Source of the DNA: Escherichia coli | GTDB taxonomy: Bacteria; Pseudomonadota; Gammaproteobacteria; Enterobacterales; Enterobacteriaceae | Length of the DNA: 64,000 nt | Reading direction: 5' to 3' (one strand) | NCBI RefSeq assembly: GCF_001677475.2 | Contig: NZ_CP015229.1 | In this document: one piece after another, positions 1 to 64,000 of the stretch | Layout: every line of letters begins with the position of its first letter | How positions within the stretch are numbered: position 1 is the first letter of the stretch | Position numbers and translations under genes: made by a program | The notes under the pieces: model-generated | Database searches by the model: none | Told to the model about the DNA's origin: nothing | What the model saw: the letters and a program-made list of their open reading frames with translations, nothing else

Positions 1-802
1 CAAAGCGACGGCATTGACTGAAGCAGTTAATCGCCAGCTGCACCCTAAACCGGAAGATGAATCTCGCGTCAGTGCCTCATTACGTTCAGCAATTCAAAAA
101 TCCGGCATGGTATTGCTTGATGATTTTGGCGACATTGTACTGAAGACAGCGGATTTATGTTCTGCCAAAGATGACTGTGTGCGACTGAAAAATGCGCTGG
201 TCAATCTCGGCAACAGTAAAGACTGGGACGCGCTGGTAAAACGCGCCAACGCCGGGAAGCTCGATGGCGTGAATGTGTTATTACGCCCGGTGAGTGCGGA
301 ATCGCTGGATAACCTGGTGGCAACCTCCACCGCGCCGTTTATCACGCATGAAACGGCGCGAGCGGCACAATCACTAAACAGTCCGGCCCCCGGCGGATTC
401 CTGATTGTCAGCGACGAAGGCAGCGATTTTGTTGATCAGCCCTGGCCTTCGGCATCACTTTACGACTACCCGCCGCAAGAACAGTGGAACGCTTTCCAGA
501 AACTGGCACAAATGCTGATGCATACGCCGTTTAACGCCGAGGGTATCGTCACAAAAATCTTCACTGACGCCAATGGTACGCAGCATATAGGCCTTCATCC
601 GATCCCGGATCGTTCCGGCCTGTGGCGCTATCTCAGCACCACTCTGCTGCTACTGACGATGCTGAGTAGCGCCATTTATAATGGCGTACAGGCCTGGCGG
701 CGTTACCAGCGTCATCGCACTCGCATGATGAAGATTCAGGCCTATTATGAAAGCTGCCTGAACCCGCAACTGATCACACCTTCAGAAAGCCTTATCGAAT
801 AA
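1..802 (+). CDS. igaA: IgaA (YrfF) inner-membrane protein, C-terminal part; 5' end lies upstream of the window
   Basis: Open frame runs in from window start to stop at 802 (track ORF 14..802); hydrophobic helix near C-terminus; position upstream of yrfG-hslRO matches K-12 gene order. Confidence 0.75.
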   Translation, partial: KATALTEAVNRQLHPKPEDESRVSASLRSAIQKSGMVLLDDFGDIVLKTADLCSAKDDCVRLKNALVNLGNSKDWDALVKRANAGKLDGVNVLLRPVSAESLDNLVATSTAPFITHETARAAQSLNSPAPGGFLIVSDEGSDFVDQPWPSASLYDYPPQEQWNAFQKLAQMLMHTPFNAEGIVTKIFTDANGTQHIGLHPIPDRSGLWRYLSTTLLLLTMLSSAIYNGVQAWRRYQRHRTRMMKIQAYYESCLNPQLITPSESLIE

Positions 803-866
803 CACGTTTGCGCGGCAGGTTATGCTACCCTGTCGCGCAAATTGCTTCACTCTGGAGATTTCCCTC

Positions 867-1535
867 ATGCATATCAACATTGCCTGGCAGGACGTAGATA
901 CCGTACTGCTGGATATGGACGGCACGTTGCTCGACCTCGCCTTCGATAACTATTTCTGGCAAAAGCTGGTACCTGAAACATGGGGCGCGAAAAACGGGGT
1001 TACGCCACAGGAAGCGATGGAATATATGCGCCAGCAATATCACGACGTACAGCATACGCTAAACTGGTACTGTCTTGATTACTGGAGTGAGCAACTGGGT
1101 CTGGATATCTGTGCGATGACCACCGAGATGGGACCGCGCGCCGTACTGCGTGAAGATACCATTCCGTTTCTTGAGGCACTGAAAGCCAGCGGTAAGCAGC
1201 GAATTTTGCTCACCAATGCGCATCCACACAACCTGGCGGTAAAACTTGAGCATACCGGTCTGGACGCACACCTTGATTTATTACTTTCCACCCACACATT
1301 TGGTTATCCGAAAGAGGATCAGCGGTTATGGCATGCGGTGGCCGAAGCTACGGGTCTGAAAGCTGAAAGAACGCTGTTTATTGATGACAGCGAAGCGATT
1401 CTCGATGCTGCCGCGCAATTTGGTATTCGTTACTGCCTCGGCGTGACTAATCCTGACTCCGGGATTGCCGAGAAACAGTATCAACGCCATCCGTCACTGA
1501 ATGACTACCGCCGCCTGATCCCCTCGCTAATGTGA
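867..1535 (+). CDS. yrfG: HAD-family nucleotidase YrfG
   Basis: Track ORF 822..1535; HAD motif LLDMDGTLLD at the ATG at 867 (MHINIAWQDV); 222 aa from that start. Confidence 0.9.
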   Translation: MHINIAWQDVDTVLLDMDGTLLDLAFDNYFWQKLVPETWGAKNGVTPQEAMEYMRQQYHDVQHTLNWYCLDYWSEQLGLDICAMTTEMGPRAVLREDTIPFLEALKASGKQRILLTNAHPHNLAVKLEHTGLDAHLDLLLSTHTFGYPKEDQRLWHAVAEATGLKAERTLFIDDSEAILDAAAQFGIRYCLGVTNPDSGIAEKQYQRHPSLNDYRRLIPSLM

Positions 1536-1545
1536 AGGAGACGCC

Positions 1546-1947
1546 ATGAAAGAAAAACCTGCTGTTGAGGTTCGACTGGATAAATGGCTATGGGCTGCCC
1601 GTTTTTATAAAACCCGCGCGCTGGCCCGTGAAATGATTGAAGGCGGTAAGGTGCATTACAACGGGCAGCGCAGCAAGCCGAGCAAAATCGTCGAGCTGAA
1701 TGCCACGCTCACTCTGCGCCAGGGAAATGACGAACGCACGGTGATTGTAAAGGCGATTACTGAACAGCGTCGCCCCGCCAGCGAGGCAGCCTTGCTGTAT
1801 GAAGAGACTGTGGAAAGTGTAGAGAAACGCGAAAAAATGGCGCTGGCACGTAAACTTAATGCCTTAACCATGCCGCATCCGGACCGACGCCCGGACAAAA
1901 AAGAGCGCCGCGACCTGTTACGATTTAAACACGGCGACAGTGAATAA
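1546..1947 (+). CDS. hslR: Heat shock protein Hsp15 (ribosome-associated, S4-like RNA-binding)
   Basis: 133-aa ORF, sequence and position immediately upstream of hslO. Confidence 0.93.
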   Translation: MKEKPAVEVRLDKWLWAARFYKTRALAREMIEGGKVHYNGQRSKPSKIVELNATLTLRQGNDERTVIVKAITEQRRPASEAALLYEETVESVEKREKMALARKLNALTMPHPDRRPDKKERRDLLRFKHGDSE

Positions 1948-1965
1948 CTGTCACCTGTAAGAGAG

Positions 1966-2850
1966 ATGATTATGCCGCAACATGACCAATTACATCGCTA
2001 TCTGTTTGAAAACTTTGCCGTTCGCGGCGAACTGGTAACCGTTTCGGAAACCCTGCAACAGATCCTTGAGAATCACGATTATCCGCAGCCCGTTAAAAAC
2101 GTGCTGGCAGAACTGCTGGTTGCGACCAGCCTGTTAACCGCTACGTTGAAGTTTGATGGTGATATCACTGTACAGCTGCAAGGCGACGGTCCGATGAATC
2201 TGGCGGTTATTAACGGTAACAACAACCAGCAGATGCGCGGTGTGGCGCGCGTGCAGGGCGAAATTCCAGAAAATGCCGACCTGAAAACGCTGGTCGGCAA
2301 TGGTTACGTGGTGATCACCATTACCCCGAGCGAAGGCGAACGCTATCAGGGCGTGGTTGGTCTGGAAGGTGATACCCTGGCGGCCTGCCTGGAAGATTAC
2401 TTTATGCGTTCTGAACAGCTGCCGACGCGCCTGTTTATTCGCACCGGCGACGTAGACGGCAAACCGGCTGCAGGCGGTATGTTGTTGCAGGTAATGCCTG
2501 CGCAAAATGCCCAGCAGGACGACTTTGACCACCTGGCAACGCTAACCGAAACCATCAAAACCGAAGAACTGCTGACCTTACCGGCAAACGAAGTGTTGTG
2601 GCGTTTGTATCACGAAGAAGAGGTGACGGTTTACGATCCGCAGGATGTGGAGTTCAAATGCACCTGCTCGCGTGAACGTTGCGCCGATGCGCTGAAAACG
2701 CTGCCTGATGAAGAAGTCGATAGCATCCTGGCGGAAGATGGCGAAATTGACATGCATTGTGATTACTGCGGTAACCACTATCTGTTCAATGCGATGGATA
2801 TTGCTGAAATCCGCAACAACGCGTCTCCGGCAGATCCGCAAGTTCATTAA
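1966..2850 (+). CDS. hslO: Redox-regulated chaperone Hsp33
   Basis: 294-aa ORF; C-terminal zinc centre CTCSRERC ... CDYCGNHY places Cys at 232/234/265/268 when counted from MIMPQ. Confidence 0.95.
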
Positions 2851-2978
2851 TGAGTATGTCCGGCAGAGAGGGCTCTGCCGGATTTTACGACGTAATGGCC
2901 TGATGCGCTTACCAGGCCTATGAAATAAATCGCAAGTTATTTTGGTCAGATACAGCGTCGTATCCGATAAAAGCATTG

Positions 2979-4703
2979 TCACTTGCTTAAGTTTATTTCC
3001 AGCGTTTCACCATCTACCGCCAGATCGCGCCACGCTTTCGGCCTCGTCCCCAGCTTTCCATCCTTCGCAGCTGTGAGTAATTTTTCTTTCGTTATTTTGC
3101 GCGGAAGTAAACTCATATCAAGCGCGTCCCATTCTTTTCTGGCTGAGTCAAAGCCATAGACAATGACTCTGTCATCATTAAAAGCAAACAGGATCCGCTC
3201 CGCCTGACCATCACTATTCAGATCTTGCTCGACCAGTACGCAGGCGTCTTTTTCAATACAGGTCATCACGTTATAGCGATCCTGGATTAAGGCCGACCAG
3301 AATGTCGCATCCGGTTTACCAGAGCCTGGGGCAATTAACACATTTTCGGCTAATACTTTTTCCGATACCTGTTCCTGAAGATGTTGCTCTCCATCTAACG
3401 CCATCAGCAGATCCCGCGCGCGTTTCGGGTCTTTCATATACTCGGCATCGCTTTTCAGCGACTCAAGCGCCGCACGTCCATAGCGACCGCTCTGTTCGAG
3501 CATATAGAGACTTACCTGGTCTGGCGTGTTTTTGCCGCTCTGATAACGTGCCATATGACTGTTCACGCTAATACGCATACTGTCCAGCACCGGCGAATTA
3601 AGAAGCACCAGTATCACCAACACCAATAACGAAACCGCAAGGTTCACTTTGCCCTGAAGAACAAGGGGGTTTTGCCCTTTACGCCAGACGATACTGACAA
3701 AATACCCCAGCGACCATACCAGTAACACCAGCACCGCCAACGCGCCCTGCAAGCGGTCGACAGTCCAGCCGTACTGAGCGACCCGCAGCCATAACGCCCA
3801 GGCGGCGACGAACACATACAGCGGAGCAGCCAGCAGAGCGGTTTTAATCAGGCAACGCAACGGCCCTGTCCAGGGAAGTGACGCTTTTTGCGGATCGCGG
3901 ACAATAGCCATTAAGATCAATTGCAAAAATGCCAGCGTCAACAGCAACCCAGCGGCGGAGATGTGGCGAGAAATCGCGCTCAGGCCCGTAAACGGCAGGG
4001 TGATAATAAACATCAGGGTTAGCAATGATACTAACGGCAGCAACCCCGTGGCGATTAGCGTGAACAACTTTTGAATAGAGTCGATTAAACGTGACTGTGT
4101 ACGCGCGAGGATCACCGCCAGTGCGGTAACCAGACCTAATGTAAGATACATAAACCAGTCGGTTGCAAAAAAGAGCGTATTGAAAAACGTGATGCCAACA
4201 AGTTTAAACAACTCGCCCCACAGTAAAAGTACCAGCCATGTCAGGCCATTGGCGAGAAAAATCACCAGTAATATAAGTACGTTATGCCATACTGACTGGT
4301 AAAAATAGCGATAGCGGCTACTGTCATTGCGGATGCGAAGGCTTTGTTGTATCCACGGTAGCAACAACATTGCCATCAGCAGCAGATAGCAACCAAAATC
4401 CCAAAGCGCCTTTTCTGCTCTCCAGGGGTTCATGCCATCAGTTTGCCACTTCAGCCAACCGCTCATCCCTGTCGTGGCAATAAACACCAGCACCAGCCAT
4501 CCCCAAAGGCGCTTCTGTTTAAAGGAGATCACGGAGAAGAGTAAAACGGATGAAAACGCGACGGTCGCAGGCACGCCATAAACAATCCAACTGAGATTTT
4601 TTCCGGCAAGCCAGGCGATCAGCAAGTAGCAAACCAGCCCCTGAAGTAATCCGGTAGCAATCATCCCCCAGCGTGTTGCTGGTGAAAGTTCAACGTTATC
4701 CAT
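2979..4703 (-). CDS. yhgE: YhgE, polytopic inner-membrane protein of unknown function
   Basis: 574-aa ORF, many hydrophobic helices, position between hslO and pck. Confidence 0.85.
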
Positions 4704-5081
4704 GTTGGTTATCCAGAATCAAAAGGTGGGTTAATTATCGCATCCGGGCAGTAGTATTTTGCTTTTTTCAGAAAATAATCAAAAAAAGTTAGCGTGGTGA
4801 ATCGATACTTTACCGATTGAATTTGCATCAATTTCATTCAGGAATGCGATTCCACTCACAATATTCCCGCCATATAAACCAAGATTTAACCTTTTGAGAA
4901 CATTTTCCACACCTAAAATGCTATTTCTGCGATAATAGCAACCGTTTCGTGACAGGAATCACGGAGTTTTTTGTCAAATATGAATTTCTCCAGATACGTA
5001 AATCTATGAGCCTTGTCGCGGTTAACACCCCCAAAAAGACTTTACTATTCAGGCAATACATATTGGCTAAGGAGCAGTGAA

Positions 5082-6704
5082 ATGCGCGTTAACAATGGTT
5101 TGACCCCGCAAGAACTCGAGGCTTATGGTATCAGTGACGTACATGATATCGTTTACAACCCAAGCTACGGCCTGCTGTATCAGGAAGAGCTCGATCCGAG
5201 CCTGACAGGTTATGAGCGCGGGGTGTTAACTAATCTGGGTGCCGTTGCCGTCGATACCGGGATCTTCACTGGTCGTTCACCAAAAGATAAGTATATCGTC
5301 CGTGACGATACCACTCGCGATACTTTCTGGTGGGCAGACAAAGGCAAAGGTAAGAACGATAACAAACCTCTCTCTCCGGAAACCTGGCAGCATCTGAAAG
5401 GCCTGGTGACCAAGCAGCTTTCCGGCAAACGTCTGTTCGTTGTCGACGCCTTCTGTGGTGCGAACCCGGATACTCGTCTTTCCGTCCGTTTCATCACCGA
5501 AGTGGCCTGGCAGGCGCATTTTGTCAAAAACATGTTTATTCGCCCGAGCGATGAAGAGCTGGCAGGTTTCAAACCAGACTTTATCGTTATGAACGGCGCG
5601 AAGTGCACTAACCCGCAGTGGAAAGAACAGGGTCTGAACTCCGAAAACTTCGTGGCGTTTAACCTGACCGAGCGCATGCAGCTGATTGGCGGCACCTGGT
5701 ACGGCGGCGAAATGAAAAAAGGGATGTTCTCGATGATGAACTACCTGCTGCCGCTGAAAGGTATCGCTTCTATGCACTGCTCCGCCAACGTTGGTGAGAA
5801 AGGCGATGTTGCGGTATTCTTCGGCCTTTCCGGCACCGGTAAAACCACCCTTTCCACCGACCCGAAACGCCGCCTGATTGGCGATGACGAGCACGGCTGG
5901 GACGATGACGGCGTGTTTAACTTCGAAGGCGGCTGCTACGCAAAAACTATCAAGCTGTCGAAAGAAGCGGAACCTGAAATCTACAACGCTATCCGTCGTG
6001 ATGCGCTGCTGGAAAACGTCACCGTGCGTGAAGATGGTTCTATCGACTTTGATGATGGTTCAAAAACCGAGAACACCCGCGTTTCTTATCCGATCTATCA
6101 CATCGAAAACATCGTTAAGCCGGTGTCCAAAGCGGGCCACGCAACTAAAGTTATCTTCCTGACCGCAGACGCCTTTGGTGTGCTGCCGCCGGTTTCTCGT
6201 CTGACTGCCGATCAAACCCAGTACCACTTCCTCTCTGGCTTCACCGCCAAACTGGCTGGTACAGAGCGCGGCATCACCGAACCGACGCCAACTTTCTCCG
6301 CCTGCTTCGGCGCGGCATTCCTGTCGCTGCACCCGACTCAGTACGCAGAAGTGCTGGTGAAACGTATGCAGGCGGCGGGCGCGCAGGCTTATCTGGTTAA
6401 CACTGGCTGGAATGGCACTGGCAAACGTATCTCGATTAAAGATACCCGCGCTATTATCGACGCCATCCTCAACGGTTCACTGGATAATGCAGAAACCTTC
6501 ACTTTGCCGATGTTTAACCTGGCGATCCCAACAGAACTGCCGGGCGTAGACACTAAGATCCTTGATCCGCGTAACACCTACGCTTCTCCGGAACAGTGGC
6601 AGGAAAAAGCCGAAACCCTGGCGAAACTGTTTATCGACAACTTCGATAAATACACCGACACCCCAGCGGGTGCCGCGCTGGTAGCGGCTGGTCCGAAACT
6701 GTAA
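5082..6704 (+). CDS. pck: Phosphoenolpyruvate carboxykinase (ATP)
   Basis: Track ORF 5013..6704; start moved to ATG at 5082 ([10 protein letters not shown]) preceded by AGGAG at 5071-5075; kinase-1a motif GLSGTGKTT; 540 aa. Confidence 0.97.
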
Positions 6705-6748
6705 TGATTTGAAGCTGGAGAATATCTATCCAGTATCTTATAGAAAGC

Positions 6749-6780
6749 AAAACGGGAGACACCTTCGCCTCCCGTTTTAT
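6749..6780. terminator. Bidirectional rho-independent terminator between convergent pck and envZ
   Basis: Inverted repeat AAAACGGGAG ... CTCCCGTTTT flanked by T-runs on both strands. Confidence 0.7.
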
Positions 6781-8849
<2,069 letters not shown>

Positions 8850-9076
8850 TGTTTGTACTCCCAAAGGTTCGCAACAATTTGTAAGCGTGTATTCTTAAAA
8901 AAGCTCACGTTCGTCACCAGCTAAATCTGGTATGAATTTCAGCCTAAATTGTTACAAAGCATATTAAACAGCAGCTTAAGTATACAATTTATTCGGCGAA
9001 ACATTATTGATTCTGTTGATATGATCACGTTATACCCAATGTGCGCATTATCAAACAGACAAAGGGAATCAACGAG

Positions 9077-9553
9077 ATGAAAACGCCCCTGGTTACCCGG
9101 GAAGGGTATGAAAAACTCAAACAAGAGCTTAATTATCTCTGGCGTGAAGAACGCCCGGAGGTCACAAAGAAAGTGACCTGGGCCGCAAGTCTGGGCGACC
9201 GCAGCGAAAATGCTGACTATCAGTATAATAAAAAGCGCCTGCGTGAAATCGACCGTCGCGTGCGCTATCTCACTAAATGCATGGAAAATCTCAAAATCGT
9301 CGATTACTCCCCGCAGCAGGAAGGCAAAGTCTTTTTTGGCGCGTGGGTGGAGATTGAAAACGACGATGGCGTGACTCACCGTTTCCGTATTGTCGGCTAC
9401 GATGAAATTTTTGGCCGTAAAGATTACATCTCTATCGATTCCCCGATGGCCCGCGCATTGTTGAAAAAAGAGGTGGGCGATTTGGCGGTGGTGAATACCC
9501 CTGCCGGGGAAGCGAGCTGGTATGTTAATGCTATCGAGTACGTGAAACCGTAA
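9077..9553 (+). CDS. greB: Transcription elongation factor GreB
   Basis: Track ORF 9041..9553; start at ATG 9077 (MKTPLVTREGYEKL), 158 aa. Confidence 0.95.
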   Translation: MKTPLVTREGYEKLKQELNYLWREERPEVTKKVTWAASLGDRSENADYQYNKKRLREIDRRVRYLTKCMENLKIVDYSPQQEGKVFFGAWVEIENDDGVTHRFRIVGYDEIFGRKDYISIDSPMARALLKKEVGDLAVVNTPAGEASWYVNAIEYVKP

Positions 9554-9649
9554 GGAAGAGTCTTAACCTCCTGCCGATGGCTGGCATTTTTGCCAGCCAG
9601 TCCGTATAACTATCCCCTGATTTTTGATCCGAAAAGATGAACTCAAACC

Positions 9650-11971
9650 ATGATGAATGATTCGTTCTGCCGCATTATTGCGGGTGAAATTCAGGCGCGC
9701 CCGGAACAGGTTGAAGCCGCCGTTCGCCTGCTTGACGAAGGGAATACCGTGCCGTTTATCGCACGTTATCGTAAGGAAATCACCGGCGGTCTGGATGACA
9801 CGCAGTTGCGTAATCTGGAAACGCGTCTGAGCTACCTGCGCGAGCTGGAAGAGAGACGTCAGGCGATCCTCAAGTCCATTTCTGAGCAAGGTAAACTCAC
9901 CGATGAGCTGGCGAATGCCATCAACGCCACCTTAAGCAAAACCGAACTCGAAGACCTCTATCTGCCCTACAAACCTAAACGCCGCACCCGTGGGCAAATC
10001 GCCATTGAAGCAGGTCTTGAGCCGTTGGCTGACCTGCTGTGGAGCGATCCGTCACACACGCCAGAAGTCGCCGCTGCACAATATGTTGATGCCGATAAAG
10101 GCGTGGCAGATACCAAAGCTGCGCTGGACGGCGCGCGCTATATCCTGATGGAACGGTTTGCCGAAGATGCCGCGCTGCTGGCAAAAGTGCGTGATTATCT
10201 GTGGAAGAACGCGCATTTGGTTTCTACGGTGGTGAGCGGTAAAGAAGAGGAAGGGGCGAAATTCCGCGACTATTTCGATCATCACGAACCGCTGTCAACG
10301 GTGCCTTCTCACCGCGCGCTGGCGATGTTCCGTGGGCGTAACGAAGGCATACTCCAGCTTTCGCTGAATGCCGATCCACAGTTCGATGAGCCGCCGAAAG
10401 AGAGCTATTGCGAGCAAATCATCATGGATCATCTCGGCCTGCGCCTGAACAATGCCCCGGCGGATAGCTGGCGCAAAGGCGTGGTGAGCTGGACGTGGCG
10501 CATCAAGGTGCTGATGCATCTGGAAACCGAACTGATGGGCACCGTGCGCGAACGTGCGGAAGATGAAGCAATCAACGTCTTTGCCCGTAACCTGCACGAT
10601 CTGCTGATGGCGGCCCCAGCCGGACTGCGTGCCACGATGGGCCTCGATCCGGGTCTGCGTACTGGGGTAAAAGTGGCGGTAGTCGATGCAACCGGCAAAC
10701 TGGTGGCGACCGACACCATTTACCCGCACACCGGACAAGCCGCAAAAGCAGCGATGACCGTTGCTGCCCTGTGTGAAAAGCATAATGTTGAACTGGTGGC
10801 GATCGGCAACGGTACAGCTTCCCGCGAAACTGAGCGTTTCTATCTCGATGTCCAGAAACAGTTCCCAAAAGTGACCGCGCAGAAAGTGATCGTCAGCGAA
10901 GCAGGCGCGTCGGTTTACTCGGCTTCAGAGCTGGCTGCACAGGAGTTCCCGGATCTCGACGTTTCGCTGCGTGGCGCGGTGTCTATCGCCCGCCGTTTGC
11001 AAGATCCGCTGGCGGAGCTGGTGAAAATCGATCCGAAATCTATCGGCGTAGGTCAGTATCAGCATGACGTCAGCCAGACGCAGCTGGCACGCAAACTGGA
11101 TGCAGTAGTAGAAGACTGCGTAAACGCTGTTGGCGTCGATCTCAACACCGCTTCTGTTCCGCTGTTAACCCGCGTGGCGGGCCTGACGCGCATGATGGCG
11201 CAAAACATCGTGGCCTGGCGCGATGAGAACGGTCAGTTCCAGAACCGTCAGCAACTGCTGAAAGTGAGCCGTCTGGGGCCGAAAGCCTTCGAGCAGTGCG
11301 CGGGCTTCCTGCGGATTAACCACGGCGATAACCCGCTTGACGCCTCTACCGTTCACCCGGAAGCCTATCCGGTGGTGGAACGCATTCTGGCAGCAACACA
11401 GCAGGCACTGAAAGATCTGATGGGTAACAGCAGCGAGCTGCGTAACCTGAAAGCGTCTGACTTTACTGATGAAAAATTCGGTGTACCGACGGTAACTGAC
11501 ATCATCAAAGAGCTGGAAAAACCGGGTCGCGATCCGCGTCCGGAATTTAAAACCGCTCAGTTTGCCGATGGCGTCGAGACAATGAACGACCTGCAACCGG
11601 GTATGATCCTCGAAGGCGCAGTGACCAACGTCACCAACTTTGGCGCGTTTGTCGATATCGGCGTGCATCAGGACGGCCTGGTTCACATCTCTTCATTGTC
11701 GAATAAGTTTGTGGAAGATCCGCATACCGTGGTGAAAGCGGGCGATATTGTGAAGGTGAAAGTGCTGGAAGTGGATCTTCAGCGTAAACGTATCGCCCTG
11801 ACCATGCGTCTGGACGAGCAGCCTGGCGAAACCAACGCGCGTCGCGGCGGCGGGAATGAACGTCCGCAAAACAACCGCCCGGCAGCCAAACCGCGTGGGC
11901 GTGAAGCGCAGCCTGCCGGTAACAGCGCGATGATGGATGCGCTGGCGGCGGCAATGGGCAAAAAACGTTAA
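9650..11971 (+). CDS. tex: Tex/YhgF transcription accessory protein (S1 domain, YqgF/RNase H-like and HhH domains)
   Basis: 773-aa ORF; C-terminal S1 domain ([21 protein letters not shown]). Confidence 0.95.
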
Positions 11972-11995
11972 ACGCCCTGATAGACAAACGTAAAC

Positions 11996-12027
11996 CTGCC
12001 AGATAAGGCGTTCACGCCGCATCTGGC
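11996..12027. repeat. REP-like palindromic element downstream of tex
   Basis: CTGCCAGATAAGGCGTTCACGCCGCATCTGGCA, REP-type imperfect palindrome. Confidence 0.55.
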
Positions 12028-12054
12028 AACGAACGCCTTGCCTGACATAAAAGT

Positions 12055-12080
12055 GCCGGAGAATATCTCCGGCCTTTTTA
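12055..12080 (+). terminator. Rho-independent terminator after tex
   Basis: GCCGGAGAATATCTCCGGC hairpin followed by CTTTTTA. Confidence 0.75.
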
Positions 12081-12207
12081 TTCCACAACCAAACTCTCAA
12101 TATATCCCGTTAATATTTATCACTTCATTAACAACTGAAACCTTAATTAAACATTAACCAGTCCTGGTAATTCGCTATTCGAATTATATTTTCGCTGCGA
12201 TATAACC

Positions 12208-12221
12208 TTGAGCCACATCAA
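12208..12221 (+). promoter_or_regulatory. Candidate FNR site in the feoABC promoter region
   Basis: TTGAGccacATCAA resembles the FNR consensus TTGAT-N4-ATCAA. Confidence 0.5.
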
Positions 12222-12275
12222 TATTGAGTCAGATTATTATTCAAACCAACATTCGCACACATTTTAAGTATTGCT

Positions 12276-12303
12276 GATAGAAACCATTCTCATTATCATT
12301 GTG
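12276..12303 (+). promoter_or_regulatory. Candidate Fur box in the feoABC promoter region
   Basis: GATAGAAACCATTCTCATTATCATTGTG resembles the Fur consensus GATAATGATAATCATTATC. Confidence 0.5.
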
Positions 12304-12410
12304 TTGTTGATTATTTAATCTCTCCTTCGTTGGCAAATCATCTGGTCTCATGTCGCTGTCAAACGCCCCATGAGGTAGTTATCCAGTTAATGAGAAACAA
12401 GTAGGCACCT

Positions 12411-12638
12411 ATGCAATACACTCCAGATACTGCGTGGAAAATCACTGGCTTTTCCCGTGAAATCAGCCCGGCATATCGCCAAAAACTGCTTTCTCTAGGC
12501 ATGTTACCTGGCTCCTCTTTTAATGTGGTGCGCGTCGCTCCACTCGGCGACCCCATTCATATCGAAACCCGTCGTGTGAGCCTGGTATTACGCAAAAAAG
12601 ATCTGGCCTTATTAGAAGTGGAAGCGGTTTCCTGTTAA
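12411..12638 (+). CDS. feoA: Ferrous iron transport protein A
   Basis: 75-aa ORF immediately upstream of feoB. Confidence 0.95.
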
Positions 12639-12654
12639 TACGGTGATAACAACA

Positions 12655-14976
12655 ATGAAAAAATTAACCATTGGCTTAATTGGTAATCCAAATTCTGGCA
12701 AGACAACCTTATTTAACCAGCTCACTGGTGCACGTCAGCGTGTAGGTAACTGGGCTGGTGTTACCGTCGAACGTAAAGAAGGGCAATTCTCCACCACCGA
12801 TCATCAGGTCACGCTGGTGGACCTGCCCGGCACCTATTCTCTGACCACCATCTCATCGCAGACCTCGCTCGATGAGCAAATCGCCTGTCACTATATTCTG
12901 AGTGGCGACGCCGACCTGCTGATTAACGTGGTGGATGCGTCTAACCTTGAGCGTAACCTGTACCTGACGCTGCAACTGCTGGAACTCGGCATTCCCTGCA
13001 TCGTGGCACTGAACATGCTCGACATTGCCGAGAAGCAAAATATTCGTATTGAAATTGATGCTCTGTCGGCGCGTCTTGGCTGCCCGGTGATCCCGCTGGT
13101 TTCAACCCGTGGTCGCGGTATTGAAGCGCTCAAGCTGGCGATTGATCGCTATAAAGCTAACGAGAATGTGGAACTGGTGCATTACGCACAGCCGCTACTC
13201 AACGAAGCAGATTCACTGGCAAAAGTGATGCCTTCCGACATCCCGCTGAAACAACGTCGCTGGCTGGGCCTGCAAATGCTGGAAGGCGATATCTACAGCC
13301 GCGCCTACGCCGGTGAAGCGTCGCAGCATCTGGATGCCGCCCTCGCCCGTCTGCGTAATGAGATGGACGATCCGGCGCTGCACATTGCCGATGCGCGTTA
13401 CCAGTGCATTGCTGCCATCTGTGATGTGGTAAGCAACACCCTGACGGCAGAACCCAGCCGTTTCACCACTGCGGTAGATAAAATCGTGCTCAACCGTTTC
13501 CTCGGTCTGCCGATTTTCCTCTTTGTGATGTACCTGATGTTCCTGCTGGCTATCAACATCGGCGGGGCGTTACAGCCGCTGTTTGATGTCGGTTCCGTGG
13601 CGCTGTTTGTGCATGGTATTCAGTGGATTGGCTACACGCTCCACTTCCCGGACTGGCTGACTATCTTCCTCGCCCAGGGCCTGGGCGGCGGTATTAACAC
13701 CGTGCTGCCACTGGTGCCGCAGATCGGCATGATGTACCTGTTCCTCTCCTTCCTTGAGGACTCCGGCTATATGGCGCGTGCGGCGTTTGTGATGGACCGT
13801 CTGATGCAGGCGCTGGGCTTGCCGGGGAAATCCTTTGTACCGCTGATCGTTGGTTTCGGTTGTAACGTACCGTCGGTAATGGGCGCACGTACGCTTGATG
13901 CACCGCGTGAACGTCTGATGACCATCATGATGGCACCGTTTATGTCCTGCGGCGCGCGTCTGGCTATCTTCGCAGTATTTGCGGCTGCCTTCTTCGGGCA
14001 GAACGGTGCGCTGGCGGTCTTCTCGCTGTATATGCTCGGTATTGTGATGGCGGTGCTGACTGGCCTGATGCTCAAGTACACCATCATGCGCGGTGAAGCG
14101 ACGCCGTTTGTCATGGAGCTGCCGGTCTACCATGTACCACACGTTAAAAGCCTGATTATCCAGACCTGGCAGCGTCTGAAAGGCTTCGTTCTGCGTGCTG
14201 GTAAAGTGATTATCATCGTCAGCATTTTCCTGAGTGCTTTCAACAGCTTCTCTCTGAGCGGGAAAATCGTCGATAACATCAACGACTCGGCGCTGGCTTC
14301 CGTCAGCCGGGTGATCACCCCAGTCTTCAAGCCGATTGGCGTGCATGAAGATAACTGGCAGGCAACGGTTGGCCTGTTTACAGGCGCAATGGCGAAAGAA
14401 GTGGTGGTGGGTACGCTCAACACCCTCTACACCGCAGAAAATATTCAGGACGAAGAGTTCAATCCGGCGGAATTTAACCTCGGTGAAGAGCTGTTCAGTG
14501 CGGTAGATGAAACCTGGCAGAGCCTGAAAGACACCTTCAGCCTTAGCGTACTGATGAACCCGATTGAAGCGAGCAAAGGCGACGGCGAAATGGGTACCGG
14601 GGCGATGGGCGTGATGGATCAGAAATTCGGTAGCGCAGCTGCCGCATACAGCTACCTGATTTTCGTCCTGCTGTATGTACCGTGCATCTCGGTGATGGGT
14701 GCTATCGCCCGTGAATCAAGCCGTGGCTGGATGGGCTTCTCCATCCTGTGGGGGCTGAATATCGCTTACTCGCTGGCAACATTGTTCTATCAGGTCGCCA
14801 GCTACAGCCAGCATCCAACTTACAGCCTGGTGTGCATTCTGGCGGTTATCCTGTTTAACATCGTGGTTATCGGTTTGCTGCGTCGCGCGCGTAGCCGGGT
14901 GGATATCGAACTGCTGGCAACGCGCAAATCGGTAAGCAGTTGCTGCGCAGCCAGCACCACCGGTGATTGCCATTAA
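12655..14976 (+). CDS. feoB: Ferrous iron transporter FeoB (N-terminal G-protein domain plus polytopic permease)
   Basis: Track ORF 12643..14976; start at [21 protein letters not shown] (P-loop), 773 aa. Confidence 0.96.
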
Positions 14977-15212
14977 TGGCTTCACTTATTCAGGTGCGCG
15001 ATTTGCTGGCGTTACGGGGCCGTATGGAAGCGGCCCAGATAAGCCAGACATTGAACACTCCGCAGCCAATGATTAACGCCATGCTGCAACAGCTGGAAAG
15101 CATGGGCAAAGCCGTGCGGATTCAGGAAGAACCTGACGGCTGCCTCTCTGGCAGTTGTAAAAGCTGTCCGGAAGGCAAAGTCTGTCTGCGCGAGTGGTGG
15201 GCGCTGCGTTAA
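14976..15212 (+). CDS. feoC: FeoC (YhgG), small winged-helix protein with Cys cluster
   Basis: Track ORF 14967..15212; start [11 protein letters not shown] overlapping the feoB stop; CxxGxCKxCPxGxxC motif. Confidence 0.9.
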
Positions 15213-15234
15213 CCATACTCCATCGCCTGTTTTG

Positions 15235-15269
15235 AAAAGCCCGGTATGCGTTTGCATCCGGGCTTTTTT
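15235..15269 (+). terminator. Rho-independent terminator after feoC
   Basis: AAAAGCCCGG ... CCGGGCTTTT inverted repeat followed by T-run. Confidence 0.7.
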
Positions 15270-15414
15270 GCGTGCAGATTTCCATAAAAATGCAACTCTT
15301 GCAGCACGGCGTAAGTTCCTCTGAAAGCGTCTCGCAGGGATGAAAACTGGCTAATGCACAGGTGTGGAGTGGCGCGTAGAGTCGCGGCATTCAAATAACA
15401 GGTGAAGGAACGCC

Positions 15415-16308
15415 ATGAGCAAAAAGCAGAGTTCCACCCCACACGATGCGCTGTTCAAACTCTTTTTACGCCAACCGGAGACGGCACGCGATTTTCTTGC
15501 GTTTCATTTACCGGCACCCATTCACGCGCTCTGTGATATGAAAACCCTCAAGCTGGAGTCGAGCAGCTTTATTGATGACGATCTGCGTGAAAGCTATTCC
15601 GACGTGCTGTGGTCGGTGAAAACGGAACAAGGACCAGGATATATCTATTGTCTGATTGAACATCAAAGCACCTCAAACAAACTGATCGCATTTCGCATGA
15701 TGCGTTACGCCATTGCCGCAATGCAAAATCACCTTGATGCCGGATACAAAACGTTGCCGATGGTGGTGCCATTGTTGTTTTACCACGGTATTGAAAGCCC
15801 CTATCCCTATTCGCTGTGTTGGCTGGATTGTTTTGCCGATCCCAACCTGGCAAGGCAGCTTTATGCCTCTGCATTTCCGCTGATTGATGTCACCGTCATG
15901 CCTGATGATGAAATCATGCAGCACCGACGCATGGCGCTGCTGGAGTTAATTCAAAAACATATCCGTCAACGCGATCTGATGGGGCTGGTAGAGCAAATGG
16001 CCTGCTTATTAAGTAGTGGATACGCTAATGACAGACAAATCAAAGGGCTGTTTAATTACATCTTGCAAACCGGCGATGCGGTACGTTTTAACGATTTTAT
16101 CGACGGCGTTGCCGAACGTTCACCGAAACACAAGGAGAGTTTAATGACTATTGCGGAAAGATTGCGGCAGGAAGGGTTTCAGAAAGGTATACGTACCAAC
16201 GCCCTAAATATTGCCAAAACCATGCTGGATGCCGGAGTCTCTCTTGAGGACGTTCTGCGATTTACCAGCCTGACGGTTGAAGACCTTGCTGAAATAAATC
16301 ATCAATAA
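15415..16308 (+). CDS. rpnA: RpnA (YhgA), Rpn-family PD-(D/E)XK recombination-promoting nuclease
   Basis: 297-aa ORF; family recognised from sequence and position between feoC and bioH. Confidence 0.88.
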
Positions 16309-16325
16309 CGTAAAGGATGGTTTTA

Positions 16326-16499
16326 ATGACAGATGCAGAAAGAGAATATCTTATTAGTTACCTGATTGGTTATTTATTGGGTCGACGCCTGGAAGCCCTG
16401 GATATCGCCAAAAGAATGCTGTAATCCTGAGTCCCTCTTGCGGACATCATGCGTTTTACCGGGGTGTCAGAAGAAGAGTTGGCTGCGGCGAGTCAGTAA
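16326..16499 (+). pseudogene. Degenerate duplicate of the Rpn C-terminal tail: intact 32-codon ORF with its own Shine-Dalgarno, then stop and frame change
   Basis: ATG 16326 preceded by AAGGA (16313-16317) encodes MTDAEREYLISYLIGYLLGRRLEALDIAKRML-stop; the next frame encodes VPLADIMRFTGVSEEELAAASQ-stop; together these parallel the last ~54 aa of RpnA ([12 protein letters not shown]...[34 protein letters not shown]). Confidence 0.5.
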
Positions 16500-16527
16500 A
16501 GTTCTGTCTCGCCATTTCAAAAGCTGT

Positions 16528-17316
<789 letters not shown>

Positions 17317-17317
17317 C

Positions 17318-18019
<702 letters not shown>

Positions 18020-18077
18020 AGCCTCGATGATGGGCGTATTATAACCAACTAAAATAGTCAACTATTAGGCCATTACT

Positions 18078-18653
18078 ATGATCCGTATTTCCGATGCTGC
18101 ACAAGCGCACTTTGCCAAACTGCTGGCAAATCAGGAAGAAGGGACACAAATCCGCGTATTTGTGATTAACCCTGGCACGCCTAACGCTGAATGTGGCGTT
18201 TCTTATTGTCCGCCGGACGCTGTAGAAGCCACCGACACTGCCCTGAAATTTGACCTGCTGACCGCGTATGTTGATGAGTTAAGCGCTCCTTACCTGGAAG
18301 ATGCAGAGATCGACTTTGTTACAGACCAGTTGGGTTCCCAGTTAACGCTGAAAGCGCCTAACGCCAAAATGCGTAAAGTTGCAGACGATGCACCGCTGAT
18401 GGAGCGCGTGGAGTATATGCTGCAATCGCAGATCAACCCACAGCTTGCTGGTCACGGTGGTCGCGTGTCGCTGATGGAAATCACCGAAGACGGTTACGCC
18501 ATTCTGCAATTTGGCGGCGGCTGTAACGGTTGTTCCATGGTCGATGTGACGCTGAAAGAAGGGATCGAGAAGCAGCTGCTGAACGAATTCCCGGAGCTGA
18601 AAGGTGTGCGCGATCTCACCGAACACCAGCGCGGCGAACACTCCTACTACTAA
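18078..18653 (+). CDS. nfuA: Fe-S cluster carrier NfuA
   Basis: 191-aa ORF; C-terminal Nfu domain with CNGC motif. Confidence 0.95.
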
Positions 18654-18712
<59 letters not shown>

Positions 18713-18836
18713 TTGAACATGTGCCAGACGTTGGCGCAGCATTGCTTGGCAAATCCCTCCCTTCGTTTCCCCGCGATAATATGACCAACCTCTCATAATT
18801 TAAATTTACCCCGCTCTGGTGATTCTCAAACGCCAG

Positions 18837-18852
18837 ATGTTACCCGTATCAT
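18837..18852 (+). promoter_or_regulatory. GntR operator-like site 1 upstream of gntT
   Basis: ATGTTACCCGTATCAT (ATGTTA-N4-TAtCAT). Confidence 0.6.
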
Positions 18853-18977
18853 TCACATGGGTACCAAACATACTCCTGACATCTGACTACAATAATTAGT
18901 TTTAGTGGGTATCAGTCGTGGTGCCGCAATATCTCTGTTCCCGATTGGGATAATTAGAGTTTGTCGTCAGAAAATTG

Positions 18978-18995
18978 ACGTTACCCATAACAAAT
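18978..18995 (+). promoter_or_regulatory. GntR operator-like site 2 upstream of gntT
   Basis: ACGTTACCCATAACAAAT, same half-site pattern as site 1. Confidence 0.55.
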
Positions 18996-19012
18996 GAAAG
19001 GCCAGGTAAATC

Positions 19013-20329
19013 ATGCCATTAGTCATTGTTGCTATCGGTGTAATCTTGTTGTTGCTCCTGATGATCCGTTTCAAAATGAACGGCTTCATCGCTCTCGTCC
19101 TCGTGGCGCTTGCTGTTGGATTAATGCAAGGAATGCCGCTGGATAAAGTTATTGGCTCCATCAAAGCCGGTGTCGGCGGGACGCTCGGTAGCCTTGCCCT
19201 GATCATGGGTTTTGGCGCGATGCTGGGCAAAATGCTGGCAGACTGCGGTGGCGCACAACGTATCGCCACCACGCTGATTGCCAAATTTGGTAAAAAACAC
19301 ATCCAGTGGGCGGTGGTACTGACCGGTTTTACCGTTGGTTTTGCCCTGTTCTATGAAGTGGGTTTCGTGCTGATGCTGCCGCTGGTGTTTACCATCGCGG
19401 CTTCCGCGAATATTCCACTGCTGTATGTTGGTGTACCAATGGCGGCTGCACTGTCTGTGACCCACGGCTTCCTGCCACCGCATCCGGGTCCGACTGCGAT
19501 TGCCACCATTTTCAATGCCGATATGGGTAAAACTCTGCTGTACGGTACTATTCTGGCAATCCCGACCGTGATTCTCGCCGGTCCGGTTTACGCTCGCGTG
19601 TTGAAAGGTATCGATAAGCCGATCCCGGAAGGTCTGTACAGCGCGAAAACCTTCAGCGAAGAAGAGATGCCGAGCTTTGGCGTCAGCGTCTGGACCTCTC
19701 TGGTGCCGGTAGTGCTGATGGCGATGCGTGCGATTGCCGAAATGATCCTGCCGAAAGGTCACGCTTTCCTGCCGGTGGCAGAGTTCCTCGGTGACCCGGT
19801 AATGGCTACGCTGATTGCCGTACTGATTGCGATGTTCACCTTTGGTCTGAACCGTGGTCGTTCAATGGACCAGATTAACGACACGCTGGTTTCTTCGATC
19901 AAAATTATTGCGATGATGCTGTTGATTATCGGTGGTGGCGGTGCGTTCAAGCAGGTGCTGGTAGACAGCGGCGTGGACAAATACATTGCTTCCATGATGC
20001 ACGAAACCAACATTTCTCCGCTGCTGATGGCCTGGTCGATTGCTGCCGTACTGCGTATCGCGCTGGGTTCCGCAACCGTTGCGGCAATCACTGCGGGTGG
20101 TATCGCGGCACCGCTGATTGCAACGACGGGTGTTAGCCCGGAGCTGATGGTTATTGCGGTTGGTTCCGGTAGTGTGATTTTCTCTCACGTGAACGATCCG
20201 GGCTTCTGGCTGTTCAAAGAGTACTTTAACCTGACTATCGGCGAGACCATCAAATCCTGGTCGATGCTGGAAACCATTATCTCGGTGTGCGGTCTGGTAG
20301 GCTGTCTGCTGCTGAATATGGTGATTTGA
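19013..20329 (+). CDS. gntT: High-affinity gluconate transporter GntT (GntP family)
   Basis: 438-aa polytopic ORF downstream of two GntR operator-like sites. Confidence 0.95.
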   Translation: MPLVIVAIGVILLLLLMIRFKMNGFIALVLVALAVGLMQGMPLDKVIGSIKAGVGGTLGSLALIMGFGAMLGKMLADCGGAQRIATTLIAKFGKKHIQWAVVLTGFTVGFALFYEVGFVLMLPLVFTIAASANIPLLYVGVPMAAALSVTHGFLPPHPGPTAIATIFNADMGKTLLYGTILAIPTVILAGPVYARVLKGIDKPIPEGLYSAKTFSEEEMPSFGVSVWTSLVPVVLMAMRAIAEMILPKGHAFLPVAEFLGDPVMATLIAVLIAMFTFGLNRGRSMDQINDTLVSSIKIIAMMLLIIGGGGAFKQVLVDSGVDKYIASMMHETNISPLLMAWSIAAVLRIALGSATVAAITAGGIAAPLIATTGVSPELMVIAVGSGSVIFSHVNDPGFWLFKEYFNLTIGETIKSWSMLETIISVCGLVGCLLLNMVI

Positions 20330-20340
20330 TAACACTGACT

Positions 20341-20361
20341 GCCGGATGCATCGCATCCGGC
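20341..20361. terminator. Hairpin between convergent gntT and malQ (terminator or REP-like)
   Basis: GCCGGATGCATCGCATCCGGC perfect inverted repeat; no clear U-tract. Confidence 0.45.
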
Positions 20362-20376
20362 ATCAACCGCACCCTA

Positions 20377-22458
20377 CTACTTCTTCGCTGCCGCTCTGCG
20401 CCGTCTGTCCAAATCCTTCAGCAACTTGTTCACGCCATCATCGGCAAACATCGCCTCAAGCGTTGCGGAGAGCTTGCGCCGCCAGTTTTTATACTGGTAA
20501 CTGGTGCCGGGAATATTTACCGGTTCGGCCATATCCAGCCAGTCTTCCGGCTGTAGTCCTAACAGAGCACTGTTACTGTCGGCAATGTAGCGCTGCAAAC
20601 CACGGTTCAGCGTCGGCGTCATCGACATCAACGATGCCTTATGCCCGGCACGTTTTGGCAGACAACCATATTTATGCAGTGCATCCAGCAGCCCTTGCTT
20701 CGCCAGTTCGCGATCCTGATACAGACCGCGCAGTACCACTTCATCCGGATACAGGCCCAGAGTTTTGCCCAGCGTTAGATCCCCGCTCTCCCAGTAACCG
20801 CGTAGCGTAGGCAGGTCATGTGTCGCCGCAACCGCCATCGACTGCTCCGGATACGCTTTCGGTGCACGGAACGTCTTCTCGTGGTCGTTTTCGAAATAGA
20901 GCACTTTGTAGGAGTACACACCGCTGCTGCGCAGCTTACCGACAATCTCTACCGGTACGGTACCGAGATCTTCACCAATCACCATGCAGCGATGACGTTT
21001 ACTTTCGAGTGCCAGAATCGAGAGCAGATCATCCACCGGATAGTGTACATACGCGCCCTGATCTGCCGTCTCGCCATACGGTATCCACCACAAACGCAGC
21101 ATCGACATCACATGGTCAATTCGTAATGCGCCGCAGTTTTGCATATTGGCACGCAACAGCTCGATAAACGGTTCATAGGCACGCGCGGTGATGATATGCG
21201 GGTCCATTGGCGGCAATCCCCAGTTCTGCCCCAACGGGCCGAGGATATCCGGCGGTGCGCCAACCGACGCTTTCAGGCAATACAACTCCCGGTCGCACCA
21301 GGTTTCTGCTCCACCCTCTGCTACACCAACGGCCAGGTCACGATACAAGCCAATCGGCATTTCATAGCCCTGGCTTATCTCCCAGCAGTCGGCAAACTGG
21401 CTGTAAGCCAGCCACTGCAACCAGAGATAAAAATCGACGTCATCACGATGTTCTTCGCAGAACTGGCGCACTTCTGGTGAATCCACGTTCTGATACATCT
21501 CTGGCCATGCAGGCCAGCCCCAGCGCATTTCGTCCTCTTTCACTTGCTGGGCATGTAGTGCGTCAAACGCCGCCTGCCAGAACAGGCTGTCGCCTTGCTC
21601 TGCAACAAACTGGCGAAACGCGGCCATCTGTTCATCATCACGTTGCGCGAAACCTTTCCACGCCATTCGTAATGCTGTCATTTTTAGGGCGGTAACCGTG
21701 GAGTAATCGACCCAGTCGGCATCCCGCGCCTGTTGCAGCGTCTGTTGCGTGGTCGGCAACTTCCACCAGGCCTGAGCCTCTTCGCTAAGATGGAAATCTT
21801 CGACGGCGTTAACGTCGATATAAATCACATTCAGCCAACGGCGAGAAGACGGGCTGTATGGGCTGGCACTCTCCGGATTTGCCGGATAGAGCGCATGAAT
21901 CGGGTTCAGGCCGATGAACGACCCGCCACGTTTTGCCACATCCACCAGCATCGCTTTGAGATCGCCAAAATCCCCAATACCCCAGTTTTTTTCCGATCGC
22001 AGCGTATAAAGCTGAACGCAGGCACCCCACAGCTTTTGTTTATTCAGCAACGCCTGCGGTTCGTAACAGCGTTTCGGGGCGACAATCACCCGGCAATGCG
22101 CGCGCTGGTCGTCCTGGGTGAGTGTCAGCGTGTGATAACCTTCCGGCAGCTTCGTCGGTAGATTGAACGCTTTGCCCCCCGTTACATGGCCTTTGTACTG
22201 TGTTCCTTCTTCGGTGGTCAGCAGCCAGCTATATTCGCCGCTGCCCTCCACCACCATCGGCATTTTTTTGCCGCTGGTATAAACCATGACATTCGGGACT
22301 GGCGTTACCGCCACTTTCGTGGCGGTACGTTGATGCATCGCGTCAAGCAAACGCCGTTTGGTTTCGGCGCTAATCGACTGCGGTTTACCGTGGGCATTGA
22401 TGTAATTGGGGCTGATCCCCGCCGCCAGCGCGGCATTATCCAGACGTTTGCTTTCCAT
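20377..22458 (-). CDS. malQ: 4-alpha-glucanotransferase (amylomaltase)
   Basis: 693-aa ORF directly downstream of malP on the same strand. Confidence 0.96.
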   Translation of the reverse strand: MESKRLDNAALAAGISPNYINAHGKPQSISAETKRRLLDAMHQRTATKVAVTPVPNVMVYTSGKKMPMVVEGSGEYSWLLTTEEGTQYKGHVTGGKAFNLPTKLPEGYHTLTLTQDDQRAHCRVIVAPKRCYEPQALLNKQKLWGACVQLYTLRSEKNWGIGDFGDLKAMLVDVAKRGGSFIGLNPIHALYPANPESASPYSPSSRRWLNVIYIDVNAVEDFHLSEEAQAWWKLPTTQQTLQQARDADWVDYSTVTALKMTALRMAWKGFAQRDDEQMAAFRQFVAEQGDSLFWQAAFDALHAQQVKEDEMRWGWPAWPEMYQNVDSPEVRQFCEEHRDDVDFYLWLQWLAYSQFADCWEISQGYEMPIGLYRDLAVGVAEGGAETWCDRELYCLKASVGAPPDILGPLGQNWGLPPMDPHIITARAYEPFIELLRANMQNCGALRIDHVMSMLRLWWIPYGETADQGAYVHYPVDDLLSILALESKRHRCMVIGEDLGTVPVEIVGKLRSSGVYSYKVLYFENDHEKTFRAPKAYPEQSMAVAATHDLPTLRGYWESGDLTLGKTLGLYPDEVVLRGLYQDRELAKQGLLDALHKYGCLPKRAGHKASLMSMTPTLNRGLQRYIADSNSALLGLQPEDWLDMAEPVNIPGTSYQYKNWRRKLSATLEAMFADDGVNKLLKDLDRRRRAAAKK

Positions 22459-22467
22459 CGAGCTTCC

Positions 22468-24885
<2,418 letters not shown>

Positions 24886-24930
24886 TCAACACAACGTTAT
24901 CGCTAGTTTGCCAGGCTCGATGTTGACCTT

Positions 24931-24975
24931 CCTCATCCTGCGGGGGATTAGGCAGGGAGGAGTTGCGGGGATGAG
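24931..24975 (-). promoter_or_regulatory. MalT boxes of the malPQ promoter
   Basis: GGATGA hexamers: minus-strand GGATGAGG at 24931-24938 and plus-strand GGGGATGAG at 24967-24975, 70-115 bp upstream of the malP start. Confidence 0.5.
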
Positions 24976-25344
24976 CAAGGAAATGTGATCTCGACCACTT
25001 AAAGCTAGTGCAAACCACAGGATTAGCAGCAAATCAATGCCATACAGCGCAGAAAATCTGTATCTAAGTGCAAAAAATGGCCGTTGCGTATTTTCAAAAA
25101 GCGGAAGGTAACTCTATAAATTAAGTAAAGGAGTGAAACAGTTTCACAAGTAAAATATCCAGTGTGCTCCATCTTATTCTTAATAGATTTATTAAGATCA
25201 TCTTTTTAGATAGCACTTTCATCAGGAATGAAGAAGAAACCCTTGCTTAAATGAATCTGATGAACATAAGGGAAATACCGCACAACCCAGTATTCACGCT
25301 GTATTAGCGTCGTTTTAGGTGAGTTGTTAATAAAGATTTGGAAT

Positions 25345-25360
25345 TGTGACACAGTGCAAA
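25345..25360 (+). promoter_or_regulatory. Candidate CRP site upstream of malT
   Basis: TGTGAcacagtGCAAA (one good CRP half-site, degenerate second), about 130 bp upstream of malT ATG. Confidence 0.4.
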
Positions 25361-25477
25361 TTCAGACACATAAAAAAACGTCATCGCTTGCATTAGAAAG
25401 GTTTCTGGCCGACCTTATAACCATTAATTACGAAGCGCAAAAAAAATAATATTTCCTCATTTTCCACAGTGAAGTGA

Positions 25478-28189
<2,712 letters not shown>

Positions 28190-28193
28190 GTTT

Positions 28194-28219
28194 AGCCGGA
28201 TGATGCGTCGGATCCGGCT
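28194..28219. terminator. Hairpin between convergent malT and rtcA
   Basis: AGCCGGAT gatgcgtcgg ATCCGGCT inverted repeat. Confidence 0.5.
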
Positions 28220-28231
28220 TACATCTTTACA

Positions 28232-29251
<1,020 letters not shown>

Positions 29252-30478
29252 TTATCCTTTTACGCACACCACCTGACGCAGGGTGTAGATAACTTCCACC
29301 AGATCGCTTTGTGCCGCCATCACCGCATCAATATCTTTATACGCCATCGGGATTTCGTCGATCACTTCGGCATCTTTACGGCATTCCACATGCGCGGTGG
29401 CACGAATTTGATCTTCCACGCTGAACAGTTTTTTCGCTTTAGTACGGCTCATAACCCGCCCGGCACCGTGGCTGCACGAACAGAACGACTCTTCATTTCC
29501 CAGCCCACGGACGATAAAGCTTTTCGCTCCCATCGACCCTGGAATAATTCCATATTGACCAGCACGCGCAGACACCGCGCCTTTACGCGTCACGTAGATC
29601 TCTTCACCAAAGTGCTGTTCTTTTTGCACATAGTTGTGGTGACAGCTGATCTCTTCCATCGCCAGCGTTTGTGGCTGTCTGACCGTTTTCTGCGTAATGC
29701 TCTGCAACGCCGTAACCACGTTTTCCATCATCGCATCACGGTTAAGGCTGGCAAAAAGCTGCGCCCAGGCCACAGCTTTCAGGTAATCATCAAAGTATTC
29801 CGTGCCTTCCATAAAGTACGCCAGATCACGCGACGGCAACGTCTCAAGCGTTTCCTGCATCTCTTTTTGCGCCAGATCGATAAAGTAAGTCCCGATGGCG
29901 TTACCAATTCCGCGTGAACCGGAGTGCAACATAATCCACACCTGGTCCGACTCATCAAGGCAGATTTCAATAAAGTGGTTACCCGTTCCCAGCGTTCCCA
30001 GGTGTTTATAGTTGTTAGTGTTAAGGAAACGCGGATATTTTTGCGTTAACCACTGATAACCGGCTTCAAGCTCAGCCCATTTCGCATCGACGTTAACAGG
30101 CGGGTTTTCCCATGCGCCTTTATCACGTTTACAACGCCCGGTAGTACGCCCGTGCGGCACGGCAGTTTCAATGGCCTGACGCAGTTCCGCCAGGTTTTCC
30201 GGCAGATCTGCCGCCGTTAACGCGGTACGCAGTGCGTTCATTCCACAACCGATATCCACGCCCACCGCTGCAGGAATAATCGCCCCTTTGGTCGGGATCA
30301 CGCTACCAATGGTGGAACCTTTACCCAGGTGCACGTCAGGCATTACCGCAATATGTTTGAAAATAAACGGCATCTTCGCCGTATTAATAAGTTGCTGACG
30401 CGCATCGGCTTCTACCGGCACGCCTTTGGTCCACATTTTTACCGGGGCATTTTCAGTGGTCAGTAATTCGTAATTCAT
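29252..30478 (-). CDS. rtcB: RNA-splicing ligase RtcB
   Basis: 408-aa ORF; RtcB motifs (GTGNHFIEI, HNYV); sigma54 promoter upstream. Confidence 0.95.
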   Translation of the reverse strand: MNYELLTTENAPVKMWTKGVPVEADARQQLINTAKMPFIFKHIAVMPDVHLGKGSTIGSVIPTKGAIIPAAVGVDIGCGMNALRTALTAADLPENLAELRQAIETAVPHGRTTGRCKRDKGAWENPPVNVDAKWAELEAGYQWLTQKYPRFLNTNNYKHLGTLGTGNHFIEICLDESDQVWIMLHSGSRGIGNAIGTYFIDLAQKEMQETLETLPSRDLAYFMEGTEYFDDYLKAVAWAQLFASLNRDAMMENVVTALQSITQKTVRQPQTLAMEEISCHHNYVQKEQHFGEEIYVTRKGAVSARAGQYGIIPGSMGAKSFIVRGLGNEESFCSCSHGAGRVMSRTKAKKLFSVEDQIRATAHVECRKDAEVIDEIPMAYKDIDAVMAAQSDLVEVIYTLRQVVCVKG

Positions 30479-30515
30479 TTTGTTTTTCTCTTTTCATTGT
30501 TTGCTGTCCTGATAA

Positions 30516-30533
30516 TTGCAACCGTCGTGCCAG
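30516..30533 (-). promoter_or_regulatory. Sigma54 (-24/-12) promoter of rtcBA
   Basis: Minus strand reads CTGGCACgacggTTGCA, matching TGGCAC-N5-TTGCA, about 38 bp upstream of rtcB ATG and divergent from rtcR. Confidence 0.85.
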
Positions 30534-30666
30534 AAAATTAAATAAGCAGATTAATTTTTTTATTCATTGTTTTAAAAAAGATTATATCTTTACGTCCGTA
30601 ACCGGAGATTTCCCGCAAAGCCGATTTACCGATAATGAAATATCGTCTTTTATAAGGATATCTAAG

Positions 30667-32265
30667 ATGCGTAAAACAGTGGCTTTTGGCTTTGTCGGTA
30701 CCGTACTGGATTATGCCGGACGCGGCAGTCAGCGCTGGTCAAAATGGCGTCCGACACTCTGTTTATGCCAGCAAGAATCGTTGGTCATCGATCGACTGGA
30801 ATTATTGCACGACGCCCGCTCGCGCTCGCTATTTGAAACGCTTAAACGCGATATCGCCAGCGTTTCGCCAGAAACAGAAGTGCTGAGCGTTGAGATTGAA
30901 CTGCATAACCCGTGGGATTTCGAAGAGGTTTACGCCTGCCTGCATGATTTCGCCCGTGGTTACGAGTTTCAGCCAGAAAAAGAAGACTATTTAATTCACA
31001 TCACCACCGGCACCCACGTCGCGCAGATTTGCTGGTTTCTGCTGGCGGAAGCGCGTTACCTGCCCGCCCGGTTGATACAATCTTCACCTCCGCGCAAAAA
31101 AGAACAGCCGCGCGGCGCAGGTGAAGTGACGATTATCGATCTCGATTTAAGCCGTTATAACGCCATCGCCAGCCGCTTTGCCGAGGAACGCCAGCAAACG
31201 CTTGATTTTCTTAAGTCCGGCATTGCCACGCGTAACCCCCTCTTCAACCGCATGATTGAGCAGATTGAAAAAGTGGCGATTAAATCCCGCGCACCGATCC
31301 TGCTTAACGGCCCGACCGGCGCGGGTAAGTCGTTTCTGGCACGACGAATTTTCGAATTAAAACAGGCGCGGCATCAGTTTAGCGGCGCGTTTGTGGAAGT
31401 GAACTGCGCCACCTTGCGTGGCGATACCGCCATGTCGACGCTGTTTGGTCATGTAAAAGGCGCGTTTACCGGGGCGCGGGAATCTCGTGAAGGTTTATTA
31501 CGTAGCGCCAACGGCGGAATGTTGTTTCTTGATGAGATTGGCGAACTGGGCGCAGACGAACAGGCAATGCTGCTAAAAGCCATTGAAGAGAAAACCTTTT
31601 ACCCATTTGGCAGCGATCGCCAGGTGAACAGTGATTTTCAGCTTATCGCCGGAACGGTGCGCGATTTGCGCCAGCTGGTTGCCGAAGGCAAATTTCGCGA
31701 AGATCTGTACGCGCGGATCAATCTCTGGACCTTCACCCTGCCGGGTCTACGCCAGCGCCAGGAAGATATTGAACCGAACCTGGATTATGAAGTGGAGCGC
31801 CACGCCACACTCACTGGTGACAGCGTGCGTTTTAACACCGAAGCGCGGCGTGCCTGGTTGGCTTTTGCGACCTCTCCCCAGGCGACATGGCGCGGTAACT
31901 TTCGCGAACTTTCCGCCAGCGTCACGCGGATGGCCACCTTTGCCACTAGCGGACGCATCACTCTGGCCGTGGTTGAAGATGAGATAAACCGTCTGCGCTA
32001 TAACTGGCAGGAGAGCCGCCCCTCCGCGCTTACGACTTTGCTGGGCGCAGAGGCAGAAAACATCGATCTCTTCGACCGTATGCAACTGGAATACGTTATC
32101 GCTATCTGCCGCCAGGCAAAGTCGCTTTCCGCAGCCGGACGCCAGCTTTTTGACGTTTCGCGCCAGGGCAAAGCCAGCGTCAATGACGCGGATCGGCTAC
32201 GCAAATACCTGGCGCGTTTTGGTCTGACGTGGGAAGCCGTGCAGGATCAGCACAGCTCCAGTTGA
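30667..32265 (+). CDS. rtcR: RtcR, sigma54-dependent activator of rtcBA
   Basis: 532-aa ORF; AAA+ sigma54-activator motifs GPTGAGKS and GAFTGA; divergent from rtcB. Confidence 0.95.
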
Positions 32266-33005
32266 ATATGGTGGTCCGTCAGCACCTGCATCACGCTTAC
32301 TGGCGGCGGGGCGTCGGTGTAGACGGCATCTACCATGCTGATGCTACCCATATTGACCATCGCGTTACGGCTAAATTTCGAGTGATCGACAACCAGCATA
32401 ACGTGGCGCGAGTTCTCAATAATGGCGCGTTTGGTGCGAACTTCGTGGTAATCGAACTCCAGCAGCGAGCCGTCGCTATCGATGCCGCTGATCCCCAGAA
32501 TACCGAAATCAAGGCGGAACTGGGAGATAAAATCGAGCGTCGCTTCGCCTATGATCCCACCATCGCGGCTACGTAATTCGCCACCGGCGAGAATAATACG
32601 AAAATCTTCTTTTACCATCAACGTGTTAGCGACGTTGAGATTGTTGGTGACAATGCGCAAATTGCTGTGATTAAGCAGCGCGTGCGCCACCGCTTCCGGG
32701 GTGGTGCCGATATCGATAAACAGCGTCGAGCCGTTGGGGATTTGCTCCGCCACTTTGCGGGCAATACGCTCTTTTTCTTCGGTCTGGGTGGCTTTGCGAT
32801 CGTGCCACGGCGTGTTAACCGAACTGGAAGGTAGCGCCGCGCCGCCATGATGGCGCAGGATCAGGTTTTGCTCCGCCAGCTCGTTGAGGTCGCGACGAAT
32901 AGTCTGCGGGCTGACGGAGAAGTGCTCCACCAGTTCCTCGGTACTGACATAACCCTGCTGTTTAACCAGTTCGATAATACCGTTGTGACGTTGTGTTTGT
33001 TTCAT
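32247..33005 (-). CDS. glpR: GlpR, DeoR-family repressor of the glp regulon
   Basis: 252-aa ORF; N-terminal DeoR HTH; 3' end overlaps the rtcR 3' end by 19 nt. Confidence 0.95.
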   Translation of the reverse strand: MKQTQRHNGIIELVKQQGYVSTEELVEHFSVSPQTIRRDLNELAEQNLILRHHGGAALPSSSVNTPWHDRKATQTEEKERIARKVAEQIPNGSTLFIDIGTTPEAVAHALLNHSNLRIVTNNLNVANTLMVKEDFRIILAGGELRSRDGGIIGEATLDFISQFRLDFGILGISGIDSDGSLLEFDYHEVRTKRAIIENSRHVMLVVDHSKFSRNAMVNMGSISMVDAVYTDAPPPVSVMQVLTDHHIQLELC

Positions 33006-33021
33006 TTATAAATCCCTGGAA

Positions 33022-33864
<843 letters not shown>

Positions 33865-33896
33865 TTATTCCACACAAAAGGGGACAGTATAAAGCG

Positions 33897-34301
<405 letters not shown>

Positions 34302-34361
34302 TTATACATATCACTCTAAAATGTTTTTTCAATGTTACCCAAAGCGCGATTCTTTGCTAAT

Positions 34362-34379
34362 ATGTTCGATAACGAACAT
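34362..34379. promoter_or_regulatory. GlpR operator palindrome in the glpE/glpD divergent control region
   Basis: ATGTTCGATAACGAACAT, perfect inverted repeat, 34 bp upstream of glpD ATG. Confidence 0.7.
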
Positions 34380-34412
34380 TTATGAGCTTTAACGAAAGTG
34401 AATGAGGGCAGC

Positions 34413-35918
34413 ATGGAAACCAAAGATCTGATTGTGATAGGTGGCGGCATCAATGGTGCTGGTATCGCGGCAGACGCCGCTGGACGCGGTTTATCCGTGC
34501 TGATGCTGGAGGCGCAGGATCTCGCTTGTGCGACCTCTTCCGCCAGTTCAAAACTCATTCACGGTGGCCTGCGCTACCTTGAGCACTATGAATTCCGCCT
34601 GGTCAGCGAGGCGCTGGCTGAACGTGAAGTGCTACTGAAAATGGCCCCGCATATCGCCTTCCCGATGCGTTTTCGCCTGCCGCATCGTCCGCATCTGCGC
34701 CCGGCGTGGATGATTCGGATTGGTCTGTTTATGTACGATCATCTGGGTAAACGCACCAGCCTGCCGGGATCAACCGGTTTGCGTTTTGGCGCAAATTCAG
34801 TGTTAAAACCGGAAATTAAGCGCGGATTCGAATATTCCGACTGTTGGGTAGACGACGCCCGTCTGGTACTCGCCAACGCCCAGATGGTGGTGCGTAAAGG
34901 CGGTGAAGTGCTTACCCGGACTCGTGCCACTTCTGCTCGCCGCGAAAACGGCCTGTGGATTGTGGAAGCGGAAGATATCGATACCGGCAAAAAATTCACC
35001 TGGCAGGCGCGCGGCCTGGTTAATGCTACCGGCCCGTGGGTGAAACAGTTCTTCGACGACGGGATGCATCTGCCTTCGCCTTATGGCATTCGCCTGATCA
35101 AAGGCAGCCATATTGTGGTGCCGCGTGTGCATACCCAGAAGCAAGCCTACATTCTGCAAAACGAAGATAAACGTATTGTGTTCGTGATCCCGTGGATGGA
35201 CGAGTTTTCCATCATCGGCACCACCGATGTGGAATACAAAGGCGATCCAAAAGCAGTGAAGATTGAAGAGAGTGAAATCAATTACCTGCTGAAAGTGTAT
35301 AACGCGCACTTTAAAAAACAGTTAAGCCGGGACGATATCGTCTGGACCTACTCCGGCGTGCGCCCGCTGTGTGATGATGAGTCCGATTCGCCGCAGGCTA
35401 TCACTCGTGATTACACCCTTGATATCCATGATGAAAACGGCAAAGCCCCGCTGCTGTCGGTATTCGGCGGTAAGCTGACCACCTACCGCAAACTGGCGGA
35501 ACACGCGCTGGAAAAACTGACGCCATATTATCAGGGCATTGGTCCGGCGTGGACGAAAGAGAGCGTGCTGCCGGGCGGTGCCATTGAAGGCGACCGTGAC
35601 GATTACGCCGCGCGTCTGCGCCGCCGTTACCCATTCCTGACCGAATCGCTGGCACGTCATTACGCACGCACTTACGGCAGCAACAGCGAGCTGTTGCTCG
35701 GCAATGCAGGGGCGATAAGCGACCTCGGGGAGGATTTCGGTCATGAGTTCTACGAAGCGGAGCTGAAATACCTGGTGGATCACGAATGGGTCCGCCGCGC
35801 CGACGATGCCCTGTGGCGTCGCACAAAACAAGGAATGTGGCTGAATGCGGAACAACAATCTCATGTGAGTCAGTGGCTGGTGGAGTATACGCAGCAGAAG
35901 TTGTCGCTGGCGTCGTAA
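34413..35918 (+). CDS. glpD: Aerobic glycerol-3-phosphate dehydrogenase
   Basis: Track ORF 34398..35918; start at ATG 34413 (METKDLIVIGGGINGAGIA, FAD fold); 501 aa. Confidence 0.96.
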   Translation: METKDLIVIGGGINGAGIAADAAGRGLSVLMLEAQDLACATSSASSKLIHGGLRYLEHYEFRLVSEALAEREVLLKMAPHIAFPMRFRLPHRPHLRPAWMIRIGLFMYDHLGKRTSLPGSTGLRFGANSVLKPEIKRGFEYSDCWVDDARLVLANAQMVVRKGGEVLTRTRATSARRENGLWIVEAEDIDTGKKFTWQARGLVNATGPWVKQFFDDGMHLPSPYGIRLIKGSHIVVPRVHTQKQAYILQNEDKRIVFVIPWMDEFSIIGTTDVEYKGDPKAVKIEESEINYLLKVYNAHFKKQLSRDDIVWTYSGVRPLCDDESDSPQAITRDYTLDIHDENGKAPLLSVFGGKLTTYRKLAEHALEKLTPYYQGIGPAWTKESVLPGGAIEGDRDDYAARLRRRYPFLTESLARHYARTYGSNSELLLGNAGAISDLGEDFGHEFYEAELKYLVDHEWVRRADDALWRRTKQGMWLNAEQQSHVSQWLVEYTQQKLSLAS

Positions 35919-35925
35919 GGATGAT

Positions 35926-35948
35926 GCCCGGTTGAAGTGCAACCGGGC
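35926..35948 (+). terminator. Hairpin terminator after glpD (shared with convergent island operon)
   Basis: GCCCGGTTGaagtgCAACCGGGC followed by TATTTGG. Confidence 0.6.
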
Positions 35949-35969
35949 TATTTGGATTCCTTAGACTAT

Positions 35970-36575
35970 TTATTGTAAATAATTGAATAACGGCCCCTGA
36001 GCTAAAATCGCCAAACTTAAGCACGTTACCCACTCACCCCATTTCTGCCTCTGGCTTCTATTTTTGCTACACCAATGGCAATAATATCCCAATGCAAAAC
36101 CAACCTGTGCACTAATCGGGCCGACAAAATCAGTCCACGACTGCGGCCAAAAAGGGGAAAAATTCAGGGGAAGCCAGACAAACGTCAGAAAGAAATTTCG
36201 GATATTTTCCAGCAACGCTGATTTCTCTGGAGAAATATAAAGAATGAAATTCGAGAGAATTAACCAGAAATAGACCGGAGAAAAGACCAGCCAGCAATGC
36301 AGTCTGTTTTTTAATTCAGGAGGCGTTCTGCGGGAGAATTGCCAACCGATGCCCCACATTACACTGAAAAAAAATGCATATTCAACCATTAACTCAAGTT
36401 GTAATTCCTGAAGAGAAATACGCACAACCAGGAGCGGAAAGGAGAATGTTATTTCTGCCAGAAAAGTTAACGTGAATATAAGTACGGCTAAGACAATAAC
36501 CGTCGGCCATACCAATACTGGCACGATAACAAAACCGAGAATTACAGGGGGAATATAAAGCCGGAATTTAATCAT
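35970..36575 (-). CDS. Hypothetical small polytopic membrane protein (last gene of uncharacterised four-gene operon)
   Basis: 201-aa ORF with several hydrophobic helices; AGGAAA 7 nt upstream of ATG; 2-nt gap from the upstream gene's stop. Confidence 0.6.
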   Translation of the reverse strand: MIKFRLYIPPVILGFVIVPVLVWPTVIVLAVLIFTLTFLAEITFSFPLLVVRISLQELQLELMVEYAFFFSVMWGIGWQFSRRTPPELKNRLHCWLVFSPVYFWLILSNFILYISPEKSALLENIRNFFLTFVWLPLNFSPFWPQSWTDFVGPISAQVGFALGYYCHWCSKNRSQRQKWGEWVTCLSLAILAQGPLFNYLQ

Positions 36576-36577
36576 TT

Positions 36578-37345
36578 TTATTTTCCTGGTGATTCGGATG
36601 ATGCGTCATACATCGCGCATAAACACTCATCAATCATCCAGTCGTCTACCCAGACCTGATGCTGTGTACCCTGTTCTGGCTGCTTTGGTGGGTTCTCAAT
36701 CGCCTGCCGCGCGCGTTCTTTCAGGATGGATTGATTGTTGAAGGCCCAGGCATTGATTTGGGCGGTAATGGCATTATCGATATCGTCATGGTTATCTCTG
36801 ATATAACCTTCACGATACTGGTTCAATAAACAGGCAAGTGAAGCTGCCGACCAAAAGCCGGGAATTGAATTAACGGCATCAAGCAACGGCGCAATGGCGA
36901 TATCGGCACGGAAAAACATTTCCAGCATATACTGTAATTCGACAGCTTCATCGCCGGATACCCAATCAGCCATATACTGGCAGGCAAATCGCTGCAATAT
37001 TGCCCGTTCATCCGCACGCCAGTTTTCTTTGTTGGCAAGGTTGATACGGCGCAGAGAAAAAACTTCGTGAATATTGTCAAAATACCCCTGTGCAACAAAT
37101 TCCAGTAAACGCGGAAGAAAATAGCGGACCTCATCGCTATTTTGCGGATCGGGTCCTGGGCTACTATTCCAGGCATTGATTAAGGAATACGAGATCGCTC
37201 GTAACGATGTACTCCGTAATACCTTTTGTTCCTGCTGACTCAGGCAATATTCACAACAAACCACAAATTTCTGCGGCACCGGATAGCGACGAAAAATATG
37301 ATAAATCTGCTCAATTAATGCCTGCATGGCGGGGCTGGGTTGCAT
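36578..37345 (-). CDS. Hypothetical soluble protein (third gene of uncharacterised operon); start ambiguous
   Basis: Track ORF 36578..37372 (264 aa); preferred start is the ATG at 37343-37345 (MQPSPAMQALIEQ, 255 aa) preceded by GAGGGGG and 2 nt after the upstream stop. Confidence 0.55.
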   Translation of the reverse strand: MQPSPAMQALIEQIYHIFRRYPVPQKFVVCCEYCLSQQEQKVLRSTSLRAISYSLINAWNSSPGPDPQNSDEVRYFLPRLLEFVAQGYFDNIHEVFSLRRINLANKENWRADERAILQRFACQYMADWVSGDEAVELQYMLEMFFRADIAIAPLLDAVNSIPGFWSAASLACLLNQYREGYIRDNHDDIDNAITAQINAWAFNNQSILKERARQAIENPPKQPEQGTQHQVWVDDWMIDECLCAMYDASSESPGK

Positions 37346-37347
37346 AA

Positions 37348-38055
37348 TTACCCCCTCGCCCGCTGGTCGCATGTAAATGGTTGATAAACCAAACGAGCAT
37401 TCGCCGCATTCAGGCGAATAATGGCACTACGAGAGAGGGAAAAGCTGGGGCGAATGCAATAATTACAGTCCCGACAGCTATCCTCTGTGCAATTTTCCAC
37501 TGAGTAATGACGCGCGTAGAGTTTCAGTTCAGCCTGCTTATCGCGAAATCCGCGTAAACTGTTATCGCTATGAAATTTCCAGGCTTCTTTAAACACCTGA
37601 AAGATATAGACATCCTCAATCCAGGAGTCACATTTTTTAAGCGGGCGCTTTGCTATGATCACCCGCTCCGGGTTTAGCATCGCCGTAAAATGAACGGTGA
37701 AGTCATTTGTCGTATTCAGGTCACATTGAACATCTGGTACATCACTGATATAGGGGTCAAATCCAAAATCAGCACCACAGGCACAAAGACGACCGATCGT
37801 GGTGGTATCGAGGGAAAATCCCGGCCATACATTGCTGGACGTTAAGCCAATATTTAATGTGACATTATATCGAAGCAATCCCTCAAGACCGTCAGCACCG
37901 ACGAACTTTTCCCCTTCATCCAGGACCTGATTAATGAGTTGTTGAACAATACCTTCATCCCAGTATGCCGATTTGCAGTTGGCAATCGTAATATCCACGC
38001 CTGTGAAAGGATCAGTACCAGCGAGGCTTGCAAATAATGTATTAACTAATTCCAT
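37348..38055 (-). CDS. Hypothetical Cys-rich protein (second gene of uncharacterised operon)
   Basis: 235-aa ORF with 10 Cys including cluster C-x4-C-x2-C-x2-C (CTEDSCRDCNYC); 14 nt downstream of the first gene. Confidence 0.6.
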   Translation of the reverse strand: MELVNTLFASLAGTDPFTGVDITIANCKSAYWDEGIVQQLINQVLDEGEKFVGADGLEGLLRYNVTLNIGLTSSNVWPGFSLDTTTIGRLCACGADFGFDPYISDVPDVQCDLNTTNDFTVHFTAMLNPERVIIAKRPLKKCDSWIEDVYIFQVFKEAWKFHSDNSLRGFRDKQAELKLYARHYSVENCTEDSCRDCNYCIRPSFSLSRSAIIRLNAANARLVYQPFTCDQRARG

Positions 38056-38069
38056 TTTTATTACCCGCC

Positions 38070-39587
38070 TTAATGCAACGTTTTATACATCGGCACATAA
38101 CCCACGTCTTCTACCAAACTCTGCCCCTGCGGCGTTAAAAACCATTCAACCAGTTTTTGTGTTTCTGACGTCATATTTTCCCGCGTTACCATAAAGGCAT
38201 CGACGATATAGGGATATTTGCCATTGCGAATGTTTTCCGCAGTCGGTGCAATACCGTTAATCGCTAACAATTTGATATTCTTATCGGCATTCATTTGTGT
38301 TGCGTAATAGCGGAAGGTATAACCTATTGCGTTGTTTGTATTACGGTATTCGGCAACGACTTTAATCATTCCCTCCATCACACTTGCCACTTCGGTTTCC
38401 TGCGGCGAGATCATACGGACATTTTTCATGACCTGTAATTGCATCACCGTCTGACTGCCAGAGTCTTCCGGGCGTTGCCAGGTCTGGATCTCCTGATCGT
38501 TACCGCCAACAGTACGCCAGTTGGTAATTGCGCCACTAAAAATGTCTCGCACTTGTTGTTCAGTCAGGGAATTGACTGGATTATCAGCATTGACGATAAA
38601 AACAAATGCTTCACGGGCAAAGGGGGTGTACAGCAAAGTGACACCAGATTCCTTTGCACGTTTTTTCTGCCCACCGGAAGGTTGCGCCACGAAAATAATA
38701 TCAGCATCACCCTTAACGATTTTGTTATATGCTTCTGGCGTACGAGAGTTATCCAGATAATCCCAAACGTGAAAATCCTCTGGTATTATGCTTAACGCAT
38801 AAAAGGCAGAAGCATAAATTGGGTACGCCGCCGTGGCACCATCGATTCGCGGCCAGTTTTGCGTAAACTGAATTTGCGGTTTGCCACGCAGCGGCGTCAG
38901 TCGATTATTGAGTTTATCGGGTCGCCAGGCCCAGATATCAATATTTTCGCGTACACCAACACCAGGGTTTTGCTGCTTATATAAATGGGCCTGATACCCA
39001 GCGACAATACCAAGTAAGAGAAGTAGAAACAGGAGTAAGTTACGGCAACGTAGCCCGGACGTGCCGGTTAAAGGATGCCTTGTCGGCCAGCCGTATCCCA
39101 GCGAAAAACTGATATGCGTTCCAACGGGAATAATGACTATCCACCAGTACTCACCACCGACTAATGAGACTAACAAAACACCCAGCCAGGGAAGCATAAG
39201 ATCTGCCAACCAACCTGAAACCATCTGGCGAAATTGATAATCTGCCAGATGTAGCGTGATTATCCAGCCAACCAGGATTAATAAAGCAGGAACTAAAAAA
39301 AGACATTGTCGCCAGGCGGCTATTTCTCTGTTTTCTGGTGCGCTATCGCCCGCCCACACTCGCCCAGAGAAAAATAGCAGTAATGCGCCCAGCGTCAGCA
39401 TAAAGACGTTAAGTAGAAGATAAATTGTTGGCGTAAAGAGTAAATTGCAAAACTCAAGAATAGCGGCAAGCCCGGCCCCCAGCATGGCAATAACCGCCGC
39501 CAAAAACTGCGCCAGAATGGGGATGCCGAAAAAAGTCATTACCAGCGAGGTCAAAATCCATTTTCTGTTTTGCATTATTCTTTCCAT
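38070..39587 (-). CDS. Membrane-anchored PstS-like (PBP-like) substrate-binding-domain protein (first gene of uncharacterised operon); probably the intact form of K-12 pseudogene yzgL
   Basis: 505-aa ORF; N-terminal ~190 aa with multiple hydrophobic helices; C-terminal part with phosphate-binding-protein-like motifs (LTEQQVRDIFSGAITNWRTVGG); alternative start at Met5 (39575). Confidence 0.7.
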   Translation of the reverse strand: MERIMQNRKWILTSLVMTFFGIPILAQFLAAVIAMLGAGLAAILEFCNLLFTPTIYLLLNVFMLTLGALLLFFSGRVWAGDSAPENREIAAWRQCLFLVPALLILVGWIITLHLADYQFRQMVSGWLADLMLPWLGVLLVSLVGGEYWWIVIIPVGTHISFSLGYGWPTRHPLTGTSGLRCRNLLLFLLLLLGIVAGYQAHLYKQQNPGVGVRENIDIWAWRPDKLNNRLTPLRGKPQIQFTQNWPRIDGATAAYPIYASAFYALSIIPEDFHVWDYLDNSRTPEAYNKIVKGDADIIFVAQPSGGQKKRAKESGVTLLYTPFAREAFVFIVNADNPVNSLTEQQVRDIFSGAITNWRTVGGNDQEIQTWQRPEDSGSQTVMQLQVMKNVRMISPQETEVASVMEGMIKVVAEYRNTNNAIGYTFRYYATQMNADKNIKLLAINGIAPTAENIRNGKYPYIVDAFMVTRENMTSETQKLVEWFLTPQGQSLVEDVGYVPMYKTLH

Positions 39588-39604
39588 TCTTTCTGAATGG
39601 CGAA

Positions 39605-39610
39605 ATTATA
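39605..39610 (-). promoter_or_regulatory. Candidate -10 hexamer for the uncharacterised four-gene operon
   Basis: Minus strand TATAAT about 18-23 nt upstream of the first ATG and downstream of the glgP terminator; no good -35. Confidence 0.35.
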
Positions 39611-39659
39611 CTCCCCGAGTCCCCTTGCCCCTTCTGGACACTTTTCCGAAATGATGGCG

Positions 39660-39684
39660 AAAAAAACGGGACCCTTTGGCCCCG
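39660..39684 (-). terminator. Rho-independent terminator after glgP
   Basis: Minus strand CGGGGCCaaagGGTCCCG (one G-U pair) followed by seven T. Confidence 0.75.
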
Positions 39685-39702
39685 CTCTATTTATTAGTGA
39701 AA

Positions 39703-42168
<2,466 letters not shown>

Positions 42169-43602
42169 CTATTTCAAGCGATAGTAAAGCTCACGGTACG
42201 ACTTCGCCGCGACCTGCCAGCTAAAATCCATTGCCATAGCCTGACGTTGCACAAACCGCCACAGTGAAGGACGGGACCACAGTACAAAAGCACGTCGAAT
42301 AGCCCGTAACAGCGACCAGGCATTACTATCTTCAAAGACAAACCCACTGGCGACGCCATCTGCAAGGTTCTCAAGAGAACAGTCAGAAACCGTATCAGCA
42401 AGCCCACCGGTGCGCCGCACTAACGGCAGCGTACCGTACTTCAATCCATAAAGTTGCGTTAAGCCGCACGGTTCAAAACGGCTGGGCACCAGAATGACGT
42501 CCGCGCCGCCCATAATGCGATGCGAAAATGCTTCGTGATAGCCAATCTGAACGCCCACCTGGCCGGGGTATTCCGCTGCCGCCGCAAGGAAACCTTCCTG
42601 CAGCACCGGATCGCCCGCGCCGAGTAGCGCCAACTGCCCGCCCTGCTCCAGAAGACCCGGTAAGGCTTCCAGCACCAGGTCGAGACCTTTCTGGCTGGTC
42701 AGACGGCTCACCACTGCAAAAAGCGGCACTTTATCGTCAACCTTAAGCCCCATTGCGATTTGTAACTGGCGCTTATTTTCCGCTTTATCTTCCAACGTAT
42801 CGCGGGTGTAGCGCGAGGCCAACAGTAAGTCCGTCTCTGGACTCCAGATTTTCTCGTCCACGCCGTTCAGTACGCCTGAAAGACGCCCTTCACGGTGACG
42901 CTGTTGCAACAGACCTTCCATACCGTAGGCAAACTGCGGTTCGGTGATCTCGCGAGCGTAGGTTGGACTGACCGCCGTAATGTGATCGGCATAGTACAGA
43001 CCGGCCTTCAGGAAAGAGATTTGTCCGTTGAATTCCAGCCCATGAATATTAAAGAATGACCATGGCAATTGGATGTCATTCATATGATGTGCATAAAACA
43101 TGCCTTGATAGGCCAGGTTGTGCACAGTAAACACCGACTTCGCCGGACGCCCGCGCGCCGCCAGATACGCAGGCGCAAGGCCTGCATGCCAGTCGTGCGC
43201 ATGCACCACATCAGGACGCCAGAATGGGTCAAGACCGCTGGCCATTTCTGCCCCAACCCACCCCAGCAGCGCAAAACGCAATACGTTGTCGGTATAGGCA
43301 AATAAGTTGGTATCGTGATACGGGCTTCCCGGACGATCATAGAGATGCGGCGCGTCAATCAGGTAAATGCCAACCCCGTTGTAATGACCGAACAACAGCG
43401 TGATATGTCCGGCGAAGGTATCACGACGGGATACTACCTGCGCATCGGTCACGCCACGGCGAATATCGGGAAATGCAGGCAACAGTACGCGAGCGTCAAC
43501 GCCGTCTGCGATTTGTGCTGCGGGTAATGCCCCAATAACATCAGCCAGACCGCCGGTTTTAAGCAGCGGGAACATCTCTGAACATACATGTAAAACCTGC
43601 AT
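42169..43602 (-). CDS. glgA: Glycogen synthase
   Basis: 477-aa ORF; N-terminal KTGGLADV motif. Confidence 0.97.
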
Positions 43603-44897
43603 TATCGCTCCTGTTTATGCCCTAACTTCCGTAGCATTTCGCGCGTTACCAGCACGATGCCTTCTTCTGAACGATAGAAACGACGTGCATCTTCCTCTGC
43701 GTTTTCACCAATCACCATGCCTTCCGGAATAACACAAGCACGATCGATGACGCAGCGGCGCAGACGGCACGAGCGACCTACCCATACTTCCGGTAACAAT
43801 ACGGCGGAATCAATGTTGCAGAATGAATTCACGCGAACGCGCGAGAACAGAACGGACTGCACCACCACCGAGCCGGAGATTACACAACCGCCGGAAACCA
43901 GTGAGTTAAGGGTCATCCCGTGGCTACCGGAGCGATCCTGCACGAATTTCGCTGGCGGTAATGATTCATTGTAGGTGCGAATTGGCCAATTGCGATCGTA
44001 CATATCCAGTTCCGGCACCACAGAGGCCAGATCGAGGTTCGCTTTCCAGTAAGCTTCCAGCGTACCCACATCGCGCCAGTACGGCTCGGCATCCGGGTCG
44101 GATTGTACGCAAGAGAGCGGGAACGGGTGCGCATAGGCCAGACCGGCTTCGGTGATCTTGGGAATCAAATCTTTGCCAAAGTCGTGGCTGGAGTTCTCAT
44201 CGCGATCGTCTTCTTCCAGCAGTTCATACAGATAGTCGGCGTCAAAGACGTAGATACCCATACTCGCCAGAGATTTGCTCGGATCGTTCGGCATTGACGG
44301 TGGGTTAGCAGGTTTTTCAACGAATTCGATAATTTTATCGTTCTCATCAACCGCCATAACACCAAATGCGGAGGCTTCTTCAATCGGTACTGGCATACAA
44401 GCAACGGTGCAACGTGCGCCTTTTTCGACGTGATCGATAAGCATACGCGAGTAGTCTTGCTTGTAGATATGGTCGCCCGCCAGGATTACCACGTATTCCG
44501 CTTTATAACGGCGGATAATATCGAGGTTTTGGGTGACCGCATCTGCGGTGCCGCGATACCAGTTTTCCCCTTTCATTCTCTGCTGTGCTGGCAGCAGATC
44601 GACAAACTCGTTCATTTCTTCATTGAAGAATGACCAGCCGCGCTGAATGTGCTGCACCAGAGTGTGGGACTGGTACTGGGTGATCACGCCCATACGACGG
44701 ATCCCGGAGTTGATGCAGTTAGACAGCGCAAAGTCAATAATGCGGAACTTACCGCCGAAGTGTACGGCCGGTTTTGCTCGCTTATTGGTTAAATCCTTCA
44801 GGCGGGTACCACGTCCTCCCGCCAGTATCAGGGCAACAGATTTCAATGGCAGCTGGCGCGCCAACATTAAGTGATCGTTCTTCTCTAAACTAACCAT
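43602..44897 (-). CDS. glgC: Glucose-1-phosphate adenylyltransferase
   Basis: Track ORF 43602..44933; start at ATG 44895-44897 ([17 protein letters not shown]) with AAGGAG upstream; 431 aa. Confidence 0.96.
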
Positions 44898-44975
44898 GAC
44901 TAACTCCTTTTTTATCATCTCTGGAACACACACAATCCGTGTGCAGGTCCCTGCCAGACAGCCGTAATCACTGGG
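44898..44975 (-). promoter_or_regulatory. glgC 5' leader, overlapping the 3' end of glgX; known target of CsrA
   Basis: Leader reads ...CACACGGAUUGUGUGUGUUCCAGAGAUGAUAAAAAAGGAGUUAGUC-AUG with GGA motifs in a hairpin loop and at the Shine-Dalgarno. Confidence 0.55.
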
Positions 44976-46888
44976 TTATCCTCTCCAGCGAATGGGGGAA
45001 TGGCGTGCCACTCCCCAGCAGGTAAAACAATCTCTGTTACCTCAAGCGTGGCGTTAATTGCGATCAAAAAGCGATCCGAGAGCAGAATTTGCAGCTGTTT
45101 CGGCCCGTTTTGCCACTCATCCGTGCTTAAAGGTTGAGCATATCGATTTAGCCAACGGACATTGCCGTCGCCTTCTTCCCACCAGCGATTCTCCACCAAA
45201 GCGGGAATGCGCTTGCGCAGATGGATTAACGCGGCGGTAAATGCGGTTAAACCACTGCTTGCCTGCGACCAGTCCAACCAGGTTAATTGGTTATCCTGAC
45301 AGTAGGCATTGTTATTGCCATGCTGGCTGTGACCATGTTCGTCACCGGCCAGTAACATCGGCGTACCCTGGGAGAGCAACAACGTTGTTAACAGGGCGTG
45401 AATGCTGTCGCGCCGCCGTTCAACCAGGTCAAGAGTACCGCCTAACCCTTCTTTACCATGATTGTTACTGTAATTGTTGTTGGTCCCGTCGCGATTTTCT
45501 TCTCCGTTTGCTTCATTGTGTTTATGGTTGAAACAAACGCAGTCGCGAAGCGTAAAACCGTCATGCGCGGTGACGAGATTAATCGCGGCACTCGGCAGAC
45601 GACCATTACGTTTAAAAACATCGCTGGAGGCAGCAAAACGCCCGGCAAACGCCCCCAGAGGCAAATCATAATGTAGCCAGAAACGACGGGCAGCATCGCG
45701 GAAATGATCGTTCCACTCGGCAAACAGCGGCGGGAAATTTCCCACCTGATAACCACCAGGAGCGATATCCCACGGTTCAGCAATTAACTTCACCTGCGAG
45801 AGCACCGGGCAGTTCTGGATAGCGGTAAACAACGGCGCATCCTGACGGAACTCTGGCGTACGGCCCATGACTGCCGCCAGATCAAAGCGGAAACCATCGA
45901 CGTGGCAGGTTTCTACCCAATAACGCAGGCAGGCGCTGGCATAATCCACCACCGCCGGATGACTCAAATTGAGCGTGTTGCCACAACCGGTCCAGTTGTG
46001 ATAATCGCCGTCTTCTCTTATCCAATAATAGCTACGGTTGTCGATCCCACGCAGCGAGAATAACGGGCCGTCGAGGTCCAGTTCCGCACTATGGTTGAGC
46101 ACGATATCAAGAATGACTTCGATACCCGCTTTATGCAGTGCTTTGATTGCATCGCGAAACTCATCCAGCGCCGTTTCTGGCGAGCAGGCATACGCCGGAT
46201 GCAGCGCAAACATCGCCACCGGGTTATAACCCCAGTAGTTACTTAGACCCATACGTTGCAGGCGTGGTTCGCTGGCAAACTGCGCCACCGGCAGCAGTTC
46301 CAGCGCGGTAATGCCCAACTGTTTCAAATAGTTGATCATCACCGGATGCCCCAGGGCTTTATAAGTGCCACGGATCTCGACTGGGATCTCCGGGTGCAGG
46401 TACGTTAATCCTTTGACATGGGCTTCATAAATGATGGTGCTGCCCCACGGCGTGCGCGGCGGGGCATCATCTTCCCAGTCATAGTGATCAACCACCACTA
46501 CGCATTTCGGCGCAATGGCGGCGTTGTCGCGATAGTCAGGTTCATTATGACCGGCGTGCAGCAGCGGGTTATCTTTAAACTCCCCGTCAATTTGCCGCGC
46601 GCAAGGATCAATCAACAACTTCGCCGGGTTAAAGCGATGCCCCTCGGCGGGTTGCCAGGGGCCATGAACGCGATAACCATAACGCAAACCCGGGCGCGCA
46701 TCCGGCAGATAACCGTGCCAAATGTCGCCACTGTGCCCTGGCAAGTCATAGCGATGTTCCTGGCCATTGGCGTCAAAGACACACAGTTCTACCCGCTCGG
46801 CATGAGCGGAGAAAAGTGTGAAGTTGACGCCCTGACCGTCGTAATGCGCGCCGAGGGGAGCGGGTTTGCCAATGGCGAGTTGTGTCAT
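44915..46888 (-). CDS. glgX: Glycogen debranching enzyme
   Basis: 657-aa ORF; GH13 family; overlaps glgB stop by 4 nt. Confidence 0.96.
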
Positions 46889-49071
46889 TCTGCCTCCCGA
46901 ACCAGCCAGATAGTGGCCAGCGGTGGTAGCGTCAGGCTTAGTGAATGCTGACGACCGTGGCTGGCAATCTCATCGCTGTGTACCGTGCCGCCATTGCCTG
47001 CATTACTGCCGTGATAGTGCATGGAATCGGTATTGAGGATCTCACGCCATTTGCCCGGCTGATTGATGCCGAAGCGATAATCATGACGCGGCACCGGCGT
47101 AAAGTTACTGGCAACGATGATTTCGTTACCCTCTTTATCGCGACGCACAAAGATCAGCACCGAGCGTTCTTTGTCATCCACCACCAGCCATTCAAAGCCG
47201 TACGGGTCAAAATCCAGTTCATGCATTGCTTTATGGTGGCGGTAGGTGAGGTTCAGATCGCGCACCAGACGCTGGACACCGTGGTGCCAGTTATCGCCGC
47301 CTTCCAACAGATGCCAGTCGAGGCTGGCGTCATGGTTCCACTCGCGGCCCTGGGCAAATTCGTTCCCCATGAACAGCAGTTTCTTGCCCGGGAATGCCCA
47401 CATCCAGCCGTAGTAGGCGCGCAGGTTAGCGAATTTCTGCCATGCGTCGCCCGGCATCCGGTCGAGAATCGATTTTTTACCGTGGACCACTTCATCATGC
47501 GACAACGGCAGGACGAAGTTTTCAGTGTAGTTGTAGAGCATCCCGAAGGTCAGTTTATCGTGATGATACTGACGATAAACCGGGTCGAGCTTCATGTAGT
47601 CCAGGGTGTCATGCATCCAGCCTAGGTTCCACTTGTACCAGAAGCCCAGACCGCCCATATCCTGCGGACGAGAAACGCCTGGGAAATCGGTAGACTCCTC
47701 AGCCATTGTCACCGCACCGGAAACCTGCTCACCAAGAATACGGTTGGTATTACGCAAGAATTCAATCGCTTCAAGATTCTCGCGCCCGCCAAATTCGTTC
47801 GGGATCCACTCCCCCTCTTTACGGCTGTAGTCGCGATAAATCATTGACGCCACCGCATCGACGCGCAGCGCATCAATACCAAAACGTTCAATCCAGTAAA
47901 GCGCGTTACCGACAAGGAAGTTACTGACTTCACGGCGACCATAGTTGTAGATCAGCGTGTTCCAGTCCTGATGATAGCCTTCGCGCGGATCGCTGTGTTC
48001 ATACAAGTTCGTGCCATCAAATTCGGCAAGCGCAAAGTCATCGGTCGGGAAGTGGCCTGGCACCCAGTCGAGAATCACGTTCAGACCAGCTGCGTGTGCA
48101 GCATCAATGAAATAACGGAAGTCGTCGCGAGTACCAAAACGGCGGGTCGGTGCATACAGGCCGGTTGGCTGATAACCCCAACTGCCATCGAAGGGATGCT
48201 CGTTAATGGGCAGTAGCTCGAGATGGGTAAAGCCCATCCATTTAGCATAAGGCACCAGTTGATCGGCCAGCTCGCGGTAGCTCAACCAGAAATTGTTGTC
48301 GGTGTGACGACGCCAGGAGCCCAGGTGAACTTCATAAATAGAGATTGGCGCATCAAACTGATTCGCTTTTTTGCGCTCTTCAGTCTGTACAACCTTTTCC
48401 GGCAGCCCACAAATAAGAGACGCGGTTTCCGGGCGCATTTGCGCTTCGAAGGCATAAGGGTCGGACTTCAGACGCAAGTTGCCATTGGCATCAATCATCT
48501 CGTATTTATAGAGCTGACCGTTATGCGCCCCAGGGATAAACAGTTCCCAGATGCCGCTCTCTTTACGCAGACGCATCGGGTGACGGCGACCGTCCCAGTA
48601 GTTGAATTGCCCAACCACCGAGACCCGACGGGCGTTTGGAGCCCAGACAGAGAAACGCGTACCTGTGACGCCATCCATAGTATCTGCATGCGCGCCTAAG
48701 GTTTCATACGGGCGCAGGTGAGTACCTTCAGATAATAGCCAGGCATCCATTTCCTGGATTAGCGGACCAAAACGGTAAGGATCATCAATCAGGTTTTGCT
48801 GACCATGCCAGACAACAGCCAACTGATAGCGGAAAAAATTCTTACGTCGCGGAATGACACCGCTAAAGAATCCCCGTGAGTCGAGACACTCCAGTTTTGC
48901 GAGTTTGCGCCCGGTTTTCGGTTCAATCACCCACACATCGGTAGCGTCGGGTAAAAGGGCACGGACTTCCAGTCCCGCGGTGGTTTTATGCATCCCCAGT
49001 ACGGAAAAAGGATCCGCAAAATGGCCTGCAATTAGCGCGTTAATCACGTCTCTATCGATACGATCGGACAT
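46885..49071 (-). CDS. glgB: 1,4-alpha-glucan branching enzyme
   Basis: 728-aa ORF; GH13 family. Confidence 0.96.
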
Positions 49072-49343
49072 GCTTGTCTTCCTGTTTTATTGTGTCACCC
49101 CATCCAACTGGATTTTTGACTTCTGGTTGTGACATTTTTTTGACCTGAACGGCGCAGCACTCTGTGCATCCTCTCTGCGTCGTCCTCACTTCAGGTAAGG
49201 CTGTGAATACTCATGTATTCAGCCACCCTTAAAGAATAGCCAATGCTCTATTTAACTCCCGGTAAATCATGAAACATCTGCGCTTACTCCTGTATTACGC
49301 ACTAACAGGGGCGGCATCGCGCCCCAGATTTAATGAATAAAGA

Positions 49344-50447
49344 TTACGCCAGTTGACGAAGCATCCGACGCAGCGGCTCCGCGGCCCCCCACAGCAGCTG
49401 GTCGCCCACGGTAAAGGCTGACAGGAACTCTGGTCCCATATTCAGCTTACGCAGGCGGCCTACCGGCGTGGTCAGCGTGCCGGTAACGGCAGCTGGGGTT
49501 AGCTCACGCATAGTGATTTCCCGATCGTTCGGAACGACTTTCGCCCACGGATTGTGCGCAGCCAGCAGTTCTTCCACGGTCGGAATAGACACATCTTTTT
49601 TCAATTTAATAGTGAATGCCTGGCTGTGGCAGCGCAATGCCCCGACACGCACACATAAACCATCTACCGGAATTACGGAAGATGTGTTGAGGATCTTGTT
49701 GGTTTCCGCCTGCCCTTTCCACTCTTCGCGGCTCTGACCGTTATCAAGCTGTTTGTCGATCCACGGAATCAGGCTACCCGCCAGCGGCACGCCAAAGTTA
49801 TCCACCGGCAGCTCACCGCTACGGGTTAAGGTTGTGACTTTGCGTTCGATATCGAGAATAGCAGAGGACGGGGTCGCGAGTTCATCTGCCACATGGCTAT
49901 ACAGATGGCCCATCTGGGTTAATAACTCACGCATATGTCGCGCACCACCGCCGGAAGCGGCCTGGTAGGTTGCAACGGACACCCAATCAACAAGATCATT
50001 GGCGAATAAACCACCCAACGACATCAACATCAGGCTTACGGTACAGTTACCGCCAACAAAAGTCCTGATGCCATTATTTAATCCGTCGGTAATGACGTCC
50101 TGATTGACGGGGTCAAGAATGATGATGGCGTCATCTTTCATGCGCAGAGATGATGCTGCGTCAATCCAGTAACCTTGCCATCCGCTTTCACGAAGCTTTG
50201 GATAGATTTCGTTGGTATAATCGCCGCCCTGACAGGTCACAATGATATCGAGGGCCTTTAGCGCCTCCAGATCAAAGGCATCCTGAAGTGTGCCAGTGGT
50301 TCCGCCAAAAGACGGCGCAGCCTGACCAAGCTGAGAAGTAGAAAAGAAGACAGGGCGAATGGCGTCGAAGTCGCGCTCTTCAACCATGCGTTGCATGAGA
50401 ACGGAGCCGACCATACCGCGCCAGCCGATAAAACCAACATTTTTCAT
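49344..50447 (-). CDS. asd: Aspartate-semialdehyde dehydrogenase
   Basis: Track ORF 49344..50507; start at [14 protein letters not shown] (NAD-binding fold); 367 aa. Confidence 0.96.
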
Positions 50448-50638
50448 AAGCGTTTTTTCCTGCAAAGATGTGTGCTGTATAAATGTGCCGGTCTCCTCTT
50501 GGCACATCTTTCACCATACAAAAAGCAGCCAAAGTCGCAAGTGAAATTAATCAATGATAGCGAAGCCATCAGTAATGCGACTTATCCTGCTTTGTTAGCA
50601 CGCAGAAAGTCCGCGGCAATTATCAGGGAATTTGAGTT

Positions 50639-51232
50639 ATGAATGAAATCATTTCTGCAGCAGTTTTATTGATCCTGATTATGGATCCGCTCGGAAACCT
50701 ACCTATTTTCATGTCCGTACTGAAACATACTGAACCGAAAAGACGGCGGGCAATCATGGTGCGAGAGTTGCTTATTGCTCTCCTGGTGATGCTGGTGTTC
50801 CTGTTTGCGGGTGAGAAAATTCTGGCATTTCTCAGCCTGCGAGCAGAAACCGTTTCCATTTCTGGCGGCATCATTCTGTTTCTGATCGCCATTAAGATGA
50901 TTTTCCCCAGCGCTTCAGGAAATAGCAGCGGGCTTCCGGCAGGTGAAGAGCCGTTTATCGTGCCGTTGGCAATTCCGTTAGTCGCCGGGCCGACTATTCT
51001 CGCCACGCTGATGTTGTTGTCTCATCAGTACCCGAATCAGATGGGACATCTGGTGATTGCTCTGCTGCTGGCCTGGGGCGGCACCTTTGTTATCCTTCTA
51101 CAGTCTTCGCTATTTTTACGTCTGCTGGGCGAGAAAGGGGTGAATGCACTTGAACGCCTGATGGGATTGATTCTGGTGATGATGGCAACCCAGATGTTCC
51201 TCGACGGCATTCGAATGTGGATGAAGGGGTAA
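50639..51232 (+). CDS. yhgN: YhgN, MarC-family (UPF0056) inner-membrane protein
   Basis: 197-aa polytopic ORF between asd and gntU. Confidence 0.9.
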   Translation: MNEIISAAVLLILIMDPLGNLPIFMSVLKHTEPKRRRAIMVRELLIALLVMLVFLFAGEKILAFLSLRAETVSISGGIILFLIAIKMIFPSASGNSSGLPAGEEPFIVPLAIPLVAGPTILATLMLLSHQYPNQMGHLVIALLLAWGGTFVILLQSSLFLRLLGEKGVNALERLMGLILVMMATQMFLDGIRMWMKG

Positions 51233-51254
51233 CGAGGAGCGTTTTTCGAAAAGA

Positions 51255-51280
51255 GCCCGGTAGCGTCACAACTACCGGGC
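51255..51280. terminator. Hairpin between convergent yhgN and gntU
   Basis: GCCCGGTAGcgtcacaaCTACCGGGC inverted repeat. Confidence 0.6.
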
Positions 51281-51288
51281 GAACAAAC

Positions 51289-52629
51289 TTAACTCAACAG
51301 CTGGAAAGCAATCATCCCAACGATGGCACCGACAGTGCCGAGGATGGTTTCCATCATGGTCCAGGTTTTCAGTGTTTCGGCTTCAGTCGCGCCGGTAAAT
51401 TTACCGAACAACCAGAAACCGGCGTCGTTAACGTGGCTGACAACAATCGAACCACCGGCGATACAAATCGACAGCGCCGCCATTTGCGCACCGGAGTAGT
51501 TCAGTTGTTCAATAACCGGCATCACCAGTCCCACCGCCGTTAAACAGGCAACGGTGGCAGAACCCTGAATGATGCGCACTGCAGCTGCCAGCACGAAGCA
51601 GGTGATGGCAATCGGCAGGCCCATGCCGGTTAACGCTTCGCCCAGTGCCGGACCTACGCCAGAGTCAACCAGCACCTGTTTGAACACGCCGCCTGCACCA
51701 ATCACCAGCAGAATGATCCCCGCCGGTTGCAGCGCGTGACCACAAATTTCCATCACTTTGTCTTTTGGCATGCCCTGACGCATTGCCAGGCCATAAATTG
51801 CTACCAGACAAGCAACCAGAATCGCAGTAAACGGATGACCGATAAACTCAAACCATTCGTAAGCAGTTGATCCTTCTGGTACAAAACGCGCGGCAATGGT
51901 TTTAAGCCCTACCAGTACCAGCGGCAGCAGGATCAGCGACAGGCTAAATCCGAAAGATGGCATTTTGCCTTCACCGAGATGCGGTTCGCTGATGTCGTCA
52001 GGAATATGCAGCTCAACGTAACGGCTGATGAAGTTACCCCACAGCGGCCCGGCAATAATCATTCCCGGAATTGCCGCACACAGGCCAATCAGGATCATCC
52101 AGCCAAAATCGGCGTTCATCTGCGATGCCAGCAGCATTGGCGCAGGTCCAGGCACCAGGAATGCCGCCGCTGCCGCCACGCCTGCGAATAATGGGATTAC
52201 AAGCTTCACCAGGTTCGTACCGGTGTGGCGCGCCATTGAGAAAGCAACGCTAATCAGCAGAACAATCGCCACTTCAAAGAACAGCGGTAGTGCACAGACC
52301 AGCCCCGCAAGGCCGATGGCATAATGCGCGCGGCTGTGACCGAAGGATTTGAGCATTTTGACGGCAATCTGATCGACTGCGCCGGTTTCATGTAAGATCT
52401 TGCCAAACATAGCTCCCAGGGCGACAACCACCGCCAGGAAGCCGAGGGTGCCTCCCATCCCTTTTTCCATCGTCGCTGCGATTTTATCGAGCGGCATACC
52501 GGAAAAAAGGCCAGCCCCCATGGACACCACCATTAAAGCCAGGAAAGCGTGCATACGCGCCTTCATGACTAAAAACAGCAGCAGTAAAACAGACCCTACT
52601 GCTGTTAAAACAAGCGTTAATGTAGTCAC
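51289..52629 (-). CDS. gntU: Low-affinity gluconate transporter GntU (GntP family)
   Basis: 446-aa ORF, paralogous to gntT in this window, downstream of gntK. Confidence 0.93.
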   Translation of the reverse strand: MTTLTLVLTAVGSVLLLLFLVMKARMHAFLALMVVSMGAGLFSGMPLDKIAATMEKGMGGTLGFLAVVVALGAMFGKILHETGAVDQIAVKMLKSFGHSRAHYAIGLAGLVCALPLFFEVAIVLLISVAFSMARHTGTNLVKLVIPLFAGVAAAAAFLVPGPAPMLLASQMNADFGWMILIGLCAAIPGMIIAGPLWGNFISRYVELHIPDDISEPHLGEGKMPSFGFSLSLILLPLVLVGLKTIAARFVPEGSTAYEWFEFIGHPFTAILVACLVAIYGLAMRQGMPKDKVMEICGHALQPAGIILLVIGAGGVFKQVLVDSGVGPALGEALTGMGLPIAITCFVLAAAVRIIQGSATVACLTAVGLVMPVIEQLNYSGAQMAALSICIAGGSIVVSHVNDAGFWLFGKFTGATEAETLKTWTMMETILGTVGAIVGMIAFQLLS

Positions 52630-52632
52630 TAC

Positions 52633-53160
52633 TTATTTGCCTTTTTTAATAACCTCGATGGTGCTTGCCACAACACCTTCCAGCGGTTGATCGATATCCA
52701 CCACCAGTACATCGGTTTCGTCCGCACCCGGCTCCTGCAGCGTTTCAAACTGCGTCACCAACATTTGGGTTTTAAAGAAATGGCCTTTGCGCGCTTTCAG
52801 GCGGCTTTCAATCACATCAAAATCGCCTTTCAGGTAGATGAACGAGAGATTCGGATTACCTTCACGCAGCAAGTCGCGATAGTGTTTTTTCAGTGCAGAA
52901 CAGACGATCAGCGACACTTTATTGGTGCGCTGCATAGCAAACGCGGCGTCGTTCAGCGCCTGCAACCACGGTTTGCGATCGTCGTCATTCAGCGGTTCAC
53001 CAGACGCCATTTTTTCGATATTGCGCCGTGGATGGAGGAAATCGCCATCAAGAAACGCGGCATGAAGTTGATGCGCCACTTCACTGGCGACCGCAGATTT
53101 GCCGCTGCCCGATACGCCCATCAGAACGTAAATGTGGTGATCATGGTTAGTCGTGCTCAA
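52633..53160 (-). CDS. gntK: Gluconokinase GntK
   Basis: Track ORF 52633..53181; start is a TTG at 53158-53160 giving 175 aa (xSTTNHDHHIYVLMGVSGSGKS, P-loop). Confidence 0.92.
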   Translation of the reverse strand: MSTTNHDHHIYVLMGVSGSGKSAVASEVAHQLHAAFLDGDFLHPRRNIEKMASGEPLNDDDRKPWLQALNDAAFAMQRTNKVSLIVCSALKKHYRDLLREGNPNLSFIYLKGDFDVIESRLKARKGHFFKTQMLVTQFETLQEPGADETDVLVVDIDQPLEGVVASTIEVIKKGK

Positions 53161-53190
53161 AGTGGTGCCCCCACAATACAAGAATTAAAA

Positions 53191-53220
53191 ATGTTACGGG
53201 TAACTGTTATCGGTAACATT
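53191..53220. promoter_or_regulatory. Tandem GntR operator-like sites in the gntKU promoter
   Basis: ATGTTACGGGTAACTGTTATCGGTAACAT, two overlapping ATGTTA-N4-TAACAT-type sites 30-60 bp upstream of the gntK TTG start. Confidence 0.6.
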
Positions 53221-53298
53221 GTCCAGCCGGACAATATCAGAAGCAATATCCATCCGTGCCTTAAGTGTATAAGTGTGAGCTACTTCAAATTTGTAGGC

Positions 53299-54294
53299 TT
53301 AAATAGATCCGCCCGGTGACAAGGTGAAACCTAAATCTAACATTTTCGGTGTCACAGATTCGCCACGAATACGCGCCAGCAGGCGTTCAGCGCCAATACT
53401 GCCCATCCGCTCACGCGGCGTCAGTACGCTCGCCAACCGTGGTTCCATCACCTGACCAATGTCATGACCATGGAAACCGGCAATCGCCATATCGTCAGGA
53501 ACTTTCAACCCCAGACGCTGGCATTCAAACGCCGCGCCGACTGCCAGGTCATCATTAGTACAGAACACGCCATCCAGCTGCGGATATTCCCGCCTCGCCT
53601 GGCGAATCAGTTCAATACCGGAAGAGTAAGAAGAAGATTGCTCAACCATCACGCTATATGGCACCAGGCCTGCATCCAGCATCGCCTGTTCGTATCCCTT
53701 CTGTTTGATGATAGTACGTTCGTCGAGACGTGCGCCGAGATAGGCAATGTGGCGATGCCCGCGAGCAATAATGGCGGTGGTCATCTGCCGTGCCGCTTCA
53801 AAGTTATCAAAACCGACGGCGATATCGAGGCACGGCGACTGGCTGTCCATCAACTCCACCACCGGGATCCCCGCCACTTCAATCATCTTTAAGGTGCGCG
53901 GCGTGTGGGTACGTTCGGTGAGGATCAGTCCGTCGATATTCCATGAGAGCATTGATTCGAGGCGTTCTTGCTCCATTTCCGGTTTATAACCGTAGTGGGC
54001 CAGCATGGTCTGATAACCGTGCGCGTCGGTGACGCTTTCGATTCCGCGTAATACTTCCGCGAAAACCTGGTTGGTGAGAGAAGGTAACAGGACGCCAATC
54101 GCCCGGCTGGTGGCGTTAGAGAGGATATCGGGCGCACGATTGGGAATATAGCCCAGTTCATCAAGAGCGGCGGCAATCTTGCCGCGTAGAGCGACGGAAA
54201 CCTGCTCCGGGTTGCGTAAAAAACGGCTGACCGTCATTTTGGTCACGCCTACACGGTCAGCCACATCCTGAAGTACGGGTCTTTTCTTTTTCAT
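53299..54294 (-). CDS. gntR: GntR, LacI-family gluconate repressor
   Basis: 331-aa ORF; N-terminal LacI-type HTH (VLQDVADRVGVTKMTVSR). Confidence 0.95.
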   Translation of the reverse strand: MKKKRPVLQDVADRVGVTKMTVSRFLRNPEQVSVALRGKIAAALDELGYIPNRAPDILSNATSRAIGVLLPSLTNQVFAEVLRGIESVTDAHGYQTMLAHYGYKPEMEQERLESMLSWNIDGLILTERTHTPRTLKMIEVAGIPVVELMDSQSPCLDIAVGFDNFEAARQMTTAIIARGHRHIAYLGARLDERTIIKQKGYEQAMLDAGLVPYSVMVEQSSSYSSGIELIRQARREYPQLDGVFCTNDDLAVGAAFECQRLGLKVPDDMAIAGFHGHDIGQVMEPRLASVLTPRERMGSIGAERLLARIRGESVTPKMLDLGFTLSPGGSI

Positions 54295-54517
54295 CGTCCT
54301 GAAGGTACAAAAGAGATAGATTCTCTTAGTTTAACACGGACGCCTCAGAACCTTCCCGGGGAAAACAGTGCTTGTTTACAATTATTAGATATACACTAAA
54401 TCAATTGCATCGCATTGTGCTAACGACGCGGCAAAACCCCGGAAGCGTACATCAGCACGCGACCGGAGCGAGCGAGGAAGCCTGCAAAAAGGCAGGCTTC
54501 AAAGATGCCGTTGAGTT

Positions 54518-55213
54518 TTAAACCGGCGGCAGATCGAACAGTAACACTTCGCTGTCGCTATCCGCATGGATGGAGATTGCCTGCTCATCCCAGATTGCCA
54601 GACCATCGCTGGTCGAGGCTTTCACGCCGTTAATGGTGACATTGCCTTTCACCACCTGGATCCAGACGCGGCGTTCAGCGGCAATCTGATGCACCGACTG
54701 CTCATCTTTCAGCAATGCCCAACGATACAGTTCCATATCCTGATGCACTTTCAGCGAACCATCTCGCGCATCCGGCGAGAGCACCAGCTGTTTGCCCTGT
54801 ACGGCATCGAAGCGACGCTGTTCATAACGCGGCGTAATGCCGTTTTCTTCAGGCATGATCCAGATCTGATACAGATGCAGACGCTCGGTGCTGCTTGGGT
54901 TGTACTCAGAGTGACGGATACCCGTACCCGCACTCATAATCTGGAACTCACCCGCCGGAACCTGCTCTTTATTGCCCATGCTGTCCTGATGTTCAACAGT
55001 ACCTTCCAGCACGTAGGTCAAAATTTCCATATCTTTATGCGGGTGAGTGCCGAAGCCCTGCCCTGCTTCAATCACGTCGTCATTAATCACGCGCAGCGCG
55101 GAGAAACCCATAAAGTTCGGATCGTAATAGTTGGCAAAAGAGAAAGTATGCCAGGAGTCCAGCCAGCCATGATTTGCATGACCACGTTCATTTGCTTTGC
55201 GTAAGTAGATCAT
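54518..55213 (-). CDS. yhhW: YhhW, pirin-like cupin (quercetin 2,3-dioxygenase)
   Basis: 231-aa ORF with pirin metal-binding His residues (HPHKDMEILTYVLEG). Confidence 0.92.
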   Translation of the reverse strand: MIYLRKANERGHANHGWLDSWHTFSFANYYDPNFMGFSALRVINDDVIEAGQGFGTHPHKDMEILTYVLEGTVEHQDSMGNKEQVPAGEFQIMSAGTGIRHSEYNPSSTERLHLYQIWIMPEENGITPRYEQRRFDAVQGKQLVLSPDARDGSLKVHQDMELYRWALLKDEQSVHQIAAERRVWIQVVKGNVTINGVKASTSDGLAIWDEQAISIHADSDSEVLLFDLPPV

Positions 55214-55335
55214 TTGTATTCGCCCCCTGAATGTTTTCGATGGGCTTAGTGTGGACCCGATCTGCCTGGGATGATAGAGGGTGAAAATTGACCCCTCTGT
55301 TCAAAAAAATTGAACTATTCGAGGGGCCATCAAAC

Positions 55336-56373
55336 TTACTTCGCGAGAGTCACTGTGGAGGGAGAAGCTTGCTCAAAACCGCGTTCAAGGATTTCCAGAT
55401 TGGTAAGAACTTCAGATTCCTTGACGTAATTTGGCGCACCGTTGGTGATGGTTTGGTACAACGCATCATAAACGCGCCCATAATCGCCCATTTCTGGCTT
55501 CATCTCTTCTCTGACCGTCACGCCCTCTTCATTGACATACTCCAGCACACCGACCGAATCATCCGCCGCGAATCCCGGTTCGCCCGGCATAATATTAGCC
55601 TTCAGGCTGGTTTCCTGCTGGTCGATACCGTATTTAATAAACGAACCTTTCTTACCGTGAACGATAAATTTCGGATAATCGATTTTCACCAGATGGCTGG
55701 TTTTGACGATGGCTTTCAGGTCGCCATAAAACAGCTGCGCTTCAAAGGTGTCGTCAGGATTGGCTTTATTACGCAGGCTGCGGATGTCATAAGCGACGTG
55801 ATCCGGGCGACCGAACAGAGAAATAATCTGGTCCATCGTATGCACACCAAGGCCATAGAACGCGCCATCCTGCGGCAACCCAGGTTTGGTTTCTGCCACC
55901 GGGCGGTAATAGTCAAAATGGCTTTCCACTTCGACAATCTCTCCCAGCTTGCCGCTTTCAATCGCTTTTTTCGCTGTCAGGAAGCAGGAATCAAAACGAC
56001 GATTCTGATACGGCGTGACGGTCAACCCTTTGCTTTTCGCCAGTGCAAAAAGCTCTTTCGCCTGCGCAAGCGTCGGGGTGAACGGTTTTTCGACCAGCAC
56101 ATTTTTCCCGGCTTCCAGCGCGCGTTTCGCGTACTCGAAGTGGCTGTCCGCGTGGGTGCAGACAACAACCAGCTTAACATCGGGATCGTTTAGCACTTCG
56201 TCGAGATCGCTGGTGAAATGGATATGGGAATAAATGGGAGCCTGTTCTTCCGGCTTCGCATGGCGACGAAAAATATGCGCGACATGCCAGCTATCCTTGC
56301 GGTTAAGTACATACGGCAGATGGTAACGGGTGGTGCTTTTGCCGAAGCCAATAAAGGCGCAGTTGATGACCAT
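55336..56373 (-). CDS. yhhX: YhhX, Gfo/Idh/MocA-family NAD(P)-dependent oxidoreductase
   Basis: 345-aa ORF; N-terminal Rossmann motif. Confidence 0.92.
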   Translation of the reverse strand: MVINCAFIGFGKSTTRYHLPYVLNRKDSWHVAHIFRRHAKPEEQAPIYSHIHFTSDLDEVLNDPDVKLVVVCTHADSHFEYAKRALEAGKNVLVEKPFTPTLAQAKELFALAKSKGLTVTPYQNRRFDSCFLTAKKAIESGKLGEIVEVESHFDYYRPVAETKPGLPQDGAFYGLGVHTMDQIISLFGRPDHVAYDIRSLRNKANPDDTFEAQLFYGDLKAIVKTSHLVKIDYPKFIVHGKKGSFIKYGIDQQETSLKANIMPGEPGFAADDSVGVLEYVNEEGVTVREEMKPEMGDYGRVYDALYQTITNGAPNYVKESEVLTNLEILERGFEQASPSTVTLAK

Positions 56374-56494
56374 GATTTCGTCCTTTTTAAGGTGATTATT
56401 TACACCTTAGCGCAAAGCGGACGTGGTTCCTACTGGAGTGCGCATAACGAACACAAGCACTTCCCGTGGATAAATTGAAAACGAAAGATCAAAA

Positions 56495-56584
56495 AAAAGC
56501 CAGCACCCGGCTGGCTAAGTAATACTGGAAGCAATGTGAGCAATGTCGTGCTTTCAGGTTCTCCGCGAGGGTCTTCCTGATCGC
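56495..56584 (-). ncRNA. ryhB: RyhB small RNA (Fur-repressed iron-sparing sRNA)
   Basis: Minus-strand sequence reads GCGATCAGGAAGACCCTCGCGGAGAACCTGAAAGCACGACATTGCTCACATTGCTTCCAGTATTACTTAGCCAGCCGGGTGCTGGCTTTT, matching RyhB as I recall it, ending in a GC-rich hairpin plus U-tract. Confidence 0.9.
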
Positions 56585-56586
56585 GA

Positions 56587-56607
56587 GACAATAATAATCA
56601 TTCTCAT
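56587..56607 (-). promoter_or_regulatory. Fur box overlapping the ryhB promoter
   Basis: Minus strand AATGAGAATGATTATTATTGTC immediately upstream of the RyhB 5' end. Confidence 0.6.
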
Positions 56608-56705
56608 TCGCACTTGTCCAACACTTTTTGCAAAAAAATGCATTTGACTCGCATTTGAAAGTCAATGATGTTGAAAGGGACATTTACCCCAAAGAGGACA
56701 AAGGA

Positions 56706-57194
56706 ATGAGTGAGATAGTGATACGCCACGCAGAAACACGGGATTACGAGGCCATCAGGCAGATTCACGCCCAGCCGGAGGTGTATTGCAACACACTACA
56801 ACTACCTCATCCTTCGGAAGGCTGGTGGCCAGAAAGATTGAAAGATCGCCAGGGGTTTAAACAACTGGTTGCCAGCATTGATGGCATCGTGGTGGGTCAT
56901 CTTTTCATTGAGGCTTATCAAGGCCCACGCCGTAGTCATGTTGCAACTTTTGGTATCTGTGTTGACTCCCGCTGGCACAACCGCGGCGTCGCCAGCGCCC
57001 TGATCCGCGAATTGATTGAAATGTGCGACAACTGGTTACGGATAGATCGTATTGAGTTGACGGTGTTTGCGGATAACGCCCCGGCAATCGCCGTCTATAA
57101 AAAATTCGGCTTTCACATAGAAGGCACCGGCAAAAATTACGCTTTTCGTAATGGTGAATATGTCGATGCATATTATATGGCGCGGGTGAAATAA
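56706..57194 (+). CDS. yhhY: YhhY, GNAT-family N-acetyltransferase
   Basis: Track ORF 56628..57194; start at ATG 56706 (MSEIVIRHAETRDY); 162 aa; the N-terminal extension in the track overlaps the ryhB promoter. Confidence 0.9.
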   Translation: MSEIVIRHAETRDYEAIRQIHAQPEVYCNTLQLPHPSEGWWPERLKDRQGFKQLVASIDGIVVGHLFIEAYQGPRRSHVATFGICVDSRWHNRGVASALIRELIEMCDNWLRIDRIELTVFADNAPAIAVYKKFGFHIEGTGKNYAFRNGEYVDAYYMARVK

Positions 57195-57220
57195 AGAATT
57201 TGCAATATAAGTTTGTCATT

Positions 57221-57247
57221 TAAGCCCTCACCTACCGGGAGAGGGCT
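57221..57247. terminator. Hairpin between convergent yhhY and ggt
   Basis: AAGCCCTC acctaccggga GAGGGCTT inverted repeat in a 60-bp intergenic region. Confidence 0.6.
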
Positions 57248-57254
57248 TAAGATA

Positions 57255-58988
57255 TTAATAACCCGCCGTTAAATCATCCACCGAGCGCGGGTCAGATGCG
57301 CCGTACAACTCGCCGTCCGGCCCAACCATAATGCTTTGTGTGCTGCCCATCGCCTCTTTCAGCGCTACTTTCTGACCTTTTGCTTCCAGCAGCTTGAGCG
57401 TATCCGGGCTAAATCCTTTCTCGACACGCAGCTCGTCCGGCAACCACTGATGGTGGAAACGCGGTGCATTGGTCGCTTCGGCGACATTCATACCATAATC
57501 GATGCTATTCACCACCATTTGCAGCACGGTAGTGATGATCCGGCTACCGCCAGGGCTACCGGTGACCAGCCAGGTTTTACCGTCTTTCACCACAATGGTT
57601 GGTGACATCGACGACAGCGGACGTTTATTCGGCCCGACGGCGTTGGCATCACCGCCCACCAGCCCGTAAACGTTCGGTACGCCAGGTTTGGCGGAGAAAT
57701 CATCCATTTGGTTATTAAGCAGAATACCGCTATCACCCGCGACAATGCCCGTACCGAAGGTGGTGTTCAGCGTATAGGTCACCGCTACCGCGTTGCCGTC
57801 TTTATCCACCACTGAGTAATGGGTAGTTTGATTACTCTCATAAGGCGCAAGCTTGCCGGGGCGAATTTCGCTGGATGGCTTCGCTTTATTGATATCGATT
57901 TGATCGGCAATGGATTTGGCATAGGCTTTATTGGTCAGCGCCTGCCACGGCACTTTGACAAAATCCGGGTCGCCAAGATATTCCGAGCGGTCGGCGTAGG
58001 CGTATTTCTCAGCTTCAGCCATGATTTGCATCGCGTCGGCACTGCCAAAGCCGTATTTCTTCATATCGAAGTTTTCCAGAATATTGAGGATTTGTACGAT
58101 ATGGATCCCGCCGGAGGATGGCGGTGGCATGGAGTAAACCTGATACCCGCGATAATCGCCGCTTATTGGTGTGCGTTCGACCGCTTTATACGCCGCTAAA
58201 TCTTCTTTGGTGATCAAGCCACCGTTTTTCTGCATCTCCTGGGCAATCTGTTCCGCTATCGTGCCTTTGTAGAATTCGTCCGGGCCGTTTTCGGCAATCA
58301 TCTCCAGGCTCTTTGCCAGGTTCGCCTGCACCAGCTTGTCGCCCTTTTTCAGCGGCTCGCCCTCTTTCCAGAAGATAGCCTTGCTGTTTTCGTGGTTCGG
58401 CAGCACTTCACTGCCGTAGGTTTTGAGATCGTCTGCCAAAGCATCGTTAACGATAAAACCATCGCGTGCCAGTTTAAACGCCGGCTGCACGACTTTATTC
58501 AGCGGCATAGTGCCGTACTTATCCAACGCCAGCGAGAAACCTGCGACCGTACCGGGCGTGCCGGAAGCCAGATGCGAAGTGAGTGATTTTTTGCTGTCCG
58601 GGTTGCCCTGGTCATCAAGGAACATATCGCGGGTCGCTTTGGCGGGTGCCATTTCGCGGAAATCAATCGCCGTGGTGTTGCCATCTTTAGTGCGGATCAG
58701 CATAAAACCACCGCCGCCCAGATTCCCCGCCTGCGGATGCGTTACCGCCAGCGCATACCCCACCGCCACGGCGGCATCAACGGCATTACCACCTTCTTTA
58801 AGGATATTCACCCCCACCTGAGTGGCAGTAGCATCCACAGACGCCACCATCCCCTGTTTCGCGCGTACCGGATGAAAGACATCTTCCTCCACGCCATAAG
58901 AAACAGGAGGCGCGGCGGCGGCGCTAAAACAACTTCCTGAGAGCAGAGCAGCAATGGCCACCCGGCGTAAAAACGTCGGTTTTATCAT
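57255..58988 (-). CDS. ggt: Gamma-glutamyltranspeptidase
   Basis: Track ORF 57255..59015; start at MIKPTFLRRVA (signal peptide); catalytic Thr in QTTHYSVVD; 580 aa. Confidence 0.96.
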   Translation of the reverse strand: MIKPTFLRRVAIAALLSGSCFSAAAAPPVSYGVEEDVFHPVRAKQGMVASVDATATQVGVNILKEGGNAVDAAVAVGYALAVTHPQAGNLGGGGFMLIRTKDGNTTAIDFREMAPAKATRDMFLDDQGNPDSKKSLTSHLASGTPGTVAGFSLALDKYGTMPLNKVVQPAFKLARDGFIVNDALADDLKTYGSEVLPNHENSKAIFWKEGEPLKKGDKLVQANLAKSLEMIAENGPDEFYKGTIAEQIAQEMQKNGGLITKEDLAAYKAVERTPISGDYRGYQVYSMPPPSSGGIHIVQILNILENFDMKKYGFGSADAMQIMAEAEKYAYADRSEYLGDPDFVKVPWQALTNKAYAKSIADQIDINKAKPSSEIRPGKLAPYESNQTTHYSVVDKDGNAVAVTYTLNTTFGTGIVAGDSGILLNNQMDDFSAKPGVPNVYGLVGGDANAVGPNKRPLSSMSPTIVVKDGKTWLVTGSPGGSRIITTVLQMVVNSIDYGMNVAEATNAPRFHHQWLPDELRVEKGFSPDTLKLLEAKGQKVALKEAMGSTQSIMVGPDGELYGASDPRSVDDLTAGY

Positions 58989-59107
58989 CGTTATTCTCCA
59001 GAGATTAAGGGGCAACCCCAGCTAAGCCTGGTATATAACTCTGAATTAATCCTGATGATTGCAGGAAAGGAGTAAACTTAAAGAATATCTTCAGAGGAGG
59101 ATACGCG

Positions 59108-59500
59108 ATGAAACGACTTCTGATTCTTACGGCACTCCTGCCGTTTGTCGGCTTTGCACAGCCCATTAATACTCTGAACAACCCTAACCAGCCGGGGTAT
59201 CAGATCCCCAGTCAGCAGCGGATGCAAACCCAAATGCAAACGCAGCAAATCCAGCAAAAAGGGATGCTGAATCAGCAACTGAAAACGCAAACTCAGTTGC
59301 AACAACAGCATTTAGAAAACCAGATAAACAATAATTCTCAGCGGGTGTTGCAGTCACAGCCGGGGGAGCGAAATCCCGCCCGGCAGCAAATGCTGCCCAA
59401 CACCAACGGCGGGATGTTAAACAGCAACCGTAATCCGGATAGTTCGTTGAATCAGCAGCATATGCTGCCGGAGAGGAGAAACGGCGACATGCTGAATTAG
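59108..59500 (+). CDS. yhhA: YhhA, secreted Gln/Asn-rich protein of unknown function
   Basis: 130-aa ORF with signal peptide ([17 protein letters not shown]) and Q/N-rich low-complexity sequence. Confidence 0.85.
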
Positions 59501-59534
59501 CCCAGCACGCCGCAGCCTGATATTCCGTTGAAAA

Positions 59535-60278
59535 CTATTGGGCCGTAAAGTTCGGACCAATCACGTCAATCGCATCGGTACAGATGCAATCCACGCCCCA
59601 GCGCAGCAACTCTGTCGCGCGCTGGGGTTTATTGACGGTATAAACCAGAATCCGTAATCCGGCGTCTTTCAACTGCATCACTCGCGCTTTATCGAGTAAC
59701 TTATGATTGAGATGAATAGAGACGCAGCCCAGCCGCGCGGTCAGTTCTCGCCAGTCGTCGCGCCACTCATCAAGCAATAAACCGCGCGGCAGTTCTGGTA
59801 CTGCTTGTTGCGCGGCTTCTAAAGCATCAATCTCAAACGATGACAGCAGCGGCGGCGTCATATCGGCCCACAGTTCGCGTGCCGCCAGCGCCACCATTTT
59901 GCCCGTTAATGGTCCAGTGCCAGTGGTGGGTTTGATTTCGATATTCGCCATCATCCCGTGTTCACGACAGCGTTCCGCCACCTGCGAAAGCAACGGTAGC
60001 GGCTCACCTTTAAACATTTTGCTGTACCAACTGCCCGCATCCACGCGCAGTAAATCCTGCCAGTTCAGTTCACCCGCGACGCCCCAGCCGTTGCTGGTAC
60101 GTTCGAGATTGTCGTCATGAAGCAGGAAGATCTCGCCATCTTTCGATAACTTCGCGTCAAATTCGATCATCTTATGACCGTATTTTGCCCCGACGTCGAT
60201 TGCCGCCAGGGTGTTTTCGGGGGCCAGCTTACCGCCGCCACGATGAGCGACGATGCGGGGATAAGGCCAGTTACTCAT
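59535..60278 (-). CDS. ugpQ: Cytoplasmic glycerophosphodiester phosphodiesterase
   Basis: 247-aa ORF; GDPD-family motifs (VAHRGG); last gene of ugp operon. Confidence 0.95.
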
Positions 60279-61345
60279 ACTCGTTGTCCTGTTTCACCAT
60301 CAAAAAGATGCAGCTGATTTTCCGCCAAATGCAGCCACAGCGTGCTGCCTGCCGTCGGGCGCTCCTGATGCGCCAGTCGCACCACCAGCTTCTGCTCGCC
60401 CCAGCGTCCGTGCGCCAGGTTATCTGCGCCGAGGATCTCCAGCGTATCCATCACCAGCGGTACGCCACCTTCTGCTTGCGAGCTTAGCGCAATATGTTCC
60501 GGGCGAATGCCGAGGGTCATTTTACGCCCGGCATACTGACGGTAGCCACCGTTTAGCGGCAGCTCAATACCGCCGTCCAGTTCGAAATGCGTGCCTTCGT
60601 TATTCACGCGGCCTGTCAGCAGGTTCATCGCCGGGCTGCCGATAAAACTCGCCACAAACAGGCTGGCGGGCTTTTCATACACTTCAACCGGAGTGCCAAT
60701 CTGTTCGGCAACGCCGCCGTTCATCACCATCACCCGCTGAGCGAGCGTCATCGCCTCAACCTGATCGTGAGTAACGTAGAGTGAAGTCGTTTTCAGGCGA
60801 CGGTGCAATTGCTGCAACTCAAGGCGCATCTGCACGCGCAGCTTGGCATCAAGGTTCGAGAGCGGCTCATCAAACAAAAATACCGCCGGATCGCGCACAA
60901 TCGCGCGCCCCATTGCCACGCGCTGGCGCTGCCCGCCGGAAAGCTCACGCGGGCGACGTTTGAGCAGACCGTCCAGCTCCAGAATGCGCGCCGCTTCTTT
61001 AACGCGCTCGGCTATTTGCTGCTTGCCCATGCCGCGAATTTTCAGCCCCCACGCCATGTTTTCTTCGACGCTCATATGCGGATAAAGCGCGTAGTTCTGG
61101 AACACCATCGCAATCCCGCGATCTTTCGGCTCCATTTCGGTCACACGCTCATTGTTGATCCAGATATCGCCTTCCGTTACCCGCTCCAGCCCGGCAACCA
61201 TGCGCAGCAGCGTGGATTTCCCGCAGCCAGACGGCCCGACCATCACGATAAATTCGCCATCCGCCACATCAAGGGTCAGCGGTTTAATCACCTGGGTTTT
61301 GCCATCCCAGCTTTTGGTTACTGCCTGTAATTTCAGTCCTGCCAT
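60275..61345 (-). CDS. ugpC: sn-glycerol-3-phosphate ABC transporter ATPase
   Basis: Track ORF 60275..61384; start at MAGLKLQAV; Walker [10 protein letters not shown] and ABC signature LSGGQRQR; 356 aa. Confidence 0.95.
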
Positions 61346-61346
61346 C

Positions 61347-62192
61347 TTATTTCTCACTATCGACCAGGCCGCGCACGAAGGCACGCTGCATCACTAAAAC
61401 AATCACTACTGGTGGGATCAGGGTTAACAACATCGCCGCCATCACCGAGTTCCATTCCGTGGTGCCTTCGCCAGTGGCGATCATCCCTTTAATCCCTGCC
61501 ACGGTGGTGCCGAGATCAACGTCGGTAATAATCAACAACGGCCACAAATACTGGTTCCAGCCGTAAATAAAGGTGATCACAAACAGCGCCGCCAGATTAG
61601 TTTTGGAGAGCGGAAAAACGATGTCGCAAAAGAAGCGCATTGGTGACGCACCGTCGATCCGCGCCGCTTCCACCAGCTCATCCGGCAGCGTCATAAAGAA
61701 CTGGCGGAAAAGAAACGTGGCGGTCGCCGAGGCCATCAGCGGCAGCGTTAAACCGGCGTAGCTGTCGAGCATCTTCAGATTGGCGATGACTTCCACCGTC
61801 GGGAAAATACGCACTTCAACCGGCAGCATCAGGGTGATAAAAATCATCCAGAAGAATAGGTTACGTAGCGGAAAACGAAACCAGACAATGGCAAATGCCG
61901 AGAGCATCGAGACGGTAATTTTGCCGAGCGTAATGCTGAACGCCATCACAAAGCTGTTAAGCAACATCCGCCAGAACGGCGCGCTATTCGTGCCTACCCC
62001 GTTCACCCAGATGTTGTGGATGTTTTCCAGCAGATGCGTGCCGGGGATGAGCGTCATCGGCGCGGCGTAGACGGCCTGTTTATCCAGCGTCGCCGCGACA
62101 AACGCCACGTACAGCGGGAAGAGGATCACCGCGATCCCGAGGATCAGCATGGTATGGCTGAATATCGTCAGCCACGGACGGTTCTCAATCAT
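61347..62192 (-). CDS. ugpE: sn-glycerol-3-phosphate ABC transporter permease
   Basis: 281-aa polytopic ORF between ugpA and ugpC. Confidence 0.95.
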
Positions 62193-63076
62193 TGGTAACG
62201 CACCTTGCTTTCAACATAGCGGAACTGCACCACCGTCAGCACGATGACGAGGAACATCAACACCACCGACTGCGCGGCAGACGAAGCCAGATCCAGTCCG
62301 GTAAAGCCTTCGCGGTAAATCTTATAAATCAGCGTCGTGGTGGCCTGAACCGGCCCGCCGGACGTGGCGGCGTCGATCACCGGGAAGGTGTCGAAGAAGG
62401 CGTACACCAGGTTCACCACCAGCAGGAAGAAACTCACCGGGGCGATAAGCGGCAGAGCAATCTTAAAGAAGCGGCGAATCGGCCCTGCACCGTCGATGGC
62501 TGCGGCTTCGATCAACGAACGGGGAATGGATTGCAGCGCGGCATAGAAGAACAGAAAGTTGTAGCTGATTTGCTTCCACACCGAGGCAAACACCACCAGA
62601 AACATTGCCTGACCGCTGTTTTGCGCGTGGTTCCAGTCGTAGCCGAACTCAGCGAGAAAATGGGTGATCAGCCCACGGCCGGGGTTAAACAGGAAGATCC
62701 ACAATACTGCGGCAACGGCGGGAGCCACGGCATACGGCAGCAGCATCAAGGTTTGATAGAAACGACTGCCGCGCACGATGTACTCCACCAGCGCCGCGAA
62801 GAACAGCGACACCAGCAAACCGCTAACGGTGACAAAGGTGCTGAATTTTATCGTCGTCCAGAAGGAATCGAGATAGTAGCTGTCATGGAACAGCGTGACG
62901 AAGTTATCCAGGCCGACAAACTGGCTGGAGAAACCAAACGGATCGACGCTTTGTAGCGAGTACCACAACGCTTCGCCCGCAGGCCAGATAAAAAAGATAA
63001 CGGTGATGATGAGCTGCGGCGCGACCAGCAGATAAGGCAGCCAGCGCGAGCGGAACACCGGACGGGATGATGACAT
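62189..63076 (-). CDS. ugpA: sn-glycerol-3-phosphate ABC transporter permease
   Basis: 295-aa polytopic ORF; overlaps ugpE start by 4 nt. Confidence 0.95.
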
Positions 63077-63097
63077 TACGGTTAATTCCTGAACTGT

Positions 63098-63164
63098 GCC
63101 GGATGCGCTTCGCTTATCCGGCCTACACGCGATGCCAGGTCAGATAAGCGAAACGCATCCGACA
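63098..63164. repeat. REP elements (BIME-like pair) between ugpA and ugpB
   Basis: TGCCGGATGCGCTTCGCTTATCCGGCCTACA and inverted partial copy GATAAGCGAAACGCATCCGACA. Confidence 0.65.
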
Positions 63165-63173
63165 TTACACTGA

Positions 63174-64000
63174 TTAAGACTTCGTCGATTTCTCAAAGCG
63201 GCGCAGTAACTGATTCCCACGCTCAACGGCGGTATCCAGCGCCTGCTGTGGCGTCTTCTTACCGGTCCACACGCTCTCCAGCTCTTCATCCACAATCACG
63301 CGGATTTGCGGCATGTTGCCCAGACGCAGCCCTTTGGTGAACGGCAACGGCGGCTTGTTCAGCATCTGACGCGTCGCGGTATCCGCCCCTGGGTTTTTCT
63401 CATAAAAGCCCTGCTCACGGGTCAGGTCATACGCTGCTTTGGTGATTGGCAGATAACCGGTTTTCTGATGCCACTCGGCAGCGTTTTCTGGCTTCGCGAG
63501 GAAGTCGAGGAACTTCGCCACGCCGGTATACGTTTCTTTATCTTTGCCCTGCATCACCCACAGGCTGGCTCCGCCGATAATGGCATTTTGTGGCGCATCT
63601 TTCGCGTCAGCGTCGTAAGGCATCATGCCTACGCCATAGTTGAATTTGGCGTACTCGCGAATGTTGGCAAGCGAACCGGAAGAGGCGGTGGTCATCGCGC
63701 AATCACCGTTATAGAACTTCTCGGTGGATTCATCCTTACGACCGACGTAGCTGAAGTCGCCCTTCTTGTTCATCTCCTCGAGCATGGCAATGTGTTTCAC
63801 CTGCTCCGGCTTGTTGAACTCCAGCACCGCGTCCGTGCCGTCAAAACCGTTGTTTTTGCTGGCAAACGGCAGACCGTTCCAGGCGCTAAAGTTTTCCAGT
63901 TGGATCCAGCCCTGCCAGCCGCTGGCGTAGCCGCACTTCATACCGGAGGCTTTCAATTTTGCGGCATAGTCCGCCAGATCCTGCCAGGTTTTCGGCGGCT
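63174..64000 (-). CDS. ugpB: sn-glycerol-3-phosphate periplasmic binding protein, C-terminal part; 5' end lies beyond window end
   Basis: Open minus-strand frame from stop at 63174 running out of the window (track ORF 63174..63956); upstream of ugpAECQ. Confidence 0.9.

Follow-up and report, generated by a model that had tools for sequence, protein, structure and literature searches.

The feoABC operon imports the soluble Fe2+ of anoxic habitats such as the gut, and its regulation is textbook material; the first description of its promoter dates from 1993 (Kammler, Schon and Hantke 1993), and later papers cite the same work for the activation of feoABC by FNR (Kammler 1993). The sites at feoA have also been mapped in genome-wide studies, for FNR by Myers 2013, for ArcA by Park 2013 and for Fur by Gao 2023. 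The region considered here, which joins the lack of oxygen (FNR, ArcA) and the lack of iron (Fur) at an Fe2+ import operon, is the control region of E. coli K-12 feoAp itself: the FNR 14-mer, the Fur footprint and the ArcA site of K-12 all map onto the window (the whole stretch of E. coli DNA analysed, 64,000 nucleotides), and what differs farther upstream does so at the strain level only: a T-to-C change in the ArcA/OmpR site, a few substitutions within 12080-12200 and, after tex, a REP region of reduced length. The finding is real, functional and already known, and its confirmation adds nothing new. What may hold the specialist are the rigid, far-upstream position of FNR, which is at odds with the -41.5 rule, and natural insertions of IS elements that part the activator sites from the core promoter in some isolates.

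Beyond K-12, four groups of described systems are close enough for comparison. The feoA promoter resembles the class II FNR promoters narG, nirB, dmsA and yfiD in operator type, with a matrix score at the median level, but its FNR site lies about 49 bp farther upstream, centred at -90.5 rather than at -41.5. With class I CRP and FNR promoters, in which the activator binds at -61.5 or one to three helical turns beyond and works through the alpha C-terminal domain, it shares an upstream placement and a tight spacing, although this type is very rare for FNR and the alpha contact at feoA is putative. CRP activates from -92.5, a position only 1-2 bp off that of the feoA FNR site. The Fur-repressed ryhB promoter, like feoA, carries an AT-rich hexamer array over its core promoter with iron-dependent occupancy; the feoA box is the poorer match to consensus (13/19 as against 16/19), and feoA adds anaerobic activators and a repression that is visible mainly without oxygen. 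In Yersinia pestis, finally, the same operon is under Fur control and has putative FNR and ArcA motifs, as in E. coli, but the authors of that work could not detect any similarity in sequence with the E. coli region, and there FNR, ArcA and RstA are without effect and Fur repression is absent aerobically.

The ORF list of the window gives the gene order ompR, greB, tex (yhgF), feoA, feoB, feoC and yhgA around the feoABC spacer, which measures 439 bp between the tex stop codon (11971) and the feoA ATG (12411). At 39.4% GC, and 32% across 12080-12340, against 52.4% for the window, it bears out an earlier, sequence-only note that had described a roughly 440-bp AT-rich region between tex and feoA. 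A 501-base query around the finding was matched in 5,425 of 5,426 complete E. coli genomes, with yhgF and feoA flanking by annotation. Published coordinates were converted by offsets verified at three separate landmarks (U00096.2 = window + 3,525,774; NC_000913.3 = window + 3,527,752). The features are as follows, with promoter positions counted from the mapped start.

11997-12079, plus strand: REP-like element, then the tex terminator hairpin (12055-12073) and a T run (terminator scan, Rfam)
12114-12134 (-191 to -171), minus strand: ArcA direct-repeat site (Park 2013 Tables S3, S4 and S6)
12208-12221, no strand: FNR site TTGAGCCACATCAA, centred at about -90.5 (matrix, ChIP-seq match in K-12, conservation)
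12246-12266 (-59 to -39), plus strand: conserved block between the FNR site and the -35 (alignment, information profile)
12271-12276 (-34 to -29), plus strand: putative -35 hexamer TTGCTG, read from the sequence; TTG conserved; 3/6 match to consensus
12273-12306 (-32 to +2): Fur operator as ChIP-exo footprint, containing the 25-mer GATAGAAACCATTCTCATTATCATT at 12276-12300 (-29 to -5) (Gao 2023, consensus, conservation)
12294-12299 (-11 to -6), plus strand: putative -10 hexamer TATCAT; 5/6 match to TATAAT; almost invariant across genera
12305, plus strand: mapped start, +1 (from Park 2013 Table S6)
12305-12410 (+1 to +106), plus strand: feoABC 5' untranslated leader, 106 nt, 42% GC
12399-12405, plus strand: Shine-Dalgarno sequence AAGTAGG, conserved, within the leader
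12411-12638, plus strand: feoA coding sequence (ORF list; annotation of matching E. coli records); its ATG is at +107
from 12655, plus strand: feoB, from the first ATG in the ORF 12643-14976, which fits the 17-bp feoA-feoB spacing annotated in K-12; then feoC

The first ~110 bp of the spacer, consisting of the REP-like element and the tex terminator, are context: they lie outside the control region and are not transcribed with feo. Searched against Rfam at E <= 1, 11900-12700 returned sub-threshold REP- and terminator-related matches only, with none in the leader or control region; the REP-derived family naRNA4 gave such a sub-threshold match at 11997-12074. The REP-like region at 11975-12030 is ~17 bp shorter than that of K-12 and differs in sequence, for which reason the alignments of K-12-type genomes begin only at base 51 of the 501-base query. 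Nearer to feoA the two strains are almost the same: 12208-12303 differs from K-12 MG1655 at the single position 12222, directly 3' of the FNR 14-mer, and 12208-12410 at two single bases (12222 and one in the leader), with both motifs identical letter for letter; farther upstream there are a few substitutions in 12080-12200.

The FNR-like site that the earlier note had reported lies at 12208-12221 and reads TTGAG-CCAC-ATCAA, so that 9 of the 10 half-site bases agree with TTGAT-N4-ATCAA. Scored with a symmetric matrix built from the 62 sites that Myers 2013 Table S6 marks as ChIP-positive, with feoA excluded, it reaches 15.6 bits, more than any other position in the 64-kb window and nearly the median of the bound sites themselves (15.7; range 12.1-21.8); 0.2 such matches are expected per shuffled 64 kb, and P = 0.005 in the shuffled spacer. 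The identical sequence in K-12, TTGAGCCACATCAA at U00096.2 3537982 (window 12208), has a PatSer score of 14.6, above threshold, and is marked at an FNR ChIP-seq peak assigned to feoA (Myers 2013). The peak itself is placed at 3538050 (window 12276) in the main-text tables of that study, about 60 bp off the motif, and at 3537996 (window 12222) in its supplementary peak table. Another FNR-like sequence, at 12110-12123, was rejected: its 10.4 bits fall short of every bound site, and its left half is unconserved. The runner-up of the matrix scan, TTGAGGCTTATCAA at 56908-56921 (12.9 bits), lies ~300 bp from the Fur box of ryhB.

The Fur-like site of the earlier note likewise found its counterpart in published data. 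Fur ChIP-exo peak P104 (feoA, intergenic), at U00096.2 3538047-3538080 or window 12273-12306, was detected in MG1655 in the iron-replete condition only; the peak sequence GCTGATAGAAACCATTCTCATTATCATTGTGTTG is identical to the window's and encloses the whole 25-mer GATAGAAACCATTCTCATTATCATT at 12276-12300 (Gao 2023, supplement). The footprint, upstream of feoABC, spans the promoter spacer, the -10 hexamer and the start site. Against the 19-bp Fur consensus GATAATGATAATCATTATC the match is a moderate 13/19, and it recurs at an offset of 6 bp (registers 12279 and 12285), the repeat length of Fur hexamer arrays; in shuffled spacers one 13/19 match arises with P = 0.16 and an in-register pair with P = 0.01, and 15 positions of the window score at least 13/19, as against 6.4 in shuffles. 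The best Fur-consensus match of the window, GACAATAATAATCATTCTC at 56587-56605 (16/19), is the ryhB promoter and serves as an internal positive control for the scan; ryhB itself (Rfam RF00057, 83 bits, minus strand, 56491-56555) has this Fur box just upstream. A further Fur ChIP-exo peak falls in the ompR-greB spacer at 3534739-3534772 (window 8965-8998), in iron-replete and iron-starved cells alike (Gao 2023), and at 8965-8998 the consensus scan gave no strong Fur box.

Both sites stand out in comparison across the family. A FeoA-based scan, taking one genome per species, yielded 80 Enterobacteriaceae loci, and an alignment over 24 genera places the most conserved stretch of the spacer at TTG(a/c)TGATA(g/a)AAACCATTCTCATTATCAT, with the FNR half-sites as the second peak; this profile is partly circular, since the -10 block served to anchor the loci and the FNR register to filter them, but without that filter 77 of the 80 still passed the matrix. 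The Fur/-10 block ATTCTCATTATCAT is present with at most two mismatches in all 80 species. The upstream FNR site reaches at least 9 bits in 77 of the 80 and at least 12 bits in 65; the species lacking a site of at least 9 bits are two of Cedecea and the Enterobacteriaceae isolate RIT691. Between the FNR site and ATTCTCATTATCAT, 55 loci have a distance of 78 bp, 21 have 77 bp and a single one has 68 bp. The intervals on either side, by contrast, are free: leaders measure anywhere between 36 and 238 nt, and upstream of the FNR site the DNA is unalignable between genera. The 68-bp locus (L060, Enterobacter sp. kpr-6) shows a clean 10-bp loss in the variable spacer relative to its relative L067, and a loss of 10 bp preserves the helical phase to the core promoter.

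One could still read both motifs as functionless chance matches in AT-rich DNA, given that a single 13/19 Fur match turns up in 16% of shuffled spacers and that the window holds six one-mismatch matches to TTGAT-N4-ATCAA where 2.5 are expected. We consider this reading refuted and give it next to no credence: FNR and Fur occupy their sites in vivo in K-12, on the same sequence, and the sites persist in 77-80 of the 80 species while their flanks diverge. For the Fur site, ChIP-exo and near-invariance in 80 species are stronger evidence than the consensus match. The earlier note had proposed to judge the two sites by scores above threshold and by agreement with mapped sites, and on both counts the FNR and Fur sites hold.

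The start site ties these elements to a promoter. It comes second-hand from a supplementary table of Park 2013, in which the ArcA site at 3537888-3537908 is placed at -191 to -171 from the mapped start; this puts the start at 3538079, or window 12305. A search of the literature full text for start-site coordinates returned unrelated numbers only. As judged from the letters, TTGCTG and TATCAT are probably the core hexamers of feoABC: they are separated by a 17-bp spacer, with the start 6 nt past the -10, a spacing in keeping with sigma-70 promoters (16-18 bp between the hexamers and 5-9 nt from the -10 to the start). A consensus scan of 11900-12500 returned no sigma-70 promoter, since it demands 4/6 matches per hexamer and TTGCTG has 3/6.

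A different pair is on record for the same spacer. Shimada 2014 lists TTATCA (12293-12298) and TTTAAT (12314-12319), 15 bp apart, for the yhgF-feoA spacer, which would shift the start to ~12326 and have Fur block the -35 rather than the -10, and the early leader TGTTGATTATTTAA is well conserved. This pair is, however, a computational pick inside a SELEX peak; its 15-bp spacing is poor, Enterobacter, Leclercia and Lelliottia carry TTTAAC, with C in place of the critical final T, and the start in the Park 2013 table is 12305. We regard it as very unlikely to be the feoA promoter, and retain TTGCTG-17-TATCAT as the probable core.

Measured from 12305, the centre of the FNR site at -90.5 falls outside the class II position (-41.5 +/- 4), and FNR bound there could therefore not make the class II contacts with sigma region 4 and the alpha N-terminal domain. 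Among 23 FNR-activated promoters with known start, 19 have their site at -41.5 +/- 4 and one at -60.5, and the authors of that survey emphasise how rare sites at -61.5 or farther upstream are; activation from about -90 would be almost unknown for FNR. The very prevalence of the class II placement (-41.5 to -45.5), by far the commonest geometry of FNR activation, lends some appeal to a second, unannotated class II promoter served by FNR, with AACATT (12248-12253) as its -10 and a start at ~12256-12260, and with Fur acting as a downstream roadblock to transcripts that would have to cross its operator. In agreement with it, many genera conserve an ACATTC block 26 bp past the FNR site, which in Salmonella and Citrobacter reads TACATT, and two promoters have been proposed for Yersinia pestis feoABC, with Fur on the downstream one. 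We nevertheless hold it to be improbable: AACATT matches the -10 consensus at only 3 of 6 positions; the block is unconserved in Klebsiella, Kluyvera, Raoultella and Kosakonia, where the FNR site and its spacing persist; and the 10-bp deletion of L060, lying between the FNR site and the block, would wreck the class II geometry but keeps the phase to the downstream promoter. Moreover, sigma-70 occupancy at feoA is without an oxygen-dependent change, and the literature consulted uses a single start site.

FNR most likely acts like a class I activator on the annotated promoter, as we infer from a site so far upstream, a fixed spacing and a sole short variant that differs by 10 bp. The spacing between the FNR site and the core promoter (77-78 bp in 76 species, 68 bp in one, with free flanking intervals) is consistent with a constraint on phase. 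Published regulation agrees with the direction of control: feoABC is among the operons whose FNR activation is masked by Fur repression in iron-replete medium (Myers 2013), and a feoA-lacZ fusion was repressed by Fur only anaerobically, which was ascribed to activation by ArcA and FNR (Beauchene 2015). Together with the mapped FNR and Fur sites, this sustains the suggestion of the earlier note that the region places ferrous iron uptake under anaerobic and iron control.

The remaining activator sites lie farther upstream. Park 2013 gives the ArcA site as TTGTTAATGAAATGATAAATA on the minus strand (U00096.2 3537888-3537908). Of two feo promoter fragments used in EMSA, OmpR shifted the larger one only, and this fragment holds TTATCAtttcaTTAACA at -294 to -278 from the ATG, or window 12117-12133 (Gerken 2020). 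The OmpR motif thus overlaps the ArcA site at 12114-12134, and the core TTATCAC..TTAACA of the ArcA site is kept in most genera. Position 12123, inside this site, is C in the window as in most other genera and T in K-12 (TTATCAcTTCATTAACA); by sequence comparison, K-12 may be the exception.

Between the FNR site and the -35, the block at -59 to -39 is a possible site for a helper factor. It reads ACATTCCGTCACATTTTA in most genera, resembling an RstA/OmpR box, and ACATTCGCACACATTTTA in all four Escherichia species; the Salmonella version, TACATTCCGTCACA, closely resembles the RstA box TACAtntngtTACA given by Gerken 2020. The same study named CCAACAttcgCACACA in this block as a candidate, and the E. 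coli fragment bearing CCAACAttcgCACACA was unshifted by OmpR (Gerken 2020). The Escherichia sequence ACATTCGCACACATTTTA looks like a lineage-specific rewrite of a conserved element.

Taking these observations together, we are confident that the region functions as the feoABC promoter/operator, with a sigma-70 start at ~12305, probable occlusion by Fur, activation by FNR, ArcA and OmpR, and most likely a class I-like mode for FNR. Sigma-70 RNA polymerase would use TTGCTG-17-TATCAT and start at about 12305. With plentiful iron, Fe2+-Fur on 12273-12306 would exclude polymerase; its position over -32 to +2 suggests classical promoter occlusion, and its occupancy and iron dependence are published. 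When oxygen is lacking, a [4Fe-4S] FNR dimer on TTGAGCCACATCAA, about 90 bp upstream of the start, raises transcription, and ArcA (12114-12134) and OmpR add activation from farther upstream. FNR would contact the flexible alpha C-terminal domain from one face of the helix, possibly aided by a factor at -59 to -39. A more specific version, which we put forward tentatively and at somewhat below even chances, is that activation from about -90 is phase-locked family-wide and probably proceeds via a helper or a bend at the -59/-39 block, the helper perhaps differing between genera.

The earlier note had also described a long AT-rich leader, and here the sequence between start and ATG disagrees: from 12305 the transcribed leader has only 106 nt, rather than ~440, and 42% GC. 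The term is a misnomer, because most of the AT-rich DNA is untranscribed promoter DNA upstream of the start. Folding models predict a hairpin at about 12341-12376, and yet the window's leader folds no better than its shuffles (z = -0.08), RNAalifold on 36 leaders returned no consensus pairs, and the central leader parts, folded singly, give a hairpin in most genera with a mean z of only -0.67. A structured leader RNA with a conserved hairpin is thus, on these folding models, a weak and unproven proposal. Where it is predicted, the hairpin is GC-rich and sits in the same place in most genera with differing sequences. Escherichia and Citrobacter, for example, have the arms CTCATG/CATGAG, Klebsiella has GCGCCG/CGGCGC, Phytobacter CATGCGC/GCGCATG, and two further species TTCGTACGC/GCGTATGAA. 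The segment is wholly absent from Enterobacter, Leclercia and Lelliottia, the leaders of which have 36-41 nt. A short leader ORF (ATG at 12351, 7 codons) was rejected, there being no ATG at that place in Salmonella.

Within E. coli, alleles of the 111-bp core diverge by up to about 5% and retain both the FNR and the Fur site; they vary by a C/T exchange within the FNR spacer, by a single base of the block at -59 to -39 and by two bases at -2/-1. An intact spacer is absent from about 28 of the 5,426 E. coli genomes. In the urine isolate E. coli EC488 (NZ_CP109874.1), an IS1 adjoins the tex terminator at window ~12090 and a deletion reaches rtcB, so feoABC and its neighbours are wholly absent. 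In the swine isolate E. coli PEC301 (NZ_CM168013.1), ISApl1 lies between the FNR site and the feoA -35, at window ~12270, and separates all upstream activator sites from the core promoter and the Fur box.

Follow-up and report, generated by a model that had tools for sequence, protein, structure and literature searches.

Introduction

Small proteins encoded within rpn nuclease genes were described by Zhong et al. (PNAS 2023, PMC10400941), who used chromosomal SPA tags to show that such RpnS proteins are made from every rpn gene. In Escherichia coli K-12, translation of RpnA-S from its internal site was supported by ribosome profiling with Onc112 or retapamulin and by detection of the tagged small protein, and the combined substitutions K240R, E241D, and M244L abolish it (PMC10400941). 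dRNA-seq data cited in the same paper place an internal transcription start in all rpn genes, which yields a shorter and more abundant transcript. Growth is inhibited by RpnA-L*, a form without the internal start, but not by the wild-type gene, and supplying RpnA-S in trans reduces the SOS response to RpnA but not that to RpnB (PMC10400941). Purified RpnA-S blocks both double- and single-strand DNA cleavage by RpnA-L*, and the RpnA-L/RpnA-S complex has a mass of about 74 kDa that fits two L and two S subunits and dissociates at pH 9–10 (PMC10400941). The crystal structure of RpnA-S (PDB 7TH0, 1.9 Å) shows two three-helix bundles that dimerize through the long first helix, and RpnA-L itself is undetected at native levels in K-12 (PMC10400941). 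For the nuclease part, mutagenesis has shown that D11, D63, E82, and Q84 are needed for activity, that R94 affects it, and that D165 in the PDDEI motif is a hyperactivating position (Kingston et al. 2017, PMC5350276).

The small proteins vary among strains in 4-residue units located in helix 1, from 8–20 residues after the initiating Met, and for RpnC this repeat variation sets which S neutralizes which L (PMC10400941). In the rpnE-ypaA (rpnE-Ss) and rpnC-Ss arrangements, a second S module with its own Shine-Dalgarno (SD) sequence and ATG lies directly downstream, and such rpnSs genes can disappear, either through deletion or because they become fused to the N-terminal coding region (PMC10400941). 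The authors also noted HHpred similarity of RpnS to motifs of the helix-turn-helix (HTH) type and mentioned DUF4351 for stand-alone RpnS proteins in some species (PMC10400941). Phage protection, against T2, T4, and T-even phages of the BASEL collection, was shown for the plasmid-borne RpnP2 only and not for RpnA (PMC10400941). Outside the family, the Cas10d/Cas11d pair of type I-D systems likewise uses one frame with an internal SD and ATG, so that a small C-terminal protein is produced alongside the full-length one (PMC10400941, introduction); however, the Cas10d/Cas11d products cooperate, whereas the short product of rpnA antagonizes the long one.

Here we examine the rpnA locus in a stretch of E. 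coli DNA of 64,000 nucleotides (hereafter the window) and compare its internal start, its tail, and its downstream neighbor with these described systems.

Results

The ORFs of the window run in the order feoB, feoC, and rpnA on the plus strand, followed by bioH on the opposite strand, and the feoC-rpnA-bioH order is also annotated in RefSeq E. coli genomes that match at 96%–99.5%, as it is in K-12. The translated ORF reaches 675 bits against the NCBIfam RpnA equivalog model NF007361 (cut-off 583), while the paralogue model NF007418 gives 424 bits and falls under its own cut-off of 583. Based on its position and these scores, the ORF at 15415–16308 (+) is E. coli rpnA, lying between feoC and bioH and predicted to encode the 297-aa RpnA-L, a PD-(D/E)XK DNA endonuclease and toxin. 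The Transposase_31/YhgA-like nuclease domain (Pfam PF04754, E = 2.8e-91) occupies residues 8–209 (15436–16041, +) and covers model positions 1–202 of 203. The N-terminal 243 residues are identical to the K-12-type protein at 241/243 positions, and D11, D63, E82, Q84, R94, and PDDEI (D165) all stand where they do in the K-12 type; the nuclease encoded in the window thus looks intact. No PADLOC v2 model matches the rpnA of the window.

Just 3' of feoC, a GC-rich hairpin with a T run behind it (AAAGCCCGG...CCGGGCTTTTTT) was observed at 15234–15307 (+), and this is probably the feoABC terminator. An Rfam search of 15000–16700 returned sub-threshold matches only and no known RNA element at the internal start; the match of the feoC-side hairpin to RF02424 (26.8 bits vs a gathering score of 70) is almost certainly meaningless.

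Inside rpnA, the SD sequence AAGGAG at 16132–16137 (+) coincides with two rpnA codons, AAG for Lys-240 and GAG for Glu-241, and it precedes an ATG at 16144–16146 (+) that is in frame with rpnA, since (16144-15415)/3 = 243 makes it codon 244 (M244). From this ATG, 54 codons lead to the rpnA stop TAA at 16306–16308. A sequence-only reading of the window had already pointed to this AAGGAG, to the in-frame ATG, and to a 54-aa product equal to the RpnA C-terminus, all of which we could read directly from the sequence as to coordinates, frame, length, and peptide. Its spacer of 6–7 nt narrows to 6 nt (AGTTTA), and the value of 7 can be discarded.

The bare motif is not above chance in number, as the 64-kb window contains 4 copies of AAGGAG-N4-9-ATG vs 2.07 expected, and 16/100 shuffled sequences contain at least 4. 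Its position is another matter. The other three matches head long ORFs of 133, 540, and 431 codons, with 5–26 open codons upstream, whereas the rpnA match is the only one in the 64-kb window that lies deep inside an ORF (246 open codons upstream). When pairing with the 16S anti-SD was calculated for the 213 in-frame positions between codon 21 and a point 30 nt upstream of the internal ATG, the internal site was the best of the 213 in that upstream part of rpnA, at -8.5 kcal/mol. The SD is identified here by its sequence, by this best pairing, and by the K-12 mutants. In view of its position within the ORF, its conservation in homologues, and the published mutagenesis, we rejected a chance motif, and the internal SD and ATG read together as more than a coincidence of letters.

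A standard sigma-70 scan of 15200–16600 found no consensus site, and in a relaxed scan with -10 positions from 15850 to 16134 the best candidate had 8/12 matches and lay far from the internal start. The published internal promoter was thus not placed by sequence in these scans, and because no sigma-70 consensus was found upstream of the start, that promoter rests on the cited dRNA-seq. On the opposite strand across 16131–16308, the only ORF comprises 33 codons (16204–16305) and is without support.

The start is conserved well beyond the K-12 type. Between -63 and +28 relative to the ATG, the window and the K-12-type genome do not differ at any base, and K-12 has the same SD and ATG codons (K240, E241, and M244). 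Across 11/11 aligned Rpn proteins, the Met is invariant. We fetched nine divergent plasmid-borne Rpn genes of about 28%–53% identity, from Serratia, Klebsiella, Salmonella, Aliivibrio, Pantoea, E. coli (two genes), Vibrio vulnificus, and Leptospira (~28%). In the protein alignment, all nine have Met at the position of M244 inside an MT(I/V/L/T)A(E/Q) motif, and in the DNA of each homologue a GGAG or GAGG stands 7–9 nt upstream of the aligned ATG, with GGGG in one Klebsiella copy. A functional internal start predicts that an SD-like element and an ATG are kept at the nucleotide level despite divergence; the residues encoded under the SD of these homologues vary (KE, GD, EG, ED, and EE). Homologues of ~47%–53% identity share the MT(I/V/L)A(E/Q) start and the upstream GGAG/GAGG with rpnA, and the internal start of the homologous plasmid nuclease system RpnP2-LS lies at the aligned Met. 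The internal start falls where the conserved domain gives way to the variable tail.

The product, rpnA-S (16144–16308, +), is a 54-aa protein equal to the C-terminus of RpnA-L. It matches PDB 7TH0 in phmmer (E = 4.2e-11), and its AlphaFold2 model (pLDDT 85.9) predicts a three-helix bundle with helices at residues 3–29, 34–41, and 45–52, the same fold as in K-12. The top PDB match of the model in Foldseek is 7TH0, 'E. coli RpnA-S' (probability 1.00, TM 0.66/0.76, 59% identity), and below it come weaker matches to HTH proteins of the TrpR-like and ArsR-like kinds. Precomputed annotation assigns PF27070 (HTH_Rpn_C) to an RpnA with the identical 54-aa tail and to the 57-aa downstream protein described below. 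A Pfam-A scan of the full RpnA and of the intact Escherichia ruysiae small protein detected neither PF14261 (DUF4351) nor PF27070, with a library that is probably older than PF27070.

The tail differs from that of K-12, which comprises 49 aa vs 54 aa in the window and shares ~59% identity with it over the aligned part. Compared with K-12, the tail of the window has four extra residues after Gln-13 (K-12 EQ----SKALHIAK), so that helix 1 carries extra 4-residue units, and it has a different C-terminal end. Strains JNE112863 and Z1323HEC0475 have the window-type tail minus another 4 residues (TNAL; FQKGIRA----IAK), so that the S of the JNE112863 type comprises 50 aa. Allele alignments place the 4-residue insertions and deletions between alleles in an indel-variable stretch of helix 1 at 16177–16206 (+), and those separating the window, the K-12 type, and JNE112863/Z1323HEC0475 fall at S residues ~12–21. 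In the plasmid homologues, 0–7 extra 4-residue units (GIEK, GLQQ, GRQE, and similar) occur at the same place. As judged from these alignments, the indels of the window are the helix-1 repeat variation described in PMC10400941.

Directly downstream of rpnA, the window holds a second, decayed small gene at 16313–16499 (+), recognized from its sequence, from intact 57-aa relatives, and from PGAP annotation. It begins with AAGGA at 16313–16317 and an ATG at 16326, is interrupted by an in-frame TAA at 16422–16424 and a TGA at 16428–16430, and ends at its original stop at 16497–16499. The frame reads MTDAEREYLISYLIGYLLGRRLEALDIAKRML, TAA, Ser, TGA, and then VPLADIMRFTGVSEEELAAASQ. With the stops repaired it would encode a 57-aa protein, of which intact public versions (P0001–P0010) are 88%–96% identical. 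Escherichia ruysiae has such an intact 57-aa gene between rpnA and bioH, with CAA where the window has TAA, and its neighboring 297-aa rpnA has a tail identical to that of the window. Intact 57-aa versions were also seen at the same position in a few E. coli.

By sensitive blastn with the unique 5' part of the downstream module, the two-module arrangement was found in 853/5,426 complete E. coli genomes (about 16%), with E. coli 042 and F11 among them. It occurs once per genome and always at this locus in these 853 genomes, which rules out that the downstream module is a copy from another rpn paralogue. The TAA is present in all eight two-module sequences examined (the window and seven RefSeq strains), while the TGA of the window recurs in one other strain; in strain MEW, the ATG is gone and a further stop has arisen. 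PGAP annotates the downstream stretch of NZ_AP022207 as a pseudogene ('transposase, internal stop').

Within the decayed module, the part corresponding to helix 1 (16347–16382, +) contains three 12-nt units, TATCTTATTAGT, TACCTGATTGGT, and TATTTATTGGGT, which encode YLIS, YLIG, and YLLG and were read by eye from the translation. Tandem Repeats Finder reported nothing on 16100–16520, where the low number and the divergence of these 12-nt units keep them from scoring. The repeats are hydrophobic, whereas the units described for RpnS are charged or glycine-rich (PMC10400941). The pattern at the rpnA locus is otherwise that of rpnE-ypaA and rpnC-Ss, and we interpret the downstream copy as the decaying remnant of a stand-alone rpnA-Ss that would correspond to rpnC-Ss and rpnE-Ss (ypaA). 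Here the copy is a pseudogene downstream of rpnA; the main text of PMC10400941 makes no mention of one for rpnA, and K-12 is without the decayed copy that the window keeps.

The two modules also help to place the K-12 tail. When window 16144–16308 is compared with K-12-type 2345–2494, the first 33 nt of the K-12 tail are shared with the intragenic module of the window, whereas its last ~110 nt resemble the downstream module (~91% identity) much more closely than the intragenic one. This suggests that the K-12 tail is a fusion with the downstream module, the direction of change being inferred from an unrooted comparison. The allele of O145 strain RM9467-C1 switches from the intragenic to the K-12/downstream type at a different breakpoint. 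Mosaic tails of this kind suggest recombination between tandem antitoxin modules.

In O145 RM9467-C1 (NZ_CP031349), an AbrB/MazE-family antitoxin and a PemK/MazF-family toxin were additionally observed at 1419–2050 between rpnA and bioH. This toxin-antitoxin insertion sits at the spot of the decayed rpnA-Ss of the window.

Some alleles have lost much of the nuclease. In 811 of 5,425 matching E. coli records (about 15%), coverage of the rpnA locus stays below 80%. The two alleles of this kind that we examined, NZ_CM165890 and NZ_CP047710, carry internal deletions corresponding to approximately 15451–15695 and 15492–15928 of the window, which remove the PD-(D/E)XK core. In both, the AAGGAG and the ATG are retained together with an intact 49-aa S frame and at least 200 nt upstream, which counts in favor of the internal start; PGAP lists both as Rpn pseudogenes. 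It is possible that these nuclease-deleted alleles are orphan antitoxins.

Discussion

We consider it highly probable that translation of rpnA-S starts internally at the AAGGAG-N6-ATG of the window, and that this gene within a gene encodes a type II-like antitoxin of RpnA-L. For this allele, the signals, the frame, the identity of the gene, the K-12-identical start context, the conservation of the start, and the fold are established. Translation from the site, neutralization, and complex formation come solely from the literature, for the K-12 allele (PMC10400941). Because the start context agrees with the K-12 type at every base between -63 and +28, the published initiation result carries over directly, and by analogy with K-12 the 54-aa S of this allele would be expected to neutralize its own L.

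According to this mechanism, ribosomes would start at M244 and produce a three-helix protein of 54 aa with the same sequence as the RpnA-L tail, largely on the shorter, more abundant transcript that published dRNA-seq attributes to an internal promoter. The long first helix of RpnA-S would then pair with the same helix of RpnA-L to form an inactive 2:2 complex, and the PD-(D/E)XK endonuclease would be blocked. RpnA-S may thus be regarded as a protein antitoxin (type II-like) encoded inside its toxin, and the 4-residue indels of helix 1 would determine which S neutralizes which L. Since the codons are shared, antitoxin and toxin would co-evolve.

The site is the published start of RpnA-S, so the feature is already known in this gene. 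The sequence-only reading had pointed to reports of intragenic Rpn proteins that inhibit the full-length nuclease, and in this it was right: Zhong et al. (PMC10400941) described them and mutated the same codons. It had also called the arrangement an antiphage toxin-antitoxin system. The toxin-antitoxin half of this description agrees with K-12 RpnA, whereas the antiphage half was shown for RpnP2 and not for RpnA (PMC10400941). Phage protection is a feature of RpnP2-LS, and a contribution of the RpnA system of the window to phage defence may be supposed by analogy.

Two other explanations for the internal start were weighed. RpnA-S might be made, but have as its main job here that of an HTH DNA-binding regulator, for example in rpnA autoregulation, or of a stand-alone protein with another partner. 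The HHpred similarity to HTH motifs (PMC10400941), the name of the Pfam tail family (HTH_Rpn_C), and the weak TrpR-like and ArsR-like fold matches that come after 7TH0 are all compatible with a regulator, and so are the existence of stand-alone copies and the two nuclease-deleted alleles that keep the S frame, in a set where 811/5,425 records are without 80% locus coverage. However, purified K-12 RpnA-S blocks cleavage by RpnA-L and co-purifies with it, and its neutralization is specific to the cognate L (PMC10400941); moreover, a regulatory role would come on top of the antitoxin role and not in its place, as is the case for many type II antitoxins. We therefore find it very unlikely that regulation is the main job of the protein. 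It is scarcely credible that AAGGAG is a by-product of Lys-Glu coding or an SD-like pause site, with the ATG an ordinary Met and no separate protein, for although the bare motif is not enriched in the window and K240, E241, and M244 belong to a coding stretch that E. coli strains conserve in any case, ribosome profiling, the tagged small protein, and its loss on codon mutation were all obtained in an identical context (PMC10400941), and GGAG/GAGG and ATG persist in homologues while the encoded residues change.

With the internal start taken as that of an intragenic antitoxin, the two modules, the mosaic tails, and the deleted alleles can be combined into a joint reading, which we put at about an even chance of being correct. 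The rpnA locus would ancestrally have contained both an intragenic rpnA-S and a stand-alone rpnA-Ss. Both would remain intact in E. ruysiae and a few E. coli, with the second a decaying pseudogene in ~16% of E. coli. The K-12 tail (7TH0) would be a recombinant of the first 11 codons after the internal start and the downstream 3' part, and other alleles (O145) would be different mosaics, while ~15% of E. coli would have lost the nuclease core and kept the antitoxin frame as orphans. If this is true, cassette shuffling between tandem antitoxin modules, and not only slippage of 12-nt repeats, would be a main route by which Rpn specificity diversifies. The arrangements in the window, in E. ruysiae, and in K-12 would together document the exchange of Rpn antitoxin tails by recombination between tandem modules.

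The two-module reading would be an extension of known work; downstream copies have already been described for rpnC and rpnE (PMC10400941), and maybe for rpnA in the supplement of that paper. The 54-aa tail, the decayed rpnA-Ss, the mosaic tails, and the nuclease-deleted alleles that keep S are minor extensions of the published framework. A reading of raw sequence can thus recover a real gene within a gene, while knowledge of the mechanism, published in 2023, gains nothing from it.

Because PGAP lists only the full-length rpnA, the antitoxin is invisible in genome records. Another point about public records concerns NZ_CP134663.1, from an E. coli of a yellow-legged gull, which is filed under plasmids in PLSDB although at 4.9 Mb it is chromosome-sized. 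Its RpnA is 100% identical to that of the window, and the record contains five Rpn-like places.

What the first reader, a model, noticed from the sequence alone, without database searches (positions are those of the whole stretch)
16326..16499. Degenerate second copy of the Rpn C-terminal tail immediately downstream of rpnA
Eighteen nt after the rpnA stop, a new ATG with its own AAGGA opens a 32-codon ORF (MTDAEREYLISYLIGYLLGRRLEALDIAKRML) that resembles the start of the RpnA tail (MT-AER, L-IAK-ML). After a stop and a frame change the next frame encodes VPLADIMRFTGVSEEELAAASQ, resembling the end of RpnA ([23 protein letters not shown]). This looks like a decayed orphan tail, either a remnant of a neighbouring rpn paralog or a free-standing antitoxin-like gene that has been partly inactivated. 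The intact 32-codon piece could still be translated.
Basis: seen in the sequence. Interest (0 to 1): 0.5.

Follow-up and report, generated by a model that had tools for sequence, protein, structure and literature searches.

The report
Dead spare antitoxin tail after rpnA
Just after the toxin-antitoxin gene rpnA lies a broken second copy of its small antitoxin tail, a known kind of duplicate; comparison with other strains shows that the well-studied K-12 RpnA tail was built from this downstream copy.

Summary
Window 16326-16499 is a single reading frame, with no frame change, broken by two in-frame stops (TAA 16422, TGA 16428). It is a significant paralog of the RpnA C-terminal tail: protein z=16.8, a 91-nt direct repeat at 73% identity, and E=3.5e-12 to PDB 7TH0 (K-12 RpnA-S).

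It is a pseudogenised free-standing "RpnSs"-type gene, the kind Zhong et al. 2023 described downstream of rpnE (ypaA) and rpnC. Intact 57-aa orthologs (Pfam HTH_Rpn_C) sit in the same feoC-rpnA-X-bioH position in E. ruysiae. This two-tail form occurs in 853 of 5,426 complete E. coli genomes. At least 851 of them carry the TAA stop, and 24 also carry the window's TGA.

K-12 lacks 206 nt (about 16177-16382). Its RpnA tail is 90.5% identical to this downstream copy and only 67.6% to the window's in-gene tail, so K-12 RpnA is a fusion onto this cassette. Other fusion and mosaic alleles exist.

The in-gene tail shows only synonymous variation. The downstream copy shows 23 nonsynonymous changes in 25 variable codons. 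The TAA lies at the codon homologous to E25, where an engineered stop abolished RpnA-S antitoxin activity.

Verdict: an ordinary decaying duplicate and a new member of a known kind, with modest evolutionary interest.

The parts
15415..16308 (+). rpnA (yhgA), 297 aa: the full-length RpnA-L toxin/nuclease, with the 'tail 1' type of C-terminus
   Evidence: ORF list. It is 100% identical to cluster representative P0052, named 'recombination-promoting nuclease RpnA [E. coli]'. Precomputed Pfam domains are PF04754 and PF27070.
16132..16146 (+). Internal ribosome-binding site AAGGAG (16132-16137) and internal start ATG (16144-16146) of the in-gene antitoxin RpnA-S
   Evidence: Sequence. Homologous to the K-12 internal translation start that Zhong et al. 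verified by mutagenesis (PMC10400941).
16144..16308 (+). Tail 1: the in-gene RpnA-S reading frame (54 aa, [54 protein letters not shown])
   Evidence: Across 15 loci its 7 variable codons are all synonymous, indicating purifying selection.
16177..16382 (+). The 206-nt segment absent from K-12-type rpnA: the distal part of tail 1, its stop, the spacer, and codons 1-19 of tail 2. Its ends lie at GGG/GGT glycine codons that close four-residue units
   Evidence: Alignments A1 and A2. In 4,571 of 5,424 matching genomes the query spans about 255 nt instead of 461 nt.
16309..16325 (+). 17-nt spacer holding a duplicated ribosome-binding site, AAGGA (16313-16317), 8 nt before the ATG
   Evidence: repeat D2. 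MG1655 rpnE-ypaA has the same architecture: TAA, a 12-nt spacer with AAGGAG, then ATG.
16326..16499 (+). Tail 2: the pseudogenised free-standing rpnS paralog ('rpnA-Ss'), 57 codons in one frame with two internal stops
   Evidence: PGAP annotates the orthologous stretch in some strains as a pseudogene labelled 'transposase; internal stop; missing N-terminus'.
16326..16424 (+). Residual 32-codon ORF, corresponding to predicted helix 1 only. It includes the units YLIS (16347-16358), YLIG (16359-16370), YLLG (16371-16382) and RRLE (16383-16394)
   Evidence: The AlphaFold model of the intact ortholog has helix 1 at residues 3-33. The ORF is deposited as an 'uncharacterised protein' (A0A2X6R0Z8) seen on 648 contigs. 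A variant with one extra YLIS unit exists (P0030).
16422..16424 (+). TAA nonsense at codon 33. Intact orthologs have CAA, GAA or Tyr here. This is the position homologous to E25 of K-12 RpnA-S
   Evidence: At least 851 of 853 long-form complete E. coli genomes carry it. An engineered E25 stop abolished antitoxin activity (PMC10400941).
16428..16430 (+). Second nonsense, TGA at codon 35 (GGA elsewhere); a recent mutation specific to a sub-lineage
   Evidence: Found in 24 of 5,426 complete genomes, e.g. strain 1190.
16431..16499 (+). Distal tail 2 (VPLADIMRFTGVSEEELAAASQ plus stop), equivalent to helices 2-3. It is the positional ortholog of the K-12 RpnA C-terminus
   Evidence: The 3' 105 nt of tail 2 (16395-16499) is 90.5% identical to the K-12 tail, against 67.6% for tail 1. 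The downstream flank up to bioH is shared.
16487..16513 (+). Conserved hairpin spanning the tail 2 stop (which is the K-12 rpnA stop), between the convergent genes rpnA and bioH
   Evidence: Inverted repeat I5. The RNA fold has z=-2.07. The sequence is conserved in K-12.
16528..17298 (-). bioH, the convergent downstream neighbour that fixes the synteny

Best explanation
Window 16326-16499 is a pseudogene of a free-standing RpnS-type small gene, here called rpnA-Ss. It is a tandem duplicate of the rpnA 3' cassette, which comprises the internal ribosome-binding site, the ATG and a three-helix HTH_Rpn_C tail.

Where the duplicate is intact (E. ruysiae and relatives), it encodes a 57-aa protein predicted to fold like the RpnA-S antitoxin. 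In the E. coli lineage that keeps the two-tail arrangement, it was inactivated by a nonsense mutation at codon 33. The window's sub-lineage added a second nonsense at codon 35. What remains is a 32-codon ORF covering only helix 1. This ORF is probably still transcribed and may be translated, but it most likely has no antitoxin activity.

The same cassette is the source of the K-12 RpnA tail. A 206-nt deletion between four-residue-unit boundaries of tail 1 and tail 2 fused the rpnA body to the distal part of the downstream copy.

Shown: the homology, the synteny, the intact orthologs, the allele frequencies, the pattern of substitutions, and the orthology of the K-12 tail with tail 2.

Inferred: the direction of the event (deletion rather than insertion), the loss of function, and the expression state.
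For: Homology
- z=16.8; direct repeats that include the ribosome-binding site and ATG; 7TH0, E=3.5e-12.
- The AlphaFold model of the intact ortholog P0008 is a three-helix protein (pLDDT 82.7). Its best PDB match is 7TH0 (probability 1.00, TM 0.78).

Intact orthologs in identical synteny
- P0005-P0010 and loci L005-L011 and L105-L108, each flagged PF27070 HTH_Rpn_C.

Pseudogene state
- TAA+GGA in 827 complete E. coli genomes, TAA+TGA in 24, CAA in 0. All 13 sampled long-form E. coli genomes carry the TAA.
- Tail 1 has 7 of 7 variable codons synonymous; tail 2 has 23 of 25 nonsynonymous. Among intact copies dN/dS is about 0.4-1.9 for tail 2, while dN=0 for tail 1.
- PGAP calls it a pseudogene in some records.

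Loss of function by analogy
- Zhong et al. report that a stop at E25 of RpnA-S abolishes repression. E25 aligns with codon 33.

Relation to K-12
-.
- Independent fusions and mosaics exist: P0060/L102 (junction at RFT|GLSEE), P0053, L011 and L103.

Same architecture as rpnE-ypaA in MG1655.
Against: - There are no expression data for this strain type. Published ribosome profiling was done in K-12, which lacks the element.
- Every sampled E. coli copy keeps the ribosome-binding site, the ATG and an uninterrupted 32-codon ORF. That is also what a retained micro-protein would look like, although diversity is too low (pi about 0.013) for this to carry weight.
- The direction of change is not settled by phylogeny. 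The short form also occurs in E. whittamii, so both forms cross species boundaries.
- The only long form that would be the exact parent of the K-12 deletion (L011) is one 5x-coverage metagenome contig, and it is absent from the 5,426 complete genomes. L105 could be a polishing chimera.
- Pfam-A as served by profile_search gave no hit to the stop-masked sequence.
Confidence: 0.82

Rival explanations
1. Spare-cassette model. The downstream tail, even when broken, is kept because it serves as a DNA reservoir. Recombination between the in-gene tail and the downstream tail swaps or remodels the oligomerisation/antitoxin helix, changing toxin-antitoxin pairing specificity. K-12 RpnA would be one such product. 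This is compatible with the pseudogene reading but adds an adaptive role.
For: - At least three different tail 1/tail 2 junctions exist in natural alleles: QEG|EQSK in K-12, LRFT|GLSEE in P0060/L102 and P0057, and IAK|IMLESG in P0013.
- P0053 carries a tail 1-like ADVLRFT patch in a K-12-type tail.
- L103 has a third in-gene tail that shares RRLEALDIA with the window's tail 2.
- The K-12 junction lies exactly at a four-residue-unit boundary.
Against: - Mosaic alleles are expected for any tandem paralogs without invoking selection.
- Several of the mosaics are single metagenome contigs.
- There is no sign of programmed or frequent switching: 851 of 853 long-form genomes share one state.
- No recombination sites or dedicated recombinase are evident.
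Confidence: 0.25
2. The 32-codon ORF is a functional micro-protein: a helix-1-only peptide that pairs with an RpnA helix 1 or with another partner. On this view the TAA is an adaptive truncation rather than decay.
For: - The TAA allele is essentially fixed in long-form E. coli.
- The ribosome-binding site (8-nt spacing) and ATG are conserved in all 13 sampled genomes, and one ribosome-binding-site-adjacent change occurs in VCSW7 only.
- Helix 1 is the dimerisation helix in the RpnA-S crystal structure (PMC10400941).
- Unit-number variation (P0030, with an extra YLIS) resembles the variation seen in active RpnS proteins.
Against: - Within E. coli, the variable codons in positions 1-32 are A4V, S11I and G19D, plus one synonymous change, which shows no purifying signal.
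- Its helix 1 (YLISYLIGYLLG) is unrelated in sequence and 4 residues longer than the RpnA-L helix 1 of the same strain. Zhong et al. showed that a mismatch of one four-residue unit abolishes neutralisation.
- The K-12 RpnA-S E25-stop construct was inactive.
- The region after the stop decays at a similar rate.
Confidence: 0.07
3. Remnant of a once complete neighbouring rpn paralog (a tandem rpn gene array) whose N-terminal domain has been deleted.
For: Zhong et al. report tandem rpn gene arrays in some genomes. PGAP labels the fragment 'missing N-terminus'.
Against: - Only 17 nt lie between the rpnA stop and the ATG.
- The duplicated unit starts at the internal ribosome-binding site.
- Intact orthologs are 57-aa stand-alone genes in every lineage found, and none has an N-terminal domain.
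- The architecture is identical to rpnE-ypaA.
Confidence: 0.02

Closest known systems
RpnSs: free-standing RpnS homologs encoded downstream of rpn genes (ypaA/rpnE-Ss in K-12; rpnC-Ss in some E. coli). Zhong et al., PNAS 2023, PMC10400941
   Same: - Lies immediately downstream of an rpn gene on the same strand.
- The spacer repeats the internal ribosome-binding site and ATG context: window TAA-17 nt-ATG with AAGGA, against MG1655 rpnE TAA-12 nt-ATG with AAGGAG.
- Encodes an HTH_Rpn_C three-helix tail most similar to tails of the RpnA locus.
- Helix 1 shows four-residue unit variation.
- It can be lost by fusion to the rpn body, which the paper states in general terms and which is seen here for K-12 rpnA.
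   Different: - It is linked to rpnA, which the paper's main text does not list as having a downstream copy. The supplement could not be read.
- In E. coli it is a pseudogene (nonsense at codon 33, with or without codon 35).
- Its helix-1 units are hydrophobic (YLIS/YLIG/YLLG) rather than 'one hydrophobic plus three charged or glycine residues'.
- It is much more diverged from the upstream tail (about 68-73% at the DNA level) than ypaA is from the rpnE tail.
RpnA-S of E. coli K-12: the intragenic antitoxin of RpnA-L (crystal structure PDB 7TH0)
   Same: - Residues 19-57 of the window pseudo-protein align with residues 11-49 of 7TH0 (E=3.5e-12).
- The 3' 105 nt is 90.5% identical, and the flank up to bioH is the same, so the two are positional orthologs.
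- The model of the intact ortholog matches 7TH0 best.
   Different: - The K-12 copy is translated from inside rpnA and is also the C-terminus of RpnA-L. The window copy is a separate, broken ORF.
- The first 11 residues of K-12 RpnA-S ([11 protein letters not shown]) come from tail 1, not tail 2.
- The window copy has 8 more residues in helix 1.
Stand-alone DUF4351 (PF14261) / HTH_Rpn_C (PF27070) small genes
   Same: Small stand-alone ORFs homologous to Rpn C-termini. The intact orthologs are flagged PF27070 in the precomputed annotation.
   Different: The window copy itself is interrupted by stops. A Pfam-A scan of the stop-masked sequence with the available library gave no hit.

Membership tests
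RpnSs (downstream free-standing RpnS homolog; Zhong et al. 2023) | Located directly downstream of an rpn gene, on the same strand | tested here: met
   rpnA stops at 16306-16308 and the ATG is at 16326 on the + strand. Synteny feoC-rpnA-X-bioH holds in all related loci.
RpnSs (downstream free-standing RpnS homolog; Zhong et al. 2023) | Own ribosome-binding site and start codon that duplicate the internal translation-start context of the upstream gene | tested here: met
   Repeat D2 pairs TTTAATGACTATTGCGGAAAGA with TTTAATGACAGATGCAGAAAGA at 82% identity. AAGGA lies 8 nt upstream of the ATG. This is comparable to rpnE-ypaA.
RpnSs (downstream free-standing RpnS homolog; Zhong et al. 2023) | Sequence homology to the RpnS tail of the same locus (three-helix HTH_Rpn_C) | tested here: met
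   Searches (z=16.8; 7TH0, E=3.5e-12), PF27070 on intact orthologs, and the structure model with its best match 7TH0.
RpnSs (downstream free-standing RpnS homolog; Zhong et al. 2023) | Uninterrupted ORF encoding the whole small protein | tested here: not met
   The window has TAA at codon 33 and TGA at codon 35, so it is a pseudogene of this family. The feature is met in E. ruysiae-type orthologs (57 aa).
RpnSs (downstream free-standing RpnS homolog; Zhong et al. 2023) | The protein is synthesised (shown by SPA tagging for YpaA) | not testable with these tools
   No expression data exist for two-tail strains. K-12 ribosome profiling does not cover this element.
RpnS antitoxin (functional) | Binds and neutralises the cognate RpnL; requires the full small protein and a matching helix-1 length | not testable with these tools
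   Indirect evidence only. An engineered stop at the homologous codon (E25) inactivated K-12 RpnA-S, and a one-unit length mismatch abolished neutralisation for RpnC (PMC10400941). Helix 1 of tail 2 differs from tail 1 in both sequence and length.
Rpn four-residue (dodecamer) repeat variation | Helix 1 varies between strains by units of 4 residues, typically one hydrophobic plus three charged or glycine residues | tested here: inconclusive
   - Unit-number variation is present: P0030 has an extra YLIS, and tail 1 alleles occur with or without TNAL.
- The composition of the tail 2 units (YLIS/YLIG/YLLG) is atypical.
- Tandem Repeats Finder reports no array at its threshold.

The most novel reading that the evidence does not exclude
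The rpnA 3' end is a two-cassette tail locus. Recombination between the expressed in-gene tail and a silent or decaying downstream tail repeatedly generates new chimeric RpnA-L/RpnA-S pairs, and so new toxin-antitoxin pairing specificities. The K-12 RpnA-S that was crystallised and characterised would be one such chimera: 11 residues from tail 1 and 38 from tail 2. On this reading the pseudogene is retained as raw material for switching and not simply as decay.
Probability: 0.25. Interest if true: 0.6.

Novelty: new member of a known kind. Interest (0 to 1): 0.38.

Why it matters
The finding extends the published RpnSs phenomenon to rpnA, the best-characterised Rpn toxin-antitoxin pair. It also shows that the reference K-12 RpnA tail is not the tail carried by about 16% of complete E. 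coli genomes, including UTI89, 536 and the type strain ATCC 11775.

People working on Rpn defence systems should know three things:
- RpnA comes in at least two non-interchangeable tail types.
- The K-12 antitoxin appears to be a fusion product of a downstream cassette.
- Nature has repeated the authors' E25-stop experiment.

This gives a concrete natural system for testing how tail swapping changes toxin-antitoxin specificity. For genome annotation, the 32-aa 'uncharacterised protein' and the 'transposase' pseudogene calls at this locus should be unified as an rpnS-like pseudogene.

Tried and rejected
- Pfam-A scan of the stop-masked 57-mer: no hit. The served library probably lacks PF27070, or the X residues and short length hurt the score. 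I relied on the precomputed PF27070 flags and on the PDB match instead.
- Tandem Repeats Finder on 16100-16530: nothing. The YLIS/YLIG/YLLG dodecamers are too diverged for it.
- Inverted repeat 16293-16313 / 16358-16378, which would enclose the tail 2 ribosome-binding site and ATG: the fold is not better than shuffles (z=+0.89). Rejected as a regulatory hairpin.
- Promoter and terminator scan of 15900-16700: none. Rfam: nothing in the element.
- The genome-contig scan with RpnA returned mostly distant Rpn paralogs (Photorhabdus, Xenorhabdus, Erwinia). Among Escherichia it returned only E. whittamii, plus an RpnB-like locus (L013). It did not return E. coli, E. ruysiae, E. albertii, E. fergusonii or E. 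marmotae, so ancestral-state inference from outgroups could not be completed.
- Search for the origin of tail 1: the protein search gave only 7 locus-specific hits. Plasmid tblastn gave only hits below 60% identity to other Rpn tails, and the near-identical 'plasmid' hits are 4.9-Mb chromosomes mislabelled in PLSDB. No donor was identified.
- L011-type and L105-type intact long forms: absent from the 5,426 complete genomes. I treat them as weak evidence, since each is a single metagenome contig and L105 may be a polishing chimera.
- fetched the wrong K-12 region because that assembly is rearranged. Corrected with NC_000913.3.
- My first tail 1 coordinates were off by two bases, which made that protein comparison meaningless. 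It was redone. The DNA result stands.
- The supplement of Zhong et al. is not held, so I could not check whether an rpnA downstream copy appears in their SI figures or datasets.

Full report
**Context.** The window carries feoB-feoC-rpnA(yhgA)-bioH-gntX-nfuA of an Escherichia coli-type genome. rpnA (15415-16308, + strand) encodes a 297-aa protein. It is 100% identical to a cluster representative named 'recombination-promoting nuclease RpnA [Escherichia coli]'. bioH converges from the minus strand (16528-17298). The finding concerns the 219 nt between them.

**Observation check.**
- After the rpnA stop (16306-16308) comes a 17-nt spacer with AAGGA (16313-16317), and then an ATG at 16326.
- Translating 16326-16499 in one frame gives MTDAEREYLISYLIGYLLGRRLEALDIAKRML*S*VPLADIMRFTGVSEEELAAASQ*.
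The 'frame change' is wrong. The lesion is two in-frame nonsense codons, TAA at 16422-16424 and TGA at 16428-16430.
- The similarity to the in-gene RpnA tail (16144-16308, [54 protein letters not shown]) is highly significant:
  - local BLOSUM62 score 89, against 20.7 +/- 4.1 in 5,000 shuffles;
  - DNA local score 57, against 15.6 +/- 2.2;
  - two collinear direct repeats, one of 91 nt at 73% identity and one of 22 nt at 82% that covers the TTTAATGAC start context.
- The difference in repeat spacing (194 vs 182 nt) is 12 nt, one four-residue unit.

**What it is.** Zhong et al. (PNAS 2023, PMC10400941) made three relevant points:
- rpn genes are toxin-antitoxin 'genes within genes'. The full-length RpnL nuclease is toxic, and the C-terminal tail is translated separately from an internal start as RpnS, the antitoxin.
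- Second, free-standing copies ('RpnSs') lie downstream of rpnE (ypaA) and, in some strains, of rpnC.

The window element has exactly this architecture. In MG1655, rpnE ends in TAA, followed by a 12-nt spacer with AAGGAG, then the ATG of ypaA. Here rpnA ends in TAA, followed by a 17-nt spacer with AAGGA, then an ATG.

Their contigs show the same synteny, feoC-rpnA (297 or 293 aa)-57-aa gene-bioH. They come from Escherichia ruysiae genomes, from assemblies labelled E. coli that carry the E. ruysiae-type sequence, and from metagenomes.

An AlphaFold model of the E. ruysiae protein is a three-helix protein (helices 3-33, 38-45 and 49-56; pLDDT 82.7). Its best PDB match is 7TH0, 'E. coli RpnA-S' (probability 1.00, TM 0.78). 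The window pseudo-protein itself matches 7TH0 by sequence, with residues 19-57 aligned to 11-49 at E=3.5e-12.

**Population state.**

| State in 5,426 complete E. coli genomes | Genomes |
|---|---|
| Two-tail ('long') form | 853 |
| Long form with TAA at codon 33 and GGA at codon 35 | 827 |
| Long form with TAA and TGA (the window's allele) | 24 |
| Intact CAA version | 0 |

- Long-form genomes include UTI89, 536, SF-468, an APEC O1:K1:H7 strain and the type strain ATCC 11775. To my knowledge these are phylogroup B2 strains.
- At least 851 of 853 long-form genomes are therefore pseudogenes, and all 13 that I fetched have the TAA.
- PGAP annotates the stretch in a few records as a 'transposase' pseudogene ('internal stop; incomplete; missing N-terminus').
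- The 32-aa ORF is deposited as an 'uncharacterised protein' on 648 contigs.

**Selection.**
- Across 15 two-tail loci, the in-gene tail has 7 variable codons, all synonymous. The downstream copy has 25 variable codons, 23 of them nonsynonymous.
- Even among intact copies, dN/dS for tail 2 is about 0.4-1.9, while dN=0 for tail 1.
- Within E. coli, codons 1-32 show A4V, S11I, G19D and one synonymous change. The part after the stop decays at a similar or slightly higher rate.
- There is no sign of purifying selection on the residual ORF. Diversity is too low to exclude it.

**Relation to K-12.**
- K-12 RpnA (292 aa) ends [49 protein letters not shown].
- Aligned to the window, K-12 lacks 206 nt (about 16177-16382): the distal part of tail 1, its stop, the spacer, and codons 1-19 of tail 2.
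- From the ALxIAK motif to the stop, the K-12 tail is 90.5% identical to the window's tail 2 and only 67.6% identical to tail 1. The flanks are 97.4% (rpnA body) and 95.7% (bioH) identical.
- The 'degenerate second copy' is therefore the positional ortholog of the C-terminus of K-12 RpnA, the very tail that was crystallised.
- The window's own RpnA carries a different tail.
- Both deletion ends fall just after a glycine codon that closes a four-residue unit (RQEG| and YLLG|). The event is of the same register as the dodecamer expansions and contractions described by Zhong et al.

**Other chimeras.**
- P0060/P0057 join tail 1 up to LRFT with GLSEEELAAASQ. P0060 lies directly beside bioH in an NCBI E. 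coli assembly (L102).
- P0053 has a tail 1-like ADVLRFT patch.
- L011 is a long form whose tail 2 carries EQSKALHIAKIMLESG. It is the exact parent expected for the K-12 deletion, with GGG microhomology at the junction.
- L103 has a third in-gene tail (…HRQGVQQGVQQGRRLEALDIAQTML…), which shares RRLEALDIA with the window's tail 2, plus an intact free-standing tail.
- Caveats: L011 and L105 are single metagenome contigs not found among complete genomes. The short form also occurs in E. whittamii. The direction long to short is thus inferred from mechanism and from the depth of tail 1/tail 2 divergence, not proven by phylogeny.

**Likely function.**
- For the window's copy, I commit to 'non-functional pseudogene' (0.82).
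- The TAA lies at the codon homologous to E25 of K-12 RpnA-S. Zhong et al. report that a stop introduced at E25 abolished the block of RpnA-dependent SOS induction. By analogy, a helix-1-only product is inactive as an antitoxin.
- Helix 1 of tail 2 (EYLISYLIGYLLGRRLE) is unrelated to helix 1 of this strain's RpnA-L and longer by 4 residues. The same paper shows that a mismatch of one four-residue unit abolishes neutralisation for RpnC.
- The ORF sits 17 nt downstream of the abundant internal rpnA-S reading frame and has a good ribosome-binding site, so transcription and some translation are plausible. This is an inference.

**Rivals.**
- (i) The cassette is maintained as recombination raw material for tail switching. 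This is compatible with the data but needs no selection (0.25, not exclusive of the best explanation).
- (ii) The 32-aa peptide is a functional micro-protein (0.07).
- (iii) It is a remnant of a full rpn paralog (0.02). The 17-nt spacer and the stand-alone intact orthologs argue against it.
- No RNA family, terminator or promoter pattern, or significant RNA structure involves the 5' part. A modest conserved hairpin spans the distal stop.

**Comparison with what is known, and novelty.**
- It works like, and by architecture and homology belongs to, the RpnSs class. One defining feature, an intact ORF, is not met in this window, so it is a pseudogene of that class.
- The main text of the 2023 paper names downstream copies only for rpnE and rpnC. 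Its supplement was not available.
- I rate it a new member of a known kind.
- What is new: rpnA also has such a copy, intact in E. ruysiae and dead in E. coli; the K-12 RpnA tail derives from it; and the natural nonsense coincides with the published E25 stop.
- Interest is modest (0.38). It is useful to Rpn specialists and for annotation, but it is not a surprise in kind.

Noticed in passing
window 16487-16513: A GC-rich hairpin (GGCGAGTCAG / CTGTCTCGCC) whose loop holds the TAA that ends tail 2, which is the rpnA stop in K-12. It lies between the convergent genes rpnA and bioH, and the fold has z=-2.07 against shuffles. It is conserved in K-12 and has no T-run, so it does not fit the terminator pattern. 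It may be a 3'-end stabiliser or a barrier for convergent transcripts.
   Followed up: partly
window 15234-15307: The feoC-rpnA spacer gives a weak Rfam match to Bp2_287 (26.8 bits against a gathering score of 70; E=0.002). The sequence reads as a GC hairpin followed by a T-run (aaaagcccgg…ccgggctttttt), most simply the feoABC intrinsic terminator and not an sRNA.
   Followed up: no
window 16192-16203 (TNAL codons of the in-gene tail); loci L097, L100, L105: The in-gene RpnA tail varies between strains by a 4-residue indel ([14 protein letters not shown] vs FQKGIRAIAK), giving 297- and 293-aa RpnA. This is an instance of the four-residue-unit variation of Zhong et al.
   Followed up: partly
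L012 1501-3645 (E. whittamii); L103 150-700 (metagenome): In E. whittamii, rpnA is split at about residue 215 by an insertion carrying a 376-aa TnpB-like ORF, and the distal fragment has a K-12-type single tail. Contig L103 shares the same insertion junction but carries a third in-gene tail type plus an intact free-standing downstream tail. Tail arrangement is therefore polymorphic within that lineage too.
   Followed up: partly
window 16317-16424: An in-frame ATG at 16317, overlapping the AAGGA, gives a 35-codon version (MVLMTDAER…) of the residual ORF. One JGI gene call uses it (P0212). The ATG at 16326 is the one homologous to the internal rpnA-S start.
   Followed up: no
E. coli genome hits H33-H40 (e.g. 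L003, L004): In a subset of short-form E. coli genomes, rpnA itself is annotated as a pseudogene lacking its N-terminus ('Rpn family…missing N-terminus' or 'Rpn/YhgA-type HTH domain-containing protein'). These strains keep only the tail region beside bioH, possibly an orphan antitoxin.
   Followed up: no
PLSDB records NZ_CP141089.1, NZ_CP134663.1, NZ_OL790696.1: Records of 4.8-4.9 Mb in the 'plasmids' collection are evidently E. coli chromosomes. They produced the only high-identity 'plasmid' hits to both tails.
   Followed up: no
L110 7817-8002 (MG1655 ypaA, b4543): RefSeq annotates ypaA (rpnE-Ss) as a pseudogene, although Zhong et al. detected the tagged protein. The same mis-annotation risk applies to rpnS-like small genes generally.
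   Followed up: no

Follow-up and report, generated by a model that had tools for sequence, protein, structure and literature searches.

The control of gntT and gntKU by the gluconate repressor GntR has been described since the late 1990s; it is held in regulon databases and has been exploited in synthetic biology. The K-12 gntT promoter, with two GntR operators and a CRP site, is credited in later papers to Peekhaus and Conway (1998) and Porco et al. (1997), and the overlapping GntR sites of K-12 gntKU are credited to Izu et al. (1997) and Tsunedomi et al. (2003). Two GntR sites and a CRP site are likewise listed for gntTp in bioRxiv 10.1101/2024.12.09.627516. At E. coli gntKU, overlapping sites about 13 bp apart are described as functional, and more than half of the gamma-proteobacterial operons regulated by GntR conserve overlapping sites with this spacing (PMC4052901). 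Expression of gntR has been reported to be constitutive.

The action of GntR has been demonstrated in several settings. In MG1655-derived strains, GntR represses reporters driven by PgntT, PgntK and PidnK more than 5-fold, and loss of gntR leads to more gntT, gntK, gntU and idnK transcript (PMC13386637). In a purified cell-free system, a sigma-70 promoter fitted with ATGTTACCCGTATCAT, termed ‘the E. coli GntR operator’, is repressed by GntR and de-repressed by gluconate (bioRxiv 10.1101/2023.01.10.523462). In human cells, gluconate-sensitive binding of GntR has been obtained with ATGTTACCGATAACAG, referred to as the ‘gluconate transport operon’ site, and with the consensus ATGTTACCCGTAACAT; deletion of the site, or insertion of 2 bp at its centre, abolishes the response (PMC10450161).

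GntR and its operators are similar to LacI/GalR/PurR-type systems in several respects: a helix-turn-helix (HTH) joined to a periplasmic-binding-protein fold, 16-bp palindromes with a C/G-rich centre, a main operator borne by the promoter with an auxiliary one downstream, and release by an inducer, here a sugar acid. Overlapping sites with an offset of 13–14 bp are typical of the GntR group, unlike LacI itself (PMC4052901).

The DNA considered here (the window) is a stretch of 64,000 nucleotides from E. coli that shares 97–98% identity with K-12 MG1655 and about 91% with E. albertii. It carries, in order, igaA/hslO, nfuA-gntT, the mal, glp and glg genes, gntU-gntK-gntR and ryhB. Four imperfect 16-bp palindromes at gntT and gntK are, with a probability of about 95%, GntR operators acting in classical negative control, where binding, repression and release are taken from the literature. 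Because published work used these exact sequences as GntR operators, this interpretation is established knowledge; control of gntT and gntKU by GntR via these operators is already known, down to individual bases. The main value of the analysis is as a positive control, in which a true regulon, spread over two loci 34 kb apart, was recovered from the DNA sequence alone. It also makes a small addition of comparative data: the operators are invariant while their layout varies between families of the Enterobacterales, which could guide work on how the downstream gntT operator acts.

The repressor and its operators in the window

The gluconate genes of the window are the following.

19013-20329, plus strand: gntT, high-affinity gluconate transporter (Pfam GntP_permease; NCBIfam equivalog NF011560, 931 bits)
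51289-52629, minus strand: gntU, low-affinity gluconate transporter, 3' of gntK (NCBIfam equivalog NF007781, 915.8 bits)
52633-53160, minus strand: gntK, gluconokinase, first gene of the gntKU unit (NCBIfam equivalog NF008583)
53299-54294, minus strand: gntR, LacI-family gluconate repressor (Pfam LacI and Peripla_BP_1/3; NCBIfam equivalog NF011563, 776.7 bits)

The NCBIfam equivalog assignments of GntT, GntK and GntU are consistent with the RefSeq annotation of matching E. coli genomes, the gntT start codon is the ATG at 19013, and the gntK start codon (TTG at 53160 on the minus strand) agrees with the K-12 annotation.

The initial annotation had assigned the open reading frame at 53299-54294 to a LacI-type GntR, and the domain evidence confirms this. 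A LacI HTH at residues 8–52 is followed by a sugar-binding domain matching Peripla_BP_1 and Peripla_BP_3 (Pfam), and the protein scores 776.7 bits with the NCBIfam equivalog model of the gluconate repressor GntR, well above the cut-off of 433. It is therefore correctly placed in the LacI family as opposed to the winged-helix GntR/FadR/HutC family; the latter is named after Bacillus subtilis GntR, and the two have nothing in common beyond the name and the gluconate theme. The nearest solved structure is 3h5o, ‘Transcriptional regulator GntR’, followed by CcpA, PurR, RbsR and LacI; the matches to 3h5o, CcpA, PurR and LacI are full-length. The 331 residues of GntR align to residues 4–316 of the 360 in LacI. 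Whereas LacI itself possesses a C-terminal tetramerisation helix, GntR ends at residue 331, and in the alignment to LacI neither a tetramerisation helix of this type nor an extension matching the LacI tail was found. GntR may nevertheless form a surface contact of the GalR type.

Four sites at gntT and gntK had been noted previously as sharing the pattern ATGTTA-N4-TAACAT. All four are present where the initial annotation had placed them and fit the pattern with one or two mismatches. The pattern was there called a half-site, a term which does not hold: each site is a whole palindrome made of two half-sites. The constraint extends to positions 7 and 10, and the motif is therefore better written ATGTTAC-N2-GTAACAT, with ATGTTACCGGTAACAT as the ideal site. 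The sites are given below, with mismatches counted against ATGTTA-N4-TAACAT and with scores from a weight matrix built from 26 distinct sites outside the window; these came from the gntT loci of other genera and from the edd and idn sites of K-12.

18837-18852: gntT operator O1, ATGTTACCCGTATCAT, one mismatch, 24.4 bits (rank 1 in the window)
18978-18993: gntT operator O2, ACGTTACCCATAACAA, two mismatches, 17.9 bits (rank 3 in the window)
53191-53206: promoter-proximal gntK operator, ATGTTACGGGTAACTG, two mismatches, 16.8 bits
53204-53219: promoter-distal gntK operator, CTGTTATCGGTAACAT on the plus strand and ATGTTACCGATAACAG on the gntK strand, one mismatch, 21.7 bits (rank 2)

Against the 14 defined positions of ATGTTAC-N2-GTAACAT, O1 has one mismatch, O2 three and each of the two gntK operators two. 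The two-base centres (CC in O1, CC in O2, GG at 53191-53206 and CG at 53204-53219) are C/G-rich, as for operators of the LacI/GalR type. The gntK operators are offset by 13 bp and share 3 bp. Outside the window, the K-12 edd promoter carries ATGTTACCGGTAAAAT, which fits ATGTTAC-N2-GTAACAT, and in K-12 the motif is also found at the first codons of edd and in the spacer between idnD and idnK. These edd and idn sites are the sole matches with at most two mismatches to ATGTTA-N4-TAACAT in the two 12-kb K-12 regions scanned.

Counting matches in the 64-kb window gives a strong signal at high stringency and a weak one when the stringency is relaxed. With at most one mismatch to ATGTTA-N4-TAACAT there are two matches where 0.10 are expected, a number reached in none of 100 shuffles; with at most two mismatches there are five where 1.67 are expected, and three of 100 shuffles reach five. 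At the latter threshold the match count alone is thus only marginal, and weak, evidence. It is position that is decisive: four of the five matches fall within the 496 bp that make up the nfuA-gntT and gntR-gntK spacers (Poisson P about 1e-9), and a chance origin is rejected because of this clustering in the two spacers of the gluconate genes. A motif search with a GntR matrix, proposed as a check in the initial annotation, bears the sites out. The top scores in the 64 kb are those of the four sites (24.4, 21.7, 17.9 and 16.8 bits), the fourth being level with a match at 2207-2222; in shuffled windows the mean best score is 12.1 bits, and 0.05 matches of at least 16.8 bits are expected. The training sites from other genera are related by descent to those of the window and are not fully independent of them, while edd and idn are independent loci.

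Two further matches were considered as GntR sites and rejected. The fifth pattern match, ATGTTATACATATCAC at 34299-34314 in front of glpD, scores 8.0 bits and has an A/T-rich centre; it is not regarded as a GntR site because it reads TGTTA-N6-TCACT, of the CRP type, about 63 bp upstream of the inferred glpD start. The match at 2207-2222, TTATTAACGGTAACAA, equals the weakest true site at 16.8 bits, is internal to the hslO coding sequence and away from any promoter, and is probably due to chance. The matrix was also applied upstream of gntR, where no GntR-type site scores above 2 bits. Autoregulation of gntR was rejected on this ground, and the absence of such a site fits the constitutive expression reported for the gene.

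The glpD promoter region (34299-34380) contains several elements of its own. The CRP-type TGTTA-N6-TCACT occupies 34300-34315, an isolated GntR-like half-site, ATGTTACC, is present at 34332-34339, a -10-like TAATAT at 34358-34363, and a palindrome resembling a GlpR operator, ATGTTCGATAACGAACAT, at 34363-34380.

Promoter architecture at gntT and gntK

The elements identified in front of the two transcription units, besides the operators, are as follows.

18780-18795, plus strand: CRP-like site TATGA-N6-TCTCA, centred at -71.5 from the inferred gntT start point, its exact position being inferred
18823-18852, plus strand: probable gntT core promoter, with -35 TTCTCA at 18823-18828, an 18-nt spacer and -10 TATCAT at 18847-18852
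53274-53289, minus strand: putative CRP-like site TTTGA-N6-TCACA (read on the gntK strand), one mismatch to TGTGA-N6-TCACA

TTCTCA-18-TATCAT is the sole consensus-like promoter detected on the gntT strand in a promoter scan. Its -10 hexamer is formed by the final six bases of O1, and TATCAT has been named as the -10 in bioRxiv 10.1101/2023.01.10.523462. Transcription of gntT probably starts near 18859. Relative to this inferred +1, O1 is centred at about -14.5 and O2 at about +127.5; O2 thus belongs to the 5' leader, where it spans about +120 to +135, 20–35 nt upstream of the gntT ATG. Peekhaus and Conway reportedly placed the first operator on the -10 and the second some 120 bp beyond the start point, which agrees with the present count. 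As at other promoters controlled by repressors of the LacI/GalR type, an operator sits directly on the core promoter of gntT, where O1 includes the -10; for gntK the corresponding overlap is an inferred one. In E. coli, no remnant of a tandem second site was detected beside O1, nothing there exceeding 2 bits in the matrix scan.

Between nfuA and the gntT promoter, at 18676-18713, there is a REP-like palindromic element, GCCCGATGCGACGCTAAAGCGTCATTTCGGGCCTAC. It is also found, with few changes, in the divergent allele of this spacer that is described below.

The gntK operator pair is located 31–59 bp upstream of the start codon, the promoter-proximal site taking up the 31–46 bp interval. A simple promoter scan found no consensus promoter on the gntK strand. 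When the DNA is read by eye, TTGTCC-17-GATAAC appears as a candidate core promoter under the operator pair; with this assignment the two operators would fall at about -20 to -5 and -7 to +9, and the CRP-like site at 53274-53289 would be near -82.5 of the gntK start point.

Conservation and layout of the operators in the Enterobacterales

All four operators are identical in E. coli K-12 MG1655. At gntT, the window is the same as K-12 from upstream of the CRP-like site to the start codon, with the same O1 16-mer, the same TATCAT, two GntR sites and one CRP site; a few differences are present farther upstream in the nfuA-gntT spacer. At gntK, the 29-bp block containing both operators, ATGTTACCGATAACAGTTACCCGTAACAT, and its 13-bp offset are identical to those of K-12, and the only differences in the gntR-gntK spacer are two substitutions farther upstream. 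Among 5,424 complete E. coli genomes, the best identity is 98.9% for the gntU-gntK-gntR segment (52600-54400) and 99.8% for the gntT region.

In about 920 of the 5,424 complete E. coli genomes the nfuA-gntT spacer is divergent, only 84–86% identical to that of the window, although the NfuA and GntT proteins encoded on either side are identical. In two genomes with this allele, O1 and O2 are unchanged and the directly flanking bases are altered; at the divergence of the allele, 32 unchanged positions have a chance of about 0.004. The divergence of the spacer, approximately 16% against about 5.6% overall in the adjoining nfuA coding sequence, is close to the expectation for synonymous sites. The allele was considered as an anomaly and this was rejected, since its divergence matches the synonymous-site expectation for nfuA; for the same reason it seems to be an old allele which requires no special event.

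A wider comparison was made by scanning one genome per species that encodes GntT, which yielded 80 loci. In 29 of these, from Escherichia, Salmonella, Citrobacter, Enterobacter, Klebsiella, Kluyvera, Kosakonia and related genera, O1 is exactly ATGTTACCCGTATCAT and is accompanied by another motif site at -34/-35 from the ATG; this distal site is ACGTTACCCATAACAA in 24 of the 29. When the gntT loci of 27 Enterobacteriaceae species were aligned with the window, to which their median identity is 64%, the long invariant blocks comprised O1, 14 of the 16 positions of O2, the CRP half-sites, the -35 and the ribosome-binding region. Within the CRP-like site the invariant bases are TGA and TC.CA, and within the -35 they are TT.-.CA.

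The separation of the two gntT operators is far less constrained. Start-to-start distances of 133, 136, 139, 140, 141, 143, 144 and 147 bp occur in the Enterobacteriaceae, and in Escherichia sp. ESNIH1 and Pseudescherichia vulneris, where the leader is shorter and both sites are kept, O1 and O2 are only 65 bp apart. Across the Enterobacteriaceae loci, no conserved helical phase between O1 and O2 was found. In Phytobacter, a MAG and Enterobacter sp. Bisph1, a third O1-like site (G, C or T followed by TGTTACCCGTATCTT) is located 120 bp upstream of O1, at about -294 to -298 from the gntT ATG, and resembles a duplicated promoter-operator block.

Other families of the order exhibit a different layout. 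In Yersinia, Serratia, Rahnella, Dickeya, Pantoea, Erwinia, Mixta and related genera, two overlapping sites in tandem, offset by 14 bp (for example ATGTTACCGGTATCATGATACCGGTAACAA), are located 114–274 bp upstream of gntT; among the gntT loci of the 80-locus scan, those with a tandem pair have no distal site near the ribosome-binding site. The motif of these sites in Yersiniaceae, Erwiniaceae, Pectobacteriaceae and related families, which represent RegPrecise-type regulons (PMC4052901), is that of the window, the first site of the pair also contains TATCAT, and GntR orthologues of 63–80% identity are encoded beside them. The Enterobacteriaceae, including the window, differ in two ways: they combine O1 with a distal O2, and their gntT is apart from gntRKU, while neither is true of the tandem-pair genera. 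In many of the latter genomes gntT adjoins gntK and gntR, so that one operator cluster serves genes which in the window are split over two loci. The E. coli gntK pair, with its 13-bp offset, is laid out like the tandem gntT pair of these other genera. Since the tandem pair is found where gntT adjoins gntK and gntR, the layout appears to have changed once gntT became a separate locus.

Mode of repression and competing explanations

The initial annotation had concluded that one GntR controls both gluconate loci; the identity of the operators to those of K-12, together with published repression data, supports this. In the absence of gluconate, GntR dimers would be bound to the operators. At gntT, a dimer on O1 would cover the -10 TATCAT and so exclude RNA polymerase, while O2, in the leader at about +127 and beside the ribosome-binding site, would serve as an auxiliary operator which strengthens repression, either by cooperation with O1 or by blocking elongation. 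At gntKU, two dimers on the overlapping operators would lie over the likely core promoter and start point and thereby block initiation. Gluconate, on binding to the sugar-binding domain, releases GntR, and cAMP-CRP acting at the sites upstream of both promoters would provide catabolite control and activation.

For the contribution of O2, more than one mechanism is conceivable. As GntR has no tetramerisation tail and the O1–O2 distance is not conserved in phase, a tetramer loop in the style of LacI finds no support here. O2 could instead act on its own, as a roadblock to elongating RNA polymerase or through coupling to translation initiation, rather than in a phase-dependent loop with O1. This is put forward tentatively and is judged unlikely; it is suggested by the fixed position of O2 at -34/-35 from the ATG, by an O1 distance that drifts over more than one helical turn, and by the missing tail.

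It may also be asked whether O2 is an operator at all. It is transcribed, it lies 20–35 nt upstream of the ATG at a distance that is fixed across genera while that to O1 varies, and it is the poorest palindrome of the four, off at three of 14 positions; it might thus have been conserved for a role in the gntT mRNA leader, as a structure or translation signal, and not as a DNA operator. However, the predicted fold of the leader is unremarkable (z = -1.1), leaves O2 mostly unpaired and is accompanied by no Rfam family match in the leader. The extent of the invariant block is that of the 16-bp operator motif, the score of O2 with a GntR matrix derived from outside the window (17.9 bits) exceeds the mean best of shuffles, and gntTp has been counted with two GntR sites (bioRxiv 10.1101/2024.12.09.627516). 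A role confined to the mRNA is on balance very unlikely, and O2 is best regarded as an auxiliary GntR operator.

Two further rivals concern the identity of the regulator and the reality of the motif. The sites might be read mainly by the paralogue IdnR (GntH), or be common to both proteins, in which case they would belong to a two-regulator network and not to a single repressor. For the window's GntR, the IdnR model ranks second among the NCBIfam matches, which indicates close paralogy; the motif also recurs in the idnD/idnK spacer, and work cited in PMC4052901 indicates that IdnR sites are recognised by GntR and that GntH acts negatively on GntI genes. Nevertheless, IdnR is not encoded in the window; the gene beside the gntK operators passes the GntR model and reaches only 402.8 bits with that for IdnR, below its cut-off of 500; and published reporter and cell-free experiments demonstrate that GntR alone represses through these sequences. 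Control chiefly or jointly by IdnR is accordingly considered very unlikely, and cross-talk with IdnR/GntH would add a layer to GntR control, not replace it. As for the notion that these are chance AT-rich palindromes in promoter DNA with no common regulator, it could draw on the marginal raw count at two mismatches (five against 1.67, with three of 100 shuffles reaching five) and on the two other matches, of which that at the glpD promoter fits CRP better and that in hslO lies inside coding sequence. It is already refuted by conservation and published functional data: the gntT sites are kept across genera against a background identity of 64%, and the same 16-mers have been used experimentally as GntR operators. 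Clustering at the two gluconate loci (P about 1e-9) and recurrence of the motif at edd and idn also speak against it. Negative control by GntR through the four operators remains the preferred reading.

Two other features of the window were noted. A segment of about 3.4 kb that follows glpD, at 35918-39353, is absent from K-12 MG1655; in an E. coli urine isolate matching the window around gntT, glpD is directly followed by a hypothetical protein gene and two genes for PstS-family phosphate-binding proteins. The small RNA RyhB, at 56491-56555 on the minus strand, is the sole Rfam family to reach its gathering score in the window.

Follow-up and report, generated by a model that had tools for sequence, protein, structure and literature searches.

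A 15-bp palindrome in the malP–malT intergenic region of Escherichia coli and its conserved 11-bp core, a possible distal regulator-binding site

The malP–malT spacer and its central palindrome

The window, a stretch of 64,000 nucleotides of an Escherichia coli genome (NZ_CP015229.1), carries the divergent genes malP (22468–24861, minus strand, ATG at 24861) and malT (25484–28189, plus strand, ATG at 25484), both identified from the K-12 annotation and separated by an A+T-rich spacer (61% A+T) of 622 bp (24862–25483). The K-12 spacer has 611 bp, and the difference is caused by an 11-bp indel nearer malT: the segment TACCGCACAAC (25276–25286) is present in the window, in CFSAN061763, and in other Escherichia species and absent from K-12, REL606, and strain 107. 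Among 5426 complete E. coli genomes there was no exact match, the best identities being 98.9% for the spacer, 99.0% for malT, and 99.3% for glgP–glgC (40000–44000), so that the window belongs to an E. coli-like lineage outside that collection; window and K-12 differed at 7.3% of the four-fold degenerate sites of malT.

On the malP side lies the strongly conserved malPQ promoter control region (24929–25002, minus strand), with MalT boxes of the GGATGAGG type (24929–24980) and a CRP site (TGTGA at 24984–24988, centre 24991.5), which we take to be the elements of the malPp literature. This CRP site is presumably the one at −93.5 of malPp, which would place the malP start near 24898. Sequences far upstream of malPp were reportedly dispensable in early deletion studies. 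On the malT side, the CRP site of the malT promoter was recognized from its sequence at 25342–25363 (plus strand; TGTGA at 25345–25349, centre 25352.5) and is conserved at 0.9 or above in 78 species. Since CRP binds PmalT at −70.5 (PMC10882989), the malT start site falls at 25423, and the −10 box derived from it, GACCTT, fits the description in the same paper, with two of six positions matching and A−11 and T−7 kept. In the accessible literature, the only named inputs on malT are CRP, Mlc, H-NS/StpA, and sigma factors (PMC10882989 among the sources). About 110 bp upstream of this start site, a terminator-like hairpin, ACGCTGtatTAGCGT followed by CGTTTTAGGT (25296–25319, plus strand), has a stem ACGCTG...CAGCGT that other Escherichia species retain.

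The central part of the spacer holds GTGAAACaGTTTCAC (GTGAAACAGTTTCAC) at 25133–25147, a perfect 7-1-7 palindrome of the form GTGAAAC-a-GTTTCAC, assigned to neither strand, whose 7-bp arms are 100% complementary around a single central base. The original prediction had placed a 15-bp palindrome in this region about 270 bp from the malP ATG and about 340 bp from malT, and both the element and its position were borne out, the measured distances being 272 bp and 337 bp (279 bp and 344 bp from the palindrome centre at 25140). Relative to the deduced malT start site the centre lies at −283, and relative to malPp presumably near −242; for a simple activator or repressor site, this is unusually far in both cases. 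The K-12 equivalent is NC_000913.3:3552745-3552759, where the last base is T and the annotation has no feature. The accessible literature, searched with the exact sequence, the spacer, and malT combined with OmpR, MetR, and ChIP-exo, contained no mid-spacer site and no binding data, and in the PPTP-seq supplements malT occurs in the role of a regulator and not once among the promoters that respond.

Perfect inverted repeats with 7-bp arms and a gap of 0–10 occur 84 times in the 64-kb window, five of them with a gap of 1 against about four expected. In first-order Markov simulations of the spacer, 6% of runs contained a 7-1-7 palindrome and 39% at least one inverted repeat with 7-bp arms and a gap of 0–10, while the exact pattern with up to two mismatches was found once in the window and was equalled or beaten in 15 of 100 shuffles. 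The palindrome by itself is within chance expectation and ordinary. It may have no sequence-specific function, being a chance palindrome in an AT-rich spacer that is perhaps bound non-specifically by nucleoid proteins such as H-NS or Fis, a reading that we hold at well under an even chance but only slightly below the one favoured further on. The chance expectation of 6–39% speaks for it, as do the distance from both promoters, the lack of any annotation or literature mention found, and an H-NS-like motif, TCTATAAATT, at 25113–25122 (the H-NS motif consensus is TCGATAAATT). How the same reading fares against the conservation of the segment is considered next.

Conservation within Escherichia and across Enterobacteriaceae

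K-12 MG1655 and REL606 carry GTGAAACAGTTTCAT, in which the outer pair is broken. We counted the alleles with 31-mers centred on 25147, between which no cross-match is possible under the 28-base word of megablast. The C allele, which gives the perfect 7-bp arms, was found in 1845 of the 5426 complete E. coli genomes (O157:H7 is an example of a carrier), and the T allele, which leaves a 13-bp palindrome as in K-12, in 3486 of the 5426. As the two sum to 98% of the genomes, the 13-bp form TGAAACAGTTTCA is close to fixation in E. coli, and the 15-bp form belongs to a minority of genomes, a point in favour of the absence of function; other Escherichia have T or G at 25147.

The orthologous 15-mers are GTAAAACAGTTTCAT in Escherichia sp. 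MOD1-EC7003, GTGAAACCGTTTCGG in E. albertii, GCGAAATTGTTTCAG in Escherichia sp. E1V33, and GCGAAATAGTTTCAG in E. whittamii. Only G--AAA--GTTTC-- is invariant across the Escherichia orthologues, and the outer pairs are broken in these other Escherichia. At four-fold degenerate sites of malT, E. albertii, E1V33, and E. whittamii differ from the window by 0.30–0.35, which sets the neutral identity within Escherichia at about 0.65–0.70. Windows of 30 bp over the palindrome were 0.70–0.73 identical, whereas the flanks at 25072–25131 and 25162–25206 reached 0.83–1.0. On these figures, the palindrome segment evolves within Escherichia at roughly the neutral rate and forms a dip flanked by two blocks of higher conservation, which again favours the absence of function. 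The outer two base pairs on each side would be a recent E. coli feature, still polymorphic and showing no sign of selection.

The two flanking blocks have contents of their own. The 60-bp block at 25072–25131, which includes ATCAAAAAGCGGAAGGTAACTCTATAAATTAAGTAAAG, is 0.83–0.93 identical among Escherichia against the neutral 0.65–0.70, and it contains the promoter-like match TTTTCA-18 bp-TATAAA as well as the H-NS-like motif. The block at 25162–25206 is 0.8–1.0 identical across Escherichia, better conserved than the 15-bp palindrome, and surrounds a longer inverted repeat with 8-bp arms, TCTTAATA-gatt-TATTAAGA (25178–25197), whose RNA fold is weak (−5.2 kcal/mol). Escherichia sp. MOD1-EC7003 (locus L005) has an unrelated insert of about 140 bp, presumably an ERIC/IRU repeat from its appearance, in place of window positions of about 25186–25310, which amounts to half of the central spacer; that part of the spacer is thus dispensable in this lineage, and the palindrome region is kept.

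For a wider comparison we assembled 80 malT loci from different Enterobacteriaceae species, from which 78 malP–malT spacers of rather even length, 493–686 bp, were extracted. In the full alignment of the 78 species, the palindrome columns were conserved at only 0.0–0.7, and the MalT boxes, both CRP sites, and the malT core promoter at 0.9 or above, as was the region taken to be the Mlc operator and leader. The picture changed when the 17 sequences from Escherichia, Citrobacter, and Salmonella were analyzed as a set. Their divergence from the window at malT four-fold sites is about 0.5, and the greater part of the central 330 bp is unalignable. The 11-mer GAAACAGTTTC (25135–25145), that is, the palindrome core GAAAC-a-GTTTC, was the best-conserved 11-mer of the central 330 bp, with a value of 0.947 against a mean of 0.62 (sd 0.105). 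The resulting z-score of about 3 is the maximum over about 320 overlapping windows in a close set of related species dominated by Citrobacter, so that this conservation is suggestive rather than decisive.

Several further observations concern the same columns. The pattern GAAA[CT]NGTTTC was found in 16 of 79 spacers, all from Escherichia, Citrobacter, or Salmonella, and in most species the start of the aligned core block is about 340–355 bp upstream of the malT ATG, despite varying spacer length. Enterobacter, Lelliottia, Leclercia, Pluralibacter, Silvania, and others read GAAAT(G/A)ATTAC there, and the family-wide consensus is GAAAT-N-RTTWC, while Klebsiella, Raoultella, Kosakonia, and Phytobacter had no recognizable element at the orthologous columns; its absence in Klebsiella and Raoultella is a further point for the reading that denies it a function. 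When each genus was represented by a single sequence (23 in total), the core was one of only three modest conserved islands in the central region. At least four of the seven symmetric pairs were present at the orthologous columns in 47 of 70 species, compared with 8.6% of background 15-mers, although kept symmetry follows automatically from kept sequence and is not independent evidence.

The 36 distinct recognizable versions of the element gave the consensus nnGAAAT-A-RTTWCTT. Pairs G3–C13, A5–T11, and A6–T10 were complementary in 89–100% of them, pair 7–9 was seen as T-A, T-G, or C-G, and pair 4–12 as A-T, A-A, or T-A. Each of the latter two pairs thus has two complementary forms and a mismatched intermediate, which indicates that in some lineages substitutions in both arms re-established the symmetry. 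The outer pairs 1–15 and 2–14 were complementary in just 0.19 and 0.36 of the versions, and positions 14–15 are conserved as TT without partners, so that the older motif was partly asymmetric and the long arms are lineage-specific additions to an older 11-bp near-palindrome. We interpret the 11-bp centre as a phylogenetic footprint that is real, if modest, and that keeps its distance to malT, as far as alignments can tell. It stands against the absence of function, since in three genera with saturated synonymous sites no other 11-mer of the central spacer is as well conserved as the core, which also stays at a constant distance from malT; to uphold that reading, the conserved core would have to reflect chance, low mutational input, or general constraints on DNA shape.

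The original prediction had proposed a site for a different dimeric regulator, with poor conservation among relatives of E. coli as the finding that would speak against it, and the outcome was divided. The core is the best-conserved central stretch in Escherichia, Citrobacter, and Salmonella and keeps its distance to malT, which upholds the proposal in part, but the full 15 bp are poorly conserved and no regulator can be assigned.

Two conserved islands flank the palindrome, neither assigned to a strand. The malP-side island, TCAAAAAGCGGAAGG (25094–25108), corresponds in many other genera to an A-tract followed by a KdgR-like box at the aligned position, a box that E. coli does not have. The sequence AATGAAATGNNGTTTCR, aligned with window positions 25094–25115, occurs in about 35 of the 78 spacers at a fixed 383–391 bp upstream of the malT ATG (e.g. 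at 199–218 in locus L036 and 248–267 in L064), its carriers (among L023–L083) being Enterobacter, Lelliottia, Leclercia, Kosakonia, Phytobacter, Yokenella, Pluralibacter, and others. Sequences with up to 4 of 19 mismatches to the KdgR consensus were found in 22 of 79 spacers against 3% of shuffles; they are absent from Escherichia, Citrobacter, and Salmonella and elsewhere lie about 35 bp to the malP side of the palindrome position. These boxes may represent an unreported KdgR-type input near malT/malPQ in the genera that carry them.

The aligned counterpart of the malT-side island, CAAGTAAAATATCC (25147–25160), is (C)TGAAATA in Citrobacter and Salmonella, and in the Enterobacter group it is GAAATAATATTTC. 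The latter is a 6-1-6 palindrome, aligned with window positions 25150–25162, that in many of the genera with the KdgR-like box lies about 52 bp from that box toward malT (for example, about 336–322 bp upstream of the malT ATG in L040 and about 334 bp in L036); of it, E. coli has kept just GTAAAATATCC.

Comparison with known operators and other readings of the element

The palindrome was compared with the operators of known regulators. The MetR consensus TGAAnnTnnTTCA (PMC5002191) is matched by the 13-bp core at nine of nine specified positions on the minus strand (TGAAACTGTTTCA), the sole match in 64 kb, and the K-12 allele additionally gives TTCAT, like the 15-bp MetR form ATGAA-n5-TTCAT. A site for this LysR-type regulator would tie malT or malPQ to homocysteine/methionine status. 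The consensus carries only about 17 bits, however, so that tens of chance matches are expected per genome, and it was picked after the fact among many possible consensus sequences. The outer T-G and C-A that define a MetR site are not conserved in E. albertii (...TTCG), E. whittamii (CGAA...), Citrobacter, or Salmonella (AGAA/CGAA...TTCT). MetR sites come as two in tandem adjoining the −35 box of the target promoter, whereas the palindrome is a single site with no second match in the flanks (by reading) and lies at −283, far from both promoters; nor does the accessible literature link MetR to the malT promoter. We therefore regard a MetR site as quite improbable.

The element was also compared with IclR-family operators. 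The E. coli IclR box TGGAAATNATTTCCA shares the 7-1-7 layout with GAAA/TTTC cores three bases apart, but the E. coli palindrome matches only 8 of its 14 positions. Versions from other genera come closer (GGAAAT..., ...TTTCCA in Citrobacter and the Enterobacter group): the Citrobacter version GAGAAATAATTTCCA (L019) matches 12 of 14, some Citrobacter match 11–12 of 14, and some Enterobacter-group and Citrobacter versions have a perfect TGGAAAT left half, all three results being hand counts. For the A/T-rich group 2 palindromes of the family, TGRAACA-N1-2-TGTTYCA (PMC8222616), the half-sites TGAAAC/GTTTCA equal TGRAAC but are 2–3 bp too close, with three mismatches and a register shift. Operators of this family are usually centred 20–80 nt upstream of where the gene starts, often in tandem at 18–22 nt; the palindrome is about 280–350 bp away and had no tandem partner at 18–22 bp. 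E. coli has eight IclR-family regulators.

One member of the family, KdgR, binds a box with the consensus RWWGAAACGNCGTTTCAKKA (PMC8222616, citing Rodionov 2004), which has GAAAC/GTTTC half-sites like those of the palindrome. Its core, GAAACGNCGTTTC, has a 3-bp centre, and the palindrome, with its 1-bp centre, shows 8 of 19 mismatches, and was rejected as a KdgR box for these reasons. The consensus sequences of KdgR, Cra, FNR, Fis, OmpR, and CpxR were all rejected, since for each, dozens to thousands of other window positions score as well as the palindrome. The operator consensus of Cra, a LacI/GalR-family regulator, is GCTGAAAC/GTTTCAGC. The palindrome has its half-site TGAAAC but lacks the central CG and has two mismatches to the asymmetric consensus, and 159 window sites match it equally well; within this family, LacI tolerates an extra central base pair at its natural O1.

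The palindrome had been described as half-CRP-like with the wrong spacing, and measurement agrees: (A)GTGA and TCAC(A), which resemble CRP core half-sites, are 7 bp apart, not 6 as in TGTGA-N6-TCACA. The region is CRP-regulated and divergent and already holds two conserved CRP sites, beside which a degenerate or atypically spaced third could be imagined. At the correct 6-bp spacing, however, 4 of 10 core positions mismatch, and 1091 window positions match equally well or better. The bases that CRP would need, G, T, and CAC, coincide exactly with the outer positions that are not conserved (K-12 reads TCAT), and the palindrome centre, at −283 for malT and presumably at about −242 for malPp, is at none of the class I/II distances (−41.5, −61.5, −71.5, etc.). 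On spacing, score, and conservation, a CRP site was rejected, and we give it very little credence.

A further possibility is that the element is the operator of an unannotated mid-spacer promoter and blocks a long upstream malT transcript or a short RNA. A weak sigma-70-like match, TTTTCA-18 bp-TATAAA (25091–25120, plus strand; −10 box at 25115–25120), agrees with 9 of 12 hexamer positions and is speculative as a promoter; its −10 box and surroundings are conserved within Escherichia, and activity of such a promoter would put the palindrome at about +6 to +21, a typical place for a repressor operator. A stricter promoter scan did not call it, though, and it is not conserved in Citrobacter and Salmonella, whereas the core is. 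The candidate transcript (84 nt) had no Rfam match and an unremarkable fold, with shuffle z-scores of −0.4 to −0.8. A 49-codon minus-strand frame that runs across the palindrome (25023–25172) is broken in E. albertii, as read from the alignment, and a small protein was rejected on this ground. A mid-spacer promoter with the palindrome as its operator therefore seems improbable to us.

The palindrome might finally act as an RNA hairpin, a terminator, or a DNA cruciform. A stem of 6 bp closed by a 3-nt loop is possible (−4.1 kcal/mol in a 35-nt context), but the stem is weak and AU-rich with no U-run after it, and 10 of 200 shuffles fold equally well. In the Enterobacter group the stem is not kept (three pairs), and the covarying pair 7–9 would fall in the loop. 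Rfam gave no match at the palindrome and the terminator scan called none there; with the weak fold and the z-scores given above, an RNA hairpin, a terminator, and a small RNA were rejected. A structure of this kind is the least probable of the readings considered.

A possible distal input to malT control

Taking the positions, the allele frequencies, and the conservation pattern together, we tentatively favour, at rather less than even confidence, an old distal putative binding site for some dimeric regulator. The inner 11 bp (25135–25145) would be an old element that has kept its place at about −283 relative to the malT transcription start, and the near-palindrome GAAAT-N-RTTWC would have been retained in many Enterobacteriaceae. 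A dimeric DNA-binding protein would recognize the GAAA/TTTC half-sites one base apart, a half-site geometry that is that of the E. coli IclR box and that the loose LysR-type MetR consensus would fit as well. Because the distance to malT is fixed and that to malP is variable, any action is more likely to be on malT, where candidate roles are those of an auxiliary or looping site or of an architectural site. The two outermost base pairs of each arm would be the recent, polymorphic E. coli addition that makes the 15-bp perfect form.

A broader version of a putative regulator site, which we consider unlikely, would make the central spacer a family-wide distal control module of malT, about 270–330 bp upstream of the start, with GAAA/TTTC palindromes bound by an IclR/KdgR-type regulator. 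Most genera would have a KdgR-type box and GAAATAATATTTC, while in Escherichia, Citrobacter, and Salmonella the KdgR-type box would have disappeared and only the middle site remained, which E. coli would then have sharpened to a perfect palindrome. If such a module exists, expression of the maltose activator would be tied to a second carbon-source signal.

The regulon that MalT governs as master activator is a textbook case, and the known transcriptional inputs on malT, CRP and Mlc, act near its promoter. Between the promoters of malT and malPQ, about 300 bp have no assigned role, yet their length and a few islands are conserved in Enterobacteriaceae. If the core is not a site, a conspicuous palindrome in a well-studied control region is simply ordinary. 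If it is a real binding site, it would constitute a distal input to malT control and would offer an example of operator turnover between genera.

Follow-up and report, generated by a model that had tools for sequence, protein, structure and literature searches.

The window analysed here, a single stretch of 64,000 nucleotides of Escherichia coli DNA, contains the RNA-repair genes rtcB and rtcA and, divergent from them, the sigma-54 activator gene rtcR. rtcB codes for an RNA ligase of 408 aa (Pfam RtcB, 5e-133) and is located at 29252-30478 on the minus strand. It is followed on the same strand by rtcA (28232-29248), coding for a 338-aa RNA 3'-terminal phosphate cyclase with the Pfam domains RTC and RTC_insert and a score of 771 bits against the NCBIfam cyclase equivalog (cutoff 333). 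The open frame of rtcA reaches an extra Met codon at 29251 (ORF 28232-29251, 339 aa). rtcR (30667-32265, plus strand) codes for a protein of 532 aa scoring 849 bits against the NCBIfam RtcR equivalog (cutoff 650). Further ORFs are present at 25484-28189 (plus strand, 901 aa) and, beyond rtcR, on the minus strand with lengths of 252 and 276 aa. The gene order malT / rtcA-rtcB / rtcR / glpR-glpG-glpE / glpD is shared with annotated E. coli genomes, K-12 MG1655 among them.

All three rtc genes are full length with zero internal stops, and their products are nearly identical to the K-12 proteins (RtcB 406/408 residues, 99.5%; RtcA 327/338, 96.7%; RtcR 523/532, 98.3%). RtcB retains the guanylylated His H337 and the metal ligands (C78, D75, H168, H185 and H281 are present), and RtcA its adenylylated His, H308. 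RtcR retains the Walker A motif (GPTGAGKS at 215) and the sigma-54 contact loop GAFTGA (at 265). Its Pfam RtcR N-terminal domain covers residues 2-185 (9e-86) and the Sigma54_activat/AAA+ domain residues 188-354 (9e-51); the equivalog model spans residues 1-527. The AAA+ core aligns by sequence to the solved domains of NtrC1, FleQ, ZraR and PspF, and a sequence search of solved structures found relatives for this core only and none for the N-terminal domain, which is described as CARF-like (PMC9650030; PMC4987338). With E values of up to 1 allowed, no Pfam HTH family matched the C-terminal 93 residues (440-532). The initial annotation had taken the promoter as confirmation of an intact RNA-repair module; the module is intact by ORF analysis, but a promoter motif alone cannot confirm this. 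The locus had also been called already described, correctly so. The present sequence shows the module to be intact in one more Escherichia lineage.

Among 5,426 complete E. coli genomes, none exceeds 96.8% identity to the segment 28000-36000, and the maximum for the 381 bp around the promoter is 98.7%. Compared to K-12, the coding DNA is just 95-97.6% identical, and RtcR is 95-96% identical to its homologues in E. albertii, E. whittamii and two other Escherichia species. Judged from these identities, the window seems to derive from an Escherichia lineage just outside sampled E. coli diversity.

The sigma-54 promoter element

The intergenic gap between rtcB and rtcR comprises 188 bp (30479-30666), with rtcB and rtcA on the minus and rtcR on the plus strand. 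It contains a sigma-54 -24/-12 promoter element, CTGGCACGACGGTTGCA, at 30517-30533 on the minus strand, identified by consensus search, weight matrix, identity to a K-12 ChIP-seq motif and conservation. The GG doublet is located at 30531/30530 and the GC doublet at 30519/30518, 10 bp apart. From the last A of the element (30517) to the rtcB ATG (30478) the spacing is 38 nt. Compared with YTGGCACGRNNNTTGCW, the element has 0 mismatches at the 14 specified positions, while every other site in the window has at least 3. TGGCAC-N5-TTGCA has 1 exact match in the 64-kb window (0.09 expected), and at least one match appeared in 8 of 100 shuffled sequences.

A sigma-54 weight matrix was built from the intergenic sense ChIP-seq motifs that Bonocora et al. 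2015 (PMC4591121) list in Table 1, 41 in number once rtcB had been omitted. The scan with such a matrix, proposed as a check in the initial annotation, placed the rtcB site first in the window with 17.5 bits (runner-up 13.9), a score above that of 71% of the training sites. The annotation was likewise right about the exact -24/-12 consensus on the minus strand, about its distance of some 38 bp to the rtcB start and, by ORFs and Pfam/NCBIfam matches, about the divergent orientation to the activator gene. The coordinates that it had given, 30479-30666, do contain the motif but span the whole rtcB-rtcR gap, the motif itself occupying 30517-30533.

The motif by itself does not settle the matter: the same score is attained somewhere in 16 of 100 random 64-kb sequences (Markov-1), with counts of 16-32 per 100 overall. 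The score of the rtcB site, taken without position and conservation, is thus only suggestive. The random-sequence rate translates to about 2e-4 chance matches expected in the 188-bp gap on the strand sense to rtcB. Position and conservation of the site jointly are far beyond chance.

Other matrix matches were recorded in the window. A plus-strand match of 13.2 bits at 30504-30520 reuses the palindromic TTGCAA without a GG and was dismissed. The second-best match of the window, CTGGCGCAGTTGTTGCG (27807-27823, minus strand, 13.9-14.2 bits), is antisense within malT and is absent from the high-stringency K-12 sigma-54 ChIP-seq list. Two K-12 sigma-54 ChIP-seq motifs are unchanged in the window, namely GTGGCACTGAACATGCT (IS42) within feoB at 13003-13019 (plus strand) and AAGGCATGTTTTATGCA (IS43) within glgA at 43090-43106 (minus strand). 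The glgA peak in K-12 is 49-fold above threshold and exceeds the rtcB peak. The spacing between the rtcB and glgA sigma-54 sites is about 3.1 kb longer than in K-12, with the additional DNA at 35950-39650. Between glpD and glgP this segment has four ORFs on the minus strand, one coding for a PstS/PBP_like_2 protein of 505 aa and the others for proteins of 201, 264 and 235 aa without a Pfam match. It is complete in 2,430 of the 5,426 E. coli genomes, the best full-length matches being 93-94% identical.

Conservation across rtcR loci

A scan of a species-representative genome collection for RtcR yielded 32 loci, 28 of which had a full-length homologue together with upstream DNA. The taxa covered are other Escherichia species, Klebsiella oxytoca, Intestinirhabdus, Rhodocyclaceae, Pseudomonas, Stenotrophomonas and Mesorhizobium, and further Calditrichia, Desulfobulbus and Desulfovibrio. 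When the 700 nt upstream of rtcR were scanned with the matrix, the top match fell on the divergent strand in 27 of the 28 loci, at 90-197 nt (mostly 127-160 nt) from the rtcR start. These divergent sites score 12.7-18.3 bits, while the second-best match of a locus usually scores 3-10 bits. Elsewhere in the same loci matches of at least 12.7 bits were found 7 times in 352,296 positions, corresponding to about 0.002 expected per locus in the zone. The sigma-54 promoter is retained irrespective of whether the operon's first gene is rtcB, rtcA or a Ro60-like rsr (vWA_Ro60 and TROVE domains), the last arrangement being found in Intestinirhabdus, Stenotrophomonas and Uliginosibacterium.

The lone exception, locus L028, belongs to an uncultured Desulfovibrio whose RtcR is 43% identical and which has neither rtcB nor rtcA within 3 kb; a sigma-54 site of 17.3 bits is located downstream of its rtcR homologue (5502-5518, minus strand). 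On the contig of the E. albertii type strain (L026:1591-2814, minus strand) the rtcB frame is open for just 262 codons from the start; tblastn aligns all 408 residues with 97% identity, and the gene is possibly a pseudogene or affected by a sequencing error. The promoter region between rtcB and rtcR has no match in 570 of the 5,426 complete E. coli genomes. In E. coli SCPM-O-B-8794 (L034:2889-3099) the last ~33 codons of rtcR abut the last ~47 codons of rtcA, the result of a deletion in which rtcB and the promoter were lost along with most of both rtcA and rtcR.

Transcription start, leader and upstream region

The start of the rtcBA transcript is predicted at the C at 30506 (minus strand), which is preceded by an A at 30507. 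This position was derived with the rule of PMC4591121, by which transcription begins 19 nt downstream of the sigma-54 motif centre (here 30525), and it would put the start of rtcBA in this strain 28 nt ahead of the rtcB start. The predicted C and the preceding A fit the ApC primer (-1/+1) with which native PrtcBA was assayed in vitro (PMC9650030). The rtcB 5' leader (30479-30505, minus strand) is A-rich. It carries a T at 30496 in place of the C of K-12, E. albertii and E. whittamii; this substitution creates a new ATG (30497-30495), and this ATG starts an out-of-frame ORF of 14 codons (30453-30497, minus strand) overlapping the rtcB start. A consensus scan for sigma-70 promoters over 28100-30800 gave no site on either strand of the gap, the sole site being inside rtcB, and did not locate a promoter of rtcR itself. 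The gap and its surroundings had no match to Rfam, which at the gathering threshold matched the window just once, with the small RNA RyhB (RF00057, 83 bits) at 56491-56555 on the minus strand.

Upstream of the -24/-12 element the gap is AT-rich, with 7 G/C in the 57 nt of 30534-30590. Within this stretch an IHF-like site, AAACAATGAATAA, is found at 30560-30572 on the minus strand (-54 to -66), with two mismatches to WATCAANNNNTTR. K-12 has AAACAATGAATTA at the same place, with one mismatch to WATCAANNNNTTR; the second mismatch of the window is added by the SNP at 30561, a T-to-A change private to the window that alters the TTR part of the site. Many loci, among them those of Escherichia, Pseudomonas, Stenotrophomonas, Mesorhizobium and Uliginosibacterium, have an IHF-like site in the same orientation 25-48 nt upstream of the -24 GG, and several of these sites match perfectly. 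PMC9650030 names an 'rtc IHF binding site', although its sequence is not given, and the supplements of that paper give the 'UAS' and 'IHF site' of a hybrid promoter as a plasmid description only. On the sequence, an IHF site near -60 is predicted in this strain.

The rtcR-proximal end of the gap contains a conserved block of GATA/TATC half-sites (GATATC ... TTATAA ... CGATA-N6-TATCG) at 30630-30662, corresponding to -124 to -156 and located 5-37 nt before the rtcR ATG. An alignment of the gaps of Escherichia, K. oxytoca and Intestinirhabdus revealed two near-invariant blocks only, the -24/-12 element and the rtcR-adjacent block including CGATA-N6-TATCG (30630-30645); elsewhere the spacer is divergent. 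From 20 non-redundant loci a Gibbs sampler recovered TTATC-N6/7-GATA/TATA with an information content of 10.7 bits, compared with 8.7-9.4 bits in 8 shuffled controls. In 15 of the 20 loci the motif site is no more than 35 nt from the rtcR start, against 2-8 in the controls. The block overlaps the ribosome-binding region of rtcR and possibly the rtcR promoter too. It may represent the RtcR enhancer, a promoter or 5'UTR element of rtcR, or both. A 2016 review (PMC4987338) gives the enhancer of RtcR as not known, and a literature search for an RtcR UAS found no later definition of the site. A repeat search of the gap returned weak AT-rich repeats only; an inverted pair of 16 nt with 52 nt between the arms was discarded, being unsupported by the conservation alignment.

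Function of the promoter and alternative readings

The K-12 counterpart of the feature is PrtcBA (Genschik et al. 1998; OS35 in PMC4591121). The two share the same 17-mer with its flanks, the 38-nt spacing, the length of the gap and the gene order, and 184 of the 188 intergenic bases are identical. They differ by four intergenic SNPs in the window, at 30623, 30561, 30550 and 30496. In K-12 the identical 17-mer underlies OS35, a minus-strand sigma-54 ChIP-seq peak that exceeds the threshold 17-fold; its predicted start lies 28 nt ahead of rtcB, and it bears the flag 'C', meaning experimental confirmation in EcoCyc (PMC4591121). Several papers citing Genschik et al. 1998, including PMC9650030 and PMC4987338, report that rtcBA needs sigma-54 and RtcR, and papers citing the same work report that RtcR without its N-terminal domain renders rtcBA constitutive. 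The rsrp promoter of Salmonella Typhimurium (rsr-yrlBA-rtcBA; PMC3844500, PMC9879122) is similar in being divergent from rtcR and activated by RtcR, with the near-identical core TGGCACGCTGGTTGCAAT. It differs in that the operon opens with the Ro60 homologue rsr and Y-RNA genes, whereas the window, like E. coli, has rtcB first. The Salmonella site TGGCACGCTGGTTGCAAT binds sigma-54, and a promoter fragment, picked for the absence of a predicted sigma-70 promoter, gave sigma-54-dependent reporter activity (PMC3844500).

Against this background, the idea that the motif is a functionless chance match is negligible. It could appeal to the 16-32% of random 64-kb sequences that equal the matrix score, but few such matches would be expected in the right strand of the gap (about 2e-4), the same relative position is kept across proteobacterial classes, and the identical K-12 sequence is occupied by sigma-54 (PMC4591121); the conservation, together with the published ChIP-seq data, excludes it. 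Transcription of rtcBA from a sigma-70 promoter is also most improbable. The gap is very AT-rich and weak -10-like hexamers are plentiful in it, but the consensus scan placed no sigma-70 site on either of its strands, and the Salmonella fragment was active in a sigma-54-dependent manner without a predicted sigma-70 promoter. RtcR-independent expression of rtcBA, possibly via alternative promoters, is discussed in PMC9650030.

The site might instead be bound by sigma-54 and yet be inert or merely occlusive, in the manner of many intragenic sigma-54 sites mapped in E. coli, rtcBA in this strain being silent or expressed by other means. Most of the 135 K-12 sigma-54 ChIP-seq sites are without shown promoter function (PMC4591121), native E. 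coli PrtcBA is very weak in vitro (PMC9650030), and the IHF-like site of this strain has an extra mismatch. The weakness in vitro also means that a consensus-perfect core need not make a strong promoter. On the other hand, the site is intergenic and in sense orientation, with its start 28 nt from rtcB and a dedicated activator gene, rtcR, beside it; its position is kept in 27 of 28 loci, and reporter and deletion data from E. coli and Salmonella demonstrate RtcR- and sigma-54-dependent activity. The chance that the bound site is without function is accordingly slim.

The feature is therefore almost certainly PrtcBA, which drives the RNA-repair operon rtcB-rtcA in dependence on RtcR and sigma-54, here in an Escherichia strain that is a close relative of E. 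coli. The motif, its rank and placement, the conservation and the intactness of the genes were observed directly, while occupancy, RtcR dependence and the activating signal are taken from the literature, and the exact start in this strain, the IHF site and the position of the enhancer are predictions. In such a promoter, sigma-54 RNA polymerase would sit on the -24 GG and -12 GC (30517-30533, minus strand) as a closed complex unable to start by itself. RtcR, produced from the divergent gene, would be held off by its CARF-like N-terminal domain until RNA-damage signals appear, namely tRNA fragments with 2',3'-cyclic phosphate ends together with input from RtcA and RtcB. Active RtcR would then oligomerise at the upstream enhancer, probably the conserved block at -124 to -156, and a DNA bend at the AT-rich IHF-like site near -60 would allow the enhancer-bound RtcR to meet the polymerase. 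The complex would be opened by RtcR through ATP hydrolysis and the GAFTGA loop, and transcription would start near 30506, yielding a 28-nt leader followed by rtcB and rtcA. The extra mismatch in the IHF-like site or the upstream ATG in the leader could lower the output of PrtcBA in this strain.

The arrangement resembles that of other IHF-assisted sigma-54 promoters, with an enhancer (about -125 to -155, a candidate here), an IHF-like bend (about -60), the -24/-12 element and an AAA+ activator carrying GAFTGA. It differs in the sensor, which in RtcR is CARF-like and reads RNA damage (PMC9650030) rather than being a receiver, GAF or PAS domain. PrtcBA is an ordinary, already described promoter; it is genuine and intact, and many bacteria conserve it. 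The locus represents a textbook enhancer-dependent promoter coupled to a CARF-type sensor and adds little new; the sole mildly new items are the figures for conservation across phyla and the positions proposed for the enhancer and the IHF site. A tentative and rather doubtful suggestion is that the GATA/TATC block is the RtcR enhancer and serves rtcR autoregulation, and that, separately, the lineage's private SNPs at 30561 and 30496 might damp induction of the operon. If true, RtcR would occupy its own promoter or leader, regulating its own synthesis while activating rtcBA.

Follow-up and report, generated by a model that had tools for sequence, protein, structure and literature searches.

The 19-nt convergent overlap of rtcR and glpR in Escherichia coli, an ordinary coding overlap whose length appears to follow the glpR stop codon

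Protein-coding genes that overlap tail to tail form a well-described class. Lillo & Krakauer (2007; PMC2174442) listed 58 convergent overlaps in E. coli, gave mutation of a stop codon as their origin, and found the 4-nt sequences CTAA, TTAA, CTAG and TTAG to be common among them. Among well-characterised overlaps about 7% are convergent, and in no other orientation do overlaps of more than 60 bp include any that are apparently genuine (Pallejà et al., 2008; PMC2478687). At the level of RNA, 276 of 370 convergent E. coli operons have overlapping 3' transcripts, the shared part averaging 286 nt (Conway et al., 2014; PMC4161252). A further comparison is provided by excludons and other cis-antisense pairs, in which genes on opposite strands give transcripts that are partly complementary.

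The window analysed here, a 64,000-nucleotide stretch of E. coli DNA, contains the convergent genes rtcR and glpR, which share their last 19 nt. The pair resembles the described convergent overlaps in being formed by real genes with common 3' ends, in having the phase of the 4-nt type, in reaching its long form by stop loss, in being short (<60 nt) and in being conserved among related species; nothing essential differs, and rtcR/glpR is an ordinary, known convergent overlap. The one detail that stands out is that a silent exchange of one glpR stop for another (TAA to TGA) appears to have removed the stop of rtcR. As in convergent operons (PMC4161252, PMC7815308), read-through from glpR extends a few hundred nucleotides (∼334 nt, against the mean of 286 nt) and rises with bicyclomycin, although here one strand, that of glpR, alone has supporting data; moreover, the overlap of the two coding sequences leaves no place between the genes for a shared terminator. 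The likeness to excludons stops at opposite-strand genes whose transcripts would be partly complementary: no reciprocal expression, RNase III processing or phenotype has been reported for rtcR/glpR, and the arrangement has been repeatedly lost with glpR unchanged. Taken together, we consider a genuine, passive convergent overlap of a well-known kind, reaching 19 nt by way of a glpR TGA stop, to be the probable explanation (roughly 85%).

The features of the locus, in window coordinates, are as follows.

30667..32265, plus strand: rtcR coding sequence, 532 aa, sigma-54 activator of rtcBA (ORF list, NCBIfam, Pfam)
32247..33005, minus strand: glpR coding sequence, 252 aa, intact in the window, DeoR-family glycerol-3-phosphate repressor (ORF list, NCBIfam, Pfam)
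32247..32265, both strands: tail-to-tail coding overlap of rtcR and glpR, 19 nt, stop codons included
32263..32265, plus strand: rtcR stop codon TGA, opposite the glpR codons AT[T CA]A (Ile-Gln)
32247..32249, minus strand: glpR stop codon TGA, whose complement TCA spans the rtcR codons GA[T CA]G, with no rtcR stop there
32248..32262, plus strand: five extra rtcR codons CAG CAC AGC TCC AGT (QHSSS), antisense to glpR QLELC
31913..32246, minus strand: putative 3' untranslated extension of glpEGR, antisense to the end of rtcR and Rho-terminated; far end mapped from K-12 and coarse

Each member of the pair is a true gene that encodes a protein, and the two lie on opposite strands. Against the NCBIfam equivalog NF038308 (cut-off 650) RtcR reaches 848.8 bits, with residues 1–527 covered; the GlpR score against NF008154 is 549.9 bits (cut-off 331), over 252 of 252 profile positions. 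Pfam assigns RtcR and Sigma54_activat domains to the former and HTH_DeoR and DeoRC domains to the latter, and the neighbouring genes rtcB, glpG, glpE and glpD follow E. coli gene order. The glpR gene of MG1655 is a pseudogene in which a 1-nt deletion at nt 151 halts translation at codon 106 (K-12 copy compared, L001:4849-5606); that of the window is intact.

An earlier note on this DNA had placed the rtcR end at 32265 and the glpR end at 32247, with 19 nt in common, and ORF coordinates and sequence agree with it exactly. On the plus strand rtcR ends CAG GAT CAG CAC AGC TCC AGT TGA, and on the minus strand glpR ends CAA CTG GAG CTG TGC TGA. By their coordinates, the two frames have their third codon positions at the same nucleotides (both at coordinate mod 3 = 0), a phase shared with the frequent 4-nt stop/stop overlaps. 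The overlap is set by the stop codons alone and not by the choice of start, so it is not an artefact of annotation; a revised start or stop, which the earlier note had named as its own refutation, finds no place here, as the stops are read directly from the sequence and RefSeq gives the same 19 nt. When the antisense of glpR is read in the rtcR frame, eight stops occur in 252 codons, so a run of five codons beyond the glpR stop is unremarkable.

The 19-nt overlap is already known, being present in the reference annotation. RefSeq places rtcR of K-12 MG1655 at 3558268..3559866 and glpR at 3559848..3560605, which is the same 19-nt overlap, and it is likewise annotated in E. coli E2863. A 701-nt query across the junction found matches in 5424 of 5426 complete E. 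coli genomes, and four diverse Escherichia alleles, one of them a divergent ST131 allele, do not differ in these 19 nt. Beyond K-12 and E2863, the same form is found in E. whittamii, E. albertii, K. oxytoca and K. spallanzanii. Across these genomes the overlap is conserved and not a one-off error. Some overlap is present at all the rtcR-bearing loci examined, and a spacer at none of them, a pattern that selection for tight convergence would also be expected to give.

The origin of the different overlap lengths was examined by scanning for GlpR relatives in one genome per species and scoring each locus. GlpR is 252 aa long in 78 of 80 species, and the same 78 end in QLELC followed by the stop. 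The stop codon itself is variable: TGA in 40, TAA in 36 and TAG in four of the 80 species. rtcR adjoins glpR in some lineages only, and the junction varies among them.

Escherichia spp., K. oxytoca, K. spallanzanii and the window: 19 nt; glpR stop TGA; RtcR ending QHSSS, 532 aa
Superficieibacter electus (L035): 4 nt; glpR stop TAG; rtcR TAA directly opposite the glpR stop
Salmonella (L084, cluster P0028, 2038 members): 4 nt; glpR stop TAA; RtcR ending LQN, 527 aa
Intestinirhabdus alba (L030): 35 nt; glpR stop TGA; RtcR in another frame, 535 aa
Salmonella (L085, cluster P0031): 38 nt; glpR stop TGA; RtcR in another frame, 536 aa

All 19-nt loci (the window, L004, L005, L006, L041 and L051) carry glpR TGA. 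A glpR stop of TAA or TAG supplies, through its complement, an in-frame rtcR TAA, and the result is a 4-nt overlap and an RtcR of 527 aa; with a glpR stop of TGA, rtcR reads CAG instead, the first of five added codons before the next TGA in frame, and 19 nt are shared. The Salmonella locus with the 4-nt overlap (L084; genes called at 2501-4084 and 4081-4839) illustrates the difference. Its junction reads AAT TAA CAC AGC TCC AGT TGA where the window has GAT CAG CAC AGC TCC AGT TGA, and its glpR ends TGT TAA where that of the window ends TGC TGA. Changing the glpR stop from TAA to TGA alone turns the rtcR TAA into CAA (Gln); the CAG of the window also reflects a silent Cys change, TGT to TGC. 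In I. alba and the second Salmonella locus the junction is about 7 nt shorter, which puts rtcR in a different frame and lengthens the overlaps to 35 and 38 nt. Judged from these comparisons, the overlap probably arose by loss or shift of a stop codon and 3' extension of RtcR relative to its orthologues, and its length is a by-product of the stop codon that glpR has. The GlpR C-terminus is the constrained partner, with a glpR stop codon that drifts freely.

The five residues that the extension adds to RtcR lie outside the conserved protein, since the family profile covers residues 1–527. RtcR is conserved to about residue 527 in Enterobacteriaceae and betaproteobacteria, beyond which the tails, 5–15 residues long, are unrelated. 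QHSSS is the antisense reading of the GlpR Leu-Glu-Leu-Cys codons, which are equally conserved in species without rtcR. The Salmonella RtcR of cluster P0028 (527 aa) lacks it and betaproteobacterial RtcR tails differ. The tail therefore looks like a passenger, its sequence determined by that of glpR.

The rtc genes themselves are frequently missing. In the species scan they are absent from 71 of 78 scored loci, which includes most sampled Enterobacteriaceae, and within E. coli a deletion allele of rtc, counted where its junction matched at ≥80% query coverage, is present in 565 of 5426 complete genomes (∼10%), with glpR kept unchanged. Remnants of the rtcR 3' end were found in K. michiganensis (L053) and in the metagenome-assembled genome UBA5654 (L025). 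These distributions suggest that rtc has been lost repeatedly with glpR unaffected, and that rtc is dispensable for glpR. In the deletion allele of E. coli strain 131 (L003:2580-3366), rtcB and most of rtcA and rtcR are gone, and the last 399 nt of rtcR (window ∼31867-32265) remain beside an intact glpR. The retained piece ends about 46 nt beyond the published glpR Rho peak described below; it may have been kept as a 3' region for glpR, and coincidence is equally possible.

Two further arrangements were seen in Salmonella. In L085:1-1092, malT (ending at 76) and rtcA (73..1092) overlap by 4 nt, so that the rtc module is wedged between malT and glpR and overlaps on both sides. In L084:758-2311, a Ro60/TROVE gene lies upstream of rtcB, and rtcR and glpR overlap by 4 nt.

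The earlier note had held that the junction leaves no room for a terminator. This is correct to the extent that there is no intergenic space and no terminator-type hairpin at the junction, but it is not a rule, because 21 of the 58 convergent overlaps of E. coli have a predicted intrinsic terminator within the coding sequence of the partner (PMC2174442). No intrinsic terminator was found at or near the rtcR/glpR junction; the scan gave weak hits 169 and 353 nt away, no more numerous than in shuffled sequences. A bidirectional intrinsic terminator was rejected for lack of a GC-rich stem-loop with a U-tract near the stops. Also rejected was a 10-bp stem over the glpR stop (32233..32259, minus strand), which is without a U-tract and whose 3' arm differs among Escherichia alleles; its z-score is -2.05, and six of 200 shuffles fold equally well. 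Folded together, 11 junctions give a weak consensus (-5.69 kcal/mol, with a single compensatory pair), and a search of 30000..34500 against Rfam gave nothing relevant, its sole match being a spurious lncRNA (E = 0.31).

The situation is different in relatives that lack rtc, where glpR converges on malT over a short structured spacer. The median folding energy of the 50 nt past glpR is -18.2 kcal/mol in the 71 rtc-less loci, compared with -6.8 kcal/mol in rtcR-bearing loci and -9.6 kcal/mol in the window, and 46 of the 71 rtc-less loci, against none of the seven rtcR-bearing ones, have a hairpin of 6 bp or more no further than 40 nt from the end of glpR. (A strict terminator scan of three rtc-less relatives, which gave one hit, in L073, is superseded by this systematic count.) Many of these spacers carry a GC-rich hairpin directly after the glpR stop, such as ACCGCCTTGCGGCGGTTTTT in L038 and AAAAAAACCGCCAATTACGGCGGTTTTTTT in L073, and some, including these two, look like classic terminators. 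In the window the hairpin and T-tract are absent, and the coding end of rtcR fills the same position 3' of glpR. A repeated palindrome, CCCTCTCCC-N3-5-GGGAGAGGG, lies 10–60 nt downstream of glpR in numerous genomes of Enterobacter, Lelliottia and Cedecea (L037, L039, L055, L065, L067, L072, L074, L080 and L082 among them), and looks like a REP-type repeat, not a dedicated terminator.

Published data from K-12 bear on transcription through the junction. Adams et al. (2021, Supplementary file 2; PMC7815308) list a bicyclomycin-sensitive Rho region with its peak at MG1655 3559514 on the minus strand, antisense to rtcR. Coverage upstream and downstream of this position is 154 and 29 without bicyclomycin and 153 and 256 with it (Rho score 8.89, p 2.7e-27, at the coarse resolution of 800-nt scoring windows). 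The peak lies 334 nt beyond the glpR stop and corresponds to about 31913 in the window; the transfer uses an offset of 3527601, there being no indels between rtcR of K-12 and rtcR of the window. A Rho region inside rtcR on the glpR strand means that glpR transcription does enter rtcR antisense in K-12, and read-through of this kind is typical of convergent E. coli operons. As the MG1655 glpR is frameshifted, Rho may load earlier there than where glpR is intact. Past the glpR stop the ratio of C to G starts at 1.30 (first 78 nt) and is 0.76–1.0 over several hundred nt beyond, an indecisive profile that is at best weakly like a C-rich, G-poor loading site. Within MG1655 3559400-3560499 the same lists contain no Term-seq 3' end and no plus-strand Rho region (PMC7815308), and neither rtcR nor glpR is mentioned in the SMRT-Cappable-seq supplements. 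The claim that each transcript runs into the partner gene is thus borne out for the glpR strand, by K-12 Rho data 334 nt inside rtcR, while for the rtcR strand nothing is listed.

The sequence of events that we propose is as follows. In K-12 the glpEGR transcript has been shown to run about 330 nt antisense into rtcR until ended by Rho, and it presumably does the same in the window strain; rtcR transcripts probably enter glpR for some distance until Rho or colliding polymerases stop them. The overlap itself probably has no dedicated regulatory role, and may persist not through usefulness but because separating the genes would need a duplication.

The earlier note, taken as a whole, proposed antisense interference between the two genes; glpR transcription does enter rtcR and is limited by Rho, but the interference is speculation for which no supporting evidence was found. 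Its strongest form would be a cis-antisense device, excludon-like, in which convergence without a spacer couples glycerol regulation to RNA repair and read-through from glpEGR lowers rtcR expression, and vice versa. Such a device could draw on glpR-strand transcripts that reach about 334 nt into rtcR restrained by Rho alone, on the lack of an intrinsic terminator between the genes, and on the retention of an overlap in Escherichia, Klebsiella, Salmonella, Intestinirhabdus and Superficieibacter. Yet overlapping 3' transcripts are the norm, seen with no known function at 75% (276/370) of convergent E. coli operons (PMC4161252), and they do not require a coding overlap. The length of the overlap varies (4, 19, 35 or 38 nt), the rtc genes have been lost repeatedly beside an unchanged glpR (71/78 loci; 565/5426 E. 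coli genomes), on the rtcR strand the published data list no antisense signal inside glpR, and no functional link between the two genes was found in the literature, where none of the works found to mention both discusses the overlap. We therefore regard a coupling device as improbable, and a regulatory role of the overlap in any form as conceivable but unsupported, at odds no better than that. Less probable again is a conserved device tuned by Rho, in which an antisense RNA of at least 330 nt covers the rtcR 3' end and RtcR levels shift with Rho activity or with the coupling of translation to transcription, under the very stresses that induce Rtc repair; if it were true, the glycerol regulon would be tied to RNA-damage signalling.

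Selection could instead act on the proteins, with a functional QHSSS tail and the 19 nt held by constraint on RtcR and GlpR together. QHSSS is identical in every RtcR of the 19-nt form (Escherichia, K. oxytoca, K. spallanzanii and the Enterobacter and Phytobacter proteins P0027 and P0032), and wobble positions that face each other are the most permissive phase for encoding two proteins. The identity is, however, fully fixed by the codons for GlpR QLELC, which are kept equally where rtcR is absent; in addition, the tail is missing from the Salmonella cluster of 2038 members with a 527-aa RtcR, the tails of other lineages are unrelated, and the curated RtcR profile ends at residue 527. A functional tail is thus very unlikely, slightly more so even than the Rho-tuned device. 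An artefact of annotation or sequencing, with a wrong stop or a frameshift near the gene end, can be set aside almost entirely. Frameshifted RtcR variants of 636 aa do exist in databases (P0001, P0008), so errors or mutations occur at this site, but both stops are read straight from the sequence, RtcR and GlpR match equivalog models over their full length, and the same junction recurs in independent assemblies of several genera.

The passive overlap that we favour has practical sides. The locus offers a worked example of how overlaps form, in which a putative silent TAA-to-TGA change in glpR removes the rtcR stop and adds five residues; RtcR tail length across Enterobacteriaceae accordingly tracks the choice of glpR stop. 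Editing the last codons or the stop of glpR alters RtcR, and deletion of rtcR takes away the downstream region in which glpR transcription terminates. The glpR frameshift of MG1655 matters whenever MG1655 transcript data are applied to the locus in the window.

Two minor observations concern the surroundings of the junction. A 115-aa ORF (window 32229-32576, plus strand) lies antisense to the 3' half of glpR; its frame has just two stops in 252 codons, and the 636-aa database variants P0001 and P0008 are frameshift fusions of RtcR to the frame of this ORF, which most probably reflects codon usage and is no gene. Among 5426 complete E. coli genomes, the best identity to window 29000-34500 is 97.4% (K-12), and Escherichia sp. 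E1V33 reaches 95.6%; with a best match of 97.4%, the lineage of the window seems poorly represented in that set.

Follow-up and report, generated by a model that had tools for sequence, protein, structure and literature searches.

The AT-rich segment between glpD and glgP of Escherichia coli is probably an old, fast-evolving resident cassette rather than a recent mobile island

Some hypervariable chromosomal loci pass their divergence on to the core genes beside them, as the O-antigen rfb region does to gnd. Another point of reference is PstS, which binds phosphate in the periplasm for the PstSCAB ABC transporter and falls into the same superfamily as the C-terminal domain of g4, one of the genes described below. 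That the site between glpD and glgP varies in E. coli has been recognised before, and its genes are annotated in thousands of genomes. It is known for the auf chaperone-usher fimbrial operon of extraintestinal pathogenic E. coli; in strain BEN2908, GR 24, where the auf operon is named, was placed between glpD and glgP (PMC12928451). In auf strains g1-g3 still adjoin glpD (locus L017) or only a stub is present (L018), and some strains have a second PstS gene at the site instead. The 64-kb stretch of DNA analysed here (the window) differs from GR 24 in that it contains no fimbrial genes and holds a g4-g1 cassette absent from the description in PMC12928451.

The island consists of four minus-strand genes (g4-g3-g2-g1) located between the glpD and glgP terminators (Table 1). 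The hairpin separating the convergent glpD and g1 stops has a 9-pair stem with seven G-C pairs (GCCCGGTTG-AAGTG-CAACCGGGC) followed by a T-rich tail, and is probably a bidirectional terminator shared by the two genes. Direct reading of the glgP-g4 intergenic region gave a terminator-like hairpin (GCGGGGCC-AAA-GGGTCCCG, then TTTTTTT, then GAGTATAATTTCGCC) and a putative promoter element, TATAAT without a mismatch, some 20 nt upstream of the ATG at 39587, the first one of g4; the consensus scan reported neither of these, its sole match being a weaker TCGCCA/AATAAT pair. This region is kept in K-12 and is 98-99% identical in the compared E. coli strains with the four-gene cassette. Pfam and NCBIfam model searches matched none of the four island ORFs to mobility families and revealed no integrase or IS element, a tRNA scan and an Rfam search gave no tRNA and no Rfam match, and no flanking direct repeats were found at the borders, the repeats detected being short and at chance level.

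Table 1. Positions of the cassette genes, their flanks and the predicted regulatory sites in the window
Feature	Position	Strand	Description or basis
glpD (aerobic glycerol-3-phosphate dehydrogenase), left flank	34413..35918	+	aligns to K-12 glpD
G+C-rich hairpin between convergent glpD and g1 stops	35926..35948	.	terminator scan and reading of letters
g1	35970..36575	-	201-aa polytopic membrane protein
g2	36578..37345	-	255-aa cytoplasmic all-alpha protein
g3	37348..38055	-	235-aa protein, conserved CxxCxxxC motif
g4	38070..39587	-	505 aa; membrane domain and PstS-family (PBP_like_2) domain
glgP-g4 intergenic region	39588..39702	-	terminator-like hairpin and TATAAT, read directly
glgP (glycogen phosphorylase), right flank	39703..42150	-	aligns to K-12 glgP

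An earlier note on this DNA described the interval 35950-39690 as an AT-rich island, and the full calculation agrees: its G+C content is 45.5%, as compared with 52.8% in the remainder of the window. Among windows of 3741 nt taken with a 10-nt step only 0.1% are equally low, all of them representing the island itself, and the next-lowest independent stretch of this length in the 64 kb has 49.4% G+C. The 60-nt hand counts of the note were reproduced as well (35.0, 35.0, 46.7, given as 45, and 63.3% G+C); its value of about 35%, however, holds for the two sampled lines and not for the island as a whole, the deficit of which amounts to 7-8 points rather than about 28. The 35% lines are the most extreme ones and unrepresentative of the island. 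A two-change-point likelihood fit over positions 30000-46000 placed the borders at 35950 and 39850 (segments of 53.2, 45.4 and 52.6% G+C; log-likelihood gain 33.5; binomial z = -9.0), in agreement with the claim that the shift coincides with the gene boundaries, namely the stops of glpD (35918) and glgP (39703). Of the two edges the right one is less sharp because glgP itself has a G+C content of just 51%.

The G+C content of the four island ORFs ranges from 41.6% in g1, the most AT-rich of them, to 47.4%, and their GC3 values (0.44-0.48) are the four lowest among 45 ORFs (exact rank probability 6.7e-6), the other 41 ORFs of the window having a mean of 0.61 and a minimum of 0.513. The deficit is largest at the third codon position, smaller at the first and absent at the second, GC2 being unchanged at 0.37-0.41. 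The relative codon-adaptation index of the island genes is also low (0.51-0.61 vs a mean of 0.69). In both composition and codon usage the island thus departs from its host, as a recently acquired genomic island would. An excess of hydrophobic residues was considered as the main cause of AT-richness and rejected, because GC2 is normal and the GC3 deficit is the largest; the cytoplasmic g2 and g3, moreover, share the G+C deficit.

Within E. coli, 5195 of 5426 complete genomes (96%) keep at least a piece of the cassette and 2430 of the 5426 at least 80% of the island; all 5228 matching places are chromosomal, with no plasmid-borne copy among the records searched. The window, like approximately one third of E. 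coli genomes, carries all four ORFs in intact form, K-12-type deletions are found in about a fifth, and the cassettes of other genomes contain internal stops, frameshifts or IS1 insertions, such frequent pseudogenes implying that the cassette is dispensable. Outside E. coli, the distribution check revealed the same site and order in five other enterobacterial lineages, the arrangement glgP > g4 > g3 > g2 > g1 < glpD recurring in E. whittamii, Salmonella enterica, Klebsiella sp., Pseudocitrobacter and Superficieibacter. GlgP and GlpD are 89-93% identical across genera as opposed to 50-54% for g4, 54-72% for g3, 48-71% for g2 and 31% for g1, so that divergence is about five times higher for the cassette proteins than for the flanking ones; Cys, Trp and Pro motifs are invariant across genera down to 48-50% identity. 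Such near-ubiquity in E. coli, combined with cross-genus synteny, is not the patchy distribution of a recent island. In addition, at each of the five loci measured from other genera (E. whittamii left out) the cassette has a lower G+C content than its surroundings, with a GC3 difference of -0.07 to -0.18. Because the cassette is G+C-poor relative to its flanks in other genera too, low G+C is a standing property of the locus and not a mark of recent arrival. The AT-rich segment at the variable site between glpD and glgP is thus probably a resident accessory cassette, old and fast-evolving, rather than a recent mobile island, a degree of confidence that covers the evolutionary and compositional account and not the function.

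The Superficieibacter copy contains an inserted helicase-nuclease gene, and the cassettes of other genera carry a lipoprotein related to K-12 YbbD, the gene of which lies in K-12 directly 3' of an orphan Rhs toxin fragment. The number of g4 paralogues varies across loci from one to three.

K-12 aligns with the window through the glpD stop and resumes at window position 39354, the 3.4 kb between the aligned stretches being replaced by approximately 265 bp with REP-type repeats. Within the second stretch lie the promoter region of g4, its start codon and its initial ~74-78 codons, annotated as yzgL (b3427, "putative uncharacterized protein YzgL"). The two genes have the same start region and are homologous at 39354-39587; unlike g4, however, yzgL is a 93-aa stub, the 3' end of which enters unrelated sequence beside the REP repeats. 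Judging from the alignment, yzgL is a deletion remnant of g4 and not a separate gene family; the literature on yzgL and ybbD yielded nothing regarding function. The earlier suggestion that K-12 lost the cassette is therefore upheld by the yzgL stub and by the REP-type repeats in place of the remainder, whereas the other suggestion, that K-12 never fully acquired it, is unlikely given that the g4 promoter region and first codons remain.

The island of the window is 93-94% identical to every complete E. coli genome, and the notion that the window belongs to another Escherichia species was rejected: it is assigned to E. coli because its flanks are 98.6-99.3% identical to E. coli (97-99.7% to K-12) and the exact g1, g2, g3 and GlpD proteins (ANO91345 in the case of GlpD) are recorded in this species. 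E. coli cassette alleles differ by up to 10% and are deeply diverged and mosaic. Diversity peaks in the island (3-9.5% per 400 nt vs 0.2-4% in the flanks, where rtcR and the glpD 3' end are the highest) and extends into the 3' parts of both flanking genes, glpD and glgP, decaying over ~1 kb: the 3' third of glpD (35001-35918) is 93.8% identical to K-12 vs 97.9% for 34001-35000, and the 3' end of glgP (39703-40400) shares 97.4-98.1% identity with other E. coli vs 99.1-99.3% for 40401-42150. The differences between g4 alleles within E. coli equal the E. coli-E. whittamii divergence at glgP, and g1 forms two allele classes of 97% and 78% nucleotide identity. In the one pair analysed, dN of the island genes is 0.027-0.040 and dN/dS 0.12-0.52 (0.52 for g1, 0.18 for g3, and 0.12-0.31 over g4, g3 and g2), while the flank genes have dN of at most 0.0095 and dN/dS of at most 0.08.

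As the alleles are divergent and mosaic, the divergence spills over into the flanks and some strains possess auf or a second PstS gene, the sequences compared support horizontal exchange of alleles and alternative gene sets at the site by homologous recombination. It is in this form that the horizontal acquisition proposed in the earlier note survives; as the recent import of an island it does not. The low G+C content itself would follow from the island genes being dispensable, fast-evolving and weakly codon-adapted: weak selection on codon usage together with general AT-biased mutation would make the deficit strongest at third positions, and allele exchange among lineages may help to maintain it. 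The composition would then signal "accessory, weakly constrained" and not "newly arrived". An ancient low-G+C foreign origin may nonetheless be involved, and the cross-genus deficit may equally be expected from repeated re-import out of a common AT-rich pool.

Three of the four gene families (g1, g2, g3) have no Pfam or NCBIfam match above the curated cut-off and no significant match to solved structures by sequence, and none of the four island proteins matches PADLOC-DB v2 defence models at E<=0.01. The remaining protein, g4 (502 aa if started from the ATG at 39578), begins with a polytopic membrane domain of ~205 aa. Its C-terminal 250 aa match Pfam PBP_like_2 (E=6e-30; 105 bits vs a cut-off of 27) and solved PstS proteins (E=1e-18), and retain the R-x3-S-G-[ST] anion-binding stretch of PstS, although motif conservation is partial. 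From PstS g4 differs by scoring below the TIGR02136 cut-off (121.2 vs 206.6 bits) and by the fusion of the binding domain to the membrane domain, for which no fold match was found. The usual association of PstS with ABC-transporter genes is lacking too: no ABC_tran or BPD_transp genes (pstC, pstA, pstB-like) are present in the cassette at any locus examined, and g4 neighbours g3, g2, g1, glgP and glpD. The positive-inside rule and the behaviour of known PstS suggest that the PstS-like domain is periplasmic.

The g1 protein has no match in Pfam, NCBIfam or PADLOC. A homologue of it (L003, 183 aa) matches g4 residues 5-183 (E=8e-4), and the GxxxxFxLGY motif is common to g1 and g4; a direct g1-g4 BLASTP comparison is not significant (E=0.21). 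By this indirect and marginal link, g1 may be a free-standing protein related to the membrane domain at the N terminus of g4. The product of g2, which would reach 264 aa from an alternative upstream ATG at 37372, has conserved CCxYC and WMIDECLC motifs and neither a Pfam nor a fold match; a g2-family profile searched against PDB sequences and NCBIfam models run on 41 family members also gave nothing. The wider g2 family comprises 965 representatives, the distant ones of which occur in unrelated neighbourhoods with no recurrent partner and no toxin gene among the contexts examined, and guilt by association was abandoned for this reason. One Rhodoferax relative adjoins rtcR, an anecdotal observation. 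Among 5.8e9 proteins the homologues of g3 form 33 clusters, each of them from Enterobacteriaceae, with no Pfam match and, for the family profile against PDB sequences, no PDB match. Some E. coli orthologues are labelled "YbbD family protein" in NCBI annotation; g3, however, reaches 25.2 bits against NF007301 (YbbD), far below the cut-off of 373 and over residues 7-49 only, and the K-12 ybbD frame matches not g3 but lipoproteins of 139 aa encoded in the cassettes of Klebsiella and Salmonella. That g3 and g2 are homologous was rejected (profile-profile probability 1.5%).

A tentative functional model, given low confidence, is that g4 and g1 form an inner-membrane complex binding a phosphate-like ligand, with g3 and g2 as partners. 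In such a complex the PstS-like domain of g4, binding oxyanions in the periplasm, would be anchored by a novel membrane domain, of which g1 would supply a second copy, and the Cys-rich cytoplasmic g3 and g2 would partner the two. The lack of ABC permease and ATPase genes beside g4, the unrelated contexts of distant g2 relatives and the missing fold matches for g2 and the membrane domain speak against it.

The most probable rival to the account of a weakly constrained resident cassette, though itself rather unlikely, is that the genes take part in biological conflict, as its target or its agent (entry of phages, colicins or contact-dependent toxins, or immunity and defence), kept polymorphic by diversifying or frequency-dependent selection, with AT-richness as a by-product of rapid turnover. 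The within-species allele divergence equal to that between species, the mosaic alleles with two g1 classes, the spill of divergence into the flanks, as at loci with long-lived alleles, the 4- to 40-fold raised dN, the variable number of g4 paralogues, the YbbD-related lipoprotein of other genera (given the position of ybbD after the Rhs fragment) and the helicase-nuclease insertion are all consistent with conflict. Yet dN/dS is below 1 for every gene in the pair analysed, PADLOC gave no match, the cassette of the window neither contains nor adjoins a toxin, Rhs, CDI or T6SS gene, and g3 resembles YbbD marginally (25 bits, cut-off 373); relaxed constraint plus recombination could yield the same pattern. 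A related reading, no more probable, sees in g4-g3-g2-g1 an uncharacterised membrane system of Enterobacteriaceae fixed at this locus, the mosaic and long-lived allele classes of which would be kept by selection of the diversifying or frequency-dependent kind. In this system a PstS-like domain, acting in the periplasm as a sensor or in binding, would sit on a novel membrane fold, g1 would be that fold in free form, and two new Cys-rich proteins of the cytoplasm would complete the set; it might serve, for example, as an entry route or a barrier for phages, colicins or contact-dependent toxins.

Recent acquisition, in which an AT-rich foreign cassette was inserted in some E. coli and K-12 never received all of it, seems improbable and for the cassette itself is largely refuted. 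It would account for a G+C content 7-8 points under that of the flanks, the lowest GC3 and the low codon adaptation, and the site does host alternative imported sets, such as the still more AT-rich auf operon (GC3 0.35), as well as the gene inserted in Superficieibacter; but 96% of the E. coli genomes have at least a fragment, order and site are the same in six lineages with divergence scaling with that of the flanks, the g4 promoter and 5' codons retained in K-12 point to deletion, mobility signatures are lacking, and all 5228 E. coli places are chromosomal. Decaying remnants without current function, drifting neutrally under AT-biased mutation, are an equally improbable explanation, for although K-12-type deletions in about a fifth of genomes, the stops, frameshifts and IS1 insertions of others and the dN/dS of g1 (0.52) fit decay, the window and about a third of E. 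coli genomes have the four ORFs undamaged, g4, g3 and g2 show dN/dS values of 0.12-0.31, the Cys, Trp and Pro motifs are invariant across genera at 48-50% identity, and synteny has been maintained since the genera split.

An AT-rich accessory segment missing from K-12 is, as such, an ordinary finding, and the resident-cassette account mainly adds a caution: low G+C does not date acquisition here, as the cassette appears to have been at the site, AT-rich throughout, since before the enterobacterial genera split. The more interesting by-product is a position-conserved, very fast-evolving four-gene module whose within-species divergence equals that between species, and which is a reasonable candidate for experiments on envelope-associated conflict or phosphate-related sensing. 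In comparison with loci of the rfb/gnd type, the glpD-glgP site shows no identifiable surface-polysaccharide function or obvious selective agent, but it resembles them in its diversity peak, its deep mosaic alleles, the ~1 kb decay of divergence into glpD and glgP and its low G+C; with GR 24 it shares the chromosomal site itself and, as seen in the auf operon, AT-richness.

The AT-rich character of the segment between glpD (plus strand) and glgP (minus strand), proposed in the earlier note on the basis of hand counts, was confirmed by calculation over the full window: the island (35950-39690) contains 45.5% G+C versus 52.8% in the rest of the window. The four hand-counted lines were reproduced (35.0, 35.0, 46.7 and 63.3% G+C), the figure of "about 35%" describing two extreme lines only. 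The island is the lowest 3.7-kb stretch of the 64 kb; no other independent stretch falls below 49.4% G+C. A two-change-point likelihood fit over 30000-46000 placed the transitions at 35950 and 39850 (53.2, 45.4 and 52.6% G+C), and the fitted borders match the stops of glpD (35918) and glgP (39703), so that the shift indeed coincides with gene boundaries. The GC3 values of the island ORFs (0.44-0.48) are the bottom four among 45 ORFs of the window (exact rank probability 6.7e-6), the remaining 41 having a mean of 0.61 and a minimum of 0.513. The deficit is largest at the third codon position, smaller at the first and absent at the second, and relative codon adaptation is low as well (0.51-0.61 vs 0.69).

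The space between glpD and glgP is filled by four co-oriented ORFs, numbered g4 to g1 from the glgP side down to the glpD side. The C-terminal domain of g4 gave hits to PBP_like_2 (E=6e-30) and to solved PstS proteins (E=1e-18), with a score under the cut-off of the curated PstS-family model. A homologue of g1 from another genus aligns to residues 5-183 of g4 (E=8e-4), and a GxxxxFxLGY motif is common to g1 and the N-terminal domain of g4; direct BLASTP of g1 against g4 was not significant (E=0.21). These indirect and weak similarities suggest that g1 may be related to the membrane domain of g4. Direct reading revealed a terminator-like hairpin with a T-run downstream of glgP and, as a putative promoter hexamer, a perfect TATAAT at 39611-39606, ~20 nt before the first ATG of g4 (39587), neither of which was reported by the consensus scan. 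Searches of the island for tRNA genes, Rfam families, border repeats and mobility genes were all negative.

Features of the window and of comparison loci (L-numbers; own coordinates)
Feature	Sequence	Coordinates	Strand	Description
G+C-rich hairpin	window	35926-35948		between convergent ends of glpD and g1
g1	window	35970-36575	-	201 aa, membrane protein; no family above threshold
g2	window	36578-37345	-	255 aa; no family above threshold
g3	window	37348-38055	-	235 aa; no family above threshold
g4	window	38070-39587	-	505 aa; hydrophobic N-terminal domain (~205 aa), C-terminal PBP_like_2 domain
rpnA/yhgA-like gene	window	15415-16308		Transposase_31 family; 47.3% G+C, lowest among non-island genes
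rpnA/yhgA-like 3' end and bioH junction	window	16001-17000		~90% identity to K-12
rtcA region	window	28001-29000		~93% identity to K-12 and mip270_04; neighbours 96-99%
yhhY-like gene	window	56628-57194		GNAT acetyltransferase
ggt	window	57255-59015	-	gamma-glutamyltranspeptidase
g2, strain 1EC213	L023	5881-6648		internal stop
g4, strain 2014C-3061	L025	7377-8886		frameshift
lipoprotein gene, Klebsiella or Salmonella	L013	7705-8124		139 aa, LTAC lipobox
lipoprotein gene, Klebsiella or Salmonella	L016	7702-8121		139 aa, LTAC lipobox
ybbD pseudogene, K-12	L020	6141-6631		directly after orphan Rhs fragment ylbH
helicase-nuclease gene, Superficieibacter sp. 1612_C1	L008	3456-6263		935 aa; superfamily-1 helicase (AAA_11/AAA_12), C-terminal DUF2726 nuclease-like domain
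g2 relative, Rhodoferax MAG	L010	2292-5576		33% identity; divergent from rtcR gene

Comparison with 5426 complete E. coli genomes gave a best identity of only 90-94% for the island, a value that initially pointed to a different species. In contrast, identity to E. coli reaches 98.6% for feoB-yhgF and 99.3% for glgX-B-C, the flanks match K-12 at 97-99.7%, and E. coli records contain the exact g1, g2, g3 and GlpD proteins (ANO91345-8). Taken together, the E. coli-like flanks and the protein records show that the window is E. coli carrying a rare allele of the island. The alignment of K-12 runs to the glpD stop and resumes at 39354; its yzgL corresponds to the first 78 codons of g4, the promoter region of which is also kept, and the other 3.4 kb are replaced by ~265 bp with REP-type repeats. 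This deletion remnant supports the suggestion of the earlier note that K-12 lost the cassette.

At least 80% of the island is present in 2430 of the 5426 genomes and some part of it in 5195, with no match at all in 231. Rough proportions, taken from an evenly spaced sample of 60 E. coli records, are about one third for the full cassette, ~13% for a shortened or IS1-interrupted cassette, ~12% for g1-g3 beside a seven-gene chaperone-usher operon, ~17% for g4 with or without a second, membrane-less PstS gene and a divergent g1, and ~22% for the K-12-type stub. The cassette genes of some strains contain stops, frameshifts or IS1 insertions, and the g2 stop of 1EC213 and the g4 frameshift of 2014C-3061 indicate that decay is ongoing in some lineages.

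Nucleotide diversity, calculated per 400 nt from eight E. coli alleles, is 3-9.5% within the island versus 0.2-0.7% across glgP-glgA-glgC and 0.7-4% towards glpD and rtcR. The divergence extends into the adjoining flanks: identity to K-12 drops to 93.8% in the 3' third of glpD (97.9% in the preceding kilobase), and identity to other E. coli to 97.4-98.1% at the 3' end of glgP (99.1-99.3% further in). Alleles of g4 are 7.5-10.4% apart, about as much as E. coli and E. whittamii at glgP (8.9%). The g1 alleles form two classes (97% and 78% identical) that do not follow those of g4, which makes the cassette a mosaic. Comparison of the window with its closest relative gave dN of 0.027-0.040 and dN/dS of 0.12-0.52 for the four genes, versus ≤0.0095 and ≤0.08 in ten flanking genes; the island genes are thus under purifying but weak selection.

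Variation was also seen elsewhere in the window. A second local divergence peak covers the junction of the rpnA/yhgA-like gene with bioH, and another, in the rtcA region, lies ~7 kb away from the island. In E. coli mip270_04, the alignment of which ends at window position 57194, a tssD(yhhZ)-yrhA-yrhD-yrhB segment lies between the yhhY-like and ggt genes; the window, in which ggt follows directly, seems to lack this second variable segment.

Among 5.8 billion proteins, homologues of g2 and g3 form 57 and 33 clusters, respectively, and all enterobacterial homologues with context examined (an ENA scaffold, a Pseudocitrobacter MAG, Klebsiella sp. MISC125, Salmonella enterica, Superficieibacter sp. 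and E. whittamii) sit between glgP and glpD. According to tblastn, the common order is glgP > g4 (one to three copies) > g3 > g2 > g1 < glpD, and genes have been lost or added in individual lineages. Identity to the window proteins is 89-93% for the flanking GlgP and GlpD, 50-54% for g4, 54-72% for g3, 48-71% for g2 and about 31% for g1. In all five other-genus loci measured (E. whittamii not among them) the cassette genes have a lower G+C content than the flanking genes, with GC3 differences of -0.07 to -0.18. The simplest reading of these comparisons is that the cassette was already in place at this site before these genera separated and has stayed AT-rich throughout, while evolving several times faster than the adjacent genes.

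The N-terminal half of the lipoprotein encoded in the Klebsiella and Salmonella cassettes matches the K-12 ybbD pseudogene; no such gene is present in the window, and the NCBI label "YbbD family" on g3 orthologues is not based on this similarity. The Superficieibacter helicase-nuclease gene, located between two g3 paralogues, resembles a gene of defence type that makes use of the same site. In the scan of species-representative genomes, the sole g2 relative outside Enterobacteriaceae was that of Rhodoferax; rtcR is ~4 kb from the cassette in E. coli, and the adjacency in this single case may be a coincidence.

As for the low G+C content, dispensable and weakly constrained genes would drift under AT-biased mutation, and allele exchange among lineages may reinforce the effect. 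The third-position deficit, its equal extent in soluble- and membrane-protein genes, the low codon adaptation and the recurrence in five loci all fit such weakly constrained drift. Other occupants of the site, e.g. auf, are still more AT-rich than the cassette. An ancient foreign origin is conceivable. The horizontal acquisition with which the earlier note found the shift consistent is not supported as a recent event, given the wide distribution of the cassette in E. coli and several genera, its same order at the same site and the lack of mobility gene, tRNA or border repeat. The glpD-glgP interval is a variable locus of long standing that is prone to recombination, with the cassette as an old resident.

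The function of the cassette can be addressed only tentatively. All known PstS proteins are periplasmic, and the strongly positive loop that precedes the final membrane helix of g4 would likewise place its PstS-like domain in the periplasm. A possible working model is an inner-membrane complex of g4 and g1 that would bind a phosphate-like ligand and have g3 and g2 as its partners in the cytoplasm. No relatedness between g3 and g2 was detectable. The latter belongs to a wider uncharacterised family (965 representatives) with no Pfam, NCBIfam or PDB match, the distant members of which have no recurrent neighbours. The main rival, a role in biological conflict, seems unlikely; it draws on the allele pattern, the varying copy number of g4, the YbbD-related lipoprotein of other genera (K-12 ybbD follows an orphan Rhs toxin fragment) and the helicase-nuclease insertion, and PADLOC gave no match for the cassette proteins.

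The fimbrial operon found at the glpD-glgP site of other strains is the published auf operon. A comparison of strain BEN2908 (2026) lists "GR 24, glpD..glgP" and names auf at that region (PMC12928451), so that the site counts among the known variable regions. An AT-rich segment missing from K-12 is ordinary, being already present in annotations and in the glpD..glgP literature; what is of interest is a four-gene module that is fixed in place yet fast-evolving.
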